Part shown: in pieces, positions 1 through 63,916 of the stretch
How positions within the stretch are numbered: the first letter of the stretch is position 1
Layout of the letters: every line of letters starts with the position of its first letter
Source of the DNA: a candidate division WWE3 bacterium RIFCSPHIGHO2_02_FULL_38_14
GTDB taxonomy: Bacteria; Patescibacteriota; WWE3; UBA101185; UBA10185
Direction: 5' to 3'
NCBI GenBank assembly: GCA_001772865.1
Contig: MEVD01000015.1
Span: 88,252-152,167, forward strand
DNA length: 63,916 nucleotides
Made by a program: the position numbers and the translations under genes
Notes under the pieces: model-generated
Told to the model about the DNA's origin: nothing
What the model saw: only the letters and a program-made list of their open reading frames with translations
Databases searched by the model: none

Positions 1-291
1 CCGAATGAAACACAGAATCCATATCAGCTTTATGGGATTTATCAGTGGGATACTGAAAATATTTCAGATGAAACATTTAAAAAGGCTGATTTTATAATCA
101 ATGAAAATACAAAAACGGAATTTGAAGTCGACGGACAGTTGGCAGTAAAAGGAATGATTAAAGGAGAAAGATCGAGATACTCAATAAATATTCTTATTAA
201 CGGTTACATTTTAAAACTTGCAGCCAGCGGAGAAGAGTCTTTCTCTAAATCTATTACCGATAAAATCGTTGATTCTATAGAGTTTAAATAA
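1..291 (+). CDS. 3' part of hypothetical protein, possibly PsbP-like C-terminal domain (truncated by window start)
   Basis: Frame 1 is open from base 1 (PNETQNPYQ...DKIVDSIEFK) to TAA at 289-291. The ending 'xxIVDSIEF' is typical of PsbP-like secreted proteins. Not in the ORF track. Confidence 0.55.
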   Translation, partial: PNETQNPYQLYGIYQWDTENISDETFKKADFIINENTKTEFEVDGQLAVKGMIKGERSRYSINILINGYILKLAASGEESFSKSITDKIVDSIEFK

Positions 292-310
292 AAACATTTT
301 ACCTAATATT

Positions 311-327
311 ATTCAGCATACTCTCAG
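311..327 (+). promoter_or_regulatory. Direct-repeat regulator site (ATTCAG-N5-TCTCAG), copy 1
   Basis: ATTCAGCATACTCTCAG; CAG ends are 11 bp apart; TAAATT lies 10 bp downstream. Matches copies at 4602, 6573 and 38556. Confidence 0.5.
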
Positions 328-383
328 AAAATTTTTGTAAATTAATTATCGATAGAAAGTTAATTTAAAAGGAGGTGTAAAAA

Positions 384-875
384 ATGATAAAAAATAAGTA
401 TTTAATTTTAAGTACATTAATGCTACTTACTGCCAGTCTTGGACTCCTAGTTAGCGGGAAATCAAACGCTTATGCCCAATCTAATACTAATTATCCTCCA
501 TTGATTCAAAAACTTATTGAAAGGTTTAATCTAAATACAACCGAAGTGGATGAGGTGATATTAGAAGCTAAAAACCAAAAACATGAAGAAATGAAGCAAA
601 ATCATAGTGAAAGGCTTGACCAAGCAGTAACAGAGGGAAAAATAACTTCAGAACAAAAGGACCAAATACTTGCCAAACTAGAAGACTGGCACAGTAAAAA
701 GGAAGATTTAATGAATTTAACTCCCGAGGAAAGAAAGACTAAAATGCAGGAAATGAGGACAGAACTGGAATCCTGGGTTGATGAGAATGGAATCGATATG
801 AGTTTACTTTTAGGATTTGGCCATAAAATATTTATGAAGGGATTCCATAATGGGTATATGATGGGACATTGGTAA
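384..875 (+). CDS. Secreted alpha-helical protein, loosely Spy/CpxP-like
   Basis: N-terminal signal peptide; charged helical body with ITSEQ and LTPEER motifs; strong SD GGAGG at 371-375. Confidence 0.5.
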   Translation: MIKNKYLILSTLMLLTASLGLLVSGKSNAYAQSNTNYPPLIQKLIERFNLNTTEVDEVILEAKNQKHEEMKQNHSERLDQAVTEGKITSEQKDQILAKLEDWHSKKEDLMNLTPEERKTKMQEMRTELESWVDENGIDMSLLLGFGHKIFMKGFHNGYMMGHW

Positions 876-914
876 TTGCTTGATTTTGGACAGGATAAAG
901 CAATAAGGCTACTT

Positions 915-940
915 GAGAGCCCCTATAAAAAGGGGTTCTC
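915..940 (+). terminator. Probable intrinsic terminator hairpin
   Basis: GAGAGCCCCT-ATAAAA-AGGGGTTCTC is a 10-bp stem (one G-U) about 40 bp after the 875 stop; the U-tail is short. Confidence 0.55.
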
Positions 941-973
941 TTAATCTGTTTAGTAAGTGTTAGAATCAGCCTA

Positions 974-1648
974 ATGAGACAAAGCTACAAAAATAAAAAA
1001 TTAGATTCAGGTTTTTATAACCGAGATGCACAAGAAGTGGCAAAAGATCTTTTAGGTAAAGTAATTTTTCATAAATACAAAAATATATGGCTGTCAGCTC
1101 AAATAATCGAAACTGAAGCTTATTATTTAAATGAAAAGGGGAGTCATGCTTCACTTGGTTATACAGAAAAAAGAAAAGCGCTTTTTATGCCGCCAGGAAC
1201 TATATATATGTACTACGCAAGGGGTAAGGATTCTTTTAATATAAGCACTAAAGGAGAAGGAAACGCAGTGCTAGTGAAATCAGGTTACCCGTATAAAGAT
1301 GCGGAAAATTACAATGAAATGATCAATATAATGCAGGAATTAAACTCTTTTAAAATTAAATTAAAACCAATTGAAAAACTTTGCTCAGGTCAAACCCTAT
1401 TATGCACGTCGTTAAATATAAAGGTGGGGGATTGGGATAAAAAACAGTTTGAAAAAGATAAATTGTATATTGCTTTTACCGGCTATAAACCCGAAAAAAT
1501 AATACAAACAACCAGACTGGGAATTCCCAAGGGCAGAGATCCCCACTTTATGTACAGATTCATTGATTTTAATTACTTAAAGTTTTGTACTAAAAATATA
1601 AATAAGAGCTCACGTATTAAAATCTTAAAATACAGCTATGGCATTTAA
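974..1648 (+). CDS. mpg: DNA-3-methyladenine glycosylase (MPG/AAG family)
   Basis: Motifs FYNRDAQEVAKDLLGK, IIETEAYY, PGTIYMY, GNAVLV, TTRLGI. Confidence 0.85.
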   Translation: MRQSYKNKKLDSGFYNRDAQEVAKDLLGKVIFHKYKNIWLSAQIIETEAYYLNEKGSHASLGYTEKRKALFMPPGTIYMYYARGKDSFNISTKGEGNAVLVKSGYPYKDAENYNEMINIMQELNSFKIKLKPIEKLCSGQTLLCTSLNIKVGDWDKKQFEKDKLYIAFTGYKPEKIIQTTRLGIPKGRDPHFMYRFIDFNYLKFCTKNINKSSRIKILKYSYGI

Positions 1649-1663
1649 TGTTAAAATCGGGTT

Positions 1664-2494
1664 GTGGACAAACTTGACTTAATAAAAAGTAATAAGGAAT
1701 TAGTTCAATATTATGATGATTTTAATAAAACAGTAAAAAAATATATTAACATTAAAGCAAAATATTCAGATCAAGAGTTGCCTTATACCCAAAGCAAGTT
1801 CGGTGGAAAACCTTACTTAATCGATAAAGAAAAATACCCTTATGGCACTGACGGAAATCCTTTAAAACTTTTAGCTCAGTTAAATTTTACAGAAATTCCT
1901 CATTTAAATAATTTTCCAGAAGATGGTATTTTGCAATTTTATATTTCTTTTATAGATAAATTGGGTCTTTTAGGTGCAGATTTTGATAACCCAACAAAAC
2001 AAGATTTATTCAGAATAATTTACATTCAGGGAGATGTAGTTGATGAAAATACAGCAATACGTGATTATCAATTTCCCGAAACTGGCAAAGATTATTATTT
2101 TCCGGTTACAGGGGAATTCAAACTTGATTTTAAAATAATAGAAGAACTAATTTCATATCAAGATCACAGATTCAGCCAAACAATCGGAAATAGACCGCAC
2201 AAATTGGACATTTCCGAAACCACTTTAGACGAACTCTATAAAATAACAGATTCAAACGTACATAAAATCGGAGGATATCCGCATTTCACACAATGGGATC
2301 CAAGAGACAGAGACGGATATAGAGATTATGATACTCTGCTTTTTCAAATTACAAGCCAGCATACAGCGGATAATCTAAATAAACCTGCTGAGATAATGTG
2401 GGGAGATATGGGAGTAGCGAACTTTTTTATAAAGTCGGAAAAATTAATTCAGCGGGATTTTACCGATGTACTTTATAATTGGGATTGTTTTTAA
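1664..2494 (+). CDS. YwqG/DUF1963 family protein
   Basis: SKFGGKPY, LAQLNF, GILQFYI, HKIGGYPHFTQ, MWGDMGVANFFI, YNWDC; GTG start. Confidence 0.85.
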   Translation: MDKLDLIKSNKELVQYYDDFNKTVKKYINIKAKYSDQELPYTQSKFGGKPYLIDKEKYPYGTDGNPLKLLAQLNFTEIPHLNNFPEDGILQFYISFIDKLGLLGADFDNPTKQDLFRIIYIQGDVVDENTAIRDYQFPETGKDYYFPVTGEFKLDFKIIEELISYQDHRFSQTIGNRPHKLDISETTLDELYKITDSNVHKIGGYPHFTQWDPRDRDGYRDYDTLLFQITSQHTADNLNKPAEIMWGDMGVANFFIKSEKLIQRDFTDVLYNWDCF

Positions 2495-2515
2495 ACTTCA
2501 ACCAAAATAATAAAT

Positions 2516-3361
2516 CTACTTCTTTAAACTCTCATTTAAAAAAACTAAAGTTTTATTCCAGGCTTCCTTAGTTTCATTAGGTGCATAGTTTTGCCCCGAC
2601 GGGTTTGCAAAAGCGTGTCCGACGCCCGGATAAACCTTTATTTCATTTTCAATATTTAATTTCTGCAATGACTGATAAAACTCGTTTACGGTTTCAACGG
2701 GTATAGATGTATCAGTTTCTCCGAATATTCCAAGTACCGGCCACTTAATAACTGAAAGCTTCTCAGTATCAGTTACAAGTGTGCCATAATAAATAACTGT
2801 TGCGTCAAGCTCCTGACCGCTCAGTGCCAGTTGTAGCGACTGACCTCCCCCGAAGCACCACCCTAAAGAAGCTAATTTAACCGCTCCATCTTTTCTTAAA
2901 AACTCAATAGCAGCTTTCATATTATTAAGCGCTTTTTCCTGATCTAATGATGAGGTCAATTCCCGCGCTTCGTCAGATGTTTGAGCGACTTTTCCATTGT
3001 ACAAATCAACAGCCAGTACCAAATACCCGTTCGAAGCAAGTCTGTCTGCCATATCTTTTATGTTTCTGTTTAAACCCCACCATTCGTGGATCATCACAAC
3101 TCCGGAATAACTTCCTTCAACCTTAGGTTTTGCGTAATATCCAAGAGCGCCTTCATAATATTGAATCAGTTCATTATCAACATCAAATTCTCCGAAACTT
3201 GCAATCATTTGTGAATTAGTAGTTTGATCTGACAGAGACTGTGTAGCCGGCTCTTTTTCATCAATCGGAACAGAGGGTTTTTGCAAATTATTTAATAAGA
3301 AAAATGCAACCCCAGTTAATAAGAGTATTGCCACGGTGCCGACTACCCAAGGTTTTTTCAT
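2516..3361 (-). CDS. Dienelactone hydrolase family protein with N-terminal membrane anchor
   Basis: HEWWGLN, GWCFGG nucleophile motif, GETD, GHAFANP. Confidence 0.9.
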   Translation of the reverse strand: MKKPWVVGTVAILLLTGVAFFLLNNLQKPSVPIDEKEPATQSLSDQTTNSQMIASFGEFDVDNELIQYYEGALGYYAKPKVEGSYSGVVMIHEWWGLNRNIKDMADRLASNGYLVLAVDLYNGKVAQTSDEARELTSSLDQEKALNNMKAAIEFLRKDGAVKLASLGWCFGGGQSLQLALSGQELDATVIYYGTLVTDTEKLSVIKWPVLGIFGETDTSIPVETVNEFYQSLQKLNIENEIKVYPGVGHAFANPSGQNYAPNETKEAWNKTLVFLNESLKK

Positions 3362-3442
3362 GTATAGATTATTACAAATATAAGTGTGCTTTGCAAAAAT
3401 TCTTGGTTTTAAATTTCTTTTATATATTGATAAAATAAAACA

Positions 3443-4573
3443 ATGTACCGGATACTTTCATTATTACTGGTTTTAGTAGTATTTTTATTTGTAACAGTCA
3501 AGGTTTTTTATTTAACGCCTTCAGACCTTAATGAACCAAAACCATTAAATAACACGATAACTTTATCTCCCACTCCTGCGCCTTCAGTTACAACTTCTTC
3601 CGATTCAACTCCGGTCACTCTCATCAAACCGGCCGAACAAAAAACATTAAAAAACGACTTCCATATTTTTCAAACTTTCAACAACTGCGGTCCGGCTTCA
3701 TTATCTATGGCTCTTTCGTACTTTGGAATAAAAGCAAGCCAAAAAGTAATAGGCGACGGTTTAAGGCCGTATCAAAACCCTCAGGGAGACAATGATGACA
3801 AATCCGTAACTTTAAACGAAATGAGAGAAAAAGCAAAAGAGTACGGTCTAATCCCGTTCCATAGACCTAATGGAAACATTAACCTAATTAAGTATTTTAT
3901 AGCATATGACATTCCGATTATTGCATTTACCTGGACTAAACCCGACGAAGATATCGGACATTATAGGGTGGTGAAAGGTTACGATGACAATTCCAATGAA
4001 TTAATTCAGGACGACTCGCTGCAGGGGAAAAATCTAAAGTTTAAATATGATGACTTCAATGTTTTATGGCATAAATTCAATTATGAGTACTTAGTTTTAG
4101 TACCAAAAGATAAAGTCGCTATTGCAGAAGCAATTTTAGGCGAAAATAAAGATGAAAGTAAGGCATGGAAAAACGCTATTGATATTCTAACGAAATTCTT
4201 GGAAAAAAACCCAGGCGACGTGCCGGCCAGGTTCAGTTTGTCGATTTCTTATTTTTACATTGGAGATTATAAAAAATCTATTGAGCAGTTTGAAATGGTC
4301 CAAAGCAAACTCTCAAAAAGAGCTTTGTGGTATCAAATTGAACCGATTCAGGCTTATTTTGAATTGGGAGATTATAATAAAGTATTTGAAATTTCCGATA
4401 ATATCTTAAATAAGGGCAACAGAGCTTTTTCGGAATTATATATGCTCAGAGGAAAAATCTACCTGATCAAAGGGGAGTTAAAAAACGCCAAAGCGGAATT
4501 TGAAAAAGCAGTTTTCTATAATAAAAATATGGAAGAAGCCCAAGAAGCACTCAGAAAATCAAGTTCAGTATAA
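3443..4573 (+). CDS. C39-like cysteine peptidase with C-terminal TPR repeats
   Basis: QTFNNCGPASLSMAL, GHYRVVKGYD, QDDS; TPR-like C-terminus; N-terminal TM/signal. Confidence 0.75.
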   Translation: MYRILSLLLVLVVFLFVTVKVFYLTPSDLNEPKPLNNTITLSPTPAPSVTTSSDSTPVTLIKPAEQKTLKNDFHIFQTFNNCGPASLSMALSYFGIKASQKVIGDGLRPYQNPQGDNDDKSVTLNEMREKAKEYGLIPFHRPNGNINLIKYFIAYDIPIIAFTWTKPDEDIGHYRVVKGYDDNSNELIQDDSLQGKNLKFKYDDFNVLWHKFNYEYLVLVPKDKVAIAEAILGENKDESKAWKNAIDILTKFLEKNPGDVPARFSLSISYFYIGDYKKSIEQFEMVQSKLSKRALWYQIEPIQAYFELGDYNKVFEISDNILNKGNRAFSELYMLRGKIYLIKGELKNAKAEFEKAVFYNKNMEEAQEALRKSSSV

Positions 4574-4601
4574 ATTGCTGAGATTTCAACAAATAACAAG
4601 T

Positions 4602-4618
4602 TCTCAGTAATCTCTCAG
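4602..4618 (+). promoter_or_regulatory. Direct-repeat regulator site TCTCAG-N5-TCTCAG, copy 2, followed by extended -10
   Basis: Perfect TCTCAG-TAATC-TCTCAG, then TG-c-TATTAT at 4626-4634, upstream of ATG 4647. Confidence 0.6.
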
Positions 4619-4646
4619 AAACTACTGCTATTATAAATAGGAAATC

Positions 4647-5795
4647 ATGAAAAAGCCCTTATTTTTATCTGTACTTTTAATTACATTTTTCTTTGGAACA
4701 ACTTTGTTAATTTTAAATGGTAATAATTTTCGTCAGGTGTTAAGTCCTATCAATATTACAGATGAAACTGATGCGGAAGGTGAATATTTTAAAGGCGGTT
4801 TAGAGGCAACTAAAGAAGAAATACACCCATTGTCAATACAATATCTTAGAAATGCCGAGACACCCGGAAGCGATCTTATAATTGAACAAACTTTAACTCC
4901 CGGATCCAACTACCAACGCTATATTGCTTCATATAAAGCCGAGGGATTAAAAATTTATGCACTTTTAACTATTCCTAATGGCACAAAACCCAAATCGGGC
5001 TGGCCGGTGGTCATATTCAACCATGGTTATATTCCTCCAACCCAATATAAAACTACAGAAAGATATATTGCTTATACAGATGCTTTTTCAAGAAACGGTT
5101 ATATCTTATTAAGGTCCGACTACCGTGGGCACGGCAATTCCGAAGGAACTGCAAGAGGAGGGTATGGATCCCCCAATTATACAATCGACATTTTAAACGC
5201 GGTAGAATCAATTAAGAAACATCCGGATGCAGATCCAAACAGAATTGGAATGTGGGGGCACTCAATGGGAGGTTATATTACGTTAAGATCTATGGTATCA
5301 AGAAATGATATTAAAGCGGGAGTTATATGGGCAGGAGTTGTAGTATCTTACGAAGACCTCCTATACAATTGGCGTAGAAATACCGCTTCGGCTGCAGGGC
5401 AACAGAACACGAATCCCGAAACAATCCTATCTCCAACCCCCACACCTTTCAGTTCACGCGGCAGAAGCTGGAGAGCAGAATTGATACAAAATTACGGTCC
5501 TCCAGAAGAAAACCCGGAATTTTGGAACAGCATTTCGGCTACCGGATATTTAAATGAAATTTCAGGACCGCTGCAACTTCATCATGGCACTTCAGACACG
5601 TCGGTTCCGCTTAGATTCTCGGAAAAACTGGAACAGTTGATGAAAGATGAAGGAAAATCCGTTGAACTATTTACTTATGCAGGAAATGATCATAATATAT
5701 CGGCAAGTTTTAATACAGCTATAAAAAGATCCGTGGATTTTTTTGATAAATATGTTAAATCATCCACAACATCCAGTGAATCAAATGAAACATAA
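4647..5795 (+). CDS. Secreted alpha/beta hydrolase (S9 prolyl oligopeptidase-like)
   Basis: HGY, DYRGHG, GHSMGG nucleophile, HGTSD, NDH catalytic His; signal peptide. Confidence 0.85.
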   Translation: MKKPLFLSVLLITFFFGTTLLILNGNNFRQVLSPINITDETDAEGEYFKGGLEATKEEIHPLSIQYLRNAETPGSDLIIEQTLTPGSNYQRYIASYKAEGLKIYALLTIPNGTKPKSGWPVVIFNHGYIPPTQYKTTERYIAYTDAFSRNGYILLRSDYRGHGNSEGTARGGYGSPNYTIDILNAVESIKKHPDADPNRIGMWGHSMGGYITLRSMVSRNDIKAGVIWAGVVVSYEDLLYNWRRNTASAAGQQNTNPETILSPTPTPFSSRGRSWRAELIQNYGPPEENPEFWNSISATGYLNEISGPLQLHHGTSDTSVPLRFSEKLEQLMKDEGKSVELFTYAGNDHNISASFNTAIKRSVDFFDKYVKSSTTSSESNET

Positions 5796-6573
5796 CAAAT
5801 ATAAATTATTTTTAATTTTATTATCCGGTATTGCGTTATTTTTACTTTACTCAACCCACCTCAACAATAAATTAAATCCTACAGGTGCTCCTCCTTACAG
5901 TGAAGCAGAGGAAGAAGTGCCAGATACAACACCTTTTTCAAAATTCGTTAACTGGAAAAGACCTGACGGTCCGGCAAAAGTGGGAATTCAAATAGGGCAT
6001 TGGAAAAGCAACGAACTGCCCGACGAGCTTGAAAAACTAAGATCAAGCACCGGTACATCCGGGGGCGGAAAATACGAATGGGAAGTGAACCTGGAAATTT
6101 CCAAAGAACTTGTTAAATTATTAGAAACTAATGGAATTACTACAGAATTACTTCCGGCAACTGTACCACCTGAATACTGGGCAGATGTTTTTATATCAAT
6201 ACATGCTGACGGGAGTCTTAATAGATTAACAAACGGATTTAAAATTGCCACACCCTGGAGAGACTGGTCATTAAAGGGTAGTAAAGCTGCAGATTTTATT
6301 GAAATATCTTACGGAAAAATTACTAATTTTCCAAAAGATCCGAAAATTACCAGGAATATGAAAGGATATTATGCATTTTCCTGGTGGAAATACGAACACG
6401 CGGTACATCCTATGACAACTTCTTTAATAATTGAGACAGGTTTTTTAACAAATCCGTATGAACAACGCATATTAATAAACAAACCCGAATTAATTGCACG
6501 TGGAATTGCTGAAGGACTAATAAACTATTTGGATTCCGAAAACCTGCTTACAAAACAAGATGTCCAACAGTAA
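5785..6573 (+). CDS. N-acetylmuramoyl-L-alanine amidase (Amidase_3 family)
   Basis: IQIGH, EWEVNL, FISIHADG, IIETGFL Zn/catalytic motifs. Start moved from the track's 5743 to ATG 5785 (MKHNKYK followed by a TM segment). Confidence 0.75.
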   Translation: MKHNKYKLFLILLSGIALFLLYSTHLNNKLNPTGAPPYSEAEEEVPDTTPFSKFVNWKRPDGPAKVGIQIGHWKSNELPDELEKLRSSTGTSGGGKYEWEVNLEISKELVKLLETNGITTELLPATVPPEYWADVFISIHADGSLNRLTNGFKIATPWRDWSLKGSKAADFIEISYGKITNFPKDPKITRNMKGYYAFSWWKYEHAVHPMTTSLIIETGFLTNPYEQRILINKPELIARGIAEGLINYLDSENLLTKQDVQQ

Positions 6574-6604
6574 TTCAGCTAATTCTCAGGATTGAGATTA
6601 TAAT
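6573..6604 (+). promoter_or_regulatory. Direct-repeat site copy 3 plus TATAAT upstream of the response regulator (probable autoregulation)
   Basis: ATTCAGCTAATTCTCAG at 6573-6589; TATAAT at 6599-6604; ATG at 6612. Confidence 0.55.
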
Positions 6605-6611
6605 AAAAACC

Positions 6612-7295
6612 ATGAAAATACTGGTAGTTGAAGACGAACACAAAATTGCTGGTGCCATAAAAAGGGGGCTGGAGCAAGAAGGGTATACAGTCCAAATTTC
6701 TTATGACGGCGTTGAAGGTTTTGATCTGGCCTCAACCGAAGAATATTCCGTTATAATTTTAGATTTGATGCTACCTAATATAGATGGTTTAACTATTTGC
6801 AAAAATTTAAGAAATGAAAAAATTCACACACCCATACTAATGCTCACCGCCAAAGGCGAGACTGAAGATAAAATATTAGGCTTAAATTCCGGGGCAGACG
6901 ATTATCTAGCTAAGCCATTCGCTTTTGAGGAATTATTGGCAAGAATCAGATCATTATTACGCAGACCGGCCGAAGTTACCGATAATAAGCTTTACGCCGG
7001 CGATTTAATAATGGATTTGAATAGTTTAATAGTAAGAAGAAACAATAAAGTAATCCAATTATCAAAAAGAGAGTTCACCTTGCTCGAATATTTAATGAGA
7101 AATAAAAACAAAATTCTTACAAAAGACCAAATTATAAATTTTGTTTGGAATTATGAATCAGACATTCTACCCAATACCGTTGAACAGTACATAGGATACC
7201 TTAGAAACAAAATAGACAAGCCTTTTAAAAACAGCATACAACTAATTAAAACCGCACGGGGATTCGGTTATGTTTTGAGAGAGAAAGAAAATTAA
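6612..7295 (+). CDS. OmpR/PhoB-family response regulator
   Basis: VVEDE, ILDLMLP, MLTAK, GADDYLAKPF receiver; wHTH with TARGFGY. Confidence 0.95.
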   Translation: MKILVVEDEHKIAGAIKRGLEQEGYTVQISYDGVEGFDLASTEEYSVIILDLMLPNIDGLTICKNLRNEKIHTPILMLTAKGETEDKILGLNSGADDYLAKPFAFEELLARIRSLLRRPAEVTDNKLYAGDLIMDLNSLIVRRNNKVIQLSKREFTLLEYLMRNKNKILTKDQIINFVWNYESDILPNTVEQYIGYLRNKIDKPFKNSIQLIKTARGFGYVLREKEN

Positions 7296-8311
7296 TGTTC
7301 CAGTCGGCAAAATTAAAATTAACAGCATGGTACTTATTAATAATAATGTCGGTAACAATTTCTTTTAGTGCATTTGTTTATTTCGGTGTTAAAAATGTGG
7401 CTCAAAGGGCGCTTGAAGTTCAAAGTGTCAGAATAGAGCGTCATTTTATGAATTTTAAACTCAACGGAATTGTTGAACGCCCTTTCCCACGATTTGATGA
7501 AGATGCTTTAAATGAAATTAGCAGAAAGACATTAATCATTCTATCGGTAATCAACGCTGTTATTTTAATAGGAGCAGGAACATTGGGGTATTTACTGGCT
7601 GGTTATACTTTAAAACCGATTGAATTAATGATAACAAAACAAAAAAGATTTATATCTGACGCTGCTCATGAGCTAAAAACACCGCTTACAGCTATGAAAA
7701 CCGATTTAGAAGTATCACTCCGAAATAAAGACTTAAACATTAATGAAGCTAAAAAAAGTATGGGAAGTGCTGTAGAAGAAATCGACAAATTATATTACTT
7801 TTCTAACAAGCTGCTAAAACAAAGCAAATACCAGAACGGATTCACAAATGAGAAAATGGAAAAAACCGATCTCGATAAATTATTAATAAACGTAATATCA
7901 AAGATGGAAAAACTTTCAGAAGAAAAACATATAAGAATTATTTCAAAATTAATACAGGTAAAAATAAATGCACACAAAGAAAGTCTGGAACAGGTGTTTA
8001 ACAATTTAATCGAAAATGCCATTAAATTCAGTAAACCTGAACAAAATATCGAAGTAAATTTATACACTTCGGAAGGATATGCAAAAATCGAAATAATAGA
8101 TTACGGTATCGGAATCGGAGATAATGATTTACCGTATATCTTTGAGCCGTTTTATCAGGCCGATAAATCCAGATCAAAAGAAATCCACAAAGGATACGGG
8201 TTGGGACTAGCTATATCTAAAGAAATAGTAGAAAAGCACGGCGGTACTATTGAAGTACAAAGCAAAATTAATGAAGAAACAAAATTTACTATTAAATTGC
8301 CTTTACGGTAA
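7295..8311 (+). CDS. Sensor histidine kinase
   Basis: Two TMs, H-box DAAHELKTPL, N-box NLIENAIKF, DYGIGI, GYGLGLAI. Confidence 0.95.
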   Translation: MFQSAKLKLTAWYLLIIMSVTISFSAFVYFGVKNVAQRALEVQSVRIERHFMNFKLNGIVERPFPRFDEDALNEISRKTLIILSVINAVILIGAGTLGYLLAGYTLKPIELMITKQKRFISDAAHELKTPLTAMKTDLEVSLRNKDLNINEAKKSMGSAVEEIDKLYYFSNKLLKQSKYQNGFTNEKMEKTDLDKLLINVISKMEKLSEEKHIRIISKLIQVKINAHKESLEQVFNNLIENAIKFSKPEQNIEVNLYTSEGYAKIEIIDYGIGIGDNDLPYIFEPFYQADKSRSKEIHKGYGLGLAISKEIVEKHGGTIEVQSKINEETKFTIKLPLR

Positions 8312-8405
8312 AATATAATTATAGATCTTCCGTACTAATTTATTTACAAGGAATTTAATCTCCGGGACAGGTGCGAGTTCTTTGTATTAATAGGAGGTGA
8401 GTTTT

Positions 8406-8942
8406 ATGGAACCAAGCAATGAATCAAAAAACGGAAATTTAGTGGGTCTGGCTTTACTTGGAATTATTGCTGTAGTTGTTGTAATAGGATTTATCTTATC
8501 TCAAGGTCAGGGTTCTAATACCGGCAATTCAGTTGAGAATAAAGTAAAAATGGAGGAACTGCAGAATGGAAATAAGTTAATTAAGGAAAGCACCGAGGGA
8601 GAAAATGATACTTTGGGTGAAACCGGCGAAAGCACCACAAGCACACCTTCGGCGACTGGAACAACACAAGTTAAAGAGTTTATAGTTAAAGGCAGCAATT
8701 TTAAATTCGACATAACAGAAATAAAAGTAAAAGTCGGAGATAAAGTTAAGATGACATTCGAAAATACCGGGGGTTTTCATGACTGGAACCTTGATGAATT
8801 TAATGTAGGTACTAAAGTATTAAACATCGGAGAAAAAGAAACAGTTGAATTTACCGCATCTAAAGCCGGAACCTTCGAATACTATTGTTCGGTAGGACAG
8901 CATAGACAAATGGGGATGAAGGGAAACCTGATCGTAGAATAA
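8406..8942 (+). CDS. Membrane-anchored cupredoxin (type-1 copper) protein
   Basis: Ligands H (FHDW) and C-H-M (YYCSVGQHRQMGM); N-terminal TM and S/T/E-rich linker. Start moved to ATG 8406, downstream of SD GGAGG at 8393-8397. Confidence 0.85.
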   Translation: MEPSNESKNGNLVGLALLGIIAVVVVIGFILSQGQGSNTGNSVENKVKMEELQNGNKLIKESTEGENDTLGETGESTTSTPSATGTTQVKEFIVKGSNFKFDITEIKVKVGDKVKMTFENTGGFHDWNLDEFNVGTKVLNIGEKETVEFTASKAGTFEYYCSVGQHRQMGMKGNLIVE

Positions 8943-8944
8943 AG

Positions 8945-10528
8945 ATGCGGACAACCAGGGATATTAAAATATTATTCGGTATTTCTGTTCAGCTGTTTTT
9001 ACTCGCCCTTCCAATTATAAAAACGGTTGATTTTATGCAGAACGACGATTGGGTTTATTACAGAACCACTGCCGATTTTATGAGGGGAGTAATCAAGCTT
9101 GATCCTTATATCGGTCCTACATTTTATTTGCAGGGATTTATGGGGGCTGTATGGGGATACTTTTTCACACTTCAGACTTTGCCAATTCTGACATTGGTTT
9201 TTACAATTTTGAATTTTTACATTTTTTCCGTAATTCTTGTTAAATTCTTTAATCAAAACTGGCTTACGGCAACAATAATAAGTTCTATATATGCTTTCAA
9301 TCCATTAAATGTATATACAGCCATAGGTTATATGACCACACAGTATTTTATGTTTTTTCTTTTGCTTTCGATTCTTACATTTCTGCAGTTTGAAAAAACA
9401 CAAAAAAATATATACTTATTCTTAACCCTATTTTCTTCATTTTTAGGCTTGCTGATACGCCAGGTCTCACTAGCAATTCCACTTAGTATATTTATTTATT
9501 TTTCTTTAAAGAAAGACTACAAAAAAGCATTAATAAGTTTTATCTCGTTTATAGGTTTTGCTTTTATATATAACTTTTTTATTCCACTTACTCCCAGAAT
9601 CAGGGAAGTCGGGTTGCAGCTTCACCATTTTGATGAAATTAAGTACACCTATTCACTGATATATGGGATTTTAATAATACTTTCAGCGTTTCTTATGCCT
9701 TTTATCATTTCAATATTTATTGAAAGAACTCAATTAAAAGAGTTTGTTATTAAAAAGAAAAAATCGGTTATATTTGTAGTTGTTGCCGTTTTGCTTTTTA
9801 TTGTACTTAATAAATTCTTCATGCCACAGGAAATATCCTGGGGTGAGTTTCCTTATTTTGAAAACACTTTTGAAAGAACCGGCTTTTATCCCAGGGGTGT
9901 AAGCGGAACTAAGTATCATTTTATGGGTTCATACGACTTATTCAGGTTTTGGGATTTGGCGGCTAAGATCGCAGTATCAATATTACTAAGCTATATTCTA
10001 ATTTTTAAAAGAATATTCATTAATTTCCATTTCATATTCATAATTGTTTATTTGTTAATAATGGTCACTGTTGAAACATTCTATGACAGATATATACTTA
10101 TTCTAATTCCATTCGCAATTTTGTATTTGCTCTCAATCCAAAAAACCGAATTTAATCTTTGGCAGATGTTAGTGAAGATTTTATTTGGGTTCTTCCTAAT
10201 ATTTCTTTCATATCAATTTGCCATGGATTTCGTCCTGGTAAACAAGTACATCTGGAGTAAAGCAAAAGAAATTTCAAAATCCGCCAATATACCGGAGAAT
10301 AAAATACTGGCCACCAATGCCTGGAAATTAAATTACTTAAACGACACGCGTGATTATACTTATAACTTCAGTTATGACAGCCAAGTAGTAAATGAAACAT
10401 ACAGATGCTGCTATTATCTTGTTGAAGTAAATGAAATATATTACCCCCTAAATATATTTGTAAATCCTAAAATATATTTATATCAGTTAAGGTCTATTAC
10501 ATCAATTATAGATGAGCAAACAGAATAA
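8945..10528 (+). CDS. Polytopic GT-C-type (ArnT/PMT-like) glycosyltransferase
   Basis: First-loop NDDWVYY acidic motif, about 13 hydrophobic segments, FYDRY motif, soluble C-terminal domain. Confidence 0.6.
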   Translation: MRTTRDIKILFGISVQLFLLALPIIKTVDFMQNDDWVYYRTTADFMRGVIKLDPYIGPTFYLQGFMGAVWGYFFTLQTLPILTLVFTILNFYIFSVILVKFFNQNWLTATIISSIYAFNPLNVYTAIGYMTTQYFMFFLLLSILTFLQFEKTQKNIYLFLTLFSSFLGLLIRQVSLAIPLSIFIYFSLKKDYKKALISFISFIGFAFIYNFFIPLTPRIREVGLQLHHFDEIKYTYSLIYGILIILSAFLMPFIISIFIERTQLKEFVIKKKKSVIFVVVAVLLFIVLNKFFMPQEISWGEFPYFENTFERTGFYPRGVSGTKYHFMGSYDLFRFWDLAAKIAVSILLSYILIFKRIFINFHFIFIIVYLLIMVTVETFYDRYILILIPFAILYLLSIQKTEFNLWQMLVKILFGFFLIFLSYQFAMDFVLVNKYIWSKAKEISKSANIPENKILATNAWKLNYLNDTRDYTYNFSYDSQVVNETYRCCYYLVEVNEIYYPLNIFVNPKIYLYQLRSITSIIDEQTE

Positions 10529-10541
10529 GTTTAGTTCGCGA

Positions 10542-12011
10542 TTACTTACATGACAGCACAAACACTATATTCTTTTCTTTAGTTCCAAATGTTTTGACTA
10601 TATCTGAACAACCTTCAATTGCTGCTACTTCATCCAAATGCTCAACAGATGTAACTAAAAAGTCCGTATTTATGTCGTAATCTCTTTGCATATTTCCGTT
10701 ATAGTAATATGAAAATGACTCGTAGTTATAAGGAACATAAACATGGTTTTTTCTGTCTTTTAGGCTTAAATAATCTGCTGACTGGGCGTAATACTCTCCG
10801 CTGTTATCGTAAATTCCCAATTTTAGTGCTGTTTCCGTACCACCTAAAATAGGGGAGTAGTAAGCAGAATACACAGGAAAATATAAATATGAAATTAGAA
10901 TGATTAAAATAAAAGCTGAGACACACACTATTATTTTTAATTTATTATACAAATGCTTAATGGGAAAGCTTGAAATCAAAAGTACGGGCGGAAACATGGC
11001 AACAGAATACCTGTCTATTTTTTGCTCCGAAATACTTAAAACCAGAAAATAAACCAATAGGTTTAAAAAGACAAAGAGTTTAAATTTATCGGTAAATAAT
11101 TCCTTTTTCTTTATAAATATAAACAAACTGAAAATGAATAATAAAATGGTAATGGGGGAGAGCTTTATCCCTAAAATAACAATGTAATAAATCGGAAGAA
11201 TATAATTGGGAATCATGTCTGATGCATAATTATCAGTTACGGCATTAAATGCTGCATTAGAAAGCTTAGAAACGACCATATTAAAATCTGCCAGCATAGC
11301 GGGAAAAAGTATGGTAAATGTAATTACAAATATTAAACCAAAAATCAATAAACTGGCGTCTTTTTTCTGACGAAATCCTAAAATAAATATAATTAAATAA
11401 ACCGGCAGAATTATTAATGTCGTTAATTTTGATAGTACTGAGAGGCTTAATAATACCGAGGATAAAACAAGAAATTTATTTTCCCGGAATTTATACCAGT
11501 TCAGAATAAATAAAAAAGATGTAAAAGAGAAAAATGTTTCTAAAGATGTTAAATGGAACCACCTGTTAATCCCGATCAAATACGGCTCAACGCTCAAAAT
11601 AAATCCGAAAAACAACGACACCTCATCACCGAAAAGTTTTCTAACTAACAGGATTTGAACCAGGAACAAAACTCCTAAAACAAGTACAATAATTGTCTTC
11701 GAAATTCCGTGAACTATCGGATAATAAGTTGAATTTTCCAGAGTTTTAGGTTCCATTCCTTTGTTAATTTGATACTTAAATGAAATGTCGTTTACAAAAG
11801 CGTCAAGCCACATTAACGTAACACCGGGCTGATAATGCTGATAAGTATCGGCAAAATTTCCTGATTTTAAAGCATTTAAAAAATCCTCCGACCTTCGATG
11901 CCACCTGGCAGCGTCAGAATTAGAAATATCCTTCCCTAAGCCGGGAAGCCTGAATATAAAAAACAAAAATAATATACTAAGAAGAATTAACTTATACTTT
12001 TTCTCCGCCAT
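10542..12011 (-). CDS. Polytopic GT-C-type (ArnT/GT39-like) glycosyltransferase
   Basis: NSDAARW loop, QPGVTLMW, EPYL, LSKL, DRY motifs and many TMs. Likely start MAEKK at 12011 (track 12041). Confidence 0.6.
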   Translation of the reverse strand: MAEKKYKLILLSILFLFFIFRLPGLGKDISNSDAARWHRRSEDFLNALKSGNFADTYQHYQPGVTLMWLDAFVNDISFKYQINKGMEPKTLENSTYYPIVHGISKTIIVLVLGVLFLVQILLVRKLFGDEVSLFFGFILSVEPYLIGINRWFHLTSLETFFSFTSFLFILNWYKFRENKFLVLSSVLLSLSVLSKLTTLIILPVYLIIFILGFRQKKDASLLIFGLIFVITFTILFPAMLADFNMVVSKLSNAAFNAVTDNYASDMIPNYILPIYYIVILGIKLSPITILLFIFSLFIFIKKKELFTDKFKLFVFLNLLVYFLVLSISEQKIDRYSVAMFPPVLLISSFPIKHLYNKLKIIVCVSAFILIILISYLYFPVYSAYYSPILGGTETALKLGIYDNSGEYYAQSADYLSLKDRKNHVYVPYNYESFSYYYNGNMQRDYDINTDFLVTSVEHLDEVAAIEGCSDIVKTFGTKEKNIVFVLSCK

Positions 12012-12063
12012 ATCAATAGTAATAATATACAACAATTCCAAATATAACTGTTAAAATGATTTT

Positions 12064-12735
12064 ATGGAGAAACAGAGAAGTATTGTAAGAGAGCTGTCTG
12101 TAGTTATTTTTGGAATAATATTAGTAGGAATACTTATAAATTTATCGGTTCCGTATTTAAACTCAGCGAAATTTAAAGATTTTATTGAAGACAGAGGAAC
12201 ATTGGGACCTGTTTTTATAGTATCCTTTACAGCATTTTCTCAAATATTTGCACCGTTTCCCGGATCTCCCGCTTCAATTATAAGTATTGCAGTGTACGGT
12301 TATACTACAACAATTATATTTGTATATTTAGGCGGATTGCTAAGCTCAGCAATAAGTTTTTACATAAGCAGAAGATTCGGGCGCAGACTGGTTATTAAAT
12401 TCGTCGGTCAAAACACCATGAACGAAATTGACGACTTCGCCAGGGCGGAAGGTACAGAAGTATTAATAATTTCCAGGTTAATTGGTTTCCCGTTATTTGA
12501 TTATATTTCCTACGCCGCCGGATTAACCAGTATTCCGTTTAAAAATTATTACACCATATCCGCAATTTGTAGTGTAATTCCCACAATAATACTGGCTATA
12601 ATATTTAAAGGTCTGGATTTTTCTTCCAGGACGGGATTCACAATTTGGTTTTTATCCCTTAATATAGTCGGTATTATTTTTGGTTTAATGATAAGAAGGT
12701 ATATTAATAAAAGGAATAAATTAAAAAATAAATGA
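12064..12735 (+). CDS. TVP38/TMEM64 (VTT/DedA superfamily) membrane protein
   Basis: APFPGS, ISRRFGR, SRLIGFPLFDYISYAAGLT. Confidence 0.85.
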   Translation: MEKQRSIVRELSVVIFGIILVGILINLSVPYLNSAKFKDFIEDRGTLGPVFIVSFTAFSQIFAPFPGSPASIISIAVYGYTTTIIFVYLGGLLSSAISFYISRRFGRRLVIKFVGQNTMNEIDDFARAEGTEVLIISRLIGFPLFDYISYAAGLTSIPFKNYYTISAICSVIPTIILAIIFKGLDFSSRTGFTIWFLSLNIVGIIFGLMIRRYINKRNKLKNK

Positions 12736-13433
12736 AATTAACTTATCTTGATAAATTTAAAAACTATGATCACATGACAATTTTGCTGATAGGTTCTTCT
12801 ATTACAGCACAGGATTGGTGTCACCCGAACTGGCATGACTGGCTGAATTACACTTTCAAACTAGATGATAACTGGGAGGACTGCTGGAAAAGAAAGATAA
12901 TAAATGTGGCAAGAGACGGTGCTACTATTACTCATTACTTAAATAATTTTGAAAGTGAAATAAAAAGATTTAAACCCGACCTCGTTATTGAATCTTTAGG
13001 CCTTAATTCAATTAATCCATATTTTGATTATGAAAAAACCAAGTCCGAATTATCAGATTTAAACAAACAAATAATTGGAAACAACATAGAAATCGCTTGC
13101 TGGTCATACCTTATTAACAAACCTGTTTATTTCGAATCCCTGAAAAAACTAAGGAATTTGCAAATGGAACTTGCAAAAGAAATGGATTATAAATTTATAG
13201 ATATTTATTCCGTGTTTAGTAAATATAATTTGGATAAACTGTTCGATTATATATACCCGTATGATAATGAAAGATGGAGTGTTAAACCGGGAGACACCGA
13301 TTATTTACATTGCAATGTAGCAGGAAATCAGATTATTGCAGAATGTCTGGCAAAAGAATTATTTAATGTTGAATTAAATTCCGATGAGATGGGAACTATG
13401 AAACTTTTAGATTTAAGAAAATACCTGAAATGA
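12732..13433 (+). CDS. SGNH/GDSL-family hydrolase
   Basis: LIGSSIT (block I), RDGAT (II), SLGLN (III), DYLH (V). Confidence 0.7.
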   Translation: MKLTYLDKFKNYDHMTILLIGSSITAQDWCHPNWHDWLNYTFKLDDNWEDCWKRKIINVARDGATITHYLNNFESEIKRFKPDLVIESLGLNSINPYFDYEKTKSELSDLNKQIIGNNIEIACWSYLINKPVYFESLKKLRNLQMELAKEMDYKFIDIYSVFSKYNLDKLFDYIYPYDNERWSVKPGDTDYLHCNVAGNQIIAECLAKELFNVELNSDEMGTMKLLDLRKYLK

Positions 13434-14071
13434 AAAAAATGTTTTTAGCTTCAGAATTTGGATACAGTGGTGATTTACTTAAAGAAAAATCTCAGTATCT
13501 CGCTGATAAACCTAAAGTGGCTTATATATCAAACGCAGCAGATTTAGACTCAGACCGTGAGTGGATGAATCATAACAGAGATATGTTTTTAAAATTGGGG
13601 TTCGAAATAATCAACATAGACTTACGCATACTAAAATTTGAAAAACTTAACGAAGCTTTATTATCTACAGACGCAGTTTATATGGAAGGCGGAAATACAT
13701 TTTATTTACTGGATATATGCAATAAAAGCGGATTTACCTATATTATTAAAGATCTGATTATAAACAAGGATAAGTTGTACATAGGAACCAGTGCCGGATC
13801 AGTAATTGCAGGTCCAAATATAGAATTCTCAAAATTTTTAGATGATCCGTCAGCTGCTCCTGAATTAGCTGATTTTACCGGTCTTGGTCTGGTAAACTTT
13901 GAAGTCATTCCTCATATTGGAAATGATGATTTCTTTAAATTAAATGAGAACTGCTATAATGACCTATTTAAAAATCTAAAAAATTATAAATACCCTCACA
14001 TTTGTTTAAGAGATAATCAGGCAGTATGGGTTGAAAATGATAAATTTGAAATTTTAAATTACGAATTTTAA
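13430..14071 (+). CDS. Peptidase S51 (dipeptidase E/class I GATase-like)
   Basis: EGGNTFYL, GTSAGSV nucleophile, VIPH. Confidence 0.9.
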   Translation: MKKMFLASEFGYSGDLLKEKSQYLADKPKVAYISNAADLDSDREWMNHNRDMFLKLGFEIINIDLRILKFEKLNEALLSTDAVYMEGGNTFYLLDICNKSGFTYIIKDLIINKDKLYIGTSAGSVIAGPNIEFSKFLDDPSAAPELADFTGLGLVNFEVIPHIGNDDFFKLNENCYNDLFKNLKNYKYPHICLRDNQAVWVENDKFEILNYEF

Positions 14072-14086
14072 AAAGGAGGTGATTTT

Positions 14087-14278
14087 ATGCAGTATTTGTT
14101 TGTATGCCCAATGCCAAATTGCGGACATGAGGTTGTTGTTGAAGCTGCATCCGATGAGGATGCCGTTCAAAAAATCATGATGGCAGGAGCAGAGCATGCT
14201 AAAAATGTGCATCCAAATATGCCAGTTAATGAAAACGAAATGCTGGAAATGGTTAAAACACAGATGAAAAAGTTATAA
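14087..14278 (+). CDS. DUF1059-like small metal-binding protein
   Basis: CPMPNC...EHAKNVH pattern; strong SD GGAGG at 14075-14079. Confidence 0.65.
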   Translation: MQYLFVCPMPNCGHEVVVEAASDEDAVQKIMMAGAEHAKNVHPNMPVNENEMLEMVKTQMKKL

Positions 14279-14315
14279 ATTAACTTTTAAACGATTTTTA
14301 AGTTATAATCTGAAC

Positions 14316-15080
14316 ATGATTAAACCAGTTTATTTTAAATTGTTGTTGGTGGTTGCTGTATTCATTTTTATATTATCAGCAGGTGCTAGTACAGTTAATT
14401 ACAAACTTTCTAAACTGGACACTATTATAAATAATTCTATTGCAAATTCAAATAAATCCGAAATTAAACCATCCATCGATAACCAAATCCCGTCAAATCC
14501 CACATCTCAAGAATCTAGTTATAGGAAACTTGCATTACAAAGTCCTAAATACACCGATGGATATGAAAAAGAACTGACTGATATGGGCAAAATTATACTC
14601 AACTTCCTAAAAAACAAGGAAATGGATAAAATTGCAAAGTATGTCCACGACGATTTAGGCTTAACCATTAAACCCTATTATTCAACTTCTCAAGAACAAG
14701 GTAGAATTTTAAACTCAGAACAAGTTAATAATTTTTTTAATGATAGTAGCGAGTATTTATGGGGGTTGGCAGACGGTTCGGGATTGCCGATGGTAATGAC
14801 AAATAAAGAGTATTTTGAAAACAAATTATACAATTATGACTTTTTAAATGCTGATTATTTTTCTTACAATCGTGATATTTCAGCCGGAAACAATTACTCT
14901 CTAGATATTGTTGTTTCCGATATTTATGATAGAGAGCAGAACAGATTTATCGAATATTACTTCGGGGGATTTGAAGAACAGTACGAAGGTATGGACTGGC
15001 AGGCATTAGCTTTAGTATTTGTAAAGCTTCAGGACAAATGGTATTTGGCTGGAATACTTCATAATGAATGGACTATTTAA
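14316..15080 (+). CDS. Secreted hypothetical protein
   Basis: Signal/TM. The C-terminal domain (WGLADGSG...MDWQALALVF...WYLAGILHNEWTI) resembles uncharacterised Firmicutes lipoproteins. Confidence 0.5.
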   Translation: MIKPVYFKLLLVVAVFIFILSAGASTVNYKLSKLDTIINNSIANSNKSEIKPSIDNQIPSNPTSQESSYRKLALQSPKYTDGYEKELTDMGKIILNFLKNKEMDKIAKYVHDDLGLTIKPYYSTSQEQGRILNSEQVNNFFNDSSEYLWGLADGSGLPMVMTNKEYFENKLYNYDFLNADYFSYNRDISAGNNYSLDIVVSDIYDREQNRFIEYYFGGFEEQYEGMDWQALALVFVKLQDKWYLAGILHNEWTI

Positions 15081-15107
15081 TTAAACTAATTTTGATATAA
15101 TGCAATT

Positions 15108-15809
15108 ATGAATAAACAAAAAGTATCATTAGGAATTCTATTATTATTAACAAGTTTAGTATTAACTGCATGTCTACCACTTATAAATACTCAAAAACAG
15201 CAGTCTGATACCTCAGAATCCAAACCCGCTACAGGTACTTCAGGTCAAAATAACGACCAAATTAATAATCAGCAAGTTTCGGGTTCGCTCTTGGACATGA
15301 TGAAACTTAATAAAAAATTGACCTGTAACTATACCGGAAAAGACGACAATGGAAAAACCACTTTTACTACCGAAATGTTTGTATCAGGAAACAAAGTGAG
15401 AAATAACGTTAGGATGACAGATAATTTAGATAAAACTTTAGAATCATACATGGTAAGTGACGGAGAATGGTTTTATATATGGTCAAATGCTTCCGACCAA
15501 GGCACTAAAATGAAAATATCCGAAATGGAAAATATTATGCAGGAGACTACAAAAGATATAAATAACCAACCTACTAACAATGTCGATCTAAATAAAGTTT
15601 CGGAGAAGTTTGATTTCTCCTGCAACACTTGGAATCCAGATATGTCAATGTTTGAAGTTCCTTCAGATATAACTTTCATCGATCTGCAGGAAACCTTGGA
15701 TAAACTCAAAGACCAACTGGGTGGATTTAAAGAAGCCGGATGCAACGCCTGTAATATGATTCAGGATGCAAATGCTAAGGTTGAGTGTTTGAAGAATCTT
15801 GGGTGCTGA
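15108..15809 (+). CDS. Putative lipoprotein
   Basis: Lipobox LTAC; Cys-rich C-terminus CNACNM...CLKNLGC. Confidence 0.55.
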   Translation: MNKQKVSLGILLLLTSLVLTACLPLINTQKQQSDTSESKPATGTSGQNNDQINNQQVSGSLLDMMKLNKKLTCNYTGKDDNGKTTFTTEMFVSGNKVRNNVRMTDNLDKTLESYMVSDGEWFYIWSNASDQGTKMKISEMENIMQETTKDINNQPTNNVDLNKVSEKFDFSCNTWNPDMSMFEVPSDITFIDLQETLDKLKDQLGGFKEAGCNACNMIQDANAKVECLKNLGC

Positions 15810-15957
15810 GTGAAATAAACGCGAAAAATGTAAAAAACGAACTGGTATATTTATTTTACAAAGTAATTGATTAACGACATCCGATATATCATTTCTATTT
15901 CTAATTACAAAACATTTAATTATTATAAAAACCGAAAAATTCAAGTAAAATCTTATC

Positions 15958-16815
15958 ATGTGGCTTACATATACACTAATATCACTAGGTTTTTTTACCG
16001 GATTATTTGTATTTTCAAAAATTCTCACTACAAACAGCAAAGATCAAAGAGCTTTCTCTGTTTTATATAGTTTATTTGCTTCTCTCTGGGCGTTAGTGTT
16101 TTTTTTGATTGAAACAGATCTAAATTCAATAGTATTTCCCTCCGGTATTATTCCTTATTTGGTATTGACAATAGCATGTGTTTTTTACGGGGTTTTTGAA
16201 AGATACAGATTCAAAGTTATGAAAAATATAGATATTTCATTATTTTCCATAATTTTAACATTAGCTCCGGTAACCGCTTTTATAGGCTCTTCGATTTTAT
16301 ATAAAGAACCACTAACTTCAATTAAGATAATAGGAGGTGCTTTAATAATATTCTCCAATATTTTGGTGGCATTTCAGCCAAATAAACAAAGAAATAAAAG
16401 TGATAAAAAATTTGTAGGTTTAGCTACTATTATTTCCATATTTCTTGGTATTGCTTGGATGTTGGATAAATCAGGCGCCGGATACTTTGGAACTCCTGTA
16501 TATAGCATATTGGTATGGTTTTTGCCTATATCTATTATATTTTTGCCTTATATAAAAATTTCAAATATTTCATTTGAATTAAAAACCGCTTCCTGGAAAA
16601 TTATTGCATTGGCTTTTCTAAATTCTGCCGGCTATTATTTACAACTAAAGGCTCTTACGCTGGGGGAGGCAACCAGAGTAATCCCTATTGTACAGGCATC
16701 ACTGATATTTACGGTATTACTGGGTATATTTTTCCTGAAGGAAAAAGAAAACAAAATTCAAAAGATAATTGCAGGAATTGCCTGCTTTTTAGGTGTGGTT
16801 TTATTGTCTCGATAA
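15958..16815 (+). CDS. EamA/DMT family transporter
   Basis: About 10 TMs with two-repeat structure; motifs LYKEPLT and FFLKEK. Confidence 0.85.
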   Translation: MWLTYTLISLGFFTGLFVFSKILTTNSKDQRAFSVLYSLFASLWALVFFLIETDLNSIVFPSGIIPYLVLTIACVFYGVFERYRFKVMKNIDISLFSIILTLAPVTAFIGSSILYKEPLTSIKIIGGALIIFSNILVAFQPNKQRNKSDKKFVGLATIISIFLGIAWMLDKSGAGYFGTPVYSILVWFLPISIIFLPYIKISNISFELKTASWKIIALAFLNSAGYYLQLKALTLGEATRVIPIVQASLIFTVLLGIFFLKEKENKIQKIIAGIACFLGVVLLSR

Positions 16816-16838
16816 ATAACTTTCTTAATACTTCGCGA

Positions 16839-17738
16839 ATGTTATATACTATTAAAATGCAAAAAAGTTTAAAAGCTGCCATTGATTTAACGCGGATATT
16901 TGAATATTATGGGAGCTGTATTTTACTCACACTTTTCGGGGTATTTGTAGCAGGAATTTCTGATTCTTCCAGTTACGGTCATATTACAAAACCGTTATTA
17001 GCGGTTATAGCCAATCTAATGAGTTTCGCATTTGCATTTATGATTAATGATATAGAAGATGCTGAAGATGATGCCCTGGATCCTGTAAAAGTTAATAGAA
17101 ATCCCGTGTCGGCAAAAAGAATTTCAAAAAGGACAGCATATATGATTACTGCAATAACAGCAGCACTTAGTTTGGCTATTTATGCTTCAATAAACTTATA
17201 TGCATTTGTTTTTGGTTCAGCTAGCATAATTCTCGGATTTATTTATTCCTGGAAAAAGGTCAGATTAAAGTCGTATCCGATTGTTGATGTCATTTCACAT
17301 GCATTGTTTTTGGCGGCGTTAGGTTTTTTGGTTGGTGTTTCTACAAATGTCCTTACATCAAATTTTAGATATATAGCTTTGGCAGGAGTTTCGCTTTTTG
17401 TATTTTCCATTTTTGAGGATTTAAGAAATGAATTAAGAGATTATGAGGTTGATTCTCTTGCTAAACTTAAAAACACCGCTCAAATCCTTAAACTTAAAAA
17501 ATATGAAAAGATTTTGGGATATGCATCAATTACACCTCTTTTTTTAACCGCTTTCTACTTGATAGTTCAAACTACATTATTTTCTAAATTACTTATACTC
17601 CCGGGTATCGCCTTTGTATTTGCTCATTATAAGTTTTTATACAAAAATCAGAACAAAAACCTATTTAACTATCCTTTAACCCAGATGGCACTTGTCTATA
17701 TTGGTGTAATATTGTTCTTTCAGGCTTTGCTACAATAA
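16839..17738 (+). CDS. UbiA-family prenyltransferase
   Basis: Asp-rich motifs NDIEDAEDD and NELRDYEVD; about 8 TMs. Confidence 0.85.
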   Translation: MLYTIKMQKSLKAAIDLTRIFEYYGSCILLTLFGVFVAGISDSSSYGHITKPLLAVIANLMSFAFAFMINDIEDAEDDALDPVKVNRNPVSAKRISKRTAYMITAITAALSLAIYASINLYAFVFGSASIILGFIYSWKKVRLKSYPIVDVISHALFLAALGFLVGVSTNVLTSNFRYIALAGVSLFVFSIFEDLRNELRDYEVDSLAKLKNTAQILKLKKYEKILGYASITPLFLTAFYLIVQTTLFSKLLILPGIAFVFAHYKFLYKNQNKNLFNYPLTQMALVYIGVILFFQALLQ

Positions 17739-17805
17739 TTTTTCATATCAATTCTTTATTTTCGGAAGTACCAACATATTGTTTTTTCCTCGCTTTTCTT
17801 CACAC

Positions 17806-17834
17806 TTGACTACTATAGGTTACTATGTTAGGAT
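17806..17834 (+). promoter_or_regulatory. Sigma70-type promoter
   Basis: TTGACT-N17-TAGGAT with extended TG at 17826-17827. Confidence 0.45.
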
Positions 17835-17897
17835 TCTAAAAGAGGAGAAAACAGAGGCAATTGCGAGTGTACTTCCTTAGCCTCTTTATAATTAAAA

Positions 17898-18617
17898 ATG
17901 CCTTCAGAGATCATAAATAATCTATTAATAGAATATTGGTCAGAAATACTGGTAGTTATTGCCTGTTTAGGTGTGGGTATGATTATTTTGGGAATAAGAA
18001 AAAGCGGCAGCAATTTCAGACAAAATATTATAAATAAAAAAATCATTAAAAAGAAATTAATTGAGTCGTATATAGACGTTTTAAATAATATTATAGAATT
18101 AATTGATAAAATCAATGAATACGAAAAATCATTCGGCAAATTCAATGACAAGCATATTTATTACATATTAGATAGTTTAAATACAATGCAAAGCTTAAAT
18201 GAAGAAAACAAAGCGCTTGAAGAACAGACAATTCAAAGCGGGTTGATAGATATTACATTTAAATTATCCGAAGTACTAAGCAGTTTGTACCATTTGGAGA
18301 ATGAAAACTATGAAATCCAGAAAAAATACCAGGAACTGGTTGTATCCCTTAGCAGAAAATACAAGAATGTAGAAATTCAGGATGAAATTTACAATGAAAA
18401 TATAGATATGAAAAAACACATCATGTCTGAGGTCCAACTGTTAAAAGATAAAACCGAGAATTTAATGGTTGAATACAATCTGCAGAAAGAGAAAAGAGAG
18501 AAAGATCTAAACGAGATAATTATTCATTGCAAGGATTTGATATATAAATTAGATCAATTTAAAATCAAACAGCTCGCGGCTAAAAAAATATACGTTAAAT
18601 ATTTATCATATGTTTAA
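17898..18617 (+). CDS. Hypothetical protein, N-terminal TM plus coiled-coil body
   Basis: One hydrophobic segment (EILVVIACLGVGMIILGI), then a helical charged sequence. Confidence 0.5.
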   Translation: MPSEIINNLLIEYWSEILVVIACLGVGMIILGIRKSGSNFRQNIINKKIIKKKLIESYIDVLNNIIELIDKINEYEKSFGKFNDKHIYYILDSLNTMQSLNEENKALEEQTIQSGLIDITFKLSEVLSSLYHLENENYEIQKKYQELVVSLSRKYKNVEIQDEIYNENIDMKKHIMSEVQLLKDKTENLMVEYNLQKEKREKDLNEIIIHCKDLIYKLDQFKIKQLAAKKIYVKYLSYV

Positions 18618-19726
18618 CTAATATAGTGATCTAATATCGTGCGCATTCTATCCGGAGTGGATAATAATAATTTCTTCCATTTCAATAGACTTTCTTCATA
18701 TTTAGATAAATTATTTATCTCTGAATACAAATAATTAACTTTTTCAGTAATATTACCTTTTACCAACATTGCGACACCGTGTTTTTCCAGCAAATCTATA
18801 TAGGCACCTTCCTGACCTTGTATGTAGTTAAATATTAATATTGGAACTCCCATAATTCCCGATTCTATTCCCATCTGTGCAATAGAAAACACTACCGCCA
18901 AATCGGACGCGCCCATCCATTTAGCTACAGATTCCTCATCCTGCCATGATAAAAATTTGAATGACTTGTTGTCACCATAGAAGTTGACAGCATCATTATA
19001 AAAACTGACATTTTTGCCGCAAAGAAAAACGAAAAGCACATTAGAATTTTTAAATTTATTAGATAATGCTTCCAAATAATCCCCGGCTCTATTTATCCAT
19101 AAACCTCCCGCCGTAACCAAGCAAATTTTATCATAATTTTCTACATTTAACTCTTTTTTAAAAAGTTGTTTATCTCTAAAAGTTTCTATTTTCTCGGAAT
19201 ATTTATAAAAAGCCGGACGCAGCAAAGGACCAATATACAAAACCTTTGACTTGTCTACTTTATATTTATCTATGAAATTATCCGATTCTCTCCAAATTGA
19301 AATATAATAATCCGGTTGAGGGTTTGCAAAATAAGTGGAATGCAAAAATGGATCCAGAAGAACCACAAAATTTTTTCTTCCTTTGCATGGGTGGATTAAC
19401 GGATGTGTGGAAATTACGGCATCAAACTCTCCATATTTCGGGAGTAAATCCTCCAGTTTTTTCTCCAACCGTCCGGAAACTCTTTTTACAAGCAAATTAG
19501 AAATGTCCATCATATTTGAAAGCATGAAAAATGATTTGTATGCAAATGGCTTTTTCAGTAGCAGCTTATAAATTTCCTGATTGCCGGTTAAGCCAACGTT
19601 AAATATTTCAGTCTGATAACCCCACAATGTCAGCCAATAATCATACGCATAAGCATAGGATAAATGTCCGTAGCCACCCATAGCTGTTAAAATCGCTATT
19701 TTTTTACGTTTATCAGTAAAAGACAT
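18614..19726 (-). CDS. GT28/MGDG-synthase (UgtP)-like glycosyltransferase
   Basis: AMGGYGH, ISTHP, VTAGG, CGKN, GQEG motifs. Start moved to ATG 19726 because the track's TTG lies inside the upstream terminator. Confidence 0.7.
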   Translation of the reverse strand: MSFTDKRKKIAILTAMGGYGHLSYAYAYDYWLTLWGYQTEIFNVGLTGNQEIYKLLLKKPFAYKSFFMLSNMMDISNLLVKRVSGRLEKKLEDLLPKYGEFDAVISTHPLIHPCKGRKNFVVLLDPFLHSTYFANPQPDYYISIWRESDNFIDKYKVDKSKVLYIGPLLRPAFYKYSEKIETFRDKQLFKKELNVENYDKICLVTAGGLWINRAGDYLEALSNKFKNSNVLFVFLCGKNVSFYNDAVNFYGDNKSFKFLSWQDEESVAKWMGASDLAVVFSIAQMGIESGIMGVPILIFNYIQGQEGAYIDLLEKHGVAMLVKGNITEKVNYLYSEINNLSKYEESLLKWKKLLLSTPDRMRTILDHYIS

Positions 19727-19737
19727 AAATGATTTAT

Positions 19738-19771
19738 AAAAAAGGTACCACAATTAAATATTTGTGGTACC
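19738..19771 (-). terminator. Intrinsic terminator of the FNR-hydrolase-CHRD-like operon
   Basis: Minus strand GGTACCACAA-N8-TTGTGGTACC-TTTTTT: perfect 10-bp stem plus U6, 25 bp after the stop at 19797. Confidence 0.8.
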
Positions 19772-19796
19772 GCATACTTTTACTATATTCTAAGAT

Positions 19797-20285
19797 TTAC
19801 TTCAAGTTCCCGCAGGCAGTATAAGTTTTAATTTCATCTGCCGATTTATGTACATTTATAGCTAAGGGCATTTGAGACTGCAATTTTTCCATTGTTGTGT
19901 CTAACAGAGTAGTTGACTTGCCATCTTCTACGCTTGTTAAAGGATAAACAACAGCACCTACTCCCGGACAATCCCCTGAATGAATATGAGCCGGCTGAGG
20001 ACCGCGTGGACCTGATTTATTTAACGTTACAACAACCTCCAGTTTTCCTTCTTTTTCTTCAAGAGTCGCGGTGCCGCTTTGGTCAATTTCTTTATTAACA
20101 ACTTCCAATGTAATTAATGTCCTTCCGTTCAAAGTTGTTTTTTCAGCTCCCGAATCCTGTGTAATAGGGAGTCCGTTAGTTGCGGGAACATTATTTTCCG
20201 ATGTATTACTGGTAGTAGCTACTGCTATTAATAGAATCATAACTAATACAATTCCGATCCCGAGTATAAATTTTTTATCATCCAC
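19797..20285 (-). CDS. Membrane-anchored CHRD/Cu-Zn-SOD-like domain protein
   Basis: QPAHIHSGDC...YPL...AINVHKS...ACG; N-terminal TM; GTG start with SD AAGGAGGTG. Confidence 0.6.
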   Translation of the reverse strand: MDDKKFILGIGIVLVMILLIAVATTSNTSENNVPATNGLPITQDSGAEKTTLNGRTLITLEVVNKEIDQSGTATLEEKEGKLEVVVTLNKSGPRGPQPAHIHSGDCPGVGAVVYPLTSVEDGKSTTLLDTTMEKLQSQMPLAINVHKSADEIKTYTACGNLK

Positions 20286-21008
20286 TCAAATCACCTCCTT
20301 AGCACTATTATTAAGTATAAATTCATTTTTAATGATATTGCAAACTTCTTTAATACAATTTTGAAACGGCAGATGTCCTAAATTATTTACAACATATATT
20401 TTAATTCCTTTAGGTATATATTTTATATTTTTATCGGAAATAATAAAATCGTGTTTGTGAAAAACAAATACAGCTTTTTTTGTTGTTTCAACCACTTTAA
20501 AACTATAATTACAAAGAATATCTAATATCGTAATTAATTCATGTTTATTGCTGTTTTTAATATTTAATCCGACTTTTAATAACAATTTTTGTATGGTTTG
20601 ACGGGATTTTATAAAATCAAAAACGTTTGCAGAAATAAAGTATTTAAAGACAAAATGCATGGTTTTGGAAACCAGCGTAAGTTGTCCATTAACAGGAGAA
20701 GCCCAAGCAAGACAACCTAAATAATTTGAATCTCCAAAAATATTATTATGATATTCCAAAGCTATTTCCCCTCCGAATGAATAACCGCAGACTATATATT
20801 TACTAACGATATTTTGTTTTATAAACGAACTCAGATTGTTCACAAAACCTGAAATATCTTTGATATCACCCAAAGGCACTCCGGCATGTCCGGGCAAATC
20901 CAAAGCTTTTATTTCCGCTAAGTCTTCAATTGGTTTTGTTAATAAAATGCTGAAATTTTTATCACTTAAAAATCCGTGAATGAAAACTACTGTTATTTTA
21001 TTTTCCAT
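20286..21008 (-). CDS. Alpha/beta fold hydrolase
   Basis: HGFL, DLPGH, GYSFGG, HDF, GHLP. Confidence 0.8.
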   Translation of the reverse strand: MENKITVVFIHGFLSDKNFSILLTKPIEDLAEIKALDLPGHAGVPLGDIKDISGFVNNLSSFIKQNIVSKYIVCGYSFGGEIALEYHNNIFGDSNYLGCLAWASPVNGQLTLVSKTMHFVFKYFISANVFDFIKSRQTIQKLLLKVGLNIKNSNKHELITILDILCNYSFKVVETTKKAVFVFHKHDFIISDKNIKYIPKGIKIYVVNNLGHLPFQNCIKEVCNIIKNEFILNNSAKEVI

Positions 21009-21013
21009 TTATA

Positions 21014-21736
21014 TCATTTACCGAACAAAACAAACTTTTCATGAAATATTCTAGTTTTATTAATTCCCATCAACTTTAATCTTTCTATCACTTCCGTAAC
21101 CATTTCGGGATTGCCACAAATAAAACACTGGGTATTTTCAATATCTATAATTTTATAAAAGTCGGTTATTCTACCTTGAAAACCTGCCCATTTTTGAGAA
21201 GGCTGGGATATACATATATGATATTTAAAGTTCTTCAGTTTAGATTCACAGGATTTCAAAAAACTTTCTTCAAAGATATCATCTTCATTTCTAAATCCTA
21301 CATAAAGTTCAATTTCTGAGTTTGTTTTTAATTCAGTTAACTGTTGAAGCATTGGGAGAATCGGTGCTAGACCTGTTCCGGTTACCAAAAACAATAAATA
21401 TTTATATAGTTCGTCCGGTAAAACAAATCGGCCGGAAGGACCTATAAAACTTACGGGATCTCCTATATTTAAAGATTTAACATAATTTGAACCTAATCCT
21501 TCATGTGCAACTGTAAGAATTATAGATATTATCGGAAGTCTGTCTATGTACGAGGCTATAGAGTATGGTCTGTAAATAAATTGGTTGACTTTTAAATTTA
21601 TAAATTGTCCAGGAAAAAAGAAAAATTTTTCTGGTTTTTCCGAAACAATATCCAGTTTAATTGTCTTATTATTCAAATACTCTTTTTTAACTACTTTCCC
21701 ATAATACTGCGCCGGTCTCGGAAATACATAAGCCAT
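21014..21736 (-). CDS. FAD/NAD(P)-binding oxidoreductase (FNR-like)
   Basis: RPYSIAS, GLGSNY, GPSGRF, TGTGLAP, CGNPEMV. Confidence 0.9.
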   Translation of the reverse strand: MAYVFPRPAQYYGKVVKKEYLNNKTIKLDIVSEKPEKFFFFPGQFINLKVNQFIYRPYSIASYIDRLPIISIILTVAHEGLGSNYVKSLNIGDPVSFIGPSGRFVLPDELYKYLLFLVTGTGLAPILPMLQQLTELKTNSEIELYVGFRNEDDIFEESFLKSCESKLKNFKYHICISQPSQKWAGFQGRITDFYKIIDIENTQCFICGNPEMVTEVIERLKLMGINKTRIFHEKFVLFGK

Positions 21737-21780
21737 GTCAATGATTATAAACTATTTTTATGTACTATAATAACCTAAAT

Positions 21781-22413
21781 ATGGTTTTTGCAGACAGAAA
21801 AGATGCAGGGGAACAACTTGCAGAAAAGCTTTTAAGTGAAAATATAACTCTGGAAAACAGCATTCTACTTGCATTACCGAGAGGCGGTATACCTGTTGCA
21901 GTAGAAATTCATAAAATGCTTAAGATACCATATGACATTTTAATATCAAGAAAGCTCGGATCTCCAGGTAATCCGGAATTTGGATTTGGAGCGATATCAG
22001 AAAACAACACAATATATTTAAACAGGGAGTCTATATTTGAGTATGGAATCACCGAAAAATACATTAACGACATTGTTAATAAAGAAAAAAATGAAATGCA
22101 GAGAAGGATTGATTTATATCGAAAAGGTAAACAATTAACTGATTTAAACGGGAAAATAGCAATATTAGTAGATGACGGAATAGCCACCGGCGTTACAACT
22201 AAGGCGGCAATTCAAGCCGCTAATAGTTTGGGAGCAAAAGAAGTGTGGATCTGTACACCTGTATGTCCAAAAGATACATACCTGAAATTACAAAAAGATT
22301 GTACTAAAATAATCAGCCTGTTAATTCCGGAATATTTATTCGCAATTGGAGAATATTATAAAAAATTCGATCAGCTTAGTGACGACGTTATAATTAATAT
22401 TCTTAATACTTGA
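21781..22413 (+). CDS. Type I phosphoribosyltransferase family protein
   Basis: FADRKDAG, LPRGG, PRPP loop LVDDGIATG. Likely start MVFADR at 21781. Confidence 0.85.
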   Translation: MVFADRKDAGEQLAEKLLSENITLENSILLALPRGGIPVAVEIHKMLKIPYDILISRKLGSPGNPEFGFGAISENNTIYLNRESIFEYGITEKYINDIVNKEKNEMQRRIDLYRKGKQLTDLNGKIAILVDDGIATGVTTKAAIQAANSLGAKEVWICTPVCPKDTYLKLQKDCTKIISLLIPEYLFAIGEYYKKFDQLSDDVIINILNT

Positions 22414-22462
22414 CAATTTCATAATATTATATAATCTTTTTTATATCCCCCTATGGGGGATA
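22410..22462 (+). promoter_or_regulatory. Promoter and CsoR-type C/G-tract operator
   Basis: TTGACA (22410)-N16-TAATCT; perfect inverted repeat TATCCCCC-TAT-GGGGGATA at 22444-22462, 10 bp before csoR. Confidence 0.75.
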
Positions 22463-22472
22463 AGTAAAACTC

Positions 22473-22730
22473 ATGAATTCCAAAAAGGCAAAAACCATAC
22501 ACAGAATAAAAATAATAAAAGGACATATTAATGCAATTGAAAAGATGGTGGATAAAGGCACTTATTGTGTTGATATAATTCATCAATCATTAGCTGTTCA
22601 GAAAGCATTAAAAAAACTTGATTCATTAATAATGGAAGGTCACTTAAAAGATTGTGTAATTAACCAAGCTAAAAACGGTAACGAAAAAAAGATGGTAGAA
22701 GAATTATTGAGTATATATAAATATAAATAA
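22473..22730 (+). CDS. csoR: CsoR-family copper-sensing repressor
   Basis: HRIKIIKGHI, YCVDII, HLKDC: the C-H-C ligand fingerprint; heads the copper operon. Confidence 0.85.
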   Translation: MNSKKAKTIHRIKIIKGHINAIEKMVDKGTYCVDIIHQSLAVQKALKKLDSLIMEGHLKDCVINQAKNGNEKKMVEELLSIYKYK

Positions 22731-22731
22731 A

Positions 22732-24114
22732 ATGAACAAACAAAAAAAACATATAACTTATTATGTACACGGTATGCACTGCGCTTCCTGCGAATCTTTA
22801 ATTGAAAAAACTATAAAAGGAAAAGAAGGCGTAGTAGAGGTTAATGCTTCTTTAAAACATAAAAGAGTCGAAATACATTTTAATGATACTGCCAGAGCAG
22901 TTAACATAAATGATATTAATAATGATCTAAAAGAATTGGGTTATACATTTTCTAAAGACAAGCCGGATGTAAATACTTTTAGCAATATACAAAAGTCTAG
23001 GTCGCTTATAATCGCTGCGGTAGTAATATTAATATTTATAATAATTGAAAGGAATGGCGCTCTACGGTCATTTTCAGTAAGTCGCGAATCGGACCTTTTC
23101 TCATTTTTTATTTTCGGTCTGGCAGCCGGTATTTCAAGCTGCGCCGCACTTGTAGGGGGACTCTTGCTTTCCTTATCTAAGCAATGGACTGACGCTTACG
23201 GAGGAAATAAAACTAAAATACACATCCCATTTATAACGTTTAATTTAGGCAGATTATTGTCATTTGCCTTGCTTGGAGGGCTTTTGGGAATATTGGGCAG
23301 CGTTTTAAAGTTTTCTATTGAATCAACAGCGGTTTTAACTATTTTTATAAGTCTTATTATGCTTATTCTAGGCCTACAAATGGCCGGTGTACACTTAGCT
23401 AATAAAATTACAATTCGACCGCCAAAATCTTTAGTTAACAATATAGTAAATGGATCAAGTATTAAAGGAAAATATGTGCCTTTTTTAATCGGAGGTGCAA
23501 CATTTTTTATTCCATGCGGATTTACATTAATTGCACAAACAAGTGCTTTAAATACAGGCGATATTTACAAAAGCGCGGCAATGATGACAGCATTTTCGCT
23601 GGGTACTTTGCCTGCATTGGCAGTTTTAAGCTTTACCAGTATTAAACTTCATACAAACACTAATTTAAGTGTAAAGTTTAACTATATCGTTGGAATACTG
23701 GTTGTATTTTTTGCCATATATACGTTTAATTCACAACTAAATGTTCTTGGGGCTCCAAGTTTGAACGATTTAAAAAAAGTTTTTGATTCAAAACAGAACT
23801 ATTTAAGCTATATTGATAATAGTCAAAATGACCTTAACAACAAAGAGTTTCAGGTAATGCAGATGGAGGCTTCCGAATTTGAATATTACCCGAAAGAAAT
23901 AATACTAAAAGTTGGAATACCGGTGAAATGGGAATTTTATAATCGTGGTGCAGTAGGATGTGCAAACGCAGTTTCAGCTCGAGGACTGTATTCCGGAATC
24001 ATAAGCTTAAAAAGAGGTATGAATGTTTTTGAATTTACTCCAAAAAACACGGGAACTTATAAAATTACTTGTTCTATGGGCATGGTCGAACCGGTAACTG
24101 TAAGAGTAATTTAA
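22732..24114 (+). CDS. HMA + DsbD_2/TauE-like membrane domain + cupredoxin fusion protein
   Basis: GMHCASC HMA; SSCAALVGG, FNLGRL, PCGFT membrane domain; C-terminal GC...TCSMGM cupredoxin-like domain. Confidence 0.85.
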   Translation: MNKQKKHITYYVHGMHCASCESLIEKTIKGKEGVVEVNASLKHKRVEIHFNDTARAVNINDINNDLKELGYTFSKDKPDVNTFSNIQKSRSLIIAAVVILIFIIIERNGALRSFSVSRESDLFSFFIFGLAAGISSCAALVGGLLLSLSKQWTDAYGGNKTKIHIPFITFNLGRLLSFALLGGLLGILGSVLKFSIESTAVLTIFISLIMLILGLQMAGVHLANKITIRPPKSLVNNIVNGSSIKGKYVPFLIGGATFFIPCGFTLIAQTSALNTGDIYKSAAMMTAFSLGTLPALAVLSFTSIKLHTNTNLSVKFNYIVGILVVFFAIYTFNSQLNVLGAPSLNDLKKVFDSKQNYLSYIDNSQNDLNNKEFQVMQMEASEFEYYPKEIILKVGIPVKWEFYNRGAVGCANAVSARGLYSGIISLKRGMNVFEFTPKNTGTYKITCSMGMVEPVTVRVI

Positions 24115-24116
24115 TT

Positions 24117-26423
24117 ATGTCTATACAAAAAAACACTTTTCCTATAATTGGAATGCACTGCGCTTCATGCAAAGCTCTTATTGAAAGGTCTTTGAATGGC
24201 CAGGAAGGAGTAATTAAGGCTCAAGTCAATTTCGGCGCTGAGAAATTAGTTATTGAATATAATACTGAAAATATTAACCTGCAAAAAATAAAAGAGATAG
24301 TGTCAAATGCCGGGCCGTATAAATTAATCACAGATAAAGAAGGAAATGAAGTTTTAGCTTCACCAGGTGCAGGTAAAATGTCTGAATCTAAATCCCATCT
24401 CAAACACAATCACGAAGAAATAAAAAATCAGGAATATCAAAACATGAAAAAAAGAGTAATTATTACCGGAATAGCTAGTATACCGTTTTTAATATTAATG
24501 GTCTGGCTGCTTTTAGAAGCTAAGACTATGATTAAAAGCCCATATGAGTTAATAGATACTGAATTATTAAACGTTATTCAGTTTTTAATTGCTACTCCAA
24601 TATTATTTATTGCAGGAAAACCTATTTTTTCCAGTGCCTTAGGAGCATTAAAAGTAAAGTCTGCCAATATGGATACTCTTATTGCCATAGGCACTTTCAC
24701 CGCCTGGATTTATTCTTCATTTATAACGTTTTTTCCATCAGCACTGGAAAATACAGATAATAATGAAACATACTTCGAAGCCGCGGTATTTATTATATTT
24801 TTTATATTACTGGGTAGATTACTTGAAGCCAGAGCCAGAAATCAGACTAATGAAGCAATAAAATCTTTGCTTCAATTACAAGCTAAAGAAGCTACTGTAA
24901 TCAGGGAAAACAAAGAGATTAAAATTCCGATAGAACAGGTAATTATTGGAGACACTGTTATTGTAAAACCCGGCCAGAAAATCCCGGTAGACGGGTTAAT
25001 TATTGAAGGAAATACTTCCATTGATGAATCTATGATCACCGGTGAACCAATACCTTCAGATAAAAAAAGCGGGGATTCTGTAATCGGCGGAACTATAAAC
25101 AAATCCGGAAATATTAAATTTACGGCAATAAAAGTGGGCTCGGAAACCCTTTTAGCCCAAATAATAAAAATGGTCGAGGAAGCCCAGGCAACAGAAGCTC
25201 CAATTCAAAAACTAGCCGACAAAGTTGCGGCGGTATTTGTTCCTATTGTAACAGCTATTGCAGTAATTTCCTTTATTTTTTGGATTTTTTATTCCGGTTC
25301 TTTTCAACTAGCTTTATATATAAGTATTACAGTTTTAATTATTGCCTGCCCCTGCGCATTAGGATTGGCAACACCCACAGCAGTTATGGTTGGAACTGGC
25401 AAAGCTGCAAAACGTGGAATACTAATAAAGGATGCAGTGGCGCTGGAAAATGCATACAAAATAACGGACATAGTGTTCGACAAAACCGGCACACTTACAA
25501 TAGGCAAACCTGAAGTAAATAAAATAATATTAGATGATTCCCAAAAAAGAGAGGATATCTACCCGATTATTTACTCACTTGAAAAAAAATCCCACCATCC
25601 TCTGGCTGAAGCTGTTGTTTCACATATTAAAACCGAATACCCCGAAATAAAAGAATTGAATTTATCCGGATTCGAAGATATTCCCGGATTTGGTATAAAA
25701 GGAGAACTAAATAATTCAACTATATTAATCGGGACTCAAAAACTAATAGAAAAATTCAATATTCCACAAAACAAATACTTGGAAAAAGAAGCAGAAAAAT
25801 TACGGGACGAATCAAACACAGTATCATTCCTGTCTTTAAATAACAAACTCACAGCCGTAATAGCCATTTCCGACACTATAAAAGATGATGCTTCGGAAAT
25901 AATTTTAAAAATTCATTCCCTCGGCATAAATACAATTATGTTAACAGGAGATAATAAAAAATCAGCAGAAAACATAGCCCGAAAATTAAATATTGATAAT
26001 GTAATTGCCGAAGTACTCCCCACGGACAAAGCTAATAAAATAAAGCTGCTTCAGTCTCCAAATAAAGTGGTGGCAATGGTAGGCGACGGAATAAACGATG
26101 CGCCGGCACTCGCACAGGCGGATATAAGCATAGCAATGGGCACCGGCACCGACATAGCAATTGAAACTGGAGATATAGTATTAGTAAAAGGCACTCTGGA
26201 TAAAGTATTAGAAACTTTAAAAGTATCAAAACAAACTTTAAGAATTATAAAGCAGAATCTGTTCTGGGCTTTCGGTTACAACATTATAGGAATTCCAATT
26301 GCAGCTGGTATATTATACCCCAGTACAGGTTTACTTTTATCTCCAATAATAGCTAGCCTTGCAATGGCTCTAAGTTCTGTATCTGTGGTTTCAAATAGCC
26401 TGAGGATAAAACACTTAAACTAA
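24117..26423 (+). CDS. copA: Copper-translocating P1B-1 ATPase
   Basis: GMHCASC, TGEP, CPC, DKTGT, HP, GDGINDAP, YN and MALSS motifs. Start moved to ATG 24117. Confidence 0.93.
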   Translation: MSIQKNTFPIIGMHCASCKALIERSLNGQEGVIKAQVNFGAEKLVIEYNTENINLQKIKEIVSNAGPYKLITDKEGNEVLASPGAGKMSESKSHLKHNHEEIKNQEYQNMKKRVIITGIASIPFLILMVWLLLEAKTMIKSPYELIDTELLNVIQFLIATPILFIAGKPIFSSALGALKVKSANMDTLIAIGTFTAWIYSSFITFFPSALENTDNNETYFEAAVFIIFFILLGRLLEARARNQTNEAIKSLLQLQAKEATVIRENKEIKIPIEQVIIGDTVIVKPGQKIPVDGLIIEGNTSIDESMITGEPIPSDKKSGDSVIGGTINKSGNIKFTAIKVGSETLLAQIIKMVEEAQATEAPIQKLADKVAAVFVPIVTAIAVISFIFWIFYSGSFQLALYISITVLIIACPCALGLATPTAVMVGTGKAAKRGILIKDAVALENAYKITDIVFDKTGTLTIGKPEVNKIILDDSQKREDIYPIIYSLEKKSHHPLAEAVVSHIKTEYPEIKELNLSGFEDIPGFGIKGELNNSTILIGTQKLIEKFNIPQNKYLEKEAEKLRDESNTVSFLSLNNKLTAVIAISDTIKDDASEIILKIHSLGINTIMLTGDNKKSAENIARKLNIDNVIAEVLPTDKANKIKLLQSPNKVVAMVGDGINDAPALAQADISIAMGTGTDIAIETGDIVLVKGTLDKVLETLKVSKQTLRIIKQNLFWAFGYNIIGIPIAAGILYPSTGLLLSPIIASLAMALSSVSVVSNSLRIKHLN

Positions 26424-26812
26424 CCCTGAGGAACCTGATCTTTGGGTGGTGCCAAATATTGTTTAACTTCTTCAACGATTCTGTCATTGGACATTCCGGA
26501 CTTAAAAATGTAGCCTGTAGCACCAAGCCTAAATGCTTCCGTCACAACTGCGTCATTTCCCAAATTAGTTAAAACAACCACAGGAATGTTTTTAGTAAAC
26601 TCATCTTTTTTAAGAATGTCCAGCACTTTCAGCCCATCCATCTTAGGCATCATAATGTCTAATAGAATTAAATCGGGGTTTGTATTCTTAACTTTGGCAA
26701 GTCCGTCTTCGCCGTCGCCCGCAATTTCAACAGTAAATCCGGCATAATTAAAAATCTTTTCATACATTCTGGCTACAACAGCTTCATCTTCAATTATCAA
26801 TAACCTGTTCAT
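26420..26812 (-). CDS. Stand-alone response regulator receiver domain
   Basis: IIEDE, LLDIMMP, LTNL, YIFKS; no output domain. Confidence 0.9.
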   Translation of the reverse strand: MNRLLIIEDEAVVARMYEKIFNYAGFTVEIAGDGEDGLAKVKNTNPDLILLDIMMPKMDGLKVLDILKKDEFTKNIPVVVLTNLGNDAVVTEAFRLGATGYIFKSGMSNDRIVEEVKQYLAPPKDQVPQG

Positions 26813-26854
26813 ATAATGATTATATAATATTCTTCATATAATGCGAACAATTAG

Positions 26855-28447
26855 TTATGCTCCATTCGCTAACGGCAAGATGAAATAAAAGACTGAGCCT
26901 TTTCCTTCCACCGAAGATTCAAGTCCTATTTGACCACCCATACCTTCGATTAATAATTTAGAAATATAAAGACCTAATCCCGTACCTCTCTTTGTATCCC
27001 TTATCAGAAGACTTTCATTTGCCTGCTGGAATTTCCTAAATAAAAGACTTTGGTTTTTCTCGGATATTCCCTTTCCGGTATCAATTACTTCAACTTTCAG
27101 CATACCCGGAATTTTCAAGGTTTCTATTTTTATTCCGCCGGAATTAGTAAAAGAAATTGCATTACTTACAAGATTAACCAGAACTTCATGCACTCTGTTT
27201 GCATCAGCTACAACAGTTAAGCCATCCATTTTTTGTGATTTTAGCGAAGTGTATTTTAAATACAAATTCTTCGCATGAGCAGTTATTTCCAATTCATCAA
27301 TAACATTATTAACCACGGTAATAATGTTTACTTTATCTTTTTTAAATTCTATTTTACCCTGCTCCAAACTGGAGGTTGTAAGAAACTCATTTACCATTTC
27401 AATGAGCCTTACACTTGAATCATGTATATCATTCACGATCTCCTCAAAATTTACATCCGAAACCATTGAAACGTATTTATCCTTTAATAGCTGCGAATTT
27501 CCCTTAATTACTGTTAACGGTGTTCTCAACTCGTGTGAAGCAATTGTAAAAAACTCATCCTTAGATCTTTCAAGAACTTTAGCCTCAGTAACATCATCTA
27601 TCAAAACTACTATACCTATAGTGTTCTGAACTGAATTAGAAAGTATAGGGGACATATAAACTTCAAGATATTTTGTTTTAAATATTATATTACTTACTTT
27701 TGACGGTGCACCACTTTCATGAACTCTTTTAAACTCCTTTAACAAATCAACACTTTCACCTAAATATCTTTGTACTCCTTCCAATGTCCATAATCTACTG
27801 TCGGCGTTTAAAATTGAAATTACAGTTTTATTAGTGAAAAGTATCTTACCTTCATTATCTGCAATGATAAGTCCTTTTGGCACACTATTTATAGAAGCCA
27901 GTAAACGCGCCTGTTCTTCTTTTAATTCATGAGTTCTTTCTCCGACTATCTTTTCAACATTAAATTTTTCTTTTTGGAGTTCTTCCTCTAATGCTTTCGC
28001 ATCGTCCAGAAGATTGAACATCGCTCTCCTTGAGTCTTCCAGGTATTTATTTTTATCTTCCAGCTGGGTGGCTCTATCTTTTAAAGTTCTTTCGCTTTGC
28101 TCAAGAAGTCTTTGAATTGTATTTCTTACTGTAACATCAATCCCTACACTAAATAGACCTACAGAATTTCCCTCTTCGTTTTTTAAACTTGTTGAGCTCC
28201 AAAACACTTCAACGACCGCCCCGGATTTAGTCTGCAGTTTCGGCTCCAGGCTAGAATACAAATCGGACCCCAGAATTTCTTCTTTTCTATAACCGCTTAA
28301 AAGTAAAAAATAAGGATTTATATATACTATCTTTCCCTCAAGATTATGCGCTATTGCCAATAGATCCACATCCTCTAAAATATCTGTAAGTGCCTTTTCC
28401 AATACTTTAGAATCAATGCCTAAATTTTCATCTAAATTACTGATCAT
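26855..28447 (-). CDS. Cytoplasmic PAS-domain histidine kinase
   Basis: Two PAS-like segments, coiled coil, SHELRTPL, NLVSNAI, DTGKGI, GTGLGL; no TM. Confidence 0.9.
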   Translation of the reverse strand: MISNLDENLGIDSKVLEKALTDILEDVDLLAIAHNLEGKIVYINPYFLLLSGYRKEEILGSDLYSSLEPKLQTKSGAVVEVFWSSTSLKNEEGNSVGLFSVGIDVTVRNTIQRLLEQSERTLKDRATQLEDKNKYLEDSRRAMFNLLDDAKALEEELQKEKFNVEKIVGERTHELKEEQARLLASINSVPKGLIIADNEGKILFTNKTVISILNADSRLWTLEGVQRYLGESVDLLKEFKRVHESGAPSKVSNIIFKTKYLEVYMSPILSNSVQNTIGIVVLIDDVTEAKVLERSKDEFFTIASHELRTPLTVIKGNSQLLKDKYVSMVSDVNFEEIVNDIHDSSVRLIEMVNEFLTTSSLEQGKIEFKKDKVNIITVVNNVIDELEITAHAKNLYLKYTSLKSQKMDGLTVVADANRVHEVLVNLVSNAISFTNSGGIKIETLKIPGMLKVEVIDTGKGISEKNQSLLFRKFQQANESLLIRDTKRGTGLGLYISKLLIEGMGGQIGLESSVEGKGSVFYFILPLANGA

Positions 28448-28949
28448 CGTGCTTTACCCCTTTTAGTTTTTCTATTTCCTTTTTTAGAGAAATCATTTTT
28501 AATTCACGGCCGACCATTATTTTATTTATTTTTTCCAATTCAACAGTTTTTTCTTTGAGTTCTTTGTTAGCATCTCTTAAAGTGTTTGAAGCGTTTTTAA
28601 GAGCATCCAGCATTTTATTTATTTCCATAGATAAAACATATACTTCATCAACACCGGTTGTTCTGACTCTTGAATCAAAATTCTTGTCATTGCGTACTCT
28701 TACTACGTCCGCCAATAGGGATTTAAGAGGCTTAACAATTGTGCTTTCCAAATAAATGCTGAAAAGACCTACAACTATAACTACTAAAAGTGTAAGAAAA
28801 AATACCAAATAATTAGCCAAATATACTTTACCCAGTTCGTTTATTTGAGTTTCAACAATAAGTTTAATAGTAAAGGAAGCCAGGAAAACAGCTATTACAC
28901 TAATCAATAAAATAAATAATGTTATTCTTTTTCTAATGCCAAGTTTCAT
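28437..28949 (-). CDS. Two-TM HAMP-domain protein without kinase core
   Basis: Two TMs, IVKPLKSL...DEVYVLSMEINKM HAMP, C-terminal coiled coil NKIMVGRELKM. Confidence 0.7.
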   Translation of the reverse strand: MKLGIRKRITLFILLISVIAVFLASFTIKLIVETQINELGKVYLANYLVFFLTLLVVIVVGLFSIYLESTIVKPLKSLLADVVRVRNDKNFDSRVRTTGVDEVYVLSMEINKMLDALKNASNTLRDANKELKEKTVELEKINKIMVGRELKMISLKKEIEKLKGVKHDDQ

Positions 28950-28993
28950 TTTACTCTATGGTAATCTTGCCGATAATTATTTGCAATAAATAC

Positions 28994-30433
28994 CTACATT
29001 TTAGTTACAAGCAAAGCGTTAGTTTTTCCAGGATCCCTCCATTTTGAACCGTGCAATATAATAACCGTCTCATTTTCTTTAATAATTCCTTTCTTCTTCA
29101 AATCAACGCTAAGTTCAGCAGGAATAGAAAAGAAACCTTCGGGAAAATCATAATAGAACGAAACAGCACCGTAACTCATAGTTAAGGTATTCACTGTTCC
29201 GGGATTATTACTTAATGCAATTATAGGTATATTCGGTCTAAAACTTGATAATACTCTGGCAGTATAACCTGTTTCCGTAAAAACAATAATTTTATGAATT
29301 TCGTGAAATTTTTCCGTATTCAGAATATTCATTGCTGCGCTTACAATTGATTGGGAAAAATCGGCAGCTTTGATTTTAAAATTTTCCAACCCATGTGCCC
29401 GACCTTCATTGAATTTTAGAATCTTGCTTAATACCTCAACAGATTTTATCGGGTATTTGCCTACTGCTGACTCTCCAGACAACATAACCGCGTCCGTTCC
29501 GTCATATACTGCATTTGCCACATCGGCAGCTTCGGCTCTGGTCGGTCTGGGTTTTTCTATCATCGATTCAAGCATCTGTGTTGCAACTATCACAGGTTTG
29601 CTTTTTAATCGGCATTTTTTAATTATTTCTTTTTGAATGTGAGTAACCTGTTCTAAAGGAACTTCAACTCCCAGGTCGCCTCTGGCAATCATTATTCCGT
29701 CTGAAGCTTCAATTATTTCTTCGATATTTTCTACGCCTTTTTTGCTTTCAATTTTGGAAATTATTTCCGCATTAATAATTCTATTATTCATTTCATATTT
29801 TAATGTGGTGACATCATCCGGGGAATTAACAAAAGACAGTGCTATAAAATCCACTTTATTAAAAACATCGGCATCAAGCTTATCTAAATCTTCCTTAATT
29901 AATGATGGCAGTGTGATTTCAATTCCAATTAAATTTAGTCCTTTTCCATTTTTAATCAATCCTTCATCTTCCGATTCAGCTACAAAGTAATTTTCGCCTG
30001 CATACTCAACCTCAAACTCAAACATACCATCGTCTAAGGCAAATCTGTCTCTCGGTTTTAATGTATCTACGACGATTTTTTGTGAAACTTTTAATATGCC
30101 GGCAGACAGTTCATTCTTTACTGTCTTAACTTCATCAAAATCGCTGCAAAAAACGACTTTTTCGCCGGACTTCACATAAATCTCTTTTTCCCCTAAAGTC
30201 TCTACTCTGACTTCCGGTCCCTGCAAATCAACTAATACACCAACTTTCAGCTTTAGATCATTCGCAGCTTTTTTTACTTTTTTAATTGTTTCAATATGCC
30301 ATTCCTTTTTATTGTGCTTTAAGTTAAATCTGAATATGTTTACTCCGCTCAGAATGAGCTTTTTAATTGTTTCTTCGGATTCCGATGCCGGACCTATAGT
30401 AGCGATAATTTTTGTCATTTTGCCTGAATGCAT
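28994..30433 (-). CDS. pyk: Pyruvate kinase
   Basis: TKIIATIGPAS, DLQGP, ISKIES, MIARGDLG, ATQMLESM, DAVMLSGE. Confidence 0.97.
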   Translation of the reverse strand: MHSGKMTKIIATIGPASESEETIKKLILSGVNIFRFNLKHNKKEWHIETIKKVKKAANDLKLKVGVLVDLQGPEVRVETLGEKEIYVKSGEKVVFCSDFDEVKTVKNELSAGILKVSQKIVVDTLKPRDRFALDDGMFEFEVEYAGENYFVAESEDEGLIKNGKGLNLIGIEITLPSLIKEDLDKLDADVFNKVDFIALSFVNSPDDVTTLKYEMNNRIINAEIISKIESKKGVENIEEIIEASDGIMIARGDLGVEVPLEQVTHIQKEIIKKCRLKSKPVIVATQMLESMIEKPRPTRAEAADVANAVYDGTDAVMLSGESAVGKYPIKSVEVLSKILKFNEGRAHGLENFKIKAADFSQSIVSAAMNILNTEKFHEIHKIIVFTETGYTARVLSSFRPNIPIIALSNNPGTVNTLTMSYGAVSFYYDFPEGFFSIPAELSVDLKKKGIIKENETVIILHGSKWRDPGKTNALLVTKM

Positions 30434-30496
30434 AAAGAAATAATAACATTGTATTGCTTAATTGTTGATTAGCAATTAATATTTATAAATATCTAT

Positions 30497-31021
30497 ATGC
30501 ATAAAAAGGTTTTGATTTCTATTGTAATAATCACTTCTGTAGTAATAGTTTCTCTTTTGATTTCCGACGGTGGTGTAAAAAAACAAAAAGGTGTGAATTC
30601 ATCCGACACAATAAATAAAGAGGAAAATACTGGGAATAGTCCGCCTACTACCATACGGGAGGCAAAACTTATTGCAGGCAATGTATCAAAGTATTACGAA
30701 TTCGAAAAAGAGAGCTATGAAATGGCTTTAAATGAAGGCAAAATTGTATATTTGGAATTTTACGCAAATTGGTGTCCCATCTGTAGAGGTATGGAGCCCG
30801 ATCTGAAAAGCGGTTTTAATGAATTAAATAAAGAAAATGTAGTCGGATTCAGAGTAAATTACAATGATAACGAAACTGATGAATACGAAAAACAGCTCGC
30901 TAAAAATTTCGGCATAACATACCAGCATACCCGGGTGGTAATTAAGAACGGTACAGTTATATTAACCGATAACACTTCCTGGAATAAAGATAGATTTATC
31001 AAAGAGTTGTCTGTTTTATGA
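30497..31021 (+). CDS. Membrane-anchored thioredoxin-like protein
   Basis: EFYANWCPIC; N-terminal TM. Confidence 0.85.
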   Translation: MHKKVLISIVIITSVVIVSLLISDGGVKKQKGVNSSDTINKEENTGNSPPTTIREAKLIAGNVSKYYEFEKESYEMALNEGKIVYLEFYANWCPICRGMEPDLKSGFNELNKENVVGFRVNYNDNETDEYEKQLAKNFGITYQHTRVVIKNGTVILTDNTSWNKDRFIKELSVL

Positions 31022-32685
31022 TTTTATTAATACTATTTGCATTTGTTTCCGGCGTCATAACCATTTTGGCTCCGTGCATTTGGCCGATACTTCCTTTGAT
31101 ATTTGTAACCTCCGGAGGCACTCGTAAAAAATCAACGGGAGTAGCTTTGGGAATTGTTACCAGCTTTGCATTTTTTACTTTACTTGTCTCATACATTGCA
31201 AGAATAATCCCGATTGATCCTGATAATTTTAGAATAGCCGCGGTTACTATTTTAATTATAATGGGACTGACACTGGCAATTCCCAAATTAAACGCAATTT
31301 TCGAATCATATATAAGCAGGTTTATAAATAAAATTAATATAAATCCGAATTCATCTAATACTGCTGTCTTTGGAAAAGGGTACTTAACCGGGTTAGCTCT
31401 CGGCGCAGTCTGGTCGCCCTGCGCGGGGCCGATTTTGGCAACTATCGCTGTGCTGGCTTCAACCCAGCAGATTAACTTTCAAATACTAATAATCATTCTA
31501 TTTTACGCAGCCGGGTTATTTGTCCCGCTCTTTTTATTTTCTATTCTGGGAAATAAAATAGTAAACAAAGCCCGCACTTATTCAAAATATACTTCAACTA
31601 TACAAAGGATATTCGGAATATTAGTTATATTATTCGCTCTAGGTATCGCAACAAACTATGATAAAGTGATCCAGGCAAAACTGCTTGACCTGATTCCGTC
31701 TTATTCGGAATTTCTGTATAAATTGGAACAAAACCCAAATATTCAACAAGAACTCGATAAACTTCAAAACAGAGAAACTTCGGAAAGTTACGGAGCGGCA
31801 CCTGAATTAACGGGTATTTCAAACTGGCTGAATACTGAAAACCCTTTAACCCTTAACGCGCTTAAAGGAAAAGTGGTTCTAATAGACTTCTGGACATACA
31901 CCTGCATCAACTGCATTAGAACTCTCCCCCATGTTACAAATTGGTACGAAAAATATAAGGATAAAGGACTCGTAGTTATAGGGGTCCACACCCCCGAGTT
32001 TGAGTTTGAGAAAAAAACGGAAAATGTTTTAAACGCAATAAAAATGTTCAACATAAATTATCCGGTAGCTCAGGATAATGATTATTTAACCTGGAGGGCT
32101 TATAAAAACAGGTATTGGCCGGCCCATTACCTAATAGATTCAAATGGTGTTATTAGAATGGTTCACTTTGGAGAAGGAAAATACAAAGAAACAGAAGCCG
32201 CAATTCAGGAACTGTTAAAAGAGTCCGGAATGGGAATTTCCGAAGAATTATCCGGACTAAAAGATGAAACCCCGACCAATTTACAGACTCCCGAAATATA
32301 TCTTGGCTTGGACAGGCTTGAAGCAATGGAATCCAACGAAAAAGCTGCACCCGGAATTAATACATATACAATAAACAAAACACCAAATCTTCATAAATTC
32401 TCCTTAGTTGGTATGTGGAATATGAACGGCGAATATTCAGAGGCATCTGAAAATTCCGAATTAATACTTAATTTCCTGTCCAGTAAAGTGTTTTTAGTTA
32501 TTTCACCGGCAAATCCCGGTGATAAAGTAATCACCTTTTTAGATGATAAACCTTACGGTGAAATAACATTAGATATGGAAAGACTCTATAAATTAGTGGA
32601 CCTACAAAATAATTGGGGAATACACACTCTTAGATTACAATTTAAAAGCAGTGGTATAAAGGTATTTGCATTCACCTTTGAGTAA
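31018..32685 (+). CDS. dipZ: DipZ-like protein (CcdA membrane domain + TlpA/redoxin domain)
   Basis: LAPCIWPILP and WSPCAGP CcdA cysteines; DFWTYTCINC; HTPEF; YWPAHY; TPEIYLG. Confidence 0.85.
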   Translation: MILLILFAFVSGVITILAPCIWPILPLIFVTSGGTRKKSTGVALGIVTSFAFFTLLVSYIARIIPIDPDNFRIAAVTILIIMGLTLAIPKLNAIFESYISRFINKININPNSSNTAVFGKGYLTGLALGAVWSPCAGPILATIAVLASTQQINFQILIIILFYAAGLFVPLFLFSILGNKIVNKARTYSKYTSTIQRIFGILVILFALGIATNYDKVIQAKLLDLIPSYSEFLYKLEQNPNIQQELDKLQNRETSESYGAAPELTGISNWLNTENPLTLNALKGKVVLIDFWTYTCINCIRTLPHVTNWYEKYKDKGLVVIGVHTPEFEFEKKTENVLNAIKMFNINYPVAQDNDYLTWRAYKNRYWPAHYLIDSNGVIRMVHFGEGKYKETEAAIQELLKESGMGISEELSGLKDETPTNLQTPEIYLGLDRLEAMESNEKAAPGINTYTINKTPNLHKFSLVGMWNMNGEYSEASENSELILNFLSSKVFLVISPANPGDKVITFLDDKPYGEITLDMERLYKLVDLQNNWGIHTLRLQFKSSGIKVFAFTFE

Positions 32686-32705
32686 AAGTACAATATTTAA
32701 AATAT

Positions 32706-33176
32706 ATGGGTTTATCAGATAAACAAGGGAAGACTCGGATTAAAATTAAAAGAGCTACTATCAAAGACCTTAAAGAAGTAACCGACTTATTCGTAGAATT
32801 CGGGGAATTTAATTTAAAATACGGCGGCGAGGGTTTGGGTAAAGATTTTATTGAAGACTTAAAAGATGAGGCTAAAGAGTTACTCGAAAACAAAAAACAA
32901 TACATATATTTATTAATAGAAAAAAATATCGTCTGCGGTTTTTTGCACTTTTTTATTTGTAAACTCGGTGATTATATTATGCTGGAAGATATGTTTATTT
33001 ATGACTCATATAGGAATAACGGGTACGGGAAACTGCTTTTGGCCATTATAGATACATTCAGCAAAAAATATGACATGCCGGTTAAAGTTGAAGTATTTAA
33101 CTGGAATAAAAATGCCATAAATTTTTACTTTAAAAATAATTTCAAAGAAGATTCCACTGTACTTATTAAAGAATGA
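32706..33176 (+). CDS. GNAT-family N-acetyltransferase
   Basis: YRNNGYGKLLL acetyl-CoA motif; NKNAINFYFK. Confidence 0.8.
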   Translation: MGLSDKQGKTRIKIKRATIKDLKEVTDLFVEFGEFNLKYGGEGLGKDFIEDLKDEAKELLENKKQYIYLLIEKNIVCGFLHFFICKLGDYIMLEDMFIYDSYRNNGYGKLLLAIIDTFSKKYDMPVKVEVFNWNKNAINFYFKNNFKEDSTVLIKE

Positions 33177-33658
33177 ATTCACCGCAAATAATCCCTTATC
33201 TCGGAAAAGACTACCAGGCAATTTTCATTGATAATTCAGAGCAAATTATTAATTTCGACAATAAAAACTTTTATTTTAATAAAAACCACTATCACAAATT
33301 AGACGACTATTTAAACAATTGGTATTTCAGAAGAGCAAACGAAATAATTATTCCACGAGTGATGAGTTTTGCTAATAAGTACACATTTAAAATTAAAAAT
33401 GTGAGACTAAAAAATACCAAAAGCAGATGGGGTTCATGTTCATTTACAAACAACATTAATATAAACTGGCATCTTATAAAGGCTCCGGAAACAGTAATTG
33501 ATTATGTAATTATTCACGAGCTGGTACATACTGATGTAAAAGGGCACTCAAGAATATTTTGGAGAAACGTAGAAAGCTACATTCCGGAATACAAACAATA
33601 TGAAAACTGGTTGAAAGAAAATTCTAATAACATTTTATCGGTTAGATTGACAAATTAG
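33173..33658 (+). CDS. YgjP/DUF45-like M48 metallopeptidase, short form
   Basis: SRWGSCS, DYVIIHELVH, HSRIFW. Confidence 0.8.
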   Translation: MNSPQIIPYLGKDYQAIFIDNSEQIINFDNKNFYFNKNHYHKLDDYLNNWYFRRANEIIIPRVMSFANKYTFKIKNVRLKNTKSRWGSCSFTNNININWHLIKAPETVIDYVIIHELVHTDVKGHSRIFWRNVESYIPEYKQYENWLKENSNNILSVRLTN

Positions 33659-33682
33659 CTATTAGTAATAAAATTTAATCAG

Positions 33683-35539
33683 ATGAGACCAAAATACCTT
33701 ATTCCTTTTATATTTACGGTTCTTCTGGCATTTCATTCTAAATATTCACAAGCATTAATGATTTTCGGACCTGCTACTTTTACCCAACAAAAAGCAGTCA
33801 TTTCATATGATGAAACTTCAAAAACGGAAACATTGGTAATATCTCCAAGTTTTAAAGAACTGGCGCCAAAAACCGGATTGGGATACTGGAAATTTGACGA
33901 AGGGTCTGGTACCACCATAAATGACACTTTAGGAGTTAACAAAGGATTTCTAATTGGAAATGTGAGGTGGCAGGACCCTTCCACATGCAAAAACGGAGCT
34001 TGTCTTAGTTTTAATAATACCAACGAATATGTAAGTATACCTATTAATTCTTTAAATCTTCCGCCGGCATTAACACAGTTAACACTTTCGGTTTGGGTCA
34101 ACCCTTCTAATCTTACCCAGCCTTCCGGAGCCGGTATTATTGCCAAAGGTAACGGTGGGGGGAATGAATCTTTTGCATTAGATATTTTAAATAACGACCA
34201 ACTAAGATTTTTTACCTGGAGCAGCGGTCGTTTAAACTCATGCGTTGTATATGATTGGCTTGCTTCACATACCGATAAATGGACCAACATATTGGTAACA
34301 TATGACGGATTATCAGGCACGGCAACTATTTATGAAAATGCAAAGCAGACTCAAAAATGCGAGGGATTTCCGACCAATTTATCAACTAATTCACATGTAT
34401 TAAGTATTGGATCAAGGCAAAGCTCCTATTCAATCTATGATTTATATTTTGACGGTCTGATTGATGACGTAAGACTTTACAATTACGTAGTTGATGAAAA
34501 TAAAATCAGTGATATTTATAATCTTCTGCCGGAAACAGGAATATCCGATTCTAAGCAAAAATATTACGGCTTTATGATTCCGGTTCCGTCAAAACCCGAA
34601 GTCGAAGTGATTAAAGACGAATTATTTACATCGTTAGACGACTTAACAAGACCATCGCCGGGAATCCCTATTCCACTCATGGGTGGGGCTGTAAGAGAAA
34701 TAGGATTAGACATGCAGAATGGCGGTCAACCGAAAGTTTCGGTAATTCAAACCAAGAAAGCTGATATTTATGATTTAGCTGTACTGGAATCAAACGATGA
34801 GGAGGCTTTGTCAAACTGGCTGAAAGAAAATAATTATTTTCTACCTAAAAATTCCGAATTTGTTCTCAAAGAGTATATTGAAAAAAGGTATTATTTCGTA
34901 GTTGCAAAGGTAAATCCGGACAGCATAAGTCCTTTTGTAGCCGGACAAATACGTGAAGGCCATTTAAATCCTATTAAAATGACTTTTACAACAGACCAGC
35001 CAGTTTATCCTATAAAACTAGCCGGTGCTTCAATGGCTACCGTATCTTCTAAATCTGATATAAACTATATTGATTCCGGAGTTGTATCTCCCGATAGGGT
35101 AGAAATCCCTCCAAGATCATATGAACCTCAACCAGTCAACCCGGCTCCTGATTATTACAAACCGACATATTCTTCCACGCCTGTGGTAATTTATACTATC
35201 TCTCAGGACAAACAGTACTTGCCGGGATTTAACACCGAATACGCAGGGGTTGTAGCCGAAAGAAAAATTGAAAACCTCGCCACCAATTCAGCGGATAAAC
35301 CATGGATAGACGTAAAAGGTCAAAGATATTTAACAAAGCTCAGCAAGTATATGACTCCGTATGAAATGAACAATGATTTAGTATTGAGAAAAGCCGATGA
35401 CAACGAACCGGTAGGAAGCGGAGAAGGAAGCCTGAATGCTAAAACAAAATTATTGCTTATTGTTTTAACACCTATTGCCTTAGAACTATTAGTTTTTGCT
35501 TATTATTTAAAAAAAAGGAGGTCAAATGCTAGAGGTTGA
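33683..35539 (+). CDS. DUF2330-like exported protein interrupted by a LamG/concanavalin-like domain, with C-terminal TM
   Basis: DUF2330-like motifs (KAVISYD..ETLVI; FMIPVPSKPEV; YDLAVL; WLKENNY; PVYP) flank a LamG block (GYWKFDEGSG...GLIDDVRLYN). Confidence 0.7.
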   Translation: MRPKYLIPFIFTVLLAFHSKYSQALMIFGPATFTQQKAVISYDETSKTETLVISPSFKELAPKTGLGYWKFDEGSGTTINDTLGVNKGFLIGNVRWQDPSTCKNGACLSFNNTNEYVSIPINSLNLPPALTQLTLSVWVNPSNLTQPSGAGIIAKGNGGGNESFALDILNNDQLRFFTWSSGRLNSCVVYDWLASHTDKWTNILVTYDGLSGTATIYENAKQTQKCEGFPTNLSTNSHVLSIGSRQSSYSIYDLYFDGLIDDVRLYNYVVDENKISDIYNLLPETGISDSKQKYYGFMIPVPSKPEVEVIKDELFTSLDDLTRPSPGIPIPLMGGAVREIGLDMQNGGQPKVSVIQTKKADIYDLAVLESNDEEALSNWLKENNYFLPKNSEFVLKEYIEKRYYFVVAKVNPDSISPFVAGQIREGHLNPIKMTFTTDQPVYPIKLAGASMATVSSKSDINYIDSGVVSPDRVEIPPRSYEPQPVNPAPDYYKPTYSSTPVVIYTISQDKQYLPGFNTEYAGVVAERKIENLATNSADKPWIDVKGQRYLTKLSKYMTPYEMNNDLVLRKADDNEPVGSGEGSLNAKTKLLLIVLTPIALELLVFAYYLKKRRSNARG

Positions 35540-36218
35540 AGATTCTACCTCTGCATTTTTTAACCCTATGACGGACTATTACGGATTTTTCAGTATTTTA
35601 GGTTTTTTGATTCCTCTGGCGGGACTGGCCGGAATTATAGGAATAATCTATATAATTATAAAGTCAATAATTTCAGGCGGGGGAACTTCGGCAAAAATGG
35701 AAGCGGCTAAAAAAGGATACTATTATTTGATTTCGCTCATAACTTTGGGAATTTTATATGTGACTTCCTCTGACATAATAAGAGTGGTGTTGGATTACAT
35801 TTCTCCTACAAACCTAACCATAAACAGATCCCAATCATATGGTTCTTACGGATATGGCACTTATGATTATGAAAATTTTGTACGCAGCCTGGTCTTGAGA
35901 GTATCGGTACTATTATTTGTATTTCCTTTATTCCTATTCCACTGGTTGTCAGCTAATAAAAAACCGAAAGAGGTAGACGAAGAAACTCTCTTATACATCA
36001 AAAAAGAGAAAAAAAGCTATCTGCATATCGTACTGACCGTGTCATCTTTGATTTTAATGGTTACAGGTCCGATCCTTTTGTATAACGTCTTTATTCTGGT
36101 GTTGGGAGTTGGAAAAACCACCTTAAAGGATTTTACCTTCCCTCTTTCTTATTTTGTAGTAATTATCGGAGTTTGGATATACCACTTTGCCCAGCTGAAA
36201 TCGGTTGAAGAGTCGTAA
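35526..36218 (+). CDS. Membrane protein, DUF5671-like
   Basis: About 5 TMs; YYYLISLITL and FLFHW pattern repeated twice. Confidence 0.5.
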   Translation: MLEVEDSTSAFFNPMTDYYGFFSILGFLIPLAGLAGIIGIIYIIIKSIISGGGTSAKMEAAKKGYYYLISLITLGILYVTSSDIIRVVLDYISPTNLTINRSQSYGSYGYGTYDYENFVRSLVLRVSVLLFVFPLFLFHWLSANKKPKEVDEETLLYIKKEKKSYLHIVLTVSSLILMVTGPILLYNVFILVLGVGKTTLKDFTFPLSYFVVIIGVWIYHFAQLKSVEES

Positions 36219-36280
36219 AACTGTTAATATTATAATAGTATATCTAGTTTAGTAAATTCGGTAATCCTGATATTATTTAA

Positions 36281-37204
36281 ATGACAAATAAGTTGGGTTG
36301 GAACCAACCCTTATATATTCTTCCTTTTGATCATAGAAATACCTTTTCTAAGGAACTGTTTTCAACAGACGGCACACTAAACAGAGATCAAATCGAAATT
36401 ATCAAACATGCCAAACAATTAATCTACGAAGCTTTTTTATTGTGTATTGAGAGAGAAACACCTAAAGAATATGCGGCAGTTTTGGTAGACGAGCAATACG
36501 GAAATGAAATATTGCTAAATGCAAAATCAAGAGGACTAACCTTTTGTATAAATGTAGAAAGGAGTGGGCAACACGAACTCGATTTTGAATATGGAGATGA
36601 ATATGCCTCACACATAAAAAAATACGATCCCACATTCTGCAAAGTCCTGGTTAGATATAATCCTGACTCGGATACCGAATTGAATAAAAGGCAACTGCAA
36701 AAGCTGGCAGTTTTAAACGAATTCTGCAAAGTAAATAAGTACAAGTATTTAGTTGAAGTATTAATTCCACCTACAGATAAACAATTTTCAGAAGCTGAAA
36801 ATATTTTAGCAAAATACGAAACCGAAATCCGCCCGGAACTGACTGTTAAAACAATAAAGAAAATGCAGGAAAATAATGTTGAACCCGACGTCTGGAAAAT
36901 TGAAGGGTTTTTCACCAAGCAGGACTATTTAAATGTTGTGAAACAGGCAAGAAAAGAAAAAAGAAAAAATGTCGGAGTTATAATTCTAGGCAAAGGCGAC
37001 AGCAAAGAACATGTAGAAAAGTGGATAACCGAAGGGGCACAGGTTGACGGGGTTATCGGCTTTGCGGTGGGAAGGACTGTTTTCCTTGAACCATTAAAAG
37101 AATTTATTAAAGATAAAATCAGTAAAGAAGCTTGTGTTGAAAAAATACACGATAACTTTATTTATTACTATAAGTTGTTTGAATCTTCAAAGAAATCCGT
37201 TTAA
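36281..37204 (+). CDS. DUF2090 (IolC C-terminal/LacD-like class I aldolase) protein
   Basis: LPFDHR, KVLVRYNP, PDVWKIEG Schiff-base Lys, GFAVGRTVF. Confidence 0.85.
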   Translation: MTNKLGWNQPLYILPFDHRNTFSKELFSTDGTLNRDQIEIIKHAKQLIYEAFLLCIERETPKEYAAVLVDEQYGNEILLNAKSRGLTFCINVERSGQHELDFEYGDEYASHIKKYDPTFCKVLVRYNPDSDTELNKRQLQKLAVLNEFCKVNKYKYLVEVLIPPTDKQFSEAENILAKYETEIRPELTVKTIKKMQENNVEPDVWKIEGFFTKQDYLNVVKQARKEKRKNVGVIILGKGDSKEHVEKWITEGAQVDGVIGFAVGRTVFLEPLKEFIKDKISKEACVEKIHDNFIYYYKLFESSKKSV

Positions 37205-37206
37205 GG

Positions 37207-37734
37207 TTATATTCTACTTATAATATTTTTCTCAAATGAAGTTTTCAGATTCCTGTTATAGAAATAAAAGGCAGTTATAAAAGCAGTTGAAGCCAGCAGT
37301 ATACCAATTATCTGGTTTGAACCCGTAGTAGGGGCAGAAGTAGTTGATTGAGTAGCCGAACCACCTGTGCCGCCGAGATTTTCAGGAAGATTCTGCCCGA
37401 CATGAAGTTTGAAACTATATGAACCTCCTTCATCTGTTGTAATGGCAACATTTCTATCCCCGTTTGTTAGATTAGTGGGAGTAACAGACCAATTTCCGGA
37501 CGCACCAGAATCAAAAACATAACTTTTATCATCAACTTTCACCGTTACTTCCACATCCGGATCAGCTTTACCGGATAATGCGGGATTCTCCCCAGTGTAC
37601 CACCATTCAGAATACATTTTACCTCCGGTGCTCAATGCACCTATTTTTTCCAGTGTCAAAACAGCAGCAAAAGAATATTCAGCCGATAATAATAATAGTA
37701 GTAACGAAAGAACGAAAAGGCAGACCTTCTTCAT
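37207..37734 (-). CDS. Exported Ig-like domain protein with LPxTG-like C-terminal sorting signal
   Basis: Signal peptide; Big-like domain (LSGKADP...GNWSVTP..L.NG); G/S/T linker; APTTG then hydrophobic segment then RNLK. Confidence 0.5.
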   Translation of the reverse strand: MKKVCLFVLSLLLLLLSAEYSFAAVLTLEKIGALSTGGKMYSEWWYTGENPALSGKADPDVEVTVKVDDKSYVFDSGASGNWSVTPTNLTNGDRNVAITTDEGGSYSFKLHVGQNLPENLGGTGGSATQSTTSAPTTGSNQIIGILLASTAFITAFYFYNRNLKTSFEKNIISRI

Positions 37735-37892
37735 ATATTTAAATAATACCTCTTATTTATAGCGGAATTCAAGTGTTTTTTTATACTTTAGAAAGTGAGT
37801 TTTCCTTATCAAAAACCTGTTTTTTTAAGGTTTTTCAAATTTGCCCTTATAATAAACCTATAGTACAATGACCGGTATGCCCACTAAAACAT

Positions 37893-38552
37893 ATGAATAT
37901 AGCCTTACTTTTAACCGCATTTATAATAAGTGCATCCTACTCAGCAGATCCGGGAGAACTCATCACGGAGGCATCCGGCTTTATTTTAAAGTCTGACAAA
38001 ACAGTGCTTTTAAATGTTCCCTACATTCATCAAATAGAAGACCTTACTGAAGAAACCAAAAGTGCAATTAGAAATACCGCTTGCGGCCCTGCTTCTGTAA
38101 CTATGGCTTTAAAACATTTAAACGACAATAAAACTTTGAATGAAGTTATAGAAAAATTACCGAATACTGTTTATGTAAAAGGAGACAGATTCTATAATTT
38201 ATACGACGCGTCCAATTACTTTAATAAAAGTACAAACAAATTCAAAAACAGCTATGAAAATATCTATACAGTTCTAAATAAGGGTCATCCGGTTATACTT
38301 AATATTCAAAATTACGATGATATAACCGGACATGCATTAGTAATAGTAGGTATAACTAATTATGAAAACGGAAAAGCAAAGTCTTTAATTGCTCATGATC
38401 CATATAGAGGCCCTTATAGAGAATTTGTATATATTGACGAAAATACGCTTTTGCAGCCGGAGGGCAACACAAATTATATAGGAATACTGGATCCTTTTTA
38501 CATCACTGAAAAATATAGTAGCGAAAACCTGCACTTGGCATTTAAAAAATAG
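37893..38552 (+). CDS. C39-like peptidase family protein
   Basis: NVPYIHQ, ACGPAS, GHALVIVG, AHDPY. Confidence 0.75.
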   Translation: MNIALLLTAFIISASYSADPGELITEASGFILKSDKTVLLNVPYIHQIEDLTEETKSAIRNTACGPASVTMALKHLNDNKTLNEVIEKLPNTVYVKGDRFYNLYDASNYFNKSTNKFKNSYENIYTVLNKGHPVILNIQNYDDITGHALVIVGITNYENGKAKSLIAHDPYRGPYREFVYIDENTLLQPEGNTNYIGILDPFYITEKYSSENLHLAFKK

Positions 38553-38555
38553 CTT

Positions 38556-38572
38556 TTTCAATAATCTCTCAG
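38556..38572 (+). promoter_or_regulatory. Direct-repeat site copy 4, upstream of L,D-transpeptidase
   Basis: TTTCAATAATCTCTCAG differs at 2 of 17 positions from the 4602 copy; 25 bp before GTG 38598. Confidence 0.45.
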
Positions 38573-38597
38573 CAAGATAAAGTGATAATATAATAAT

Positions 38598-39914
38598 GTG
38601 AAAATCAAACTGGTGCTACTTATAGTTATTCCCGTTATTTTTTCATACTGGTTCTTGTACAATCTTTCAAATAGACCTATTACAGTCTTTAGAAATAATA
38701 TCAAAGCGGGCAATATCGATCTCTCCAGAAAGACTTTAAATTCCGGACTGGAATTGCTGAGAACATCAATAAACACCCCAATATACCTAAATATTGAATC
38801 ACAAAGCAGAGTAGTAACACTTGAAGATTTAGGTATTTCTTACGATGAAAACGAACTGCAGAAAGCAACAGAAACATGCCGGTTCAGAAAACCTCTGATA
38901 TTTTGCCGTAATACTTCTAATGAACCTATTAATCAGGATGAATTTGTAGTGGTTGACGATACACAGCTGTCTCAATATTTAGAAGAATTGGAGAATGAAT
39001 TTAAATTTATTTCAAAAAACTCTATCATTTCTTTTTATGATTATTCATTTATTGCGCCCAGCGAAAGCGCTGACATTTCTTTAAATAAGGATATATTTAT
39101 TAACAAAAATAGTTTAGCTCAAGTAATAGACACCAAAGATATTAAAATTAAGTTAAATTTAGAAACAAAAGACGATTTAAATAAGCAAAAAACCTCCACA
39201 AACAATTTAATCGAAAATATAACAAACCCGCTTTTAATAAAATACGGCAGAAATCCAGTATATATTCCAAAAAATACACTTAAAAGTTTCATATCATCAA
39301 AAGAAGAAAACGATTTGATAAAAAACTATATTTTAGAGAATAAAGTTAAAGACTATCTTGATAATATAAAAGACAAGTACGAAAAAGACGAAGTTATAAT
39401 ACTCGAAAAAGAAAGCATCAGAGCGATTCAAATGGCACTATTATTCAGAGCTACGGACTATAAAGTAAACAACGCTGTAATACTGCCGATTGAAGGTATG
39501 CCCAGAACAAACGGTGAGCTTCACAACAAATATCTTGAATTAATAAAATCACAGCAAAGACTCTACAGATTTGAAAAAGGAAAACTGGTTAAAACCTACA
39601 TAGTTTCAACAGGATTAACATGGGAAACACCTTCCGGGGAGTACACAGTTTTGGGCAAACAAAAAATGACGATTTCTTATTTTGGCAATTGGTACATGCC
39701 TAACTACTTGCCTATAGGATATATAAACGGTCAGTACAGGTTCGGTTTTCACGCAATTCCTTATCATATGGACGGTTATGGAAATATCTATTCAAGAGAT
39801 GAAAATACCATGGGAAGCCCTGCTACAGGGGGATGCATACAGCTTACTTATGATGAATCTCTGGAATTATTTGAATGGGCAAATGTAGGTTTACCTGTTT
39901 ATATTTATGAGTAG
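38598..39914 (+). CDS. L,D-transpeptidase (YkuD domain) with N-terminal anchor and PG-binding-like region
   Basis: VSTGL...TPSGEY, FGFHAIP, ATGGCIQL. Confidence 0.85.
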   Translation: MKIKLVLLIVIPVIFSYWFLYNLSNRPITVFRNNIKAGNIDLSRKTLNSGLELLRTSINTPIYLNIESQSRVVTLEDLGISYDENELQKATETCRFRKPLIFCRNTSNEPINQDEFVVVDDTQLSQYLEELENEFKFISKNSIISFYDYSFIAPSESADISLNKDIFINKNSLAQVIDTKDIKIKLNLETKDDLNKQKTSTNNLIENITNPLLIKYGRNPVYIPKNTLKSFISSKEENDLIKNYILENKVKDYLDNIKDKYEKDEVIILEKESIRAIQMALLFRATDYKVNNAVILPIEGMPRTNGELHNKYLELIKSQQRLYRFEKGKLVKTYIVSTGLTWETPSGEYTVLGKQKMTISYFGNWYMPNYLPIGYINGQYRFGFHAIPYHMDGYGNIYSRDENTMGSPATGGCIQLTYDESLELFEWANVGLPVYIYE

Positions 39915-39968
39915 ACAATTACCAATATACTACTTGATATAAATTATTAAATTAATTATCATTATTTT

Positions 39969-41147
39969 ATGAATAAAAAACCTGCCAAATCAATTGATCT
40001 TTACGTAGTACATTTCCCATTAATTATTTTAATAGTGATTTTAGCCTTAGCTGGTTCATACGCATTGGTTCAAAGCAATAAATCATCCGACAAATCAGAA
40101 AATGTATTAAGCTCAGGAAGCGGGAAAGACGGAGATAATGATGAGGATGAAGACAAAGATGAAGACGAAAAAGATCAAGATGAAGATAAAGGCAAAGAAG
40201 ATGAAAAGGACAAAGATGATGATAGGAATTCCAGTAACAGCGGAAGCGGGTCAAGTAATTCCGGATCCGGTTCGGGAAGCTTTAATACTGTAAGCTCATC
40301 CAGTATAGAAGACGATGATGAAGACAGTGATGAACTAAATGAAGTGGAAAATGAAATCGAGGATGAATTTGAGGAAAGCGAAAGTGAAACTAAAACATTA
40401 GAAAGAGTAGAAAATTCAAATGGAACTATATCCTTTATTAAAAGAGAAATAGAGGGGGATAAGGTTAAAATCGAGATCAAAACGTATGACGCTAACGGAA
40501 ATCTGGTAGGGAAAAGCAAAGTTGAACAGGAAGGTAGTAAAAAATCCGAATCAAATATAAGAGAGTTTAACGCTATCGGGACTCTTTTAAAATCATTTGA
40601 ACTTAAAACAGAGGATGGGAATGAACTTAAACTTAAGATTAAAGAAGCAGTATCGCCAACTTTAGCCACAAAAGTTAAATATGATTTATTTGAGCAAGAA
40701 ATTGAGTTGGAGTTGGAAGATGAAGACGAAGTAGAAGAATCAACCGGATCTCAACCTCAAGCATTAAATACTTTAAGAATCAGAGCTAAAAATGACAAAT
40801 TTGAGCTTAGACAAGGAGGTACGAAAGTTTTAACCAATTTTCCTATAACTATTGATCCGGTTACAGGACAGCTTTTCGTGACTACTCCCAACGGATTGGT
40901 TGAACTTAAAGAAATGCCTGACGTAATAGTTCAAAAAGCCACGGCAAACCTGGATACTACTCAAAGTGTCGACTTAGACAGCATTAAAAAACTGGAATAT
41001 AAGTTTGTTGGAACCAGATCTGAAAAATTGTTAGGACTTTTCCCGATAACCATCCCGGTAACAGCTTATTACGACGCCCAAACCGGAAATCTGGTTGAAG
41101 AACAGATATCGTTATTAAATAAAATACTGGCTTTAATAAGCTTCTAA
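39969..41147 (+). CDS. Secreted protein with acidic/Ser-Gly low-complexity region
   Basis: N-terminal TM; D/E/K- and S/G-rich tracts; folded C-terminus (KLLGLFPITIP...DAQTG). Confidence 0.55.
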   Translation: MNKKPAKSIDLYVVHFPLIILIVILALAGSYALVQSNKSSDKSENVLSSGSGKDGDNDEDEDKDEDEKDQDEDKGKEDEKDKDDDRNSSNSGSGSSNSGSGSGSFNTVSSSSIEDDDEDSDELNEVENEIEDEFEESESETKTLERVENSNGTISFIKREIEGDKVKIEIKTYDANGNLVGKSKVEQEGSKKSESNIREFNAIGTLLKSFELKTEDGNELKLKIKEAVSPTLATKVKYDLFEQEIELELEDEDEVEESTGSQPQALNTLRIRAKNDKFELRQGGTKVLTNFPITIDPVTGQLFVTTPNGLVELKEMPDVIVQKATANLDTTQSVDLDSIKKLEYKFVGTRSEKLLGLFPITIPVTAYYDAQTGNLVEEQISLLNKILALISF

Positions 41148-41178
41148 TAGACCTGATACTAATAACAAAATAAAAAGT

Positions 41179-41508
41179 ATGAAATTGCTTTTAAATCTAA
41201 TAATTAATACTGTTTCGGTTTATATAGCTGCATATATAGTACCTGGAGTTAAAACAGATTTATTGGGGGCGGCCATTGCATCAGTAGTGCTGGGGGTCCT
41301 AAACACTTTTTTAAAACCAATACTTCTGTTGCTTACTCTTCCGATTACAATTTTAACGCTTGGCCTTTTTGCACTGGTTCTTAATACGATTATAGTTTTA
41401 TTAGTAAGTGTTTTAGTTCCGGGCTTTGTGGTGGATTCGTTTTTATCGGCATTCTTATTTGGTATATTATTATCTTTGGTAAGCTTTTTCCTCAACAGAT
41501 TAAAGTAA
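41179..41508 (+). CDS. Phage-holin-family (YvlD-like) membrane protein
   Basis: LNTFLKPILLLLTLPITILTLGLF signature. Confidence 0.85.
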   Translation: MKLLLNLIINTVSVYIAAYIVPGVKTDLLGAAIASVVLGVLNTFLKPILLLLTLPITILTLGLFALVLNTIIVLLVSVLVPGFVVDSFLSAFLFGILLSLVSFFLNRLK

Positions 41509-41550
41509 ATAAGCCTCACATAGCACTATAAAGTGCTAAAATGTACCTGA

Positions 41551-42867
41551 ATGACGCCTGTAATAAATATTTCAAAAATCAAAACACTAAAGTTAATTAT
41601 TTTTTTGTACTACTTCTTCGCTTTCGCTATTTCTTACCATACAGTTGTAGGGATAAACACCTTAATAATTCCTACACTCTACGATCTCGGTCGGATCTTT
41701 GGCACTTTAGGATTTTCGGGAATAATTTTGCAAATGATACTTTCTTCCAGAATAAACATCTTGGAAAAAGGAGTGGGGTTGGATAGGCTGTCCAGATGGC
41801 ACAAATCAAATTCCCGTGCTGCTTTTTCTTTTATTCTACTTCATCCGTTTTTGCTATTTTTTATATTTATAAAACAATTTAACTTTGACTTTTTAAAAAA
41901 CTTAACATTTTATGAATGGCTGGGTATTATTGCTCTCTTGCTTTTAATAATTTTTGTAAGCTTTACTGTATTTTCCAACCGATTAAATATTAAATACGAA
42001 ACGTGGAAATTAACTCATAAAACCGCATATATCGTGATTCTTTTGGCTGGTGTTCACAGCTTTATGGTCCGAAGTGGAATTTACTATAAAAAACCTCTTT
42101 TTTATTGGTGGATATTAGTTATTTTACTGGCTGCCATAACATTATTTTTAAAATACTCCACCAAAAAAAGGCGTATTTTTAAAATCACTGATATTATAAG
42201 CGAGACTCAAAATACCAGAACGGTTAAATTAGAACCGGCAGACAATAAAAATATGTTCGAATATAAACCCGGGCAGTTTGCTTTTATCACCTTTTTATCG
42301 GGAAGTCTTCCCAAAGAACAACATCCTTTCACAATATCATCTTCCCCCAACGGAAAGTTTTATACCCACACCATTAAAGAATCGGGAGACTTTACTAATG
42401 AACTTGGCAAATTGCAAATAGGGGATTCGGCAGTAGTAGAAGGACCATACGGTGTTTTTTCAAATTATGGACTGGATGGTCCTTTTGTATTTATTGCCGG
42501 TGGAGTAGGCATAACTCCGTTAATGAGTATGATAGAATTTAATGCTTCTCAGCCTAAAAAAGAAAATATAATTCTTTTCAACAGTGTACGGACCCAAAAC
42601 GATATAATTTTCAAGGACGCGCTTAACAAACTGGAAAAGCAGGGTGAATGGCTCAGAATTGTTTATATATTTTCCGATGAAAAATCGGGTGCAAATTATT
42701 ACGGGCATATTAATAGCGGAATAATAACCAAAGAACTTGATTATTTAGAGCTTTACAAGTATTTTATATGCGGACCTCCAAATATGATGTACAAAGTGAA
42801 AATAGAACTAATAAAACTAGGTGTTAATAAAGATAAAATATTTACGGAGGAATTTAAACTTAGATGA
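41551..42867 (+). CDS. Ferric reductase-like transmembrane + FAD/NAD-binding oxidoreductase
   Basis: Four TM His (RWH..LLH, LTH..GVH); QHPFTISS, EGPYG, AGGVGITP, CGPP. Confidence 0.9.
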   Translation: MTPVINISKIKTLKLIIFLYYFFAFAISYHTVVGINTLIIPTLYDLGRIFGTLGFSGIILQMILSSRINILEKGVGLDRLSRWHKSNSRAAFSFILLHPFLLFFIFIKQFNFDFLKNLTFYEWLGIIALLLLIIFVSFTVFSNRLNIKYETWKLTHKTAYIVILLAGVHSFMVRSGIYYKKPLFYWWILVILLAAITLFLKYSTKKRRIFKITDIISETQNTRTVKLEPADNKNMFEYKPGQFAFITFLSGSLPKEQHPFTISSSPNGKFYTHTIKESGDFTNELGKLQIGDSAVVEGPYGVFSNYGLDGPFVFIAGGVGITPLMSMIEFNASQPKKENIILFNSVRTQNDIIFKDALNKLEKQGEWLRIVYIFSDEKSGANYYGHINSGIITKELDYLELYKYFICGPPNMMYKVKIELIKLGVNKDKIFTEEFKLR

Positions 42868-43802
42868 AATATGACAAAGCAAAGTATTTATTAATCGGTA
42901 TAATCATTTTAGCTATACTATCGTTTTTATCTTTTAAACAAATCGTTCTGTTTAAACCCAGCGGAACTATAGTTAAAGTTCAAAACACCCAGGATCCTTT
43001 ACAAGTAAACCCACAAACAAGACCGGAGGAAGTGATTAAAATCTTCCTGACAAATCTAAATCAAAGCGAACTATTAAAAGCTTGGGATTTATTGACAAAA
43101 AGTCTTCAAAAAAGTGTTGAAGATACAAACCCAGGAAATTCTAATATGCTTTATAAAATACTAAATGCGGTTAAAATCGAAAATCCCGAGTATACCTCTG
43201 TAGAAGTTATAAATAATGGTTTTACCGACGGGGTATATAAAATGGATTTAAAACTCATATATCCCAATGATATTGTGGTTAGATCTTTAAAAATGATAAT
43301 CGAGGATGAAATTTGGAAAATAAAAGAGGTAACTGATGTGGAAACTTTGAAAGCGACGGATACACAAGCGGTAAATAGCTGGAAAACTTTAAAGAACACT
43401 TTATTCGAAATAAAATATCCTCAAAATTGGATAATAAATAAAAATATCCCCGAAGATACTATAATTCAAAATATAAGTAAAAGCCTGGACAAAGTGTCCG
43501 ATTATCCTGCAGGTGCGGCAAAAATACAAATCAACATTTTAAAAAGCGATCCTGAGAAACCTATAAACAGCGTAATAAGCTGTGAATCCATACCTAATTT
43601 TTCCTGTAAATACGTCTATTTGAACGGTCAGATATTCAAAGAATTAAAAGCTAATACAGGTTCCACATCTAAGATTACTTTCATATATGTAGGCAATTCA
43701 ACAGATAAAGACGTTCTTATAACTTCTGCTGTAAACGTAGAAAATCAACCTGAAATGGAAAATATGTTGAAATCAGTAGTTTCTACATTCAAAATGCTAT
43801 GA
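42864..43802 (+). CDS. Exported hypothetical protein (NTF2-like + PsbP-like domains)
   Basis: N-terminal TM; PEEVIK.F...AWDLL; FEIKYPQNW; KSVVSTFK end. Confidence 0.45.
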   Translation: MKYDKAKYLLIGIIILAILSFLSFKQIVLFKPSGTIVKVQNTQDPLQVNPQTRPEEVIKIFLTNLNQSELLKAWDLLTKSLQKSVEDTNPGNSNMLYKILNAVKIENPEYTSVEVINNGFTDGVYKMDLKLIYPNDIVVRSLKMIIEDEIWKIKEVTDVETLKATDTQAVNSWKTLKNTLFEIKYPQNWIINKNIPEDTIIQNISKSLDKVSDYPAGAAKIQINILKSDPEKPINSVISCESIPNFSCKYVYLNGQIFKELKANTGSTSKITFIYVGNSTDKDVLITSAVNVENQPEMENMLKSVVSTFKML

Positions 43803-43864
43803 TTTATTTCTGGCTGTGAAATATTAGTAGTATGAGTTATACTGTCTTGATATACTAGATATTT

Positions 43865-44941
43865 ATGGATGGATTACTCGGAAAAGAATACCTGAAAAAC
43901 TACATAAAAAACGTCAAAAGCATAATCAACAATTATCTTAAGAACGAAGAAGAAAAGGCTAAAGACGTTGGAAAGATTCCGGCGGAGGCTGTAGAACATT
44001 TCAATAACCTGGCGGCAGAAGGCAAAGGTATTAGGGGGTGTTTGGTGAGTTTGGGATATGAAGCAAATGGAGGCACAAAAATGGAAAACATTTATGAGAC
44101 TTCCACTTTTATAGAGATATTTCATTCGGGGGTATTGGTGCATGACGATTTTATGGACAGAGACAACAAAAGAAGGGGAGTCGAAACTCTAAATTCTATA
44201 TACAAAAAGTACGGGGAAAAGATAAAAGTTAAGACTGATCCCCTTCATTATGGAAACTCAATGGCTGTTTCTGTGGGAGATGCCACTTTATACATGTCAT
44301 GGGAAATACTACTTAACTCTAACTTTCCTCCTGAAAGGATAATTGAGGCCGGAAAAATTTATGCAAAATACGTAATTAGGCTTGCCCATGGACAGGTTTT
44401 GGATATTACCTCCGGTGCGCATGAAGATATAACGGAAAAAGAAGTTTTAAATATTTTATGGACTAAATCCGGTGAATACACCTCTCTTTTACCATTAATG
44501 GTAGGTGCAACCTTAGTAGGTGATATTCCTGAAAAAAGAAAAAAAGCAATCGAAAATTATGCCAGGTGTTTCGGGTGGGCATTTCAAATTCAGGATGATT
44601 ATTTAGGAATTTTCGGCGAGGAGGAAGAAACTAGAAAACCAATAACTTCCGATCTAAGAGAAGGTAAAAATACTTTATTTATGTTTAACTTGAGAAAACT
44701 TGGCAATAATGAACAAAAAGCATTTCAATCCTCTGTTTTAGGAAGAGAAGATGTAACTAAAGATGATGTATATAAAATGAGAGAAATATTACGGGATTCC
44801 GGAACTTTGAATAATGTTCTTAAAAAAGGATGGGCTTATGTAGAAGAAGGAAAAAAATACATCGGCGATATTACAGATGATAAGAATATGCAAAATATCT
44901 TTGAATCATTACTGGTATTTATGATGGAAAGAACTAAATAA
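43865..44941 (+). CDS. Polyprenyl synthetase (trans-prenyltransferase)
   Basis: GKGIRG, HDDFMDRDNKRRG (FARM), GQVLD, FQIQDD (SARM), DLREGK. Confidence 0.93.
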   Translation: MDGLLGKEYLKNYIKNVKSIINNYLKNEEEKAKDVGKIPAEAVEHFNNLAAEGKGIRGCLVSLGYEANGGTKMENIYETSTFIEIFHSGVLVHDDFMDRDNKRRGVETLNSIYKKYGEKIKVKTDPLHYGNSMAVSVGDATLYMSWEILLNSNFPPERIIEAGKIYAKYVIRLAHGQVLDITSGAHEDITEKEVLNILWTKSGEYTSLLPLMVGATLVGDIPEKRKKAIENYARCFGWAFQIQDDYLGIFGEEEETRKPITSDLREGKNTLFMFNLRKLGNNEQKAFQSSVLGREDVTKDDVYKMREILRDSGTLNNVLKKGWAYVEEGKKYIGDITDDKNMQNIFESLLVFMMERTK

Positions 44942-45190
44942 TTATTCGCTGTTGTTTCCGGTAGCTTTTTCCTCTTCTTTTTCTTCCTCTAGGCGCTGCT
45001 GCTTAGATAAATAAACACAGTAAGCATATCCTATAAGACCCGCCGCCAAGATTCCAACGCCCCATCTTACGGGATGGTCCAAAGCTAAAGGCCTACTCAA
45101 TAAAATACCCAGACCGAAACCGATTAAAATATTAACAAATGAATTGGAACATTGAGGGCATCTGACACATTTGCATTTATAGCCGTTCAA
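44942..45190 (-). CDS. Small membrane protein with Cys-rich N-terminus
   Basis: CKCVRCPQC, two TMs around HPVRWG, acidic tail. TTG start at 45190 lies 8 nt after SD GGAGG. Confidence 0.55.
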   Translation of the reverse strand: MNGYKCKCVRCPQCSNSFVNILIGFGLGILLSRPLALDHPVRWGVGILAAGLIGYAYCVYLSKQQRLEEEKEEEKATGNNSE

Positions 45191-45195
45191 AACAA

Positions 45196-46077
45196 TCACC
45201 TCCCAGCGCGGATTTTTTCCATTAATTTTATACCTGCCAAAACCAACACTGTCACAATCGCCGGATATACCTTTTTATAATGCTTGGAATAAAACAACTT
45301 CATGGCTTTAACTGTATTTTCCCTGGCGAGTTTTTTTGTTTCAGCTCCCGCCGGAGAAATATCACTTGAAGTTTTGCGTACGCCTATGGTTGCACCTTTA
45401 TAATGAACTGCTTCAAACTGGGGAATGTACATAATCTTCCATCCTGCTTTTTTAGTTCTATAGCAGAAATCAACGTCTTCTCCATAAAGGAAGAAGTCTT
45501 CGTCCCAATTTCCTATAGTATTAAATACTTCTCTCCTAACCATCATAAAATGCGAGATGCACATATCAATTTCATGAGGTACTTCCATATTTTGATAACC
45601 TAAGAAATATCTATTTAATAGTTTTGACTTGGGAAAAATTCTGTTAAGACCAATAAAATGAGTAATAGAAGCCCATGGCGTAGGAAATCCTCTGTGAGCA
45701 TCAAGGTCAATCTGTCCGCTCCTTAAAACCAATTTGCACGTTGATATACCAACTTCTTTATTAGTATCCATAAAAGCAATAATGCCTTTTATTGTTTCCT
45801 TTTTGGGAAAAGCGTCTGAACCTAAATATAATAAATATTCTCCAGTTGCATATTTAAACCCCAAATTATTTGCTACAGCCAATCCTTCATTGTTTTCATT
45901 TTCAATCAACGTCACCCATTTAAATTCATATTTAACCATTTCTGCCGAGTCATCCTTAGATGCGTTATCAACTACGATAACCTCAAAATCGTTGTATATT
46001 TTATCTAAATTTTTCAGACAATCTCTTAAAATATCCTTTGTATTATAGTTGACAATTATTATGGATAATTTCTTCAT
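45196..46077 (-). CDS. GT2-family glycosyltransferase
   Basis: IIVNYN, VDNASKD, NEGLAVANN, FLYGEDVDFC. Confidence 0.92.
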   Translation of the reverse strand: MKKLSIIIVNYNTKDILRDCLKNLDKIYNDFEVIVVDNASKDDSAEMVKYEFKWVTLIENENNEGLAVANNLGFKYATGEYLLYLGSDAFPKKETIKGIIAFMDTNKEVGISTCKLVLRSGQIDLDAHRGFPTPWASITHFIGLNRIFPKSKLLNRYFLGYQNMEVPHEIDMCISHFMMVRREVFNTIGNWDEDFFLYGEDVDFCYRTKKAGWKIMYIPQFEAVHYKGATIGVRKTSSDISPAGAETKKLARENTVKAMKLFYSKHYKKVYPAIVTVLVLAGIKLMEKIRAGR

Positions 46078-46099
46078 TGATAATATAATATCACTTCGT

Positions 46100-46843
46100 T
46101 CAGATCTTTTTTGCCACTACAGTAATAGTTGTTCCTATAGGAAGTTTCATTTTTGTTAACAATTTTGCTTCGATATCCATAACTTTAATTGCAAAGTTAT
46201 TCAGAAAACTTGGAAGGGCTATGTATGAAGTCTTCGGATATGCGTTTCTTTTAAATAGGGTAGTAATAGTTCTAATTAAGAATATAGGGAAAAATGCAGT
46301 TGTGACAAAATACGAATACTTAACAATTTCAAAACCCGAATCTTTAAGCTTCTGCTTTATTTCAACACTGTGGTATCTCCTTCTATGGTGTAATGCTTCA
46401 TCATGCTCACTCCATAAAAATTTATGTGCTGGTACATTTACAATAAAATGCCCTCCCTTTTTCAGCATAAAATGAGCTCTTCTCATTGTTTCCAAATCAT
46501 CCTGAATATGCTCTAAAACATCCAAAGCCAAAATAAAATCGTATTTTTCTTTATCCTGTGAAATATCCAAATTATTGATATCACCAAGTACAACATTTTC
46601 AATATTTCTTTCCAAGCAAAAATTTATTGCTTCTTCGGAAATATCTACTCCTTTAACATTCCCGTATTCCATTAGAGATTGAGTGATTTCACCGGTTCCA
46701 CACCCTATTTCCAGGATTTCTAATGGTAAGTTTCTTCCCGGATTGTACATTTCTATCAGATTTCTGACCAGAAATAATTTTCCTTTATGCCACCAAAACG
46801 ATTTTTCAAATTCGGCCATTCTTGTGTATTCTAATTGCTGCAT
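46100..46843 (-). CDS. Class I SAM-dependent methyltransferase
   Basis: LEIGCGTG, GVDIS, DVLEH, VPAH; family typical of glycosylation clusters. Confidence 0.9.
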   Translation of the reverse strand: MQQLEYTRMAEFEKSFWWHKGKLFLVRNLIEMYNPGRNLPLEILEIGCGTGEITQSLMEYGNVKGVDISEEAINFCLERNIENVVLGDINNLDISQDKEKYDFILALDVLEHIQDDLETMRRAHFMLKKGGHFIVNVPAHKFLWSEHDEALHHRRRYHSVEIKQKLKDSGFEIVKYSYFVTTAFFPIFLIRTITTLFKRNAYPKTSYIALPSFLNNFAIKVMDIEAKLLTKMKLPIGTTITVVAKKI

Positions 46844-48887
46844 AAGAAGATGTTATCACAACAACACTTAAAAAACTTATTAAAAGTGTGTTGAAAAACA
46901 TATCCGGATGATATTTAAATTTTACTAAATGCTCGCCTTTAGGCAGATTAAATTTTATAAATACTTCCGAGTAGTCTGGAACTATACCAGCTCCGTCTAC
47001 TGTAACATCCCATTCTTTATAAGATCTAATAAAAGTATTAACCAAACGCTCTTCTGAAGCATTAATTTTAAACGAAAACTCGTTTTGTTTTATATTTAAA
47101 TACTCTATATTTTCATTTATTATAAATGGGAGTGAAGAATCATTTTCCATAAATATAACATTGCCAGTTGAATTTAATATATAGTTAACTCCCAGATAAT
47201 CTTCAAGTTTTTGATAAAAACCATAAGTATTATACTTATTAAATTTAATAGTGGTATCCGAAAATAAAACAGGATATTTCACATCAGCAAATCCCATGTC
47301 TTTTAAATACTTGGAGTAGGCATCCGGCTCCATCTGACTGTAACCGAATATTCCGTTTGATTCATAATATAATCCCACATTTTTATAAACCTCATCATTA
47401 TAAAAATATACTTTTTTAGTAACCGAATCTTCAGGAATAGTAAGTCGTTCATAAACTTTAATTTTGTTAATATCCACATATTGAGGTTTTAATACTTGTA
47501 AACCAAAAAACAATAAATCCGCAAAAATGATTAATACTATTATAAGTTTAATATTAAACGTATAGAATTTATGCAGAAGAAATAGCACAAATATTAGAAC
47601 GGTCGATAATAACCACACTACTAAATTAATGTCTTTTTTAATTGCTCCGTTAAAAAACATATTAATTACCTTTATAGTTTCCTGACCGGTTAAAGAAATT
47701 AAAAATAAAAAAACAAAAAACATACACGGAATTTTATATATATTTATGTTTTGCTTTAAATCATGAAAATTAGTTAAACGTTTATCTCCGGTAAAAAAGC
47801 TGTAAGTCCCTAAGCTTAAAACCAAACTAAATAGAACCGCACTCCTTCCCCAATACCTGAACATTGATATTATGGGAATATTTATATTGCTTAACACGGG
47901 AACAAACGAAATAAATGCCAAAAAGATGAATAAAAACACTAAAAAGGAAGATAAAAAAGCCACTTTTTTATCTTTTAAAATCAAAAGACCTATAACACCT
48001 ATTAATATTGCTGACACCCCGTGATAAATATAAGTCTCGTGTATAAAGTATTCTTCGCTTACCTGGTTCCATTTGTATTCGCCGTTTTTTCCCATTATAA
48101 ACGGATAGACTATATTTACCGCCATTATAGGGGAATATGAGCCTTCATTTAATTTATACGAACCCCCAACCCTGGAACTTTCCACATATAATTCATATGC
48201 TGGTACTAATAGAGGAATGCATATTAAAGAAAAAAGTAAAAGAAACATAATATATTTGAAAGTATTTTTAATTAGATATTTATCAAATATTATTATATAA
48301 ATTCCTAATACAAACATTTTTATAAGTAATAACTGAAAAGACCCGTTGTAAAAATCAAAAAGTAATATGCCTCCCAAAAATAATAAATTTTTAAAATCCG
48401 ATTTTGATATAAATTTATCTACAAGCAGTAAACACAGCGGTAACGTATATACAGCTAAAACAATTTCGAAATGCTTTTGATGATATAAGTTAAATAAGTT
48501 AAAGAAATAAACCACATTTGAAACTGCGAAAGCAGTCAGATTCTCTCCGAATTTTCTTTTTAAGAAATAATATAAACCAACTGAACCGGTTAAATAAAAT
48601 ACTAAATGCATTATTTTGTAATAGTTGAACGGTCCGAATAACATCACAAATACTATATTTAAGGGATTTAAATATCCTGCAGTAGGATCGGCATAAATAG
48701 GAAATCCTGAAAAAATCCTCTGAGTGTAGAAAGGAAATTCACCTTTTTGCAGGCTTTGGTAAAGAAAGTACTTAACTGGATAATGATAGCCCTCTGGATC
48801 TTCTCCTCCGATATAAGTATTTATGTTGAGCAAAGGATAGAAAAATAATAAATACGTGAAAATAGAAATGAGTAATGCTTTCCTCAT
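46806..48887 (-). CDS. YfhO-like (GT-C) membrane protein
   Basis: Many TMs; YHYP..G.FP.Y..IFSGFP; C-terminal WDVTVDG...G.H.VKFKY. Start moved to ATG 48887 (ATGA overlap with the upstream stop). Confidence 0.75.
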   Translation of the reverse strand: MRKALLISIFTYLLFFYPLLNINTYIGGEDPEGYHYPVKYFLYQSLQKGEFPFYTQRIFSGFPIYADPTAGYLNPLNIVFVMLFGPFNYYKIMHLVFYLTGSVGLYYFLKRKFGENLTAFAVSNVVYFFNLFNLYHQKHFEIVLAVYTLPLCLLLVDKFISKSDFKNLLFLGGILLFDFYNGSFQLLLIKMFVLGIYIIIFDKYLIKNTFKYIMFLLLFSLICIPLLVPAYELYVESSRVGGSYKLNEGSYSPIMAVNIVYPFIMGKNGEYKWNQVSEEYFIHETYIYHGVSAILIGVIGLLILKDKKVAFLSSFLVFLFIFLAFISFVPVLSNINIPIISMFRYWGRSAVLFSLVLSLGTYSFFTGDKRLTNFHDLKQNINIYKIPCMFFVFLFLISLTGQETIKVINMFFNGAIKKDINLVVWLLSTVLIFVLFLLHKFYTFNIKLIIVLIIFADLLFFGLQVLKPQYVDINKIKVYERLTIPEDSVTKKVYFYNDEVYKNVGLYYESNGIFGYSQMEPDAYSKYLKDMGFADVKYPVLFSDTTIKFNKYNTYGFYQKLEDYLGVNYILNSTGNVIFMENDSSLPFIINENIEYLNIKQNEFSFKINASEERLVNTFIRSYKEWDVTVDGAGIVPDYSEVFIKFNLPKGEHLVKFKYHPDMFFNTLLISFLSVVVITSSYAAIRIHKNGRI

Positions 48888-49972
48888 AATGGTCTCCAGA
48901 CATGAAATCCATCTTCCCATTGAATTAAATACCATGAGTAAAATACATAAAAACATATTAAAAATATGTAAAATATTAGTCCGTTGCTACGCTTTAATGT
49001 TAAGTTGAATACCGTTATACAGAGTAGTGGTATAAACCAAATTAGATAAGTTCTATTTAGAACCGGTGTAAACAAATAAAAAATCAAAAACGGTATTACT
49101 CCCAAAACATAGATATTTAAAGTTTTTTTCTTAAAGTAAACGAAAAATGCCAATAACCACCCCCCAAATGAAGCTAAAATAGAATATATTTTTAACGGTA
49201 CGATCTGAAAGAATTCAATATGCAAATAATAACTTATATAAAATAAGAACGGTCGCCCTTGTAGTTCTCTTACAGAATGAACAAAAACAGAACCTCGAAT
49301 CATAGTTAAAAAATCATCCAAGCTTTTTAGAAAGGGAGCTGCGATGGCTAGTGATGTAATTCCGGCAGCCAGCAAAAACTTTTTTCTGTCCGGTGATTTC
49401 AATATAAGCAATGGAAAGATTAAAATAGGAAAAGTCTTAAAAGCCACTCCCAAAGTTATAAAAACACCGGACAAAACAGAATCCCTTTCTAAATAATACA
49501 AACTAAGCATCATAAAAAATACGGCCAAAGGATCAATAAAAGTATAACTACTTCTGAATACCATGTACGGATTAAAAAGCCACACCAAAAGCGATAAAAA
49601 CATTACTTTTATATCTTTGTTAAAAAAATAACGGACCAATAAAACACCCACCCCCAAATCGGCCAGCAAAACAGGGATCTTCCATAAAACCTGAACCTCA
49701 ATATTAGTAAATAAATGAAATATATATAACAAGGAAAACAAATATATACCCAGAGGCAGATAAGAATACCCGTGGTTTCCGGTATCATCGGGATTGGAAA
49801 AACTTTCAATAGTCCAAATATAAGGATTCCTTCCGTCCAATAAATCTACAACGGCTTTTTCATAGGCATATACATCTTTGCCGGCCTGATTAAAATACTT
49901 AAGTCTTTCAAAGACCGCAATGGTAAAAATCAAAATCAAAAGTATAAATATTAAAATCCGCTTATATTTCAC
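48884..49972 (-). CDS. GT87/DUF2029-like glycosyltransferase (paralog 2)
   Basis: DVYAY...GRNPY, YSYLP, AFKTFP; polytopic. Confidence 0.65.
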   Translation of the reverse strand: MKYKRILIFILLILIFTIAVFERLKYFNQAGKDVYAYEKAVVDLLDGRNPYIWTIESFSNPDDTGNHGYSYLPLGIYLFSLLYIFHLFTNIEVQVLWKIPVLLADLGVGVLLVRYFFNKDIKVMFLSLLVWLFNPYMVFRSSYTFIDPLAVFFMMLSLYYLERDSVLSGVFITLGVAFKTFPILIFPLLILKSPDRKKFLLAAGITSLAIAAPFLKSLDDFLTMIRGSVFVHSVRELQGRPFLFYISYYLHIEFFQIVPLKIYSILASFGGWLLAFFVYFKKKTLNIYVLGVIPFLIFYLFTPVLNRTYLIWFIPLLCITVFNLTLKRSNGLIFYIFLICFYVFYSWYLIQWEDGFHVWRPL

Positions 49973-51090
49973 AGCTTTATATAATCACCTAAAACGTCAA
50001 CTCCGTCGCTCCATTGATTCAAATAAAACAAGTAGAACAGGTAATACCCCAAAACTAGCAAATAAAACTTAAAAGGGTTTTTTTCAAAATATCTATTAAA
50101 TGTTGCAATTATATATACAGGTATTATCCACATTAAATGAGTTCTGCTTAAAACAGGGGTGAAAAGATAAAAGCTTAATAAGGAAACCGTGCTTAGCAAG
50201 TACTTATCATCTACTTTCTTTTTATAAATTAAAAATATTGATAATAAAACACCAGAAAAAAGAGCGGCATATACATAAAATTTAAACAATCTCGTCTGCA
50301 AAAAGCTGAAACCGCTATCCTGCATAAAATAAAATATGTAAGTCAAAACTGGTCTTCCTTGAACCTCTCTCTCGCTATGTACTAGGAGTGAGCCTTTAAT
50401 ATAATTAATCAGGTCTTCGCCTGATTTAAAAAACGGCACGCTTATAGCTAAAAAAAACAGTAACCCGATTATTACAATCATTTTTTTCTGCTTAACTTTA
50501 GTAAAAATTATAGGAAGCAGAATTACGGGATAAGTTTTAAATGAAATTGCCAGGGAATACAGAAAAACACTAAGTTTATCTTTTTTACCTAATAAATATA
50601 ATGCCAAAAACACTAAAAATATTGTTATAGGTTCAGAATTAGTATAACTTTCTCTAAGTAAAAAATGAGGATTGAAAAACCATATTAATAAAGAAAAAAT
50701 GAGTGCAGCATAGCTTTTTTTAAACAAATATACACATAAGAGCACACCGACTCCCAAATCAGCGGCTAAAACCGGAAGCTTCCAAAGTCTTTGAAGAGGA
50801 ATATTATAATTATCATAAAAATAGTATAAAAACGATTGAATGTACAGCAAACTTGGCATATATGCATAGCCGTGCTCCAATCCTTTTTCCGGCTTTTCAT
50901 AAGTCATAACTGTCCATTTATATGGATTTTCCCCGGATATAAAATCCATAACAGCTTTTCTATAGGATTCAAAATCGCCTCCGGCTTCATCAAATAATCT
51001 ATAGCGCAAATATGTACTAAATAAAAATATTGCTAATAATACTATTACTTTTAAAACTGTTTCCTTTTCCAACGTAAATTTAACAGTCAT
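49969..51090 (-). CDS. GT87/DUF2029-like glycosyltransferase (paralog 1)
   Basis: DFESY...GENPY, YAYMP, SFKTYP; clearly homologous to the neighbour. Confidence 0.65.
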   Translation of the reverse strand: MTVKFTLEKETVLKVIVLLAIFLFSTYLRYRLFDEAGGDFESYRKAVMDFISGENPYKWTVMTYEKPEKGLEHGYAYMPSLLYIQSFLYYFYDNYNIPLQRLWKLPVLAADLGVGVLLCVYLFKKSYAALIFSLLIWFFNPHFLLRESYTNSEPITIFLVFLALYLLGKKDKLSVFLYSLAISFKTYPVILLPIIFTKVKQKKMIVIIGLLFFLAISVPFFKSGEDLINYIKGSLLVHSEREVQGRPVLTYIFYFMQDSGFSFLQTRLFKFYVYAALFSGVLLSIFLIYKKKVDDKYLLSTVSLLSFYLFTPVLSRTHLMWIIPVYIIATFNRYFEKNPFKFYLLVLGYYLFYLFYLNQWSDGVDVLGDYIKL

Positions 51091-51219
51091 ATACTTTAAA
51101 TTATAACTTTAATTTTAATCCTGTACGAACAGGAGATACACACTTTGCCGTTAGAAAAAAAAGAATATATAATTAAACATAGACCAACTTAAATATATAT
51201 TTTGTGGAAGGAGAAGTTT

Positions 51220-51834
51220 ATGTCATTTGAATTACCTCAATTACAATTCGCTTACGATGCTTTAGAACCATATATAGACGCAATGACGATGGAAATACAC
51301 CACTCAAAACACCATGCTGCATACATTAACAATTTGAACAAAGCGTTAGAACCTTATATGGATTTGGAGACGAAGGAATTAGAAGAACTGGTAAAAGATC
51401 TTAATAGCTTGCCGGAAAGTATTAGAACTGCCGTACAAAATAACGGAGGGGGGCATTATAACCACACCTTTTTCTGGAAAATACTTACCCCAAACAGCAC
51501 AAAATTACCAGAAGGTCTGCTGGCTGAGGCTATAAATAAAGAGTTCGGCAATTTTGAAAACTTTAAAATGGAATTCAATAAGGCTGCTATGGGCAGATTC
51601 GGAAGCGGATGGGCCTGGCTGATTATGGATGGTAATAAAAATTTAAGTGTGGTTTCTACACCTAATCAGGATAATCCAATAATGGGCGGTTTTAGACCTG
51701 TATTGGGTTTGGACGTATGGGAGCACGCATATTATCTTAAATATCAAAACAGAAGAGCCGATTATGTCAACGCATTTTGGAATGTTGTAAACTGGATACA
51801 GGTACAGGAAAACTTCGGAAAGAAAGAAGATTAA
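51220..51834 (+). CDS. sodA: Fe/Mn superoxide dismutase (Mn-type signature)
   Basis: [33 protein letters not shown]. Start moved to ATG 51220 after AAGGAG. Confidence 0.95.
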
Positions 51835-51851
51835 GTAACTGCATCTAAATT

Positions 51852-52328
51852 ATGACCCATAATGTAATTTACTCATTAGCAATTATCCTGGTTGCCTTGG
51901 TTGTAAAAGTAATCTCCAATATCATTATTAATAATGCGCTGAACAAATTTGATAAAAGAGTTTCTTTGAAACAGCGTGCCTTAACAATATCCACATTTAT
52001 AAAAAATACGATTAATTTATCTGCATTGGTAATTATTATAATTATGTTGCTGGACCAATGGGGGATAAATATATCTCCTATAATAACAAGTATCGGTATA
52101 GCAGGATTGGCAGTAGGTTTTGGAGCACAGGCTTTAGTTAGAGACATTGTTACCGGAATTTTTATTTTAATTGAGAATCAATATAATGTCGGTGACAAAT
52201 TAAAAATCGCCGGATTAGAAGGCCGCGTAAAGGAAATAACTTTAAGGTCTACTATATTACAGGATGACTTCGGAACAATACATATTATTCCTAATTCTTC
52301 AATTTCTATAATTACAAAACTGAAATGA
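51852..52328 (+). CDS. MscS-family mechanosensitive channel, short form
   Basis: GLAVGFGAQALVRDIVTG, VGD, ITLRST, IPNS; lacks the usual C-terminal domain. Confidence 0.8.
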   Translation: MTHNVIYSLAIILVALVVKVISNIIINNALNKFDKRVSLKQRALTISTFIKNTINLSALVIIIIMLLDQWGINISPIITSIGIAGLAVGFGAQALVRDIVTGIFILIENQYNVGDKLKIAGLEGRVKEITLRSTILQDDFGTIHIIPNSSISIITKLK

Positions 52329-53814
52329 GTTTTTTATAAATTGTTGCATTAAGTATTCCGTCCACATATATTTCTTTTTCTATCGAATAAGATGATAATA
52401 ATACCGGATCCGCCAGCTTGAATTCTTGGTTATCAACTACATCAATATAATATTGCGGAAGATAGTTACTCCCCGGAGGAGTAATATCAAATTCCCTTAA
52501 ATAGTATTCCGCCAAAATAGCGTTATCATTTGTATAAATCCCTCGAACTCCTTTTTTGGTAAGCATATATTCTCTAACCACATCCCATCCTCTGTAATAA
52601 GGAAACCCGTATAAATATAAATGGTAATTATTGTTGGCTTTTCTCAGATTATATAAAGTATATTGGTCTTTCCAAGGATAACCGGTATTTAAAAATGGAA
52701 TGTAAACCGATGCTTTTATTAAAAGTGACACTAAAAGCGTTGCAGTAACTGTACCAATCATTATCTTTTTTAATTTAAAGGAAACAGAATTTTTTTCAAT
52801 TAAGTTAACAAAACCTACTCCCGACATAATATAAATCGGAATTAAATAGTTATTTATATGAGTACCGGGGTTTTGGAAAATCAGCTCAAAAACAATAAAA
52901 GGTATTAAGAACCAGAAAAACACAGTAATCTTCTTATAATTAATTCCTGTAGCAAAATAACGTCTTCGACTATTTTGCTCACTTTCGTTAGCAAAATAGA
53001 AGAAACTGAATAGCATAATTAACAAATAAAAAACATCTGGGTTATAAACTTTCATTGTATATACACTACTGCTTGGACGGTATTCCTGACCCGTAATCCT
53101 TCTTATTACATAATTTTGGGTTCTTTCAGAAAAATACCCATTTATTAAATATGGACCGTAAAAAACAGTGGAAAATATTATTACCGGTATTAAAAAATAA
53201 ATAGTAAAGTTTTTAATACCGGATGACTTAAAAAATATCATTGCAGCTGGTATCACAAAAAACAATGAATCATAATGAGTTAATATACCCAAAGAAAGGA
53301 AAATACTGCTTAAAAATATCAGCATTACCTTCTTATTTTTTTCATATAACAAACTTAAAAATATCGAAACTAAACAAAACATAATTAAAACGCTTTGATA
53401 TTGCGCAGTCCGGCTAAAAGCTATATTAAACCCACTCAAAGTAAATAGAGAAGACGCAAAAGCTGCTTCTTTCCAACCGAACATATTCCTTACAATAAGA
53501 TAAAATATTATAACTGATAAGAATCCTGACAAAGCAAACGGCAGTCGAATATACACTTCATTAAAACTATTAAATGTATTTTCGGTCAGCCAGGTAATTA
53601 TAAATTGGACCGGGCCTTTTCTTTGATCAAGCAGGTAATCGGTAATACTTATACTTTTATTATAAAAAACAGCTTTTGTTTCATCACCATAAAAATGAGA
53701 ATAACCAAGCTGTGGAAAACGCAAAATAAATGATACTGATAAAAGCACTGAGATAATTATTAGTTCAATTTTTGATAAACTTTTAATAGAAAAACCCGGA
53801 ACTACACTCATCAT
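52312..53814 (-). CDS. ArnT/GT39-like GT-C glycosyltransferase
   Basis: ILRF..L..SHFYGDE, KGP, RLPFAL, SRTAQY, THY motifs. Confidence 0.7.
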   Translation of the reverse strand: MMSVVPGFSIKSLSKIELIIISVLLSVSFILRFPQLGYSHFYGDETKAVFYNKSISITDYLLDQRKGPVQFIITWLTENTFNSFNEVYIRLPFALSGFLSVIIFYLIVRNMFGWKEAAFASSLFTLSGFNIAFSRTAQYQSVLIMFCLVSIFLSLLYEKNKKVMLIFLSSIFLSLGILTHYDSLFFVIPAAMIFFKSSGIKNFTIYFLIPVIIFSTVFYGPYLINGYFSERTQNYVIRRITGQEYRPSSSVYTMKVYNPDVFYLLIMLFSFFYFANESEQNSRRRYFATGINYKKITVFFWFLIPFIVFELIFQNPGTHINNYLIPIYIMSGVGFVNLIEKNSVSFKLKKIMIGTVTATLLVSLLIKASVYIPFLNTGYPWKDQYTLYNLRKANNNYHLYLYGFPYYRGWDVVREYMLTKKGVRGIYTNDNAILAEYYLREFDITPPGSNYLPQYYIDVVDNQEFKLADPVLLSSYSIEKEIYVDGILNATIYKKLISVL

Positions 53815-54755
53815 TTTTCATGTTCGGACAAAAACTTTTCAGCGTCCAATGCGGCCATACAGCCCAGCCCCGCGGCTGTTACAGCCTGCCTATATTTATA
53901 ATCCGAAACATCACCAGCAACAAAAACACCTTCTCTGCTTGTTTTTGTATTGTCACTAACTTGTATATAACCTAAATTTCCCAGCTCTACAAATCCTTCC
54001 AAAAATTCCGTGTTGGGTTTGTGACCGATTGCCAGAAATAAGCCTCTTACGTCCTCCATCACATAATTCTCATTAGTAATGTTATTAAGCACTTTTAAAC
54101 CTTCTACAAAATCACTGCCCAAAACTTCCAATATTTCGGTATTATAATGAAATTCAATTTTCTCGTTAGATACTGCTTTTGCGTACATATATTTGCTCGC
54201 TTTCATTTTATCTTTGCTACTTCTTACTAATGCATGAACTTTCGGGCTGAATTTAGTTAAGAACAAAGCCTCTTCCATGGCAGTATCGCCTCCCCCAACC
54301 ACAGCAACATTTTTTCCTTTAAAAAAGAAGCCGTCGCAAGTCGCACATGCTGAAACTCCTTTTCCGCGCAACCTTTGCTCGCTTGGTAGCTCAAGCCATT
54401 TTGCCGAAGCACCAGTTGCTATAATCAGCGTTTTCCCTTTGTAAGAATTGCTCGAATCTGTCTTTACAATATAATGCTCTTTGTTAGATCCTGAAACCGA
54501 TACAATATTCTCATCAACTATTTCTGTATTAAATCTTAAAGTTTGTTTTCTAAAAGTCTCTATCAATTGAGGTCCCATTATTCCGTCGGGAAATCCCGGA
54601 AAGTTTTCTACATCTGTAGTAAGCATTAACTGCCCGCCGGATGGCTGCCCCGCAATCACTAAAGTTTTTAAATTTGCTCTGGAAGTATAAATAGATGCGG
54701 TGAGTCCTGCAGGTCCTCCGCCAAGTATTAAAACATCAAAAAAGTCGCTGTTCAT
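53811..54755 (-). CDS. trxB: Thioredoxin-disulfide reductase
   Basis: GGGPAG, ENFPG, CATCDG, GGGDTA, AGDV...QAVTAAG. Confidence 0.97.
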   Translation of the reverse strand: MNSDFFDVLILGGGPAGLTASIYTSRANLKTLVIAGQPSGGQLMLTTDVENFPGFPDGIMGPQLIETFRKQTLRFNTEIVDENIVSVSGSNKEHYIVKTDSSNSYKGKTLIIATGASAKWLELPSEQRLRGKGVSACATCDGFFFKGKNVAVVGGGDTAMEEALFLTKFSPKVHALVRSSKDKMKASKYMYAKAVSNEKIEFHYNTEILEVLGSDFVEGLKVLNNITNENYVMEDVRGLFLAIGHKPNTEFLEGFVELGNLGYIQVSDNTKTSREGVFVAGDVSDYKYRQAVTAAGLGCMAALDAEKFLSEHEK

Positions 54756-54807
54756 TGATTAATTATAACAGTTGATTATCTTTTTCGAATATGCATAATA
54801 TTTAACT

Positions 54808-55068
54808 ATGAAAAATGTAAAAAAGAATAAAGTTAGCAAAAACAGCGCTAGCACAAATTTAAATCCCCTAAATAACACCAAAACAACAACTAAAGAAGGT
54901 TCGGAGAAAGTGGAACAAACTCCTGTATTGGATACGTCGGCTCATACTGACGAAGATCACGAAATACTTCAGCTGCTCAACAAAAAAGCCGGAAACAAAC
55001 CAAAAACTCAGGATATAGATTACATCCCCGAACTGGAAAGAGGGGATTTTGATATTGTTGAAGGGTAA
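54808..55068 (+). CDS. Small hydrophilic hypothetical protein
   Basis: Fills the gap between divergent trxB and the next gene; no recognised motif. Confidence 0.4.
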   Translation: MKNVKKNKVSKNSASTNLNPLNNTKTTTKEGSEKVEQTPVLDTSAHTDEDHEILQLLNKKAGNKPKTQDIDYIPELERGDFDIVEG

Positions 55069-55131
55069 AAAAGCTCTCTTCGCTGCCTTCTCCTCACTTC
55101 TCCTAATAAATAATGTAGAATAGGTTTTGAT

Positions 55132-55578
55132 ATGTCTAATTTACTGCTTGAGCTTCAAGGCAATAACTTTATTAACAGAACAATATTCCCGCACCGTCTT
55201 TTTTTATATAACGACATCTTGTTATACAAAAAAAGAAAATTTCTAAGACGAAGGGAAGTCACTATAGCTTATAGCCATATAGCTCAAGTAAACCTTGTAA
55301 GGGGAATAATATTTGCAACCATGGAAATAATTAGCACAGGATCAGAAAATATAAAATTAAGAGGAATTCCAAAAGAATTGGCCTCCAGAGCAAAGAAAAT
55401 TATTGATCAAAAGATATTTATGGAGCACGCTAAACATAAGCCTGACTATTCACAAAACCAGGATGAATTATTAAAATACGAACGGTCTGTGCAGAGGCTT
55501 AAAGAGCTTTTTATCAGGGGTAAGATATCGAAAAAAGAGTATAATGAAAGGCACCGTGAACTGATTGAAGATATGTAG
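55132..55578 (+). CDS. Bacterial PH-domain protein with C-terminal SHOCT-like helix pair
   Basis: TIAYSHIAQV...EIISTG; LKELFIRGKISKKEY. Confidence 0.6.
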   Translation: MSNLLLELQGNNFINRTIFPHRLFLYNDILLYKKRKFLRRREVTIAYSHIAQVNLVRGIIFATMEIISTGSENIKLRGIPKELASRAKKIIDQKIFMEHAKHKPDYSQNQDELLKYERSVQRLKELFIRGKISKKEYNERHRELIEDM

Positions 55579-55585
55579 AAAACAT

Positions 55586-55661
55586 GCGGCGGTAGTTCAG
55601 TTGGTAGAATGTCTCCCTTCCAAGGAGAAGGTCGCCGGTTCAAATCCGGTCCGCCGCTCCA
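55586..55661 (+). tRNA. tRNA-Gly (anticodon TCC)
   Basis: Cloverleaf: acceptor GCGGCGG/CCGCCGC, D GTTC/GAAT, anticodon stem TCTCC/GGAGA with loop CTTCCAA, T-arm GCCGG-TTCAAAT-CCGGT, U73 and encoded CCA; 76 nt. Confidence 0.97.
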
Positions 55662-55734
55662 TAAAACTTAAAAAATTAACAAAAATTTAAGAATATTATT
55701 CATTTTCTAGCTTGATTCATATAGACTTAATGTA

Positions 55735-58700
55735 ATGCTTTTCAAAAAAGTGGTTAGGTTTTTGCTAATAATATTTTTGTTTTTAACTGCCTTCTATTGG
55801 TCAAATAAGCCTGTTTATGCAGCAGTTACTTTTGAACAGCAAATCAATATTATAGATCAGGAATATTACACTATATCCACCACAGACAGTCCAACAGATA
55901 ATTCTCTAGGTATTATTAAGTGGACCTCAGCCAATTATCCAGATTCCACAGTTTATTTTGAAGCTATGATCAGATCCGGTTTCGCTACTTATACCGCCAC
56001 TGCCACATTATATGATATTACTGAAGACCCAGATGCAGCTGTAAGTGGAGCAACAGTATCCACTACCGCGGGCTATACAAGAGTTAGAAGTTCAGCAATT
56101 ACCCTTACCGACGGACATGAATATACTGCTCGATTAAAAGTGAGTTGCACGGGATGTGCTGCATATTTTAAAGCAGCACGTTTAATAGTAGTTCAGTCCG
56201 ATTCTACGAAAATAATTGATACTGAAAACCAAGTGGAGATAGGCAATGCAGAAGGTAAATCCGACACAAGTTATTCATCTATAGAAGGCAAAAAATTATA
56301 TAGATACGATTCTTCTGTATTCAGCCCAACTCCAACTGCATATTTTGAATCATCGTTCCGTGCCTCTTCTCCGATGCTTGAACAGCAGATTGAAATTGTA
56401 GATCAAGAATATTACGTAAAGTCATCCACGGACGGACCAACCGATAATTCTTTAGGAATAATAAAATGGGTCGCTGGAAACTATACTGGTGCTACTGTTT
56501 ATTTTGAAGCAGTCATGAAATCAGGATTCGCGACATATAATGTTTCTGCAACCCTATATGACGTTACAGCTGATCCTGACACTGCTGTATCCGGAAGTAC
56601 AACACCAACAACTACTAATGGAACCTATACTCGGCTACGTGCAACCTCCGCTATTACACTTACAGACGGGAGAGAATATACAGTACGAATTAAATCCAGC
56701 AATGGTTCTGAAGCATATATTAAGTCTGCCCGATTAATCATCGTTCAAAGCAACTCGACAAAAATCACTGATACAGAACAGCAAGTCGATATAGGTAATG
56801 GGGAAGGTAGATCTGCTAACAGCTATGATGTACTCGATAGAAAAAAACTTTATTACTATGATTCGTCAGGTTTCAACCCAACACCTACTGCTTATTTTGA
56901 GTCAACATTCAGAGCTTCATCTCCAAAACTTGATCAACAAATTAATATAATAGACCAAATTTATTCATCCTCATCGGCTACTGACAACCCTACAGATAAC
57001 TCTTTAGGTTTAATTCGGTGGACAAGTGGTTCATACACAAGTGCTACTGTTTACTTTGAAGCAATTATTAAAACCGCAAGCGGAACATCAACCGCCACAG
57101 CTACACTATACAACTCATCTGGAGTAGCAGTATCTGGGGCTGCTGTCTCAACCAGCTCTGCAAACTACACTAGGCTTAGAAGTAGCGCTATAACACTTAC
57201 TGATGGCACTGACTACACTGTTAGAATAAAGAACTCAACAGGGGCTCAAAATACATTTATACTATCCGCCCGATTAATAATCCTCCAATCTGATTCTACA
57301 AGAATAGATGATACAGAAACTCAAATAGAAGTAGGAAACTCCGTAACTGACATCACCAACACAACCTATTCAACCCTAACTGACCCCAAAATATACCTGT
57401 ACGACACAAACAAGTTTTCCGGTACTGAATCGATATACTTTGAAGCCACTCTTCACTCCGATAATGCCTCCGATACGGTTTTTGCCCAACTTTTACGGTG
57501 CAATTCCGCATCTGATTGCAGTGGCGGAACAGCTGTAACCGGTTCGGAAATTTCAACTAACTCAACCACCTACGCTCGCGTAAGGAGCAGCGATATTTTT
57601 TCCAATATGACTGATGATGCTAATTATGCTGTACAAATTAAAACCTCCGCAGGCACAGGAGATATTGCAAATGCGAAAATAATTAACGTACAAGACGGAG
57701 GTGGAACCGGCCTTACCGACGTAGAAGTTATACATGAATACATAAATACTTTGAACACCCAAGCCACTTCCACATATACAAATAAAACTTCTAATAACCT
57801 TTATGACCCGCAAAATTTCGGTGTTTGGCCATCAGTCTATTTCGAAGCAAGTATGAAGACTAGCTCTGGTACAGGGTATGCCAGACTAGAAAATACTGGT
57901 CTTGGGGTTTCTACTGCAGCAATCTCTAACGCTGAATTAACAACAACTCTTACAACCTACAATCGGGTTCGAACAGCAAGTGATCTTGTTTTAAATCTTC
58001 TACCACAAGCTGTTCAAGATATGGATATAGAAATGAAAAATTCAGCCACCAACACAACTTCAGTATCTTCATCATGGCTTGTAATTCAATTTTCAAGTAT
58101 TCCGACTAACGGGCCGACAGGAGCAGTGGAACTATATAACGATACAGACGGTACATCAGTATCGGGTAGTGAAGTAACATCTACAAGTGCAAGTTTTACC
58201 AGAATTAAAAGCAACTCATTTTCACTCACTACAGGAAAAAATTATTCTGTGAGGATAAAATCTGCATTCCAAGCTAACGCCAAATTAACATTAAACCAAT
58301 CAAACGCTGGTGGAGTTACTGCAACAGAGATAATTCACCAGAACATTACTGTGTTAACAACTGAGGCTACATCTACATATACCAACAAGAATTATTTCAA
58401 TCTTTTTGATCCACAAAATTTCGGTGTATGGCCAACTGTTTATTATGAAGCTACTATGAAGACTAGTGCCGGAACTGGCTATACTCAACTTGAGGACGCC
58501 ATAGCAAACTTCAATACAATCTCCATCTCTTCGGAAATAACTACAACGAGCACCTCATACACTAGGGTAAGAGGAACTGACAATTTAATGTATCAACTTA
58601 AGCCTCAAGCAAGTCAAAATATTGATGTTGAAGTAAAAAATTCTGCGACTAACACAACATCTGTAACAGCTTCTTGGTTGATAATTCAACTTGCAAATAT

Positions 58701-61700
58701 TCCTACTACTGCATCTACAGGCGCTATTCAGTTATATAATGACACGGATAGTACATCCGTTTCTGGTAGTGAAGTGACTTCTACCAATTCTGGATTTACC
58801 AGAGTTAGAAGCGGGTCTGTTTCTCTGACTACAAATAAAAACTACTCAGTTCAACTAAAGTCCGCATTTCAGGCAAACGCAAAATTAATACTCGTACAAT
58901 CTGATACCGATGGAATAGCGACTACTGAATTATTACATCAACAAGTGAACGCCGTGTTTACACGGGCCAATTCCGGTTATGCGGATCAAGATATAAATAA
59001 TCAGTACGATCCAACCAACTTCGCGGGAGGTACTTTTAACTATTTTTACGAAGCAACACTTAAAGCTTCCGCAGGTACAGCTTACGCCATTCTTGAAAAC
59101 GACACTAATAGCGATCAAATTAATAGCCCCACAACTTCCGAAGTTACTGTCATTTCAACTTCATATACAAGAATCAGAAGTGGTTCTTTAGGCGCAAATA
59201 CCGATTGGCCCACAACCGCAAAAAACATGGACACACAAATAAGAAATTCAGCATCTAATACCACATATGCTTCTAATACATGGCTTGTTATACAAACTTC
59301 TAATATGAGTCCACCTGATGCTCCTTCTTCATTAGCCCAATACAAATCAGATGGCACTACCTCTATTTCTACCGGTAGTTATACAAATGAAACTTCAGTA
59401 GTTCTTAAAATGTCCATGAACCACACTAATAATCCCGATACTTTAACTCCTGAAGTTGAAATTAGGGCTGTAGGGACTTCCTTCACGGATTCTGTAACAG
59501 ATACAGGCAGTGGTGTTGCTTTTTCCGGCTCTCCTGTTACTGGAACTGTTACTGTTACCGGTTTAACTGACGGACAAAGCTACCATTGGCAGTCAAGAGT
59601 ATGCGATTCTTCTTCCCGCTGTTCAGATTGGGGGTCATATGGCGCGAACTTAGAATCGGAAGCTGATTTTACTGTAGACACTACTAACCCAACCACTCCA
59701 GGAACTCCCTCAACAACAACTCCTACTTCAGATACAACTCCAACATGGACTTGGACTGCTTCTTCGGATTCTGGCTCTGGCTTAGCGGCAACCCCATATA
59801 CTGTTGAGTGGTGTGATAATTCAGGCTTTACAGGATGTGAGGTGTTCGCATCTACTTCATCAACCAACTCATTTACACACTCCACTGCTCTAGCTGACGG
59901 AACTTGGTACTTTAGAGTTAGAGCTACCGATGTTGCAGGTAACGTATCATCATATTCCTCAAATGGAAGTGCAGTTATTGATACTACTGCTCCCTTAACC
60001 CCCGGAACTCCTTCTACCACTACACCTACTGCAGACTCAACCCCCGTATGGACTTGGACTGCTTCATCGGACTCCGGTTCCGGGCTGGCTTCTACTCCAT
60101 ATACTATTGAGTGGTGTACTGACTCCGGATTTTCAGGTTGCGGCTCAAATACTGATACCTCCACAACTAATTCATACACTCACAGCACTGAACTAGCCAA
60201 CGGAACTTGGTATGTTAGAGTCAAAGCTAAAGATACCGTAGATAATGAATCAGGATATTCTTCTAATGGAACGGCTGTTATTGATACTACAGGTCCAACT
60301 ACTCCAGGAACTCCAACCTCAACTTCTTTAACTACGGATACCACCCCTGAATGGACTTGGACTGCCTCAATAGACAGTGGTGTGGGACTGGCAACTACTC
60401 CATATACTGTCGAGTGGTGCACAGATTCGGGATTTTCAGGATGCGCTGCCAATACTGACACAACATCAACTAATTCATTTACACACACCACAGCTCTTGC
60501 TGCAGGCACATGGTATTTTAGAGTTAAAGCCGAAGATACTTTAGGTAATGAATCCAGCTATTCATCTAATGGAACATTTACCATAGCCTCATCTTCTACC
60601 GGCGACAGTACTAAACCATCCAAACCCGGAAAACCTTCTACTTCAACTCCGACAAGTGACAACACTCCTAAATGGAAATGGAACGAGTCTACTGACAATG
60701 TGGCTCTTGATGACGACGAACCATACTATGTTACTTGGTGTAAAAACAGCAGATTTAACAACTGCAGCGGAAATGTTGATACTGCTGATGATAACGAATA
60801 TACACATGGAGATTCACTCTCCGATGGAACATGGTATTTCAAGGTTAGAGCAAAAGATTCTTCAGGCAATTATTCCAATTATTCCAGTTCAGGTAAAGTT
60901 GTAATTGATACTACAGCTCCGATAATTACCATAACAGGTACAACTGTCACAGAAACATCAATAAAAGTTACTTGGAAAACCAATGAAAAGAGCCAAACAA
61001 TAATAGAGTGGGGGACAAGTAATTCTTATGGAAGAAGTTACACAAATTCATCATTAGTTAAAGATCATAGTTATAATATTACTGGTCTTAGTAAAGGTAC
61101 TTTATACTACCTAAAAATAACTTCAAAAGACTCTCTTTCTAATACAGGCAAAGTCGAGTTACAACGTCAAACATTGGGAACTTTAGAAGCAACCTTAATC
61201 ACAGATATTAACGTGGTTATCAACTCCCCAACATCTGCAACCATCAACTGGAAAACAAACCACGCAGCTACTTCAGAAATAGATTACGGACTTACCACTA
61301 ACTTCACTGATCAGACTATATCAACAGACAAAGTTATAGTTCACTCAATGACATTAGTGGGATTAACTTCTGACACTACTTATTTTTATGAAATAATCAG
61401 TGTAGGTAATACCACTGCTGTCAATGCATTTAGAACCTTTGATACACCAGGAGAAGAAATAATTGAAGAAATTATTGAAGAAACAACAGACAGCAAAGAA
61501 GCGAGTGAGAGTACATCGGTTATTAATGAGATTGTTGATACAATAACCGACACTATTGAAGATGTAGTAGAGACTATAACAGACACTGTAAAAGATATTG
61601 TAGATAAAATAACTGAAATCATAAGGACAGAAGAATTTAACAAACCTGTTGATACTGTATTTGCTGTTGGAATTAAAAAACTAATCAGAGACCTCCCTAT

Positions 61701-62715
61701 ACCTAAAGTTATAAAAGATATTGCAGAAAAAGCTATTGACGTAATTAAAAGTCCACAGACTCAGAAAATTATTACCTTCGTTGCGGTTGTAGGAAATATC
61801 GCTTCCGCACTCACAGTCCTGCCGAATATCAGAGAAATAATCTCTACCCTAAACCAGATTAAACATGTTAACATTCTTGGATTATTATTTGGACTCTTTA
61901 GGAGAAAGAAAAACCCCTGGGGTATAGTTTATGATTCCCAAACCAAACAGCCCCTGGATCCTGTAATTTTGACACTAACCGACCCAAGCGGAAAAATATA
62001 TCAAACCATTTCTGATATATATGGAAGGTATGAATTTATAGTAGACCCCGGTGAATACACACTTTCTGCAATAAAAACTAACTACACCTTCCCATCAAAA
62101 ATTCTTATGGGTAAAAAGGACGACGGAATATACGAAAATCTATATTTCGGAGAAAAGCTAAATATCCAGCAAGACCAGAAAATTCAAGTCCACATACCTA
62201 TGGATAGAGAAAATGTTGATTGGAATCAGCTCGAGAAACAAAGAATGGGTATTGTAAATAGAAATGTCCGTTTATATAAAGCCGTAGATTATCTATTTAA
62301 CGCCACGCTTATCCTGAATATATTATCTCTATCATTGAGCTACTCTCTAGAAAAAATTGTTATATTCTCGCTATTTATATTTTTATATACTTACCACAAT
62401 TACATAAAATCCCATAAACCATGGGGGATAGTTACCAACTTGGAAAACCAGCCTTTAGGAGGAATAGTCCTTAGGCTTGTCCACGTGAAATTCCCCAAGA
62501 TCAGCGGAGCTATAGCGGTAACCAAAGACAATGGTAGGTATAACTTCCTCGTCAGAAAAGGCACCTACCAGATTGTGGCACATAAGAAAAATCCTGACGG
62601 AACAACACAGGAGATAAACAGGTCAAAAGTTATGGATGTGAAGAAAGAGCAGGGGAGTCTGGGACCTGATTTTAGAGTGGATGCTAAAACAAAAGTAAAT
62701 TCAGTCACTAAATAA
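55735..62715 (+). CDS. Giant (2326 aa) cell-surface protein: nine nested beta-rich modules, FN3/Ig-like stalk, C-terminal membrane anchor
   Basis: Signal peptide (…VYA); repeated VYFEA/TRxRS modules; four 101-aa repeats; two FN3-like domains; TMs with two carboxypeptidase-regulatory-like (PWGIV...GRY) domains. Confidence 0.85.
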   Translation: MLFKKVVRFLLIIFLFLTAFYWSNKPVYAAVTFEQQINIIDQEYYTISTTDSPTDNSLGIIKWTSANYPDSTVYFEAMIRSGFATYTATATLYDITEDPDAAVSGATVSTTAGYTRVRSSAITLTDGHEYTARLKVSCTGCAAYFKAARLIVVQSDSTKIIDTENQVEIGNAEGKSDTSYSSIEGKKLYRYDSSVFSPTPTAYFESSFRASSPMLEQQIEIVDQEYYVKSSTDGPTDNSLGIIKWVAGNYTGATVYFEAVMKSGFATYNVSATLYDVTADPDTAVSGSTTPTTTNGTYTRLRATSAITLTDGREYTVRIKSSNGSEAYIKSARLIIVQSNSTKITDTEQQVDIGNGEGRSANSYDVLDRKKLYYYDSSGFNPTPTAYFESTFRASSPKLDQQINIIDQIYSSSSATDNPTDNSLGLIRWTSGSYTSATVYFEAIIKTASGTSTATATLYNSSGVAVSGAAVSTSSANYTRLRSSAITLTDGTDYTVRIKNSTGAQNTFILSARLIILQSDSTRIDDTETQIEVGNSVTDITNTTYSTLTDPKIYLYDTNKFSGTESIYFEATLHSDNASDTVFAQLLRCNSASDCSGGTAVTGSEISTNSTTYARVRSSDIFSNMTDDANYAVQIKTSAGTGDIANAKIINVQDGGGTGLTDVEVIHEYINTLNTQATSTYTNKTSNNLYDPQNFGVWPSVYFEASMKTSSGTGYARLENTGLGVSTAAISNAELTTTLTTYNRVRTASDLVLNLLPQAVQDMDIEMKNSATNTTSVSSSWLVIQFSSIPTNGPTGAVELYNDTDGTSVSGSEVTSTSASFTRIKSNSFSLTTGKNYSVRIKSAFQANAKLTLNQSNAGGVTATEIIHQNITVLTTEATSTYTNKNYFNLFDPQNFGVWPTVYYEATMKTSAGTGYTQLEDAIANFNTISISSEITTTSTSYTRVRGTDNLMYQLKPQASQNIDVEVKNSATNTTSVTASWLIIQLANIPTTASTGAIQLYNDTDSTSVSGSEVTSTNSGFTRVRSGSVSLTTNKNYSVQLKSAFQANAKLILVQSDTDGIATTELLHQQVNAVFTRANSGYADQDINNQYDPTNFAGGTFNYFYEATLKASAGTAYAILENDTNSDQINSPTTSEVTVISTSYTRIRSGSLGANTDWPTTAKNMDTQIRNSASNTTYASNTWLVIQTSNMSPPDAPSSLAQYKSDGTTSISTGSYTNETSVVLKMSMNHTNNPDTLTPEVEIRAVGTSFTDSVTDTGSGVAFSGSPVTGTVTVTGLTDGQSYHWQSRVCDSSSRCSDWGSYGANLESEADFTVDTTNPTTPGTPSTTTPTSDTTPTWTWTASSDSGSGLAATPYTVEWCDNSGFTGCEVFASTSSTNSFTHSTALADGTWYFRVRATDVAGNVSSYSSNGSAVIDTTAPLTPGTPSTTTPTADSTPVWTWTASSDSGSGLASTPYTIEWCTDSGFSGCGSNTDTSTTNSYTHSTELANGTWYVRVKAKDTVDNESGYSSNGTAVIDTTGPTTPGTPTSTSLTTDTTPEWTWTASIDSGVGLATTPYTVEWCTDSGFSGCAANTDTTSTNSFTHTTALAAGTWYFRVKAEDTLGNESSYSSNGTFTIASSSTGDSTKPSKPGKPSTSTPTSDNTPKWKWNESTDNVALDDDEPYYVTWCKNSRFNNCSGNVDTADDNEYTHGDSLSDGTWYFKVRAKDSSGNYSNYSSSGKVVIDTTAPIITITGTTVTETSIKVTWKTNEKSQTIIEWGTSNSYGRSYTNSSLVKDHSYNITGLSKGTLYYLKITSKDSLSNTGKVELQRQTLGTLEATLITDINVVINSPTSATINWKTNHAATSEIDYGLTTNFTDQTISTDKVIVHSMTLVGLTSDTTYFYEIISVGNTTAVNAFRTFDTPGEEIIEEIIEETTDSKEASESTSVINEIVDTITDTIEDVVETITDTVKDIVDKITEIIRTEEFNKPVDTVFAVGIKKLIRDLPIPKVIKDIAEKAIDVIKSPQTQKIITFVAVVGNIASALTVLPNIREIISTLNQIKHVNILGLLFGLFRRKKNPWGIVYDSQTKQPLDPVILTLTDPSGKIYQTISDIYGRYEFIVDPGEYTLSAIKTNYTFPSKILMGKKDDGIYENLYFGEKLNIQQDQKIQVHIPMDRENVDWNQLEKQRMGIVNRNVRLYKAVDYLFNATLILNILSLSLSYSLEKIVIFSLFIFLYTYHNYIKSHKPWGIVTNLENQPLGGIVLRLVHVKFPKISGAIAVTKDNGRYNFLVRKGTYQIVAHKKNPDGTTQEINRSKVMDVKKEQGSLGPDFRVDAKTKVNSVTK
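59677..60906 (+). repeat. Four tandem ~303-bp (101-aa) intragenic Ig/FN3-like repeats
   Basis: DTT motif codons at 59677, 59980, 60283, (60604) and 60907; each unit has TPxWTW, YTVEWC-x7-C and GTWYFRV. Confidence 0.9.
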
Positions 62716-62941
62716 GAAACCAAACCCAAATTCGGAAGACGATTCAAACGTTAATAATCAGAATTAAAAAAACTTGAAACCCATAACATAATATATATAA
62801 AAGTAGTTAGAAAATAAAGCATAAGAACCCCTTAATATATACTTTTTTCGATTTATGTAATAGTATAATTTAGAATAACACATAAATAACTACAAACTAC
62901 TTTCTTCTAAAAGATACTACAAAGGTATAAAATTAATTAAG

Positions 62942-63916
62942 ATGCTTTTCAAAAAAGTGGTTAGGTTTTTGCTAATAATTGTTTTGTTTTTTACTGCCCA
63001 TTTATGGTCTTCTAAACCTGTTTCGGCAACAACCGCCATTGAGCAGCAGATTAATATAATCAACCAGGAAGTTTGGATTCAAGAAACAACCGATTTCCCA
63101 ACCGATAATTCCCTTGGACTAGTACGCTGGACTTCCGGCAGCTATACAGGAGCAACAGTCTATTTTGAAGGCCTCCTAGCTGCTGCGGCCAGCTCTACTG
63201 TTTACGCAACACTGTATGATTCAGGTGGAAGTACAGTGTCCGGAGGTGCAATTTCTACTTCTGTAAATGGTTATGTAAGGGTACGAAGTGGTGCTATCAC
63301 CCTAGTAGATGGTACAGATTATACTGTTAGGGTCAGATCGAGCGGTACTGCAAACCCGTCAAAAATCAAATTCGCCCGGTTTATTATTTTACAATCAGAT
63401 AGTACTAAACTTACCAATACGGAAACCCAAATTGAAGTAGGAAATAGTGAGGGAACTTCTTCAACTTCTTACACACAATTAACCGACAAAAAAATCTACC
63501 GCTACGATTCAAGCAAATTTACACCGGCACCAACCTCCTATTTCGAAGCAAGTTTCCGGCCTAGTTCACCACTTCTTGAACAGCAAATAAACATTATGGA
63601 TCAGGAATATTTATTCAACTCCACTACTGATGTACCAACTGATAACTCTTTAGGTATCGTGAAATGGACAGCAGGATCATATACCGGAGCTACTGTTTAT
63701 TTTGAGGCAGTAATAAAACCTCCATTCGCTACCTCCGCTACATCTACAGTAAACCTTTACGATAAAACTGCCGATGCTACGGTAACAAATTCAACACTCT
63801 CAACTGGTACACAAACTTATACTCGTTTACGCAGTTCTGCAATTACTCTTACCGATGGTAACGAATACACTGTCAGAATTAAGGCTAGCCGGGATGACTT
63901 TTTTGCTGGTATAAAA
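62942..63916 (+). CDS. Paralogous giant surface protein, 5' part only (runs off window)
   Basis: Open for 325 codons: MLFKKVVRFLLII...EQQINIINQ...TDNSLG...VYFE...YFEASFRPSSPLLEQQINI. First 38 nt are identical to the 55735 gene. Not in the ORF track. Confidence 0.9.
   Translation, partial: MLFKKVVRFLLIIVLFFTAHLWSSKPVSATTAIEQQINIINQEVWIQETTDFPTDNSLGLVRWTSGSYTGATVYFEGLLAAAASSTVYATLYDSGGSTVSGGAISTSVNGYVRVRSGAITLVDGTDYTVRVRSSGTANPSKIKFARFIILQSDSTKLTNTETQIEVGNSEGTSSTSYTQLTDKKIYRYDSSKFTPAPTSYFEASFRPSSPLLEQQINIMDQEYLFNSTTDVPTDNSLGIVKWTAGSYTGATVYFEAVIKPPFATSATSTVNLYDKTADATVTNSTLSTGTQTYTRLRSSAITLTDGNEYTVRIKASRDDFFAGIK

What the first reader, a model, noticed from the sequence alone, without database searches (positions are those of the whole stretch)
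55822..59307. Recursively nested ('matryoshka') repeat architecture in the giant surface protein
The N-terminal ~1160 aa are not simple tandem repeats. One ~130-aa module (..VYFEA.....A.L....V...E..T....Y.RVRS....) occurs nine times, as a three-module unit a-b-c. The innermost unit (56926-58104, aa 398-790, 393 aa) is continuous. In the other two units module b breaks right after 'YFES.FRASSP' (56373 and 56925), where a new unit begins ('MLEQQI', 'KLDQQI'). Module b resumes only after the inner unit ends, with 'T..(P/S)TGA(V/I).LYNDTD.TSVSGSEVTST' at ~58105 and ~58705. The outbound halves are ~184 aa and the return halves exactly 200 aa, summing to ~384 aa, close to the intact unit. The break maps to the HSDNASDT loop of the intact module b. 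The order is therefore a1-b1N-[a2-b2N-[a3-b3-c3]-b2C-c2]-b1C-c1. Inference: the chain runs out and back, stacking three pseudo-trimeric beta-sandwich heads into a rod, with the mid-sequence unit (the only one with a Cys pair, RCNSASDC) at the distal tip. This resembles flagellin's out-and-back topology but is built by self-insertion. I do not recognise the module as a named family, and tandem-repeat finders would mis-parse it.
Basis: partly seen in the sequence, partly recalled or inferred. Interest (0 to 1): 0.88.

Follow-up and report, generated by a model that had tools for sequence, protein, structure and literature searches.

The report
Nested jelly-roll units in surface protein
The outer part of a giant cell-surface protein from a Patescibacteria-like (CPR) bacterium is built like Russian dolls: a three-module unit is split open in its middle module to hold a second unit, which holds a third. 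Relatives show the same design at one to five levels, which makes this an unusually clear natural case of recursive domain nesting.

Summary
Residues 30-1191 of the 2326-aa ORF (window 55735-62715, +) read a-bN | a-bN | a-b-c | bC-c | bC-c. That is three 184-aa "opening" pieces followed by three 200-aa "closing" pieces.

- **Splicing test.** Spliced outer units align continuously with the intact inner unit (45-51% identity, z = 57-76).
- **Relatives.** Among 225 parsed relatives I found 1, 2, 3, 4 and 5 nested units. In 56 proteins an unrelated domain sits in the same loop of module b. Openings and closings balance in all but one protein that is neither a fragment nor a parsing artefact. One apparent exception turned out to be a frameshift.
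- **Structure prediction.** AlphaFold2 of the two-level nest (aa 214-990), with a colinear alignment, gives pLDDT 92.9 and pTM 0.87. Both split halves score 93-98.
- **Pairing.** Half-to-half similarity follows nested pairing, not sequential pairing (r = 0.51 against 0.19).

Not verified, because no model coordinates were available:
- the pseudo-trimeric heads;
- the rod shape.

Corrected:
- growth looks like paired tandem duplications on both flanks, not copy-paste of a whole unit;
- module a1 also has a Cys pair.

No named family covers the unit. The closest analogue is the nested SBHM array of cyanobacterial RNA polymerase Si3.

The parts
55735..55821 (+). Signal peptide (aa 1-29, MLFKKVVRFLLIIFLFLTAFYWSNKPVYA)
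   Evidence: Hydrophobic window at aa 1-24. The cleavage site after VYA is inferred from the sequence.
55822..56205 (+). Module a1 (aa 30-157), outermost unit
Evidence: Own HMM parse. It is 67% identical to a2.
56206..56373 (+). b1N (aa 158-213), N half of split module b of unit 1; ends '...YFESSFRASSP'
   Evidence: It is 71% identical to b2N and 39% to the N half of b3.
56374..56757 (+). Module a2 (aa 214-341), middle unit
   Evidence: pLDDT is 87-96 in the two-level model.
56758..56925 (+). b2N (aa 342-397), N half of split module b of unit 2
   Evidence: In the two-level model (model residues 129-184) pLDDT is about 93-98, with the same four-strand pattern as the N half of b3.
56926..57297 (+). 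Module a3 (aa 398-521), innermost unit
   Evidence: pLDDT 95-98.
57298..57708 (+). Module b3 (aa 522-658), the only intact b; the loop DNASDT (aa 576-581) corresponds to the split site; Cys589 and Cys595
57709..58104 (+). Module c3 (aa 659-790)
   Evidence: (60% identical to c2).
58105..58311 (+). b2C (aa 791-859), C half of split module b of unit 2; '..PTGAVELYNDTDGTSVSGSEVTST..'
   Evidence: It is 70% identical to b1C. pLDDT is 93-98 (model residues 578-646).
58312..58704 (+). Module c2 (aa 860-990)
58705..58911 (+). b1C (aa 991-1059), C half of split module b of unit 1
58912..59307 (+). Module c1 (aa 1060-1191), outermost unit; the most divergent c (38-40% to c2 and c3)
59308..61434 (+). 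Stalk: Ig-like (Big_13) repeats and two fn3 / Pur_ac_phosph_N-like domains (aa ~1192-1900)
   Evidence: Pfam. TRF finds a 303-nt period at 59861-60575.
61435..62715 (+). Acidic helical region, hydrophobic (membrane) segments at about aa 2011-2030 and 2199-2217, and two small beta domains; presumed membrane anchor
   Evidence: Hydropathy scan and sequence. The anchoring role is inferred.
62942..63916 (+). Start of a second, paralogous gene (runs off the window): near-identical signal peptide, then a-bN-a..., so it is also of the nested type

Best explanation
Residues 30-1191 form a three-level nest of one ~390-aa unit made of three homologous ~130-aa beta-sandwich (jelly-roll-like) modules, a-b-c. 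The hairpin loop after the 'YFEA' strand of the middle module b is a permissive insertion site. In units 1 and 2 that loop holds a whole further unit. Each outer b is therefore encoded in two pieces, 577 and 977 residues apart, which come together on folding. The chain runs outward through a1-b1N-a2-b2N, forms the complete unit 3, and returns through b2C-c2-b1C-c1. Both ends of the nest therefore lie in unit 1. Unit 1 continues into an Ig/FN3 stalk and a C-terminal membrane anchor, so unit 3 is the distal tip.

Shown: the sequence layout; the homology of the halves to whole modules; the family-wide grammar (1-5 nested units or a foreign domain in the same loop, with balanced halves); and confident folding of the two-level nest.

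Inferred: every unit-to-unit junction has two covalent connections, so nesting gives a stiffer, longer projection than beads on a string, and nesting depth sets its reach. The tip loop is a display site for a binding domain. The likely role is glycan or host-surface binding by an episymbiotic CPR cell. The nest probably grows by matched tandem duplications in the opening (a-bN) and closing (bC-c) arrays, with unbalanced intermediates removed by selection.
For: **Layout and splicing.**

**The single unit exists alone.** Many ~590-aa CPR proteins carry one unit.

**Nesting depth varies.** A phmmer search of 1.84e9 representatives found 638 relatives. I parsed 225 relatives with my own HMMs:
- 101 have no split.
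- 56 have a foreign domain of ~152-190, ~307-322 (Gly_rich_2) or ~352-400 aa between bN and bC.
- 18 have two nested units.
- 7 have three (including P0056, which is the window protein).
- P0058 has four and P0057 has five.
- P0084 has two nested units plus a foreign tip.

**Balance.** Of the 40 unbalanced parses, most touch a protein end or are short pieces from short contigs. The others are mainly parsing or gene-call effects: module a split at the equivalent loop in P0089, P0088 and P0209; a doubly called bC in P0219; an N-terminally truncated gene call in P0086; and an odd GT2-fragment fusion in P0087. P0061, which lies inside a 23.6-kb contig, is a frameshifted four-unit nest that balances when read through.

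**Conservation.** P0065 matches aa 33-1191 of the ORF in one colinear stretch at 41% identity.

**Structure prediction.** AlphaFold2 of aa 214-990 with 15 colinearly aligned nested homologues gives mean pLDDT 92.9 and pTM 0.87. The strand patterns of b2N+b2C equal those of the intact b3. In an earlier model with a shallow alignment over the outer units, a1 and a2 folded but b1N and b2N did not (pLDDT 25-39).

**Pairing.** Identity matrices of the bN and bC halves correlate at r = 0.51 under nested pairing and 0.19 under sequential pairing. Only 0.1% of random re-pairings reach the nested value.

**Growth.** P0058 has a 183-aa period at 98% identity over 333 aa on the opening side, and a 209-aa period at 95% over 176 aa on the closing side.

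**Surface location.** Signal peptide and C-terminal hydrophobic segments; Big_13 and fn3 stalk.
Against: - No coordinates or PAE were returned, so contact between bN and bC is not seen directly. It is inferred from confidence scores and from there being only one possible partner in the two-level construct.
- The outermost level (b1N with b1C) was never modelled with an adequate alignment.
- Foldseek finds only generic beta-sandwich or jelly-roll proteins at TM <= 0.34. The fold class, the pseudo-trimer and the rod are therefore not established.
- One long relative (P0072, 3206 aa) parses with one bN and two bC. Its first a is a weak, rearranged module, and this case remains unexplained.
- P0087 is also unresolved. 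It has an orphan bC inside an odd fusion with a GT2 fragment, and I did not examine its contig.
- Function rests on context only: no ligand, no experiment.
- Only the best 150 of the 638 representatives, plus the word-index hits, were parsed.
Confidence: 0.85

Rival explanations
1. Two ordinary tandem arrays placed side by side (three copies of a 184-aa repeat, then three of a 200-aa repeat). Each copy folds locally like beads on a string, with no split domains.
For: The dot-plot is literally two tandem arrays. P0058 shows typical tandem-repeat dynamics in each array.
Against: - bN and bC are each half of a module. Joined, they align to whole modules a and b3 (z = 13-22; continuous alignment).
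- The numbers of the two repeat types are equal in the 28 multi-level proteins that parse as complete, plus the frameshifted four-unit locus of P0061. P0072 (one bN, two bC) is the only long protein that breaks the rule.
- 56 proteins have bN and bC separated by an unrelated domain.
- bN stays unfolded while the neighbouring a folds when the partner is not modelled.
- Both halves reach pLDDT 93-98 in the colinear model.
Confidence: 0.03
2. The halves do reunite, but in crossed (sequential) order, b1N with b2C and b2N with b1C. That would give an interlocked rather than a nested arrangement.
For: In the window protein b1N is about 71% identical to b2N, and b1C about 70% to b2C, so its own sequence cannot tell the two pairings apart. 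The three-level construct was not modelled with a usable alignment.
Against: - Across 39 split modules, similarity of the halves follows nested pairing (r = 0.51 against 0.19; 0.1% of random re-pairings reach it).
- In P0058 the odd bN is the first and the odd bC is the last.
- Two-level proteins and the two-level construct have only one possible pairing and fold confidently.
- Linkers at the junctions are essentially zero residues long, as expected if an inserted unit has adjacent termini.
Confidence: 0.05
3. Origin by literal self-insertion. A complete copy of the unit was pasted into the b loop of another copy, once per level.
For: The outcome X[XY]Y is exactly what that would give. The same loop accepts foreign domains in 56 relatives, so insertions there do happen. 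In P0058 the innermost two levels are 99-100% identical in both a and c.
Against: - In P0058 the near-identical repeats run as tandem periods whose phases do not match unit borders. bN of level 3 equals bN of level 2, not the N half of the intact b4.
- In the window protein a2, b2N and b2C are closest to unit 1 but c2 is closest to c3. This fits a closing-side tandem duplication of [c3 + b1C] better than a whole-unit copy.
Confidence: 0.25
4. Assembly artefact: a mis-joined or rearranged repeat region in a metagenome bin.
For: Repeat-rich genes are prone to misassembly.
Against: - The copies are only 35-71% identical in protein, and there is no DNA direct repeat of 40 nt or more, so there is nothing to mis-join.
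- The reading frame is open for 2326 codons.
- The same architecture recurs in independent samples down to 41% identity.
Confidence: 0.01

Closest known systems
Si3 insertion of cyanobacterial RNA polymerase beta' (eight sandwich-barrel hybrid motifs, SBHM)
   Same: Repeats of one small beta fold are not arranged in simple tandem. SBHM-2 to -5 are built from distant parts of the chain, while inner ones are continuous. The result is a 150 Å elongated body in which the chain goes out and back (bioRxiv 10.1101/2024.01.11.575193, read).
   Different: The fold differs (SBHM, not a ~130-aa jelly-roll-like module). Si3 sits inside an enzyme's trigger loop, not in a surface protein. The repeating element here is a three-module unit. 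Here the nesting depth varies from 1 to 5 among relatives, and the same loop also takes foreign domains. No sequence or Foldseek relation was found.
Flagellin-type out-and-back topology (D0/D1 from both termini, variable D2/D3 in the middle); from my own knowledge
   Same: Both chain ends lie at the base, the middle of the sequence lies at the distal tip, and the middle is the variable part.
   Different: Flagellin's base is a helical coiled coil and its levels are unrelated folds. Here every level is a copy of the same unit. No flagellin family was among the Pfam hits at E <= 1.
Jelly roll inserted in a jelly roll in viral capsid proteins (birnavirus VP2 shell and projection domains); also single-chain triple jelly rolls (nepovirus coat protein, STIV turret protein, single-chain TNF-family trimer)
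   Same: These appear among the Foldseek matches to the models (2df7/7vrp, 1a6c, 4ind, 4zch). They share a beta-sandwich module type and, for VP2, a sandwich-in-sandwich insertion (the latter from my own knowledge).
   Different: TM-scores are only 0.1-0.27, so this is a fold-class resemblance and not demonstrated homology. The viral proteins have one level of insertion and no recursion.
Carbohydrate-binding beta-sandwich modules (CBM22 tandem 4xup, SGBP-B 7kwb, PNGase F 1pgs)
   Same: Foldseek probability is 0.66-1.0. Relatives of the unit are fused to GT2 glycosyltransferases, LamG/DUF2341, M23 peptidase and MG2 domains, which is the usual company of glycan-binding modules.
   Different: There is no sequence-family match, TM is low, and no binding site was identified.

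Membership tests
Nested (discontinuous) domain insertion | The parent domain is encoded in two separated segments that together are homologous to a contiguous domain | tested here: met
   b1N+b1C and b2N+b2C align to the intact b3 (z = 19-22) and to module a (z = 13-17). The alignment across the junction is continuous.
Nested (discontinuous) domain insertion | The inserted piece is an autonomous unit that also occurs on its own | tested here: met
   Many relatives carry a single a-b-c unit. Unit 3 is modelled at pLDDT 95-98.
Nested (discontinuous) domain insertion | The two segments of the parent domain are in contact in the folded protein | tested here: inconclusive
   In the two-level model both halves have pLDDT 93-98, pTM is 0.87, and the strand pattern equals that of the intact b. 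No coordinates or PAE were available to inspect contacts.
Recursive self-nesting (same unit at every level) | Two or more levels, each a homologue of the same unit, with openings and closings balanced | tested here: met
   The window protein has 3 levels. Relatives have 2-5. P0061 balances after its frameshift is read through. One unexplained exception is P0072.
Simple tandem repeat protein | Head-to-tail copies of one complete unit | tested here: not met
   The dot-plot shows two different periods in two separate blocks. TRF and the direct-repeat search find nothing in the region. True tandem units do occur in other relatives, such as P0071 and P0007.
Flagellin | N- and C-terminal helical D0/D1 segments (Pfam Flagellin_N / Flagellin_C) | tested here: not met
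   No such Pfam hit. The model is all-beta.
TNF/C1q-like or viral triple jelly-roll pseudo-trimer | Three jelly rolls packed around a pseudo-threefold axis | not testable with these tools
   Foldseek lists 4zch, 4ind, 1a6c and a phage C1q-like protein, but with TM 0.1-0.25. The geometry of the model could not be inspected.
Named sequence families (Pfam, NCBIfam, PHROGs, PDB sequences) | A significant profile match over the module | tested here: not met
   There is only a sub-threshold DUF5496 hit (E = 0.0016, 18.9 bits against a cutoff of 27) at aa 33-76. Nothing was found in PHROGs, NCBIfam or the PDB.

The most novel reading that the evidence does not exclude
This family is a natural, evolvable 'telescopic' display scaffold. 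The length of a rigid, doubly connected surface spike would be set by nesting depth, which changes quickly through coupled duplications in the two flanking arrays. P0057 and P0058 share 84%-identical modules but have 5 and 4 levels, and P0058 has 98-100% identical levels. The innermost b loop would be a swap site for different binding domains. Together these would let ultrasmall episymbiotic bacteria retune both the reach and the specificity of host attachment.
Probability: 0.3. Interest if true: 0.85.

Novelty: new variant of a known kind. Interest (0 to 1): 0.72.

Why it matters
- **Protein evolution.** Domain insertion is common, but insertion of a unit into a copy of itself, repeated up to five times, is very rare. 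Here it follows a strict balanced grammar, and intermediate depths are preserved in relatives. The family is a natural series for asking how discontinuous domains fold, how two repeat arrays stay in step, and whether double-stranded domain junctions give stiffness.
- **Annotation.** There is an unnamed ~390-aa three-module unit with 638 representative relatives at E <= 0.001. It sits mostly in large extracellular proteins of Patescibacteria and is fused to glycosyltransferases, peptidases and lectin-like domains. Domain and repeat finders mis-parse it.
- **Biology of CPR bacteria.** Giant surface proteins are prime candidates for host attachment.
- **Protein engineering.** The b loop is a naturally validated site for domain display.

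Tried and rejected
1. **First AlphaFold2 run.** I modelled aa 30-1191 with alignment A1, whose rows mostly cover unit 3 and only thinly cover the outer units. The outer halves came out below pLDDT 50. This says nothing reliable about pairing.
2. **Alignment A3 for the full region.** MAFFT put the outer bN of two-level homologues on b1N but their outer bC on b2C. That would have fed a false crossed signal to the predictor, so I discarded it. I modelled the two-level construct with the colinear alignment A5 instead.
3. **Alignment A4.** It carried the unrelated C-terminal domain of single-unit proteins onto b2C and c2, so I replaced it with A5.
4. **The search for related loci.** With A1 it failed because no stretch was conserved enough. 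With A2 it used a pattern specific to the Cys-type single units and returned only 4 loci.
5. **First word-index search.** It missed all the giant relatives. The exhaustive representative search found them.
6. **Family and structure libraries.** PHROGs, NCBIfam, PDB sequence searches and Pfam gave no family for the module.
7. **Foldseek.** It gave only low-TM generic matches, so I do not assign a fold family.
8. **Literature searches.** I found no description of this family.
9. **Rfam on the apparently empty 1.2 kb downstream.** Nothing was found. The stretch turned out to hold the start of a paralogous gene.
10. **Model files.** I looked for them on disk in order to measure contacts, and none were there.

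Full report
**1. What is there**

The finding lies in one ORF, window 55735-62715 (+), 2326 aa. It starts with a signal peptide (hydrophobic stretch at aa 1-24). It continues after aa 1191 with Big_13 Ig-like repeats and fn3 / Pur_ac_phosph_N-like domains (303-nt period at 59861-60575). It ends with an acidic helical stretch and hydrophobic segments near aa 2011-2030 and 2199-2217. The protein therefore looks like a secreted, C-terminally anchored surface protein whose N-terminal 1160 residues are farthest from the membrane. That placement is an inference.

Neighbouring genes:
- a tRNA-Gly and a small bPH-domain protein upstream;
- a block of membrane glycosyltransferase-like genes on the other strand;
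- a second paralogous giant gene that begins at 62942 and runs off the window.

G+C is 31-40%, and the named relatives are mostly Patescibacteria (CPR).

**2.

A windowed BLOSUM62 self dot-plot shows two separate repeat blocks. Residues 20-365 repeat at offsets of 182-185, and residues 653-995 repeat at offsets of 200-202. Weaker diagonals join the C half of module a to residues 799-850 and 1002-1048.

With my own HMMs the order is a bN a bN a bN bC c bC c bC c.

| Test | Result |
|---|---|
| aa 214-397 + 791-990 spliced, against aa 398-790 | 51% identity, aligns end to end, z = 76 |
| aa 30-213 + 991-1191 spliced, against aa 398-790 | 45% identity, z = 57 |
| modules a, b, c against each other | z = 9-12 |
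| rejoined b1 and b2 against module a | z = 13-17, align as complete modules |
| rejoined b1 and b2 against b3 | z = 19-22 |

The break corresponds to the loop DNASDT between the strands 'IYFEATL' and 'VFAQLL' of b3. At the DNA level there is no repeat at all.

One stated detail is wrong. Module a1 also carries a Cys pair (C138, C141) besides C589 and C595.

**3. Comparative evidence**

*Searches.*
- A search with unit 3 found 55 relatives. Most are ~590-aa CPR proteins with one a-b-c unit plus an unrelated C-terminal domain.
- An exhaustive phmmer search of 1.84 billion representatives with aa 30-1191 found 638 relatives at E <= 0.001.
- One hit is the window protein itself (P0056).
- Another, P0065, matches aa 33-1191 of the ORF in one colinear stretch at 41% identity. 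The three-level layout is therefore old.

*Architectures.* I parsed 225 relatives with iterated HMMs:

| Architecture | Proteins |
|---|---|
| No split module | 101 |
| One unit with an unrelated domain between bN and bC | 56 |
| Two nested units | 18 |
| Three nested units (including the window protein) | 7 |
| Four nested units (P0058, 3829 aa) | 1 |
| Five nested units (P0057, 4543 aa) | 1 |
| Two nested units with a foreign domain at the tip (P0084) | 1 |
| Unbalanced parse | 40 |

*Foreign inserts.*
- They fall in size classes of ~152-190, ~307-322 and ~352-400 aa.
- The ~310-aa class is Pfam Gly_rich_2.
- P0037 is a clear example, a-bN-[180 aa]-bC-c in one 606-aa protein.
- L002 and L004 show the same layout at the DNA level.
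- In P0088, P0089 and P0209 module a is split by ~840 aa at the equivalent loop.

*Tandem units.* True tandem units also exist (P0071, P0007).

*The unbalanced parses.*
- Most are fragments that touch a protein end or come from short contigs.
- The others are mainly parsing or gene-call effects: module a split at the equivalent loop in P0089, P0088 and P0209; a doubly called bC in P0219; and an N-terminally truncated gene call in P0086.
- P0061 looked unbalanced inside a 23.6-kb contig. It is interrupted by a frameshift, and reading on gives the rest of c, then bC and c, which makes a balanced four-unit nest.
- P0072 (one bN, two bC, with a rearranged first a) remains unexplained.
- P0087 also remains unresolved. 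It carries an orphan bC in an odd fusion with a GT2 fragment, and I did not examine its contig.

An opening half is thus essentially never kept without a closing half. That is what a split domain predicts, and two independent tandem arrays do not predict it.

**4. Structure prediction**

The first AlphaFold2 run covered aa 30-1191, but its alignment mostly covered unit 3. It gave:
- unit 3: pLDDT 95-98;
- a1 and a2: 70-89;
- b1N, b2N and all of the return path: below 50.

This run is uninformative on pairing, although bN did not fold onto its neighbour.

MAFFT mis-registered two-level homologues on the full region. I therefore modelled the two-level nest, aa 214-990, with an alignment I had checked to be colinear for 15 nested homologues.

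Results for the two-level nest:
- Mean pLDDT was 92.9 and pTM 0.87.
- b2N (model residues 129-184) and b2C (578-646) scored 93-98.
- The strand patterns (four strands, then five) match those of the intact b3 and of module a.

In this construct b2N has only one possible partner. The tool returned no coordinates or PAE, so the contact itself, the pseudo-threefold packing and the rod shape remain unverified.

**5. Which half pairs with which**

I compared 39 split modules from 27 proteins. The matrix of bN identities correlates with the matrix of bC identities as follows:

| Pairing assumed | r (all) | r (multi-level proteins only) |
|---|---|---|
| Nested (counted from the outside on both sides) | 0.50 | 0.51 |
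| Sequential (crossed) | 0.24 | 0.19 |

Only 0.1% of 2000 random within-protein re-pairings reach the nested value. In P0058 the divergent bN is the first and the divergent bC is the last.

**6. How the nest grows**

In P0058 the opening side carries a 183-aa period at 98% identity over 333 aa (822-1154 against 1005-1337). The closing side carries a 209-aa period at 95% over 176 aa (1431-1606 against 1640-1815). The repeat phases do not coincide with unit borders. bN of level 3 equals bN of level 2 rather than the N half of the intact b4.

In the window protein:
- a1/a2 are 67% identical, b1N/b2N 71% and b1C/b2C 70%.
- c2 is closest to c3 (60%), while c1 is divergent (38-40%).

This fits a closing-side duplication of the segment [c3 + b1C].

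I therefore favour matched tandem duplications in the two flanking arrays, with loss of unbalanced products, over literal pasting of a whole unit. Both routes give the same final layout. P0057 and P0058 share modules at 83-84% identity but differ in depth (5 against 4), so depth changes on short evolutionary time scales.

**7. Fold and family**

No Pfam, NCBIfam, PHROGs or PDB-sequence family covers the module.

Foldseek against the PDB and BFVD returns only generic multi-domain beta-sandwich and jelly-roll proteins, at TM <= 0.34. They include:
- a single-chain TNF-family trimer;
- a CBM22 tandem, PNGase F and SGBP-B;
- birnavirus VP2, the STIV triple jelly roll and nepovirus coat proteins;
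- phage minor tail proteins and C1q-like proteins.

The module is a beta sandwich of jelly-roll type, as far as these matches go. I do not assign it to a family.

**8. Likely function (inferred)**

Relatives fuse the unit to GT2 glycosyltransferases, DUF2341/LamG, M23 and C25 peptidases and MG2 domains. That is the usual company of extracellular glycan- or surface-binding modules.

In the window protein the nest sits at the far end of an Ig/FN3 stalk. Nesting places both chain ends in unit 1 and puts unit 3 at the tip. Each junction between units has two covalent links, which should stiffen the projection. The b loop of the tip unit is where relatives display other domains.

I read the nest as an extensible, rigid spike for attachment, with depth setting its reach.

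**9. Comparison with known systems**

- **Cyanobacterial RNA polymerase Si3.** This is the nearest precedent. It has eight SBHM domains, of which SBHM-2 to -5 are built from distant chain segments, and it forms a 150 Å body.
- **Flagellin.** It shares the out-and-back logic, but with unrelated folds and a helical base.
- **Birnavirus VP2.** It has one jelly roll inserted in another (from my own knowledge).

What is new here:
- the nested element is a three-module unit inserted into its own homologue;
- the recursion reaches five levels with a balanced grammar;
- all intermediate depths and heterologous inserts coexist in one family.

I rate it a new variant of a known kind.

**10. Limits**

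- There were no coordinates.
- The outermost level was not modelled.
- Function is untested.
- One exception (P0072) is unexplained.
- Only about a third of the detected relatives were parsed.

Noticed in passing
window 62942-63916 (+): A second gene starts 227 nt after the giant ORF and runs off the window. Its signal peptide is nearly identical (MLFKKVVRFLLIIVLFFTAHLWSSKPVSA). It then reads a-bN-a..., so it is a tandem paralogue that is also nested. The ORF listing does not show it because it is cut by the window end.
   Followed up: partly
L005 about nt 8600-8700 (locus of P0061): The four-unit nested gene is broken by a frameshift inside a c module, just after a run of Ser codons. The called protein stops there and the next gene call starts 125 nt later. 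This is either a sequencing error or a real pseudogene.
   Followed up: partly
P0037 aa 33-154; P0072 aa 583-706: In these proteins module a has its C-half segments in swapped order: the '..R.RS....YT.R.K' piece comes before the 'A.LY...G..V.GS' piece. This suggests a strand-swapped or permuted variant of the module.
   Followed up: no
P0088, P0089, P0209 (about 820-860 aa between the halves of module a): Module a can also be split, at the loop equivalent to the b split site (after 'YFEA'), by a very large insert. In P0089 the insert begins with Cys-rich repeats.
   Followed up: partly
P0223 aa 1207-1606: One class of foreign insert in the b loop is a ~400-aa array of Cys-rich repeats ('DCKISY...LKFI.CTNADC') with no Pfam family.
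   Followed up: no
P0003-P0008 and similar, C-terminal ~190 aa: Single-unit proteins share a conserved, unnamed C-terminal domain (motifs 'NNIDPF', 'TGW.GANTSDTR', ending 'PTY').
   Followed up: no
P0072 (3206 aa), aa 583-1574: This is the only long relative whose parse is unbalanced (one bN, two bC). The missing opening half may be too divergent to detect, or may lie in the DUF2341-like region upstream.
   Followed up: partly
window 46806-53814 (-): A run of membrane glycosyltransferase-like genes (YfhO, GT87/EpsG-like x2, PMT_2) lies upstream of the giant gene, interrupted by plus-strand genes for an Fe/Mn superoxide dismutase (51202-51834) and a short MscS-like protein (51852-52328). They may glycosylate the Thr/Ser-rich surface protein: the nested region is 15% Thr and 13% Ser.
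   Followed up: no
window 55586-55661 (+): A tRNA-Gly(TCC) lies 73 nt upstream of the giant ORF.
   Followed up: no
P0068, L002, P0135 record names: Relatives are also filed under 'Candidatus Sifarchaeia archaeon', 'uncultured Pseudomonadales' and Dictyobacter formicarum (Chloroflexota). This reflects either binning errors or real spread beyond Patescibacteria.
   Followed up: no
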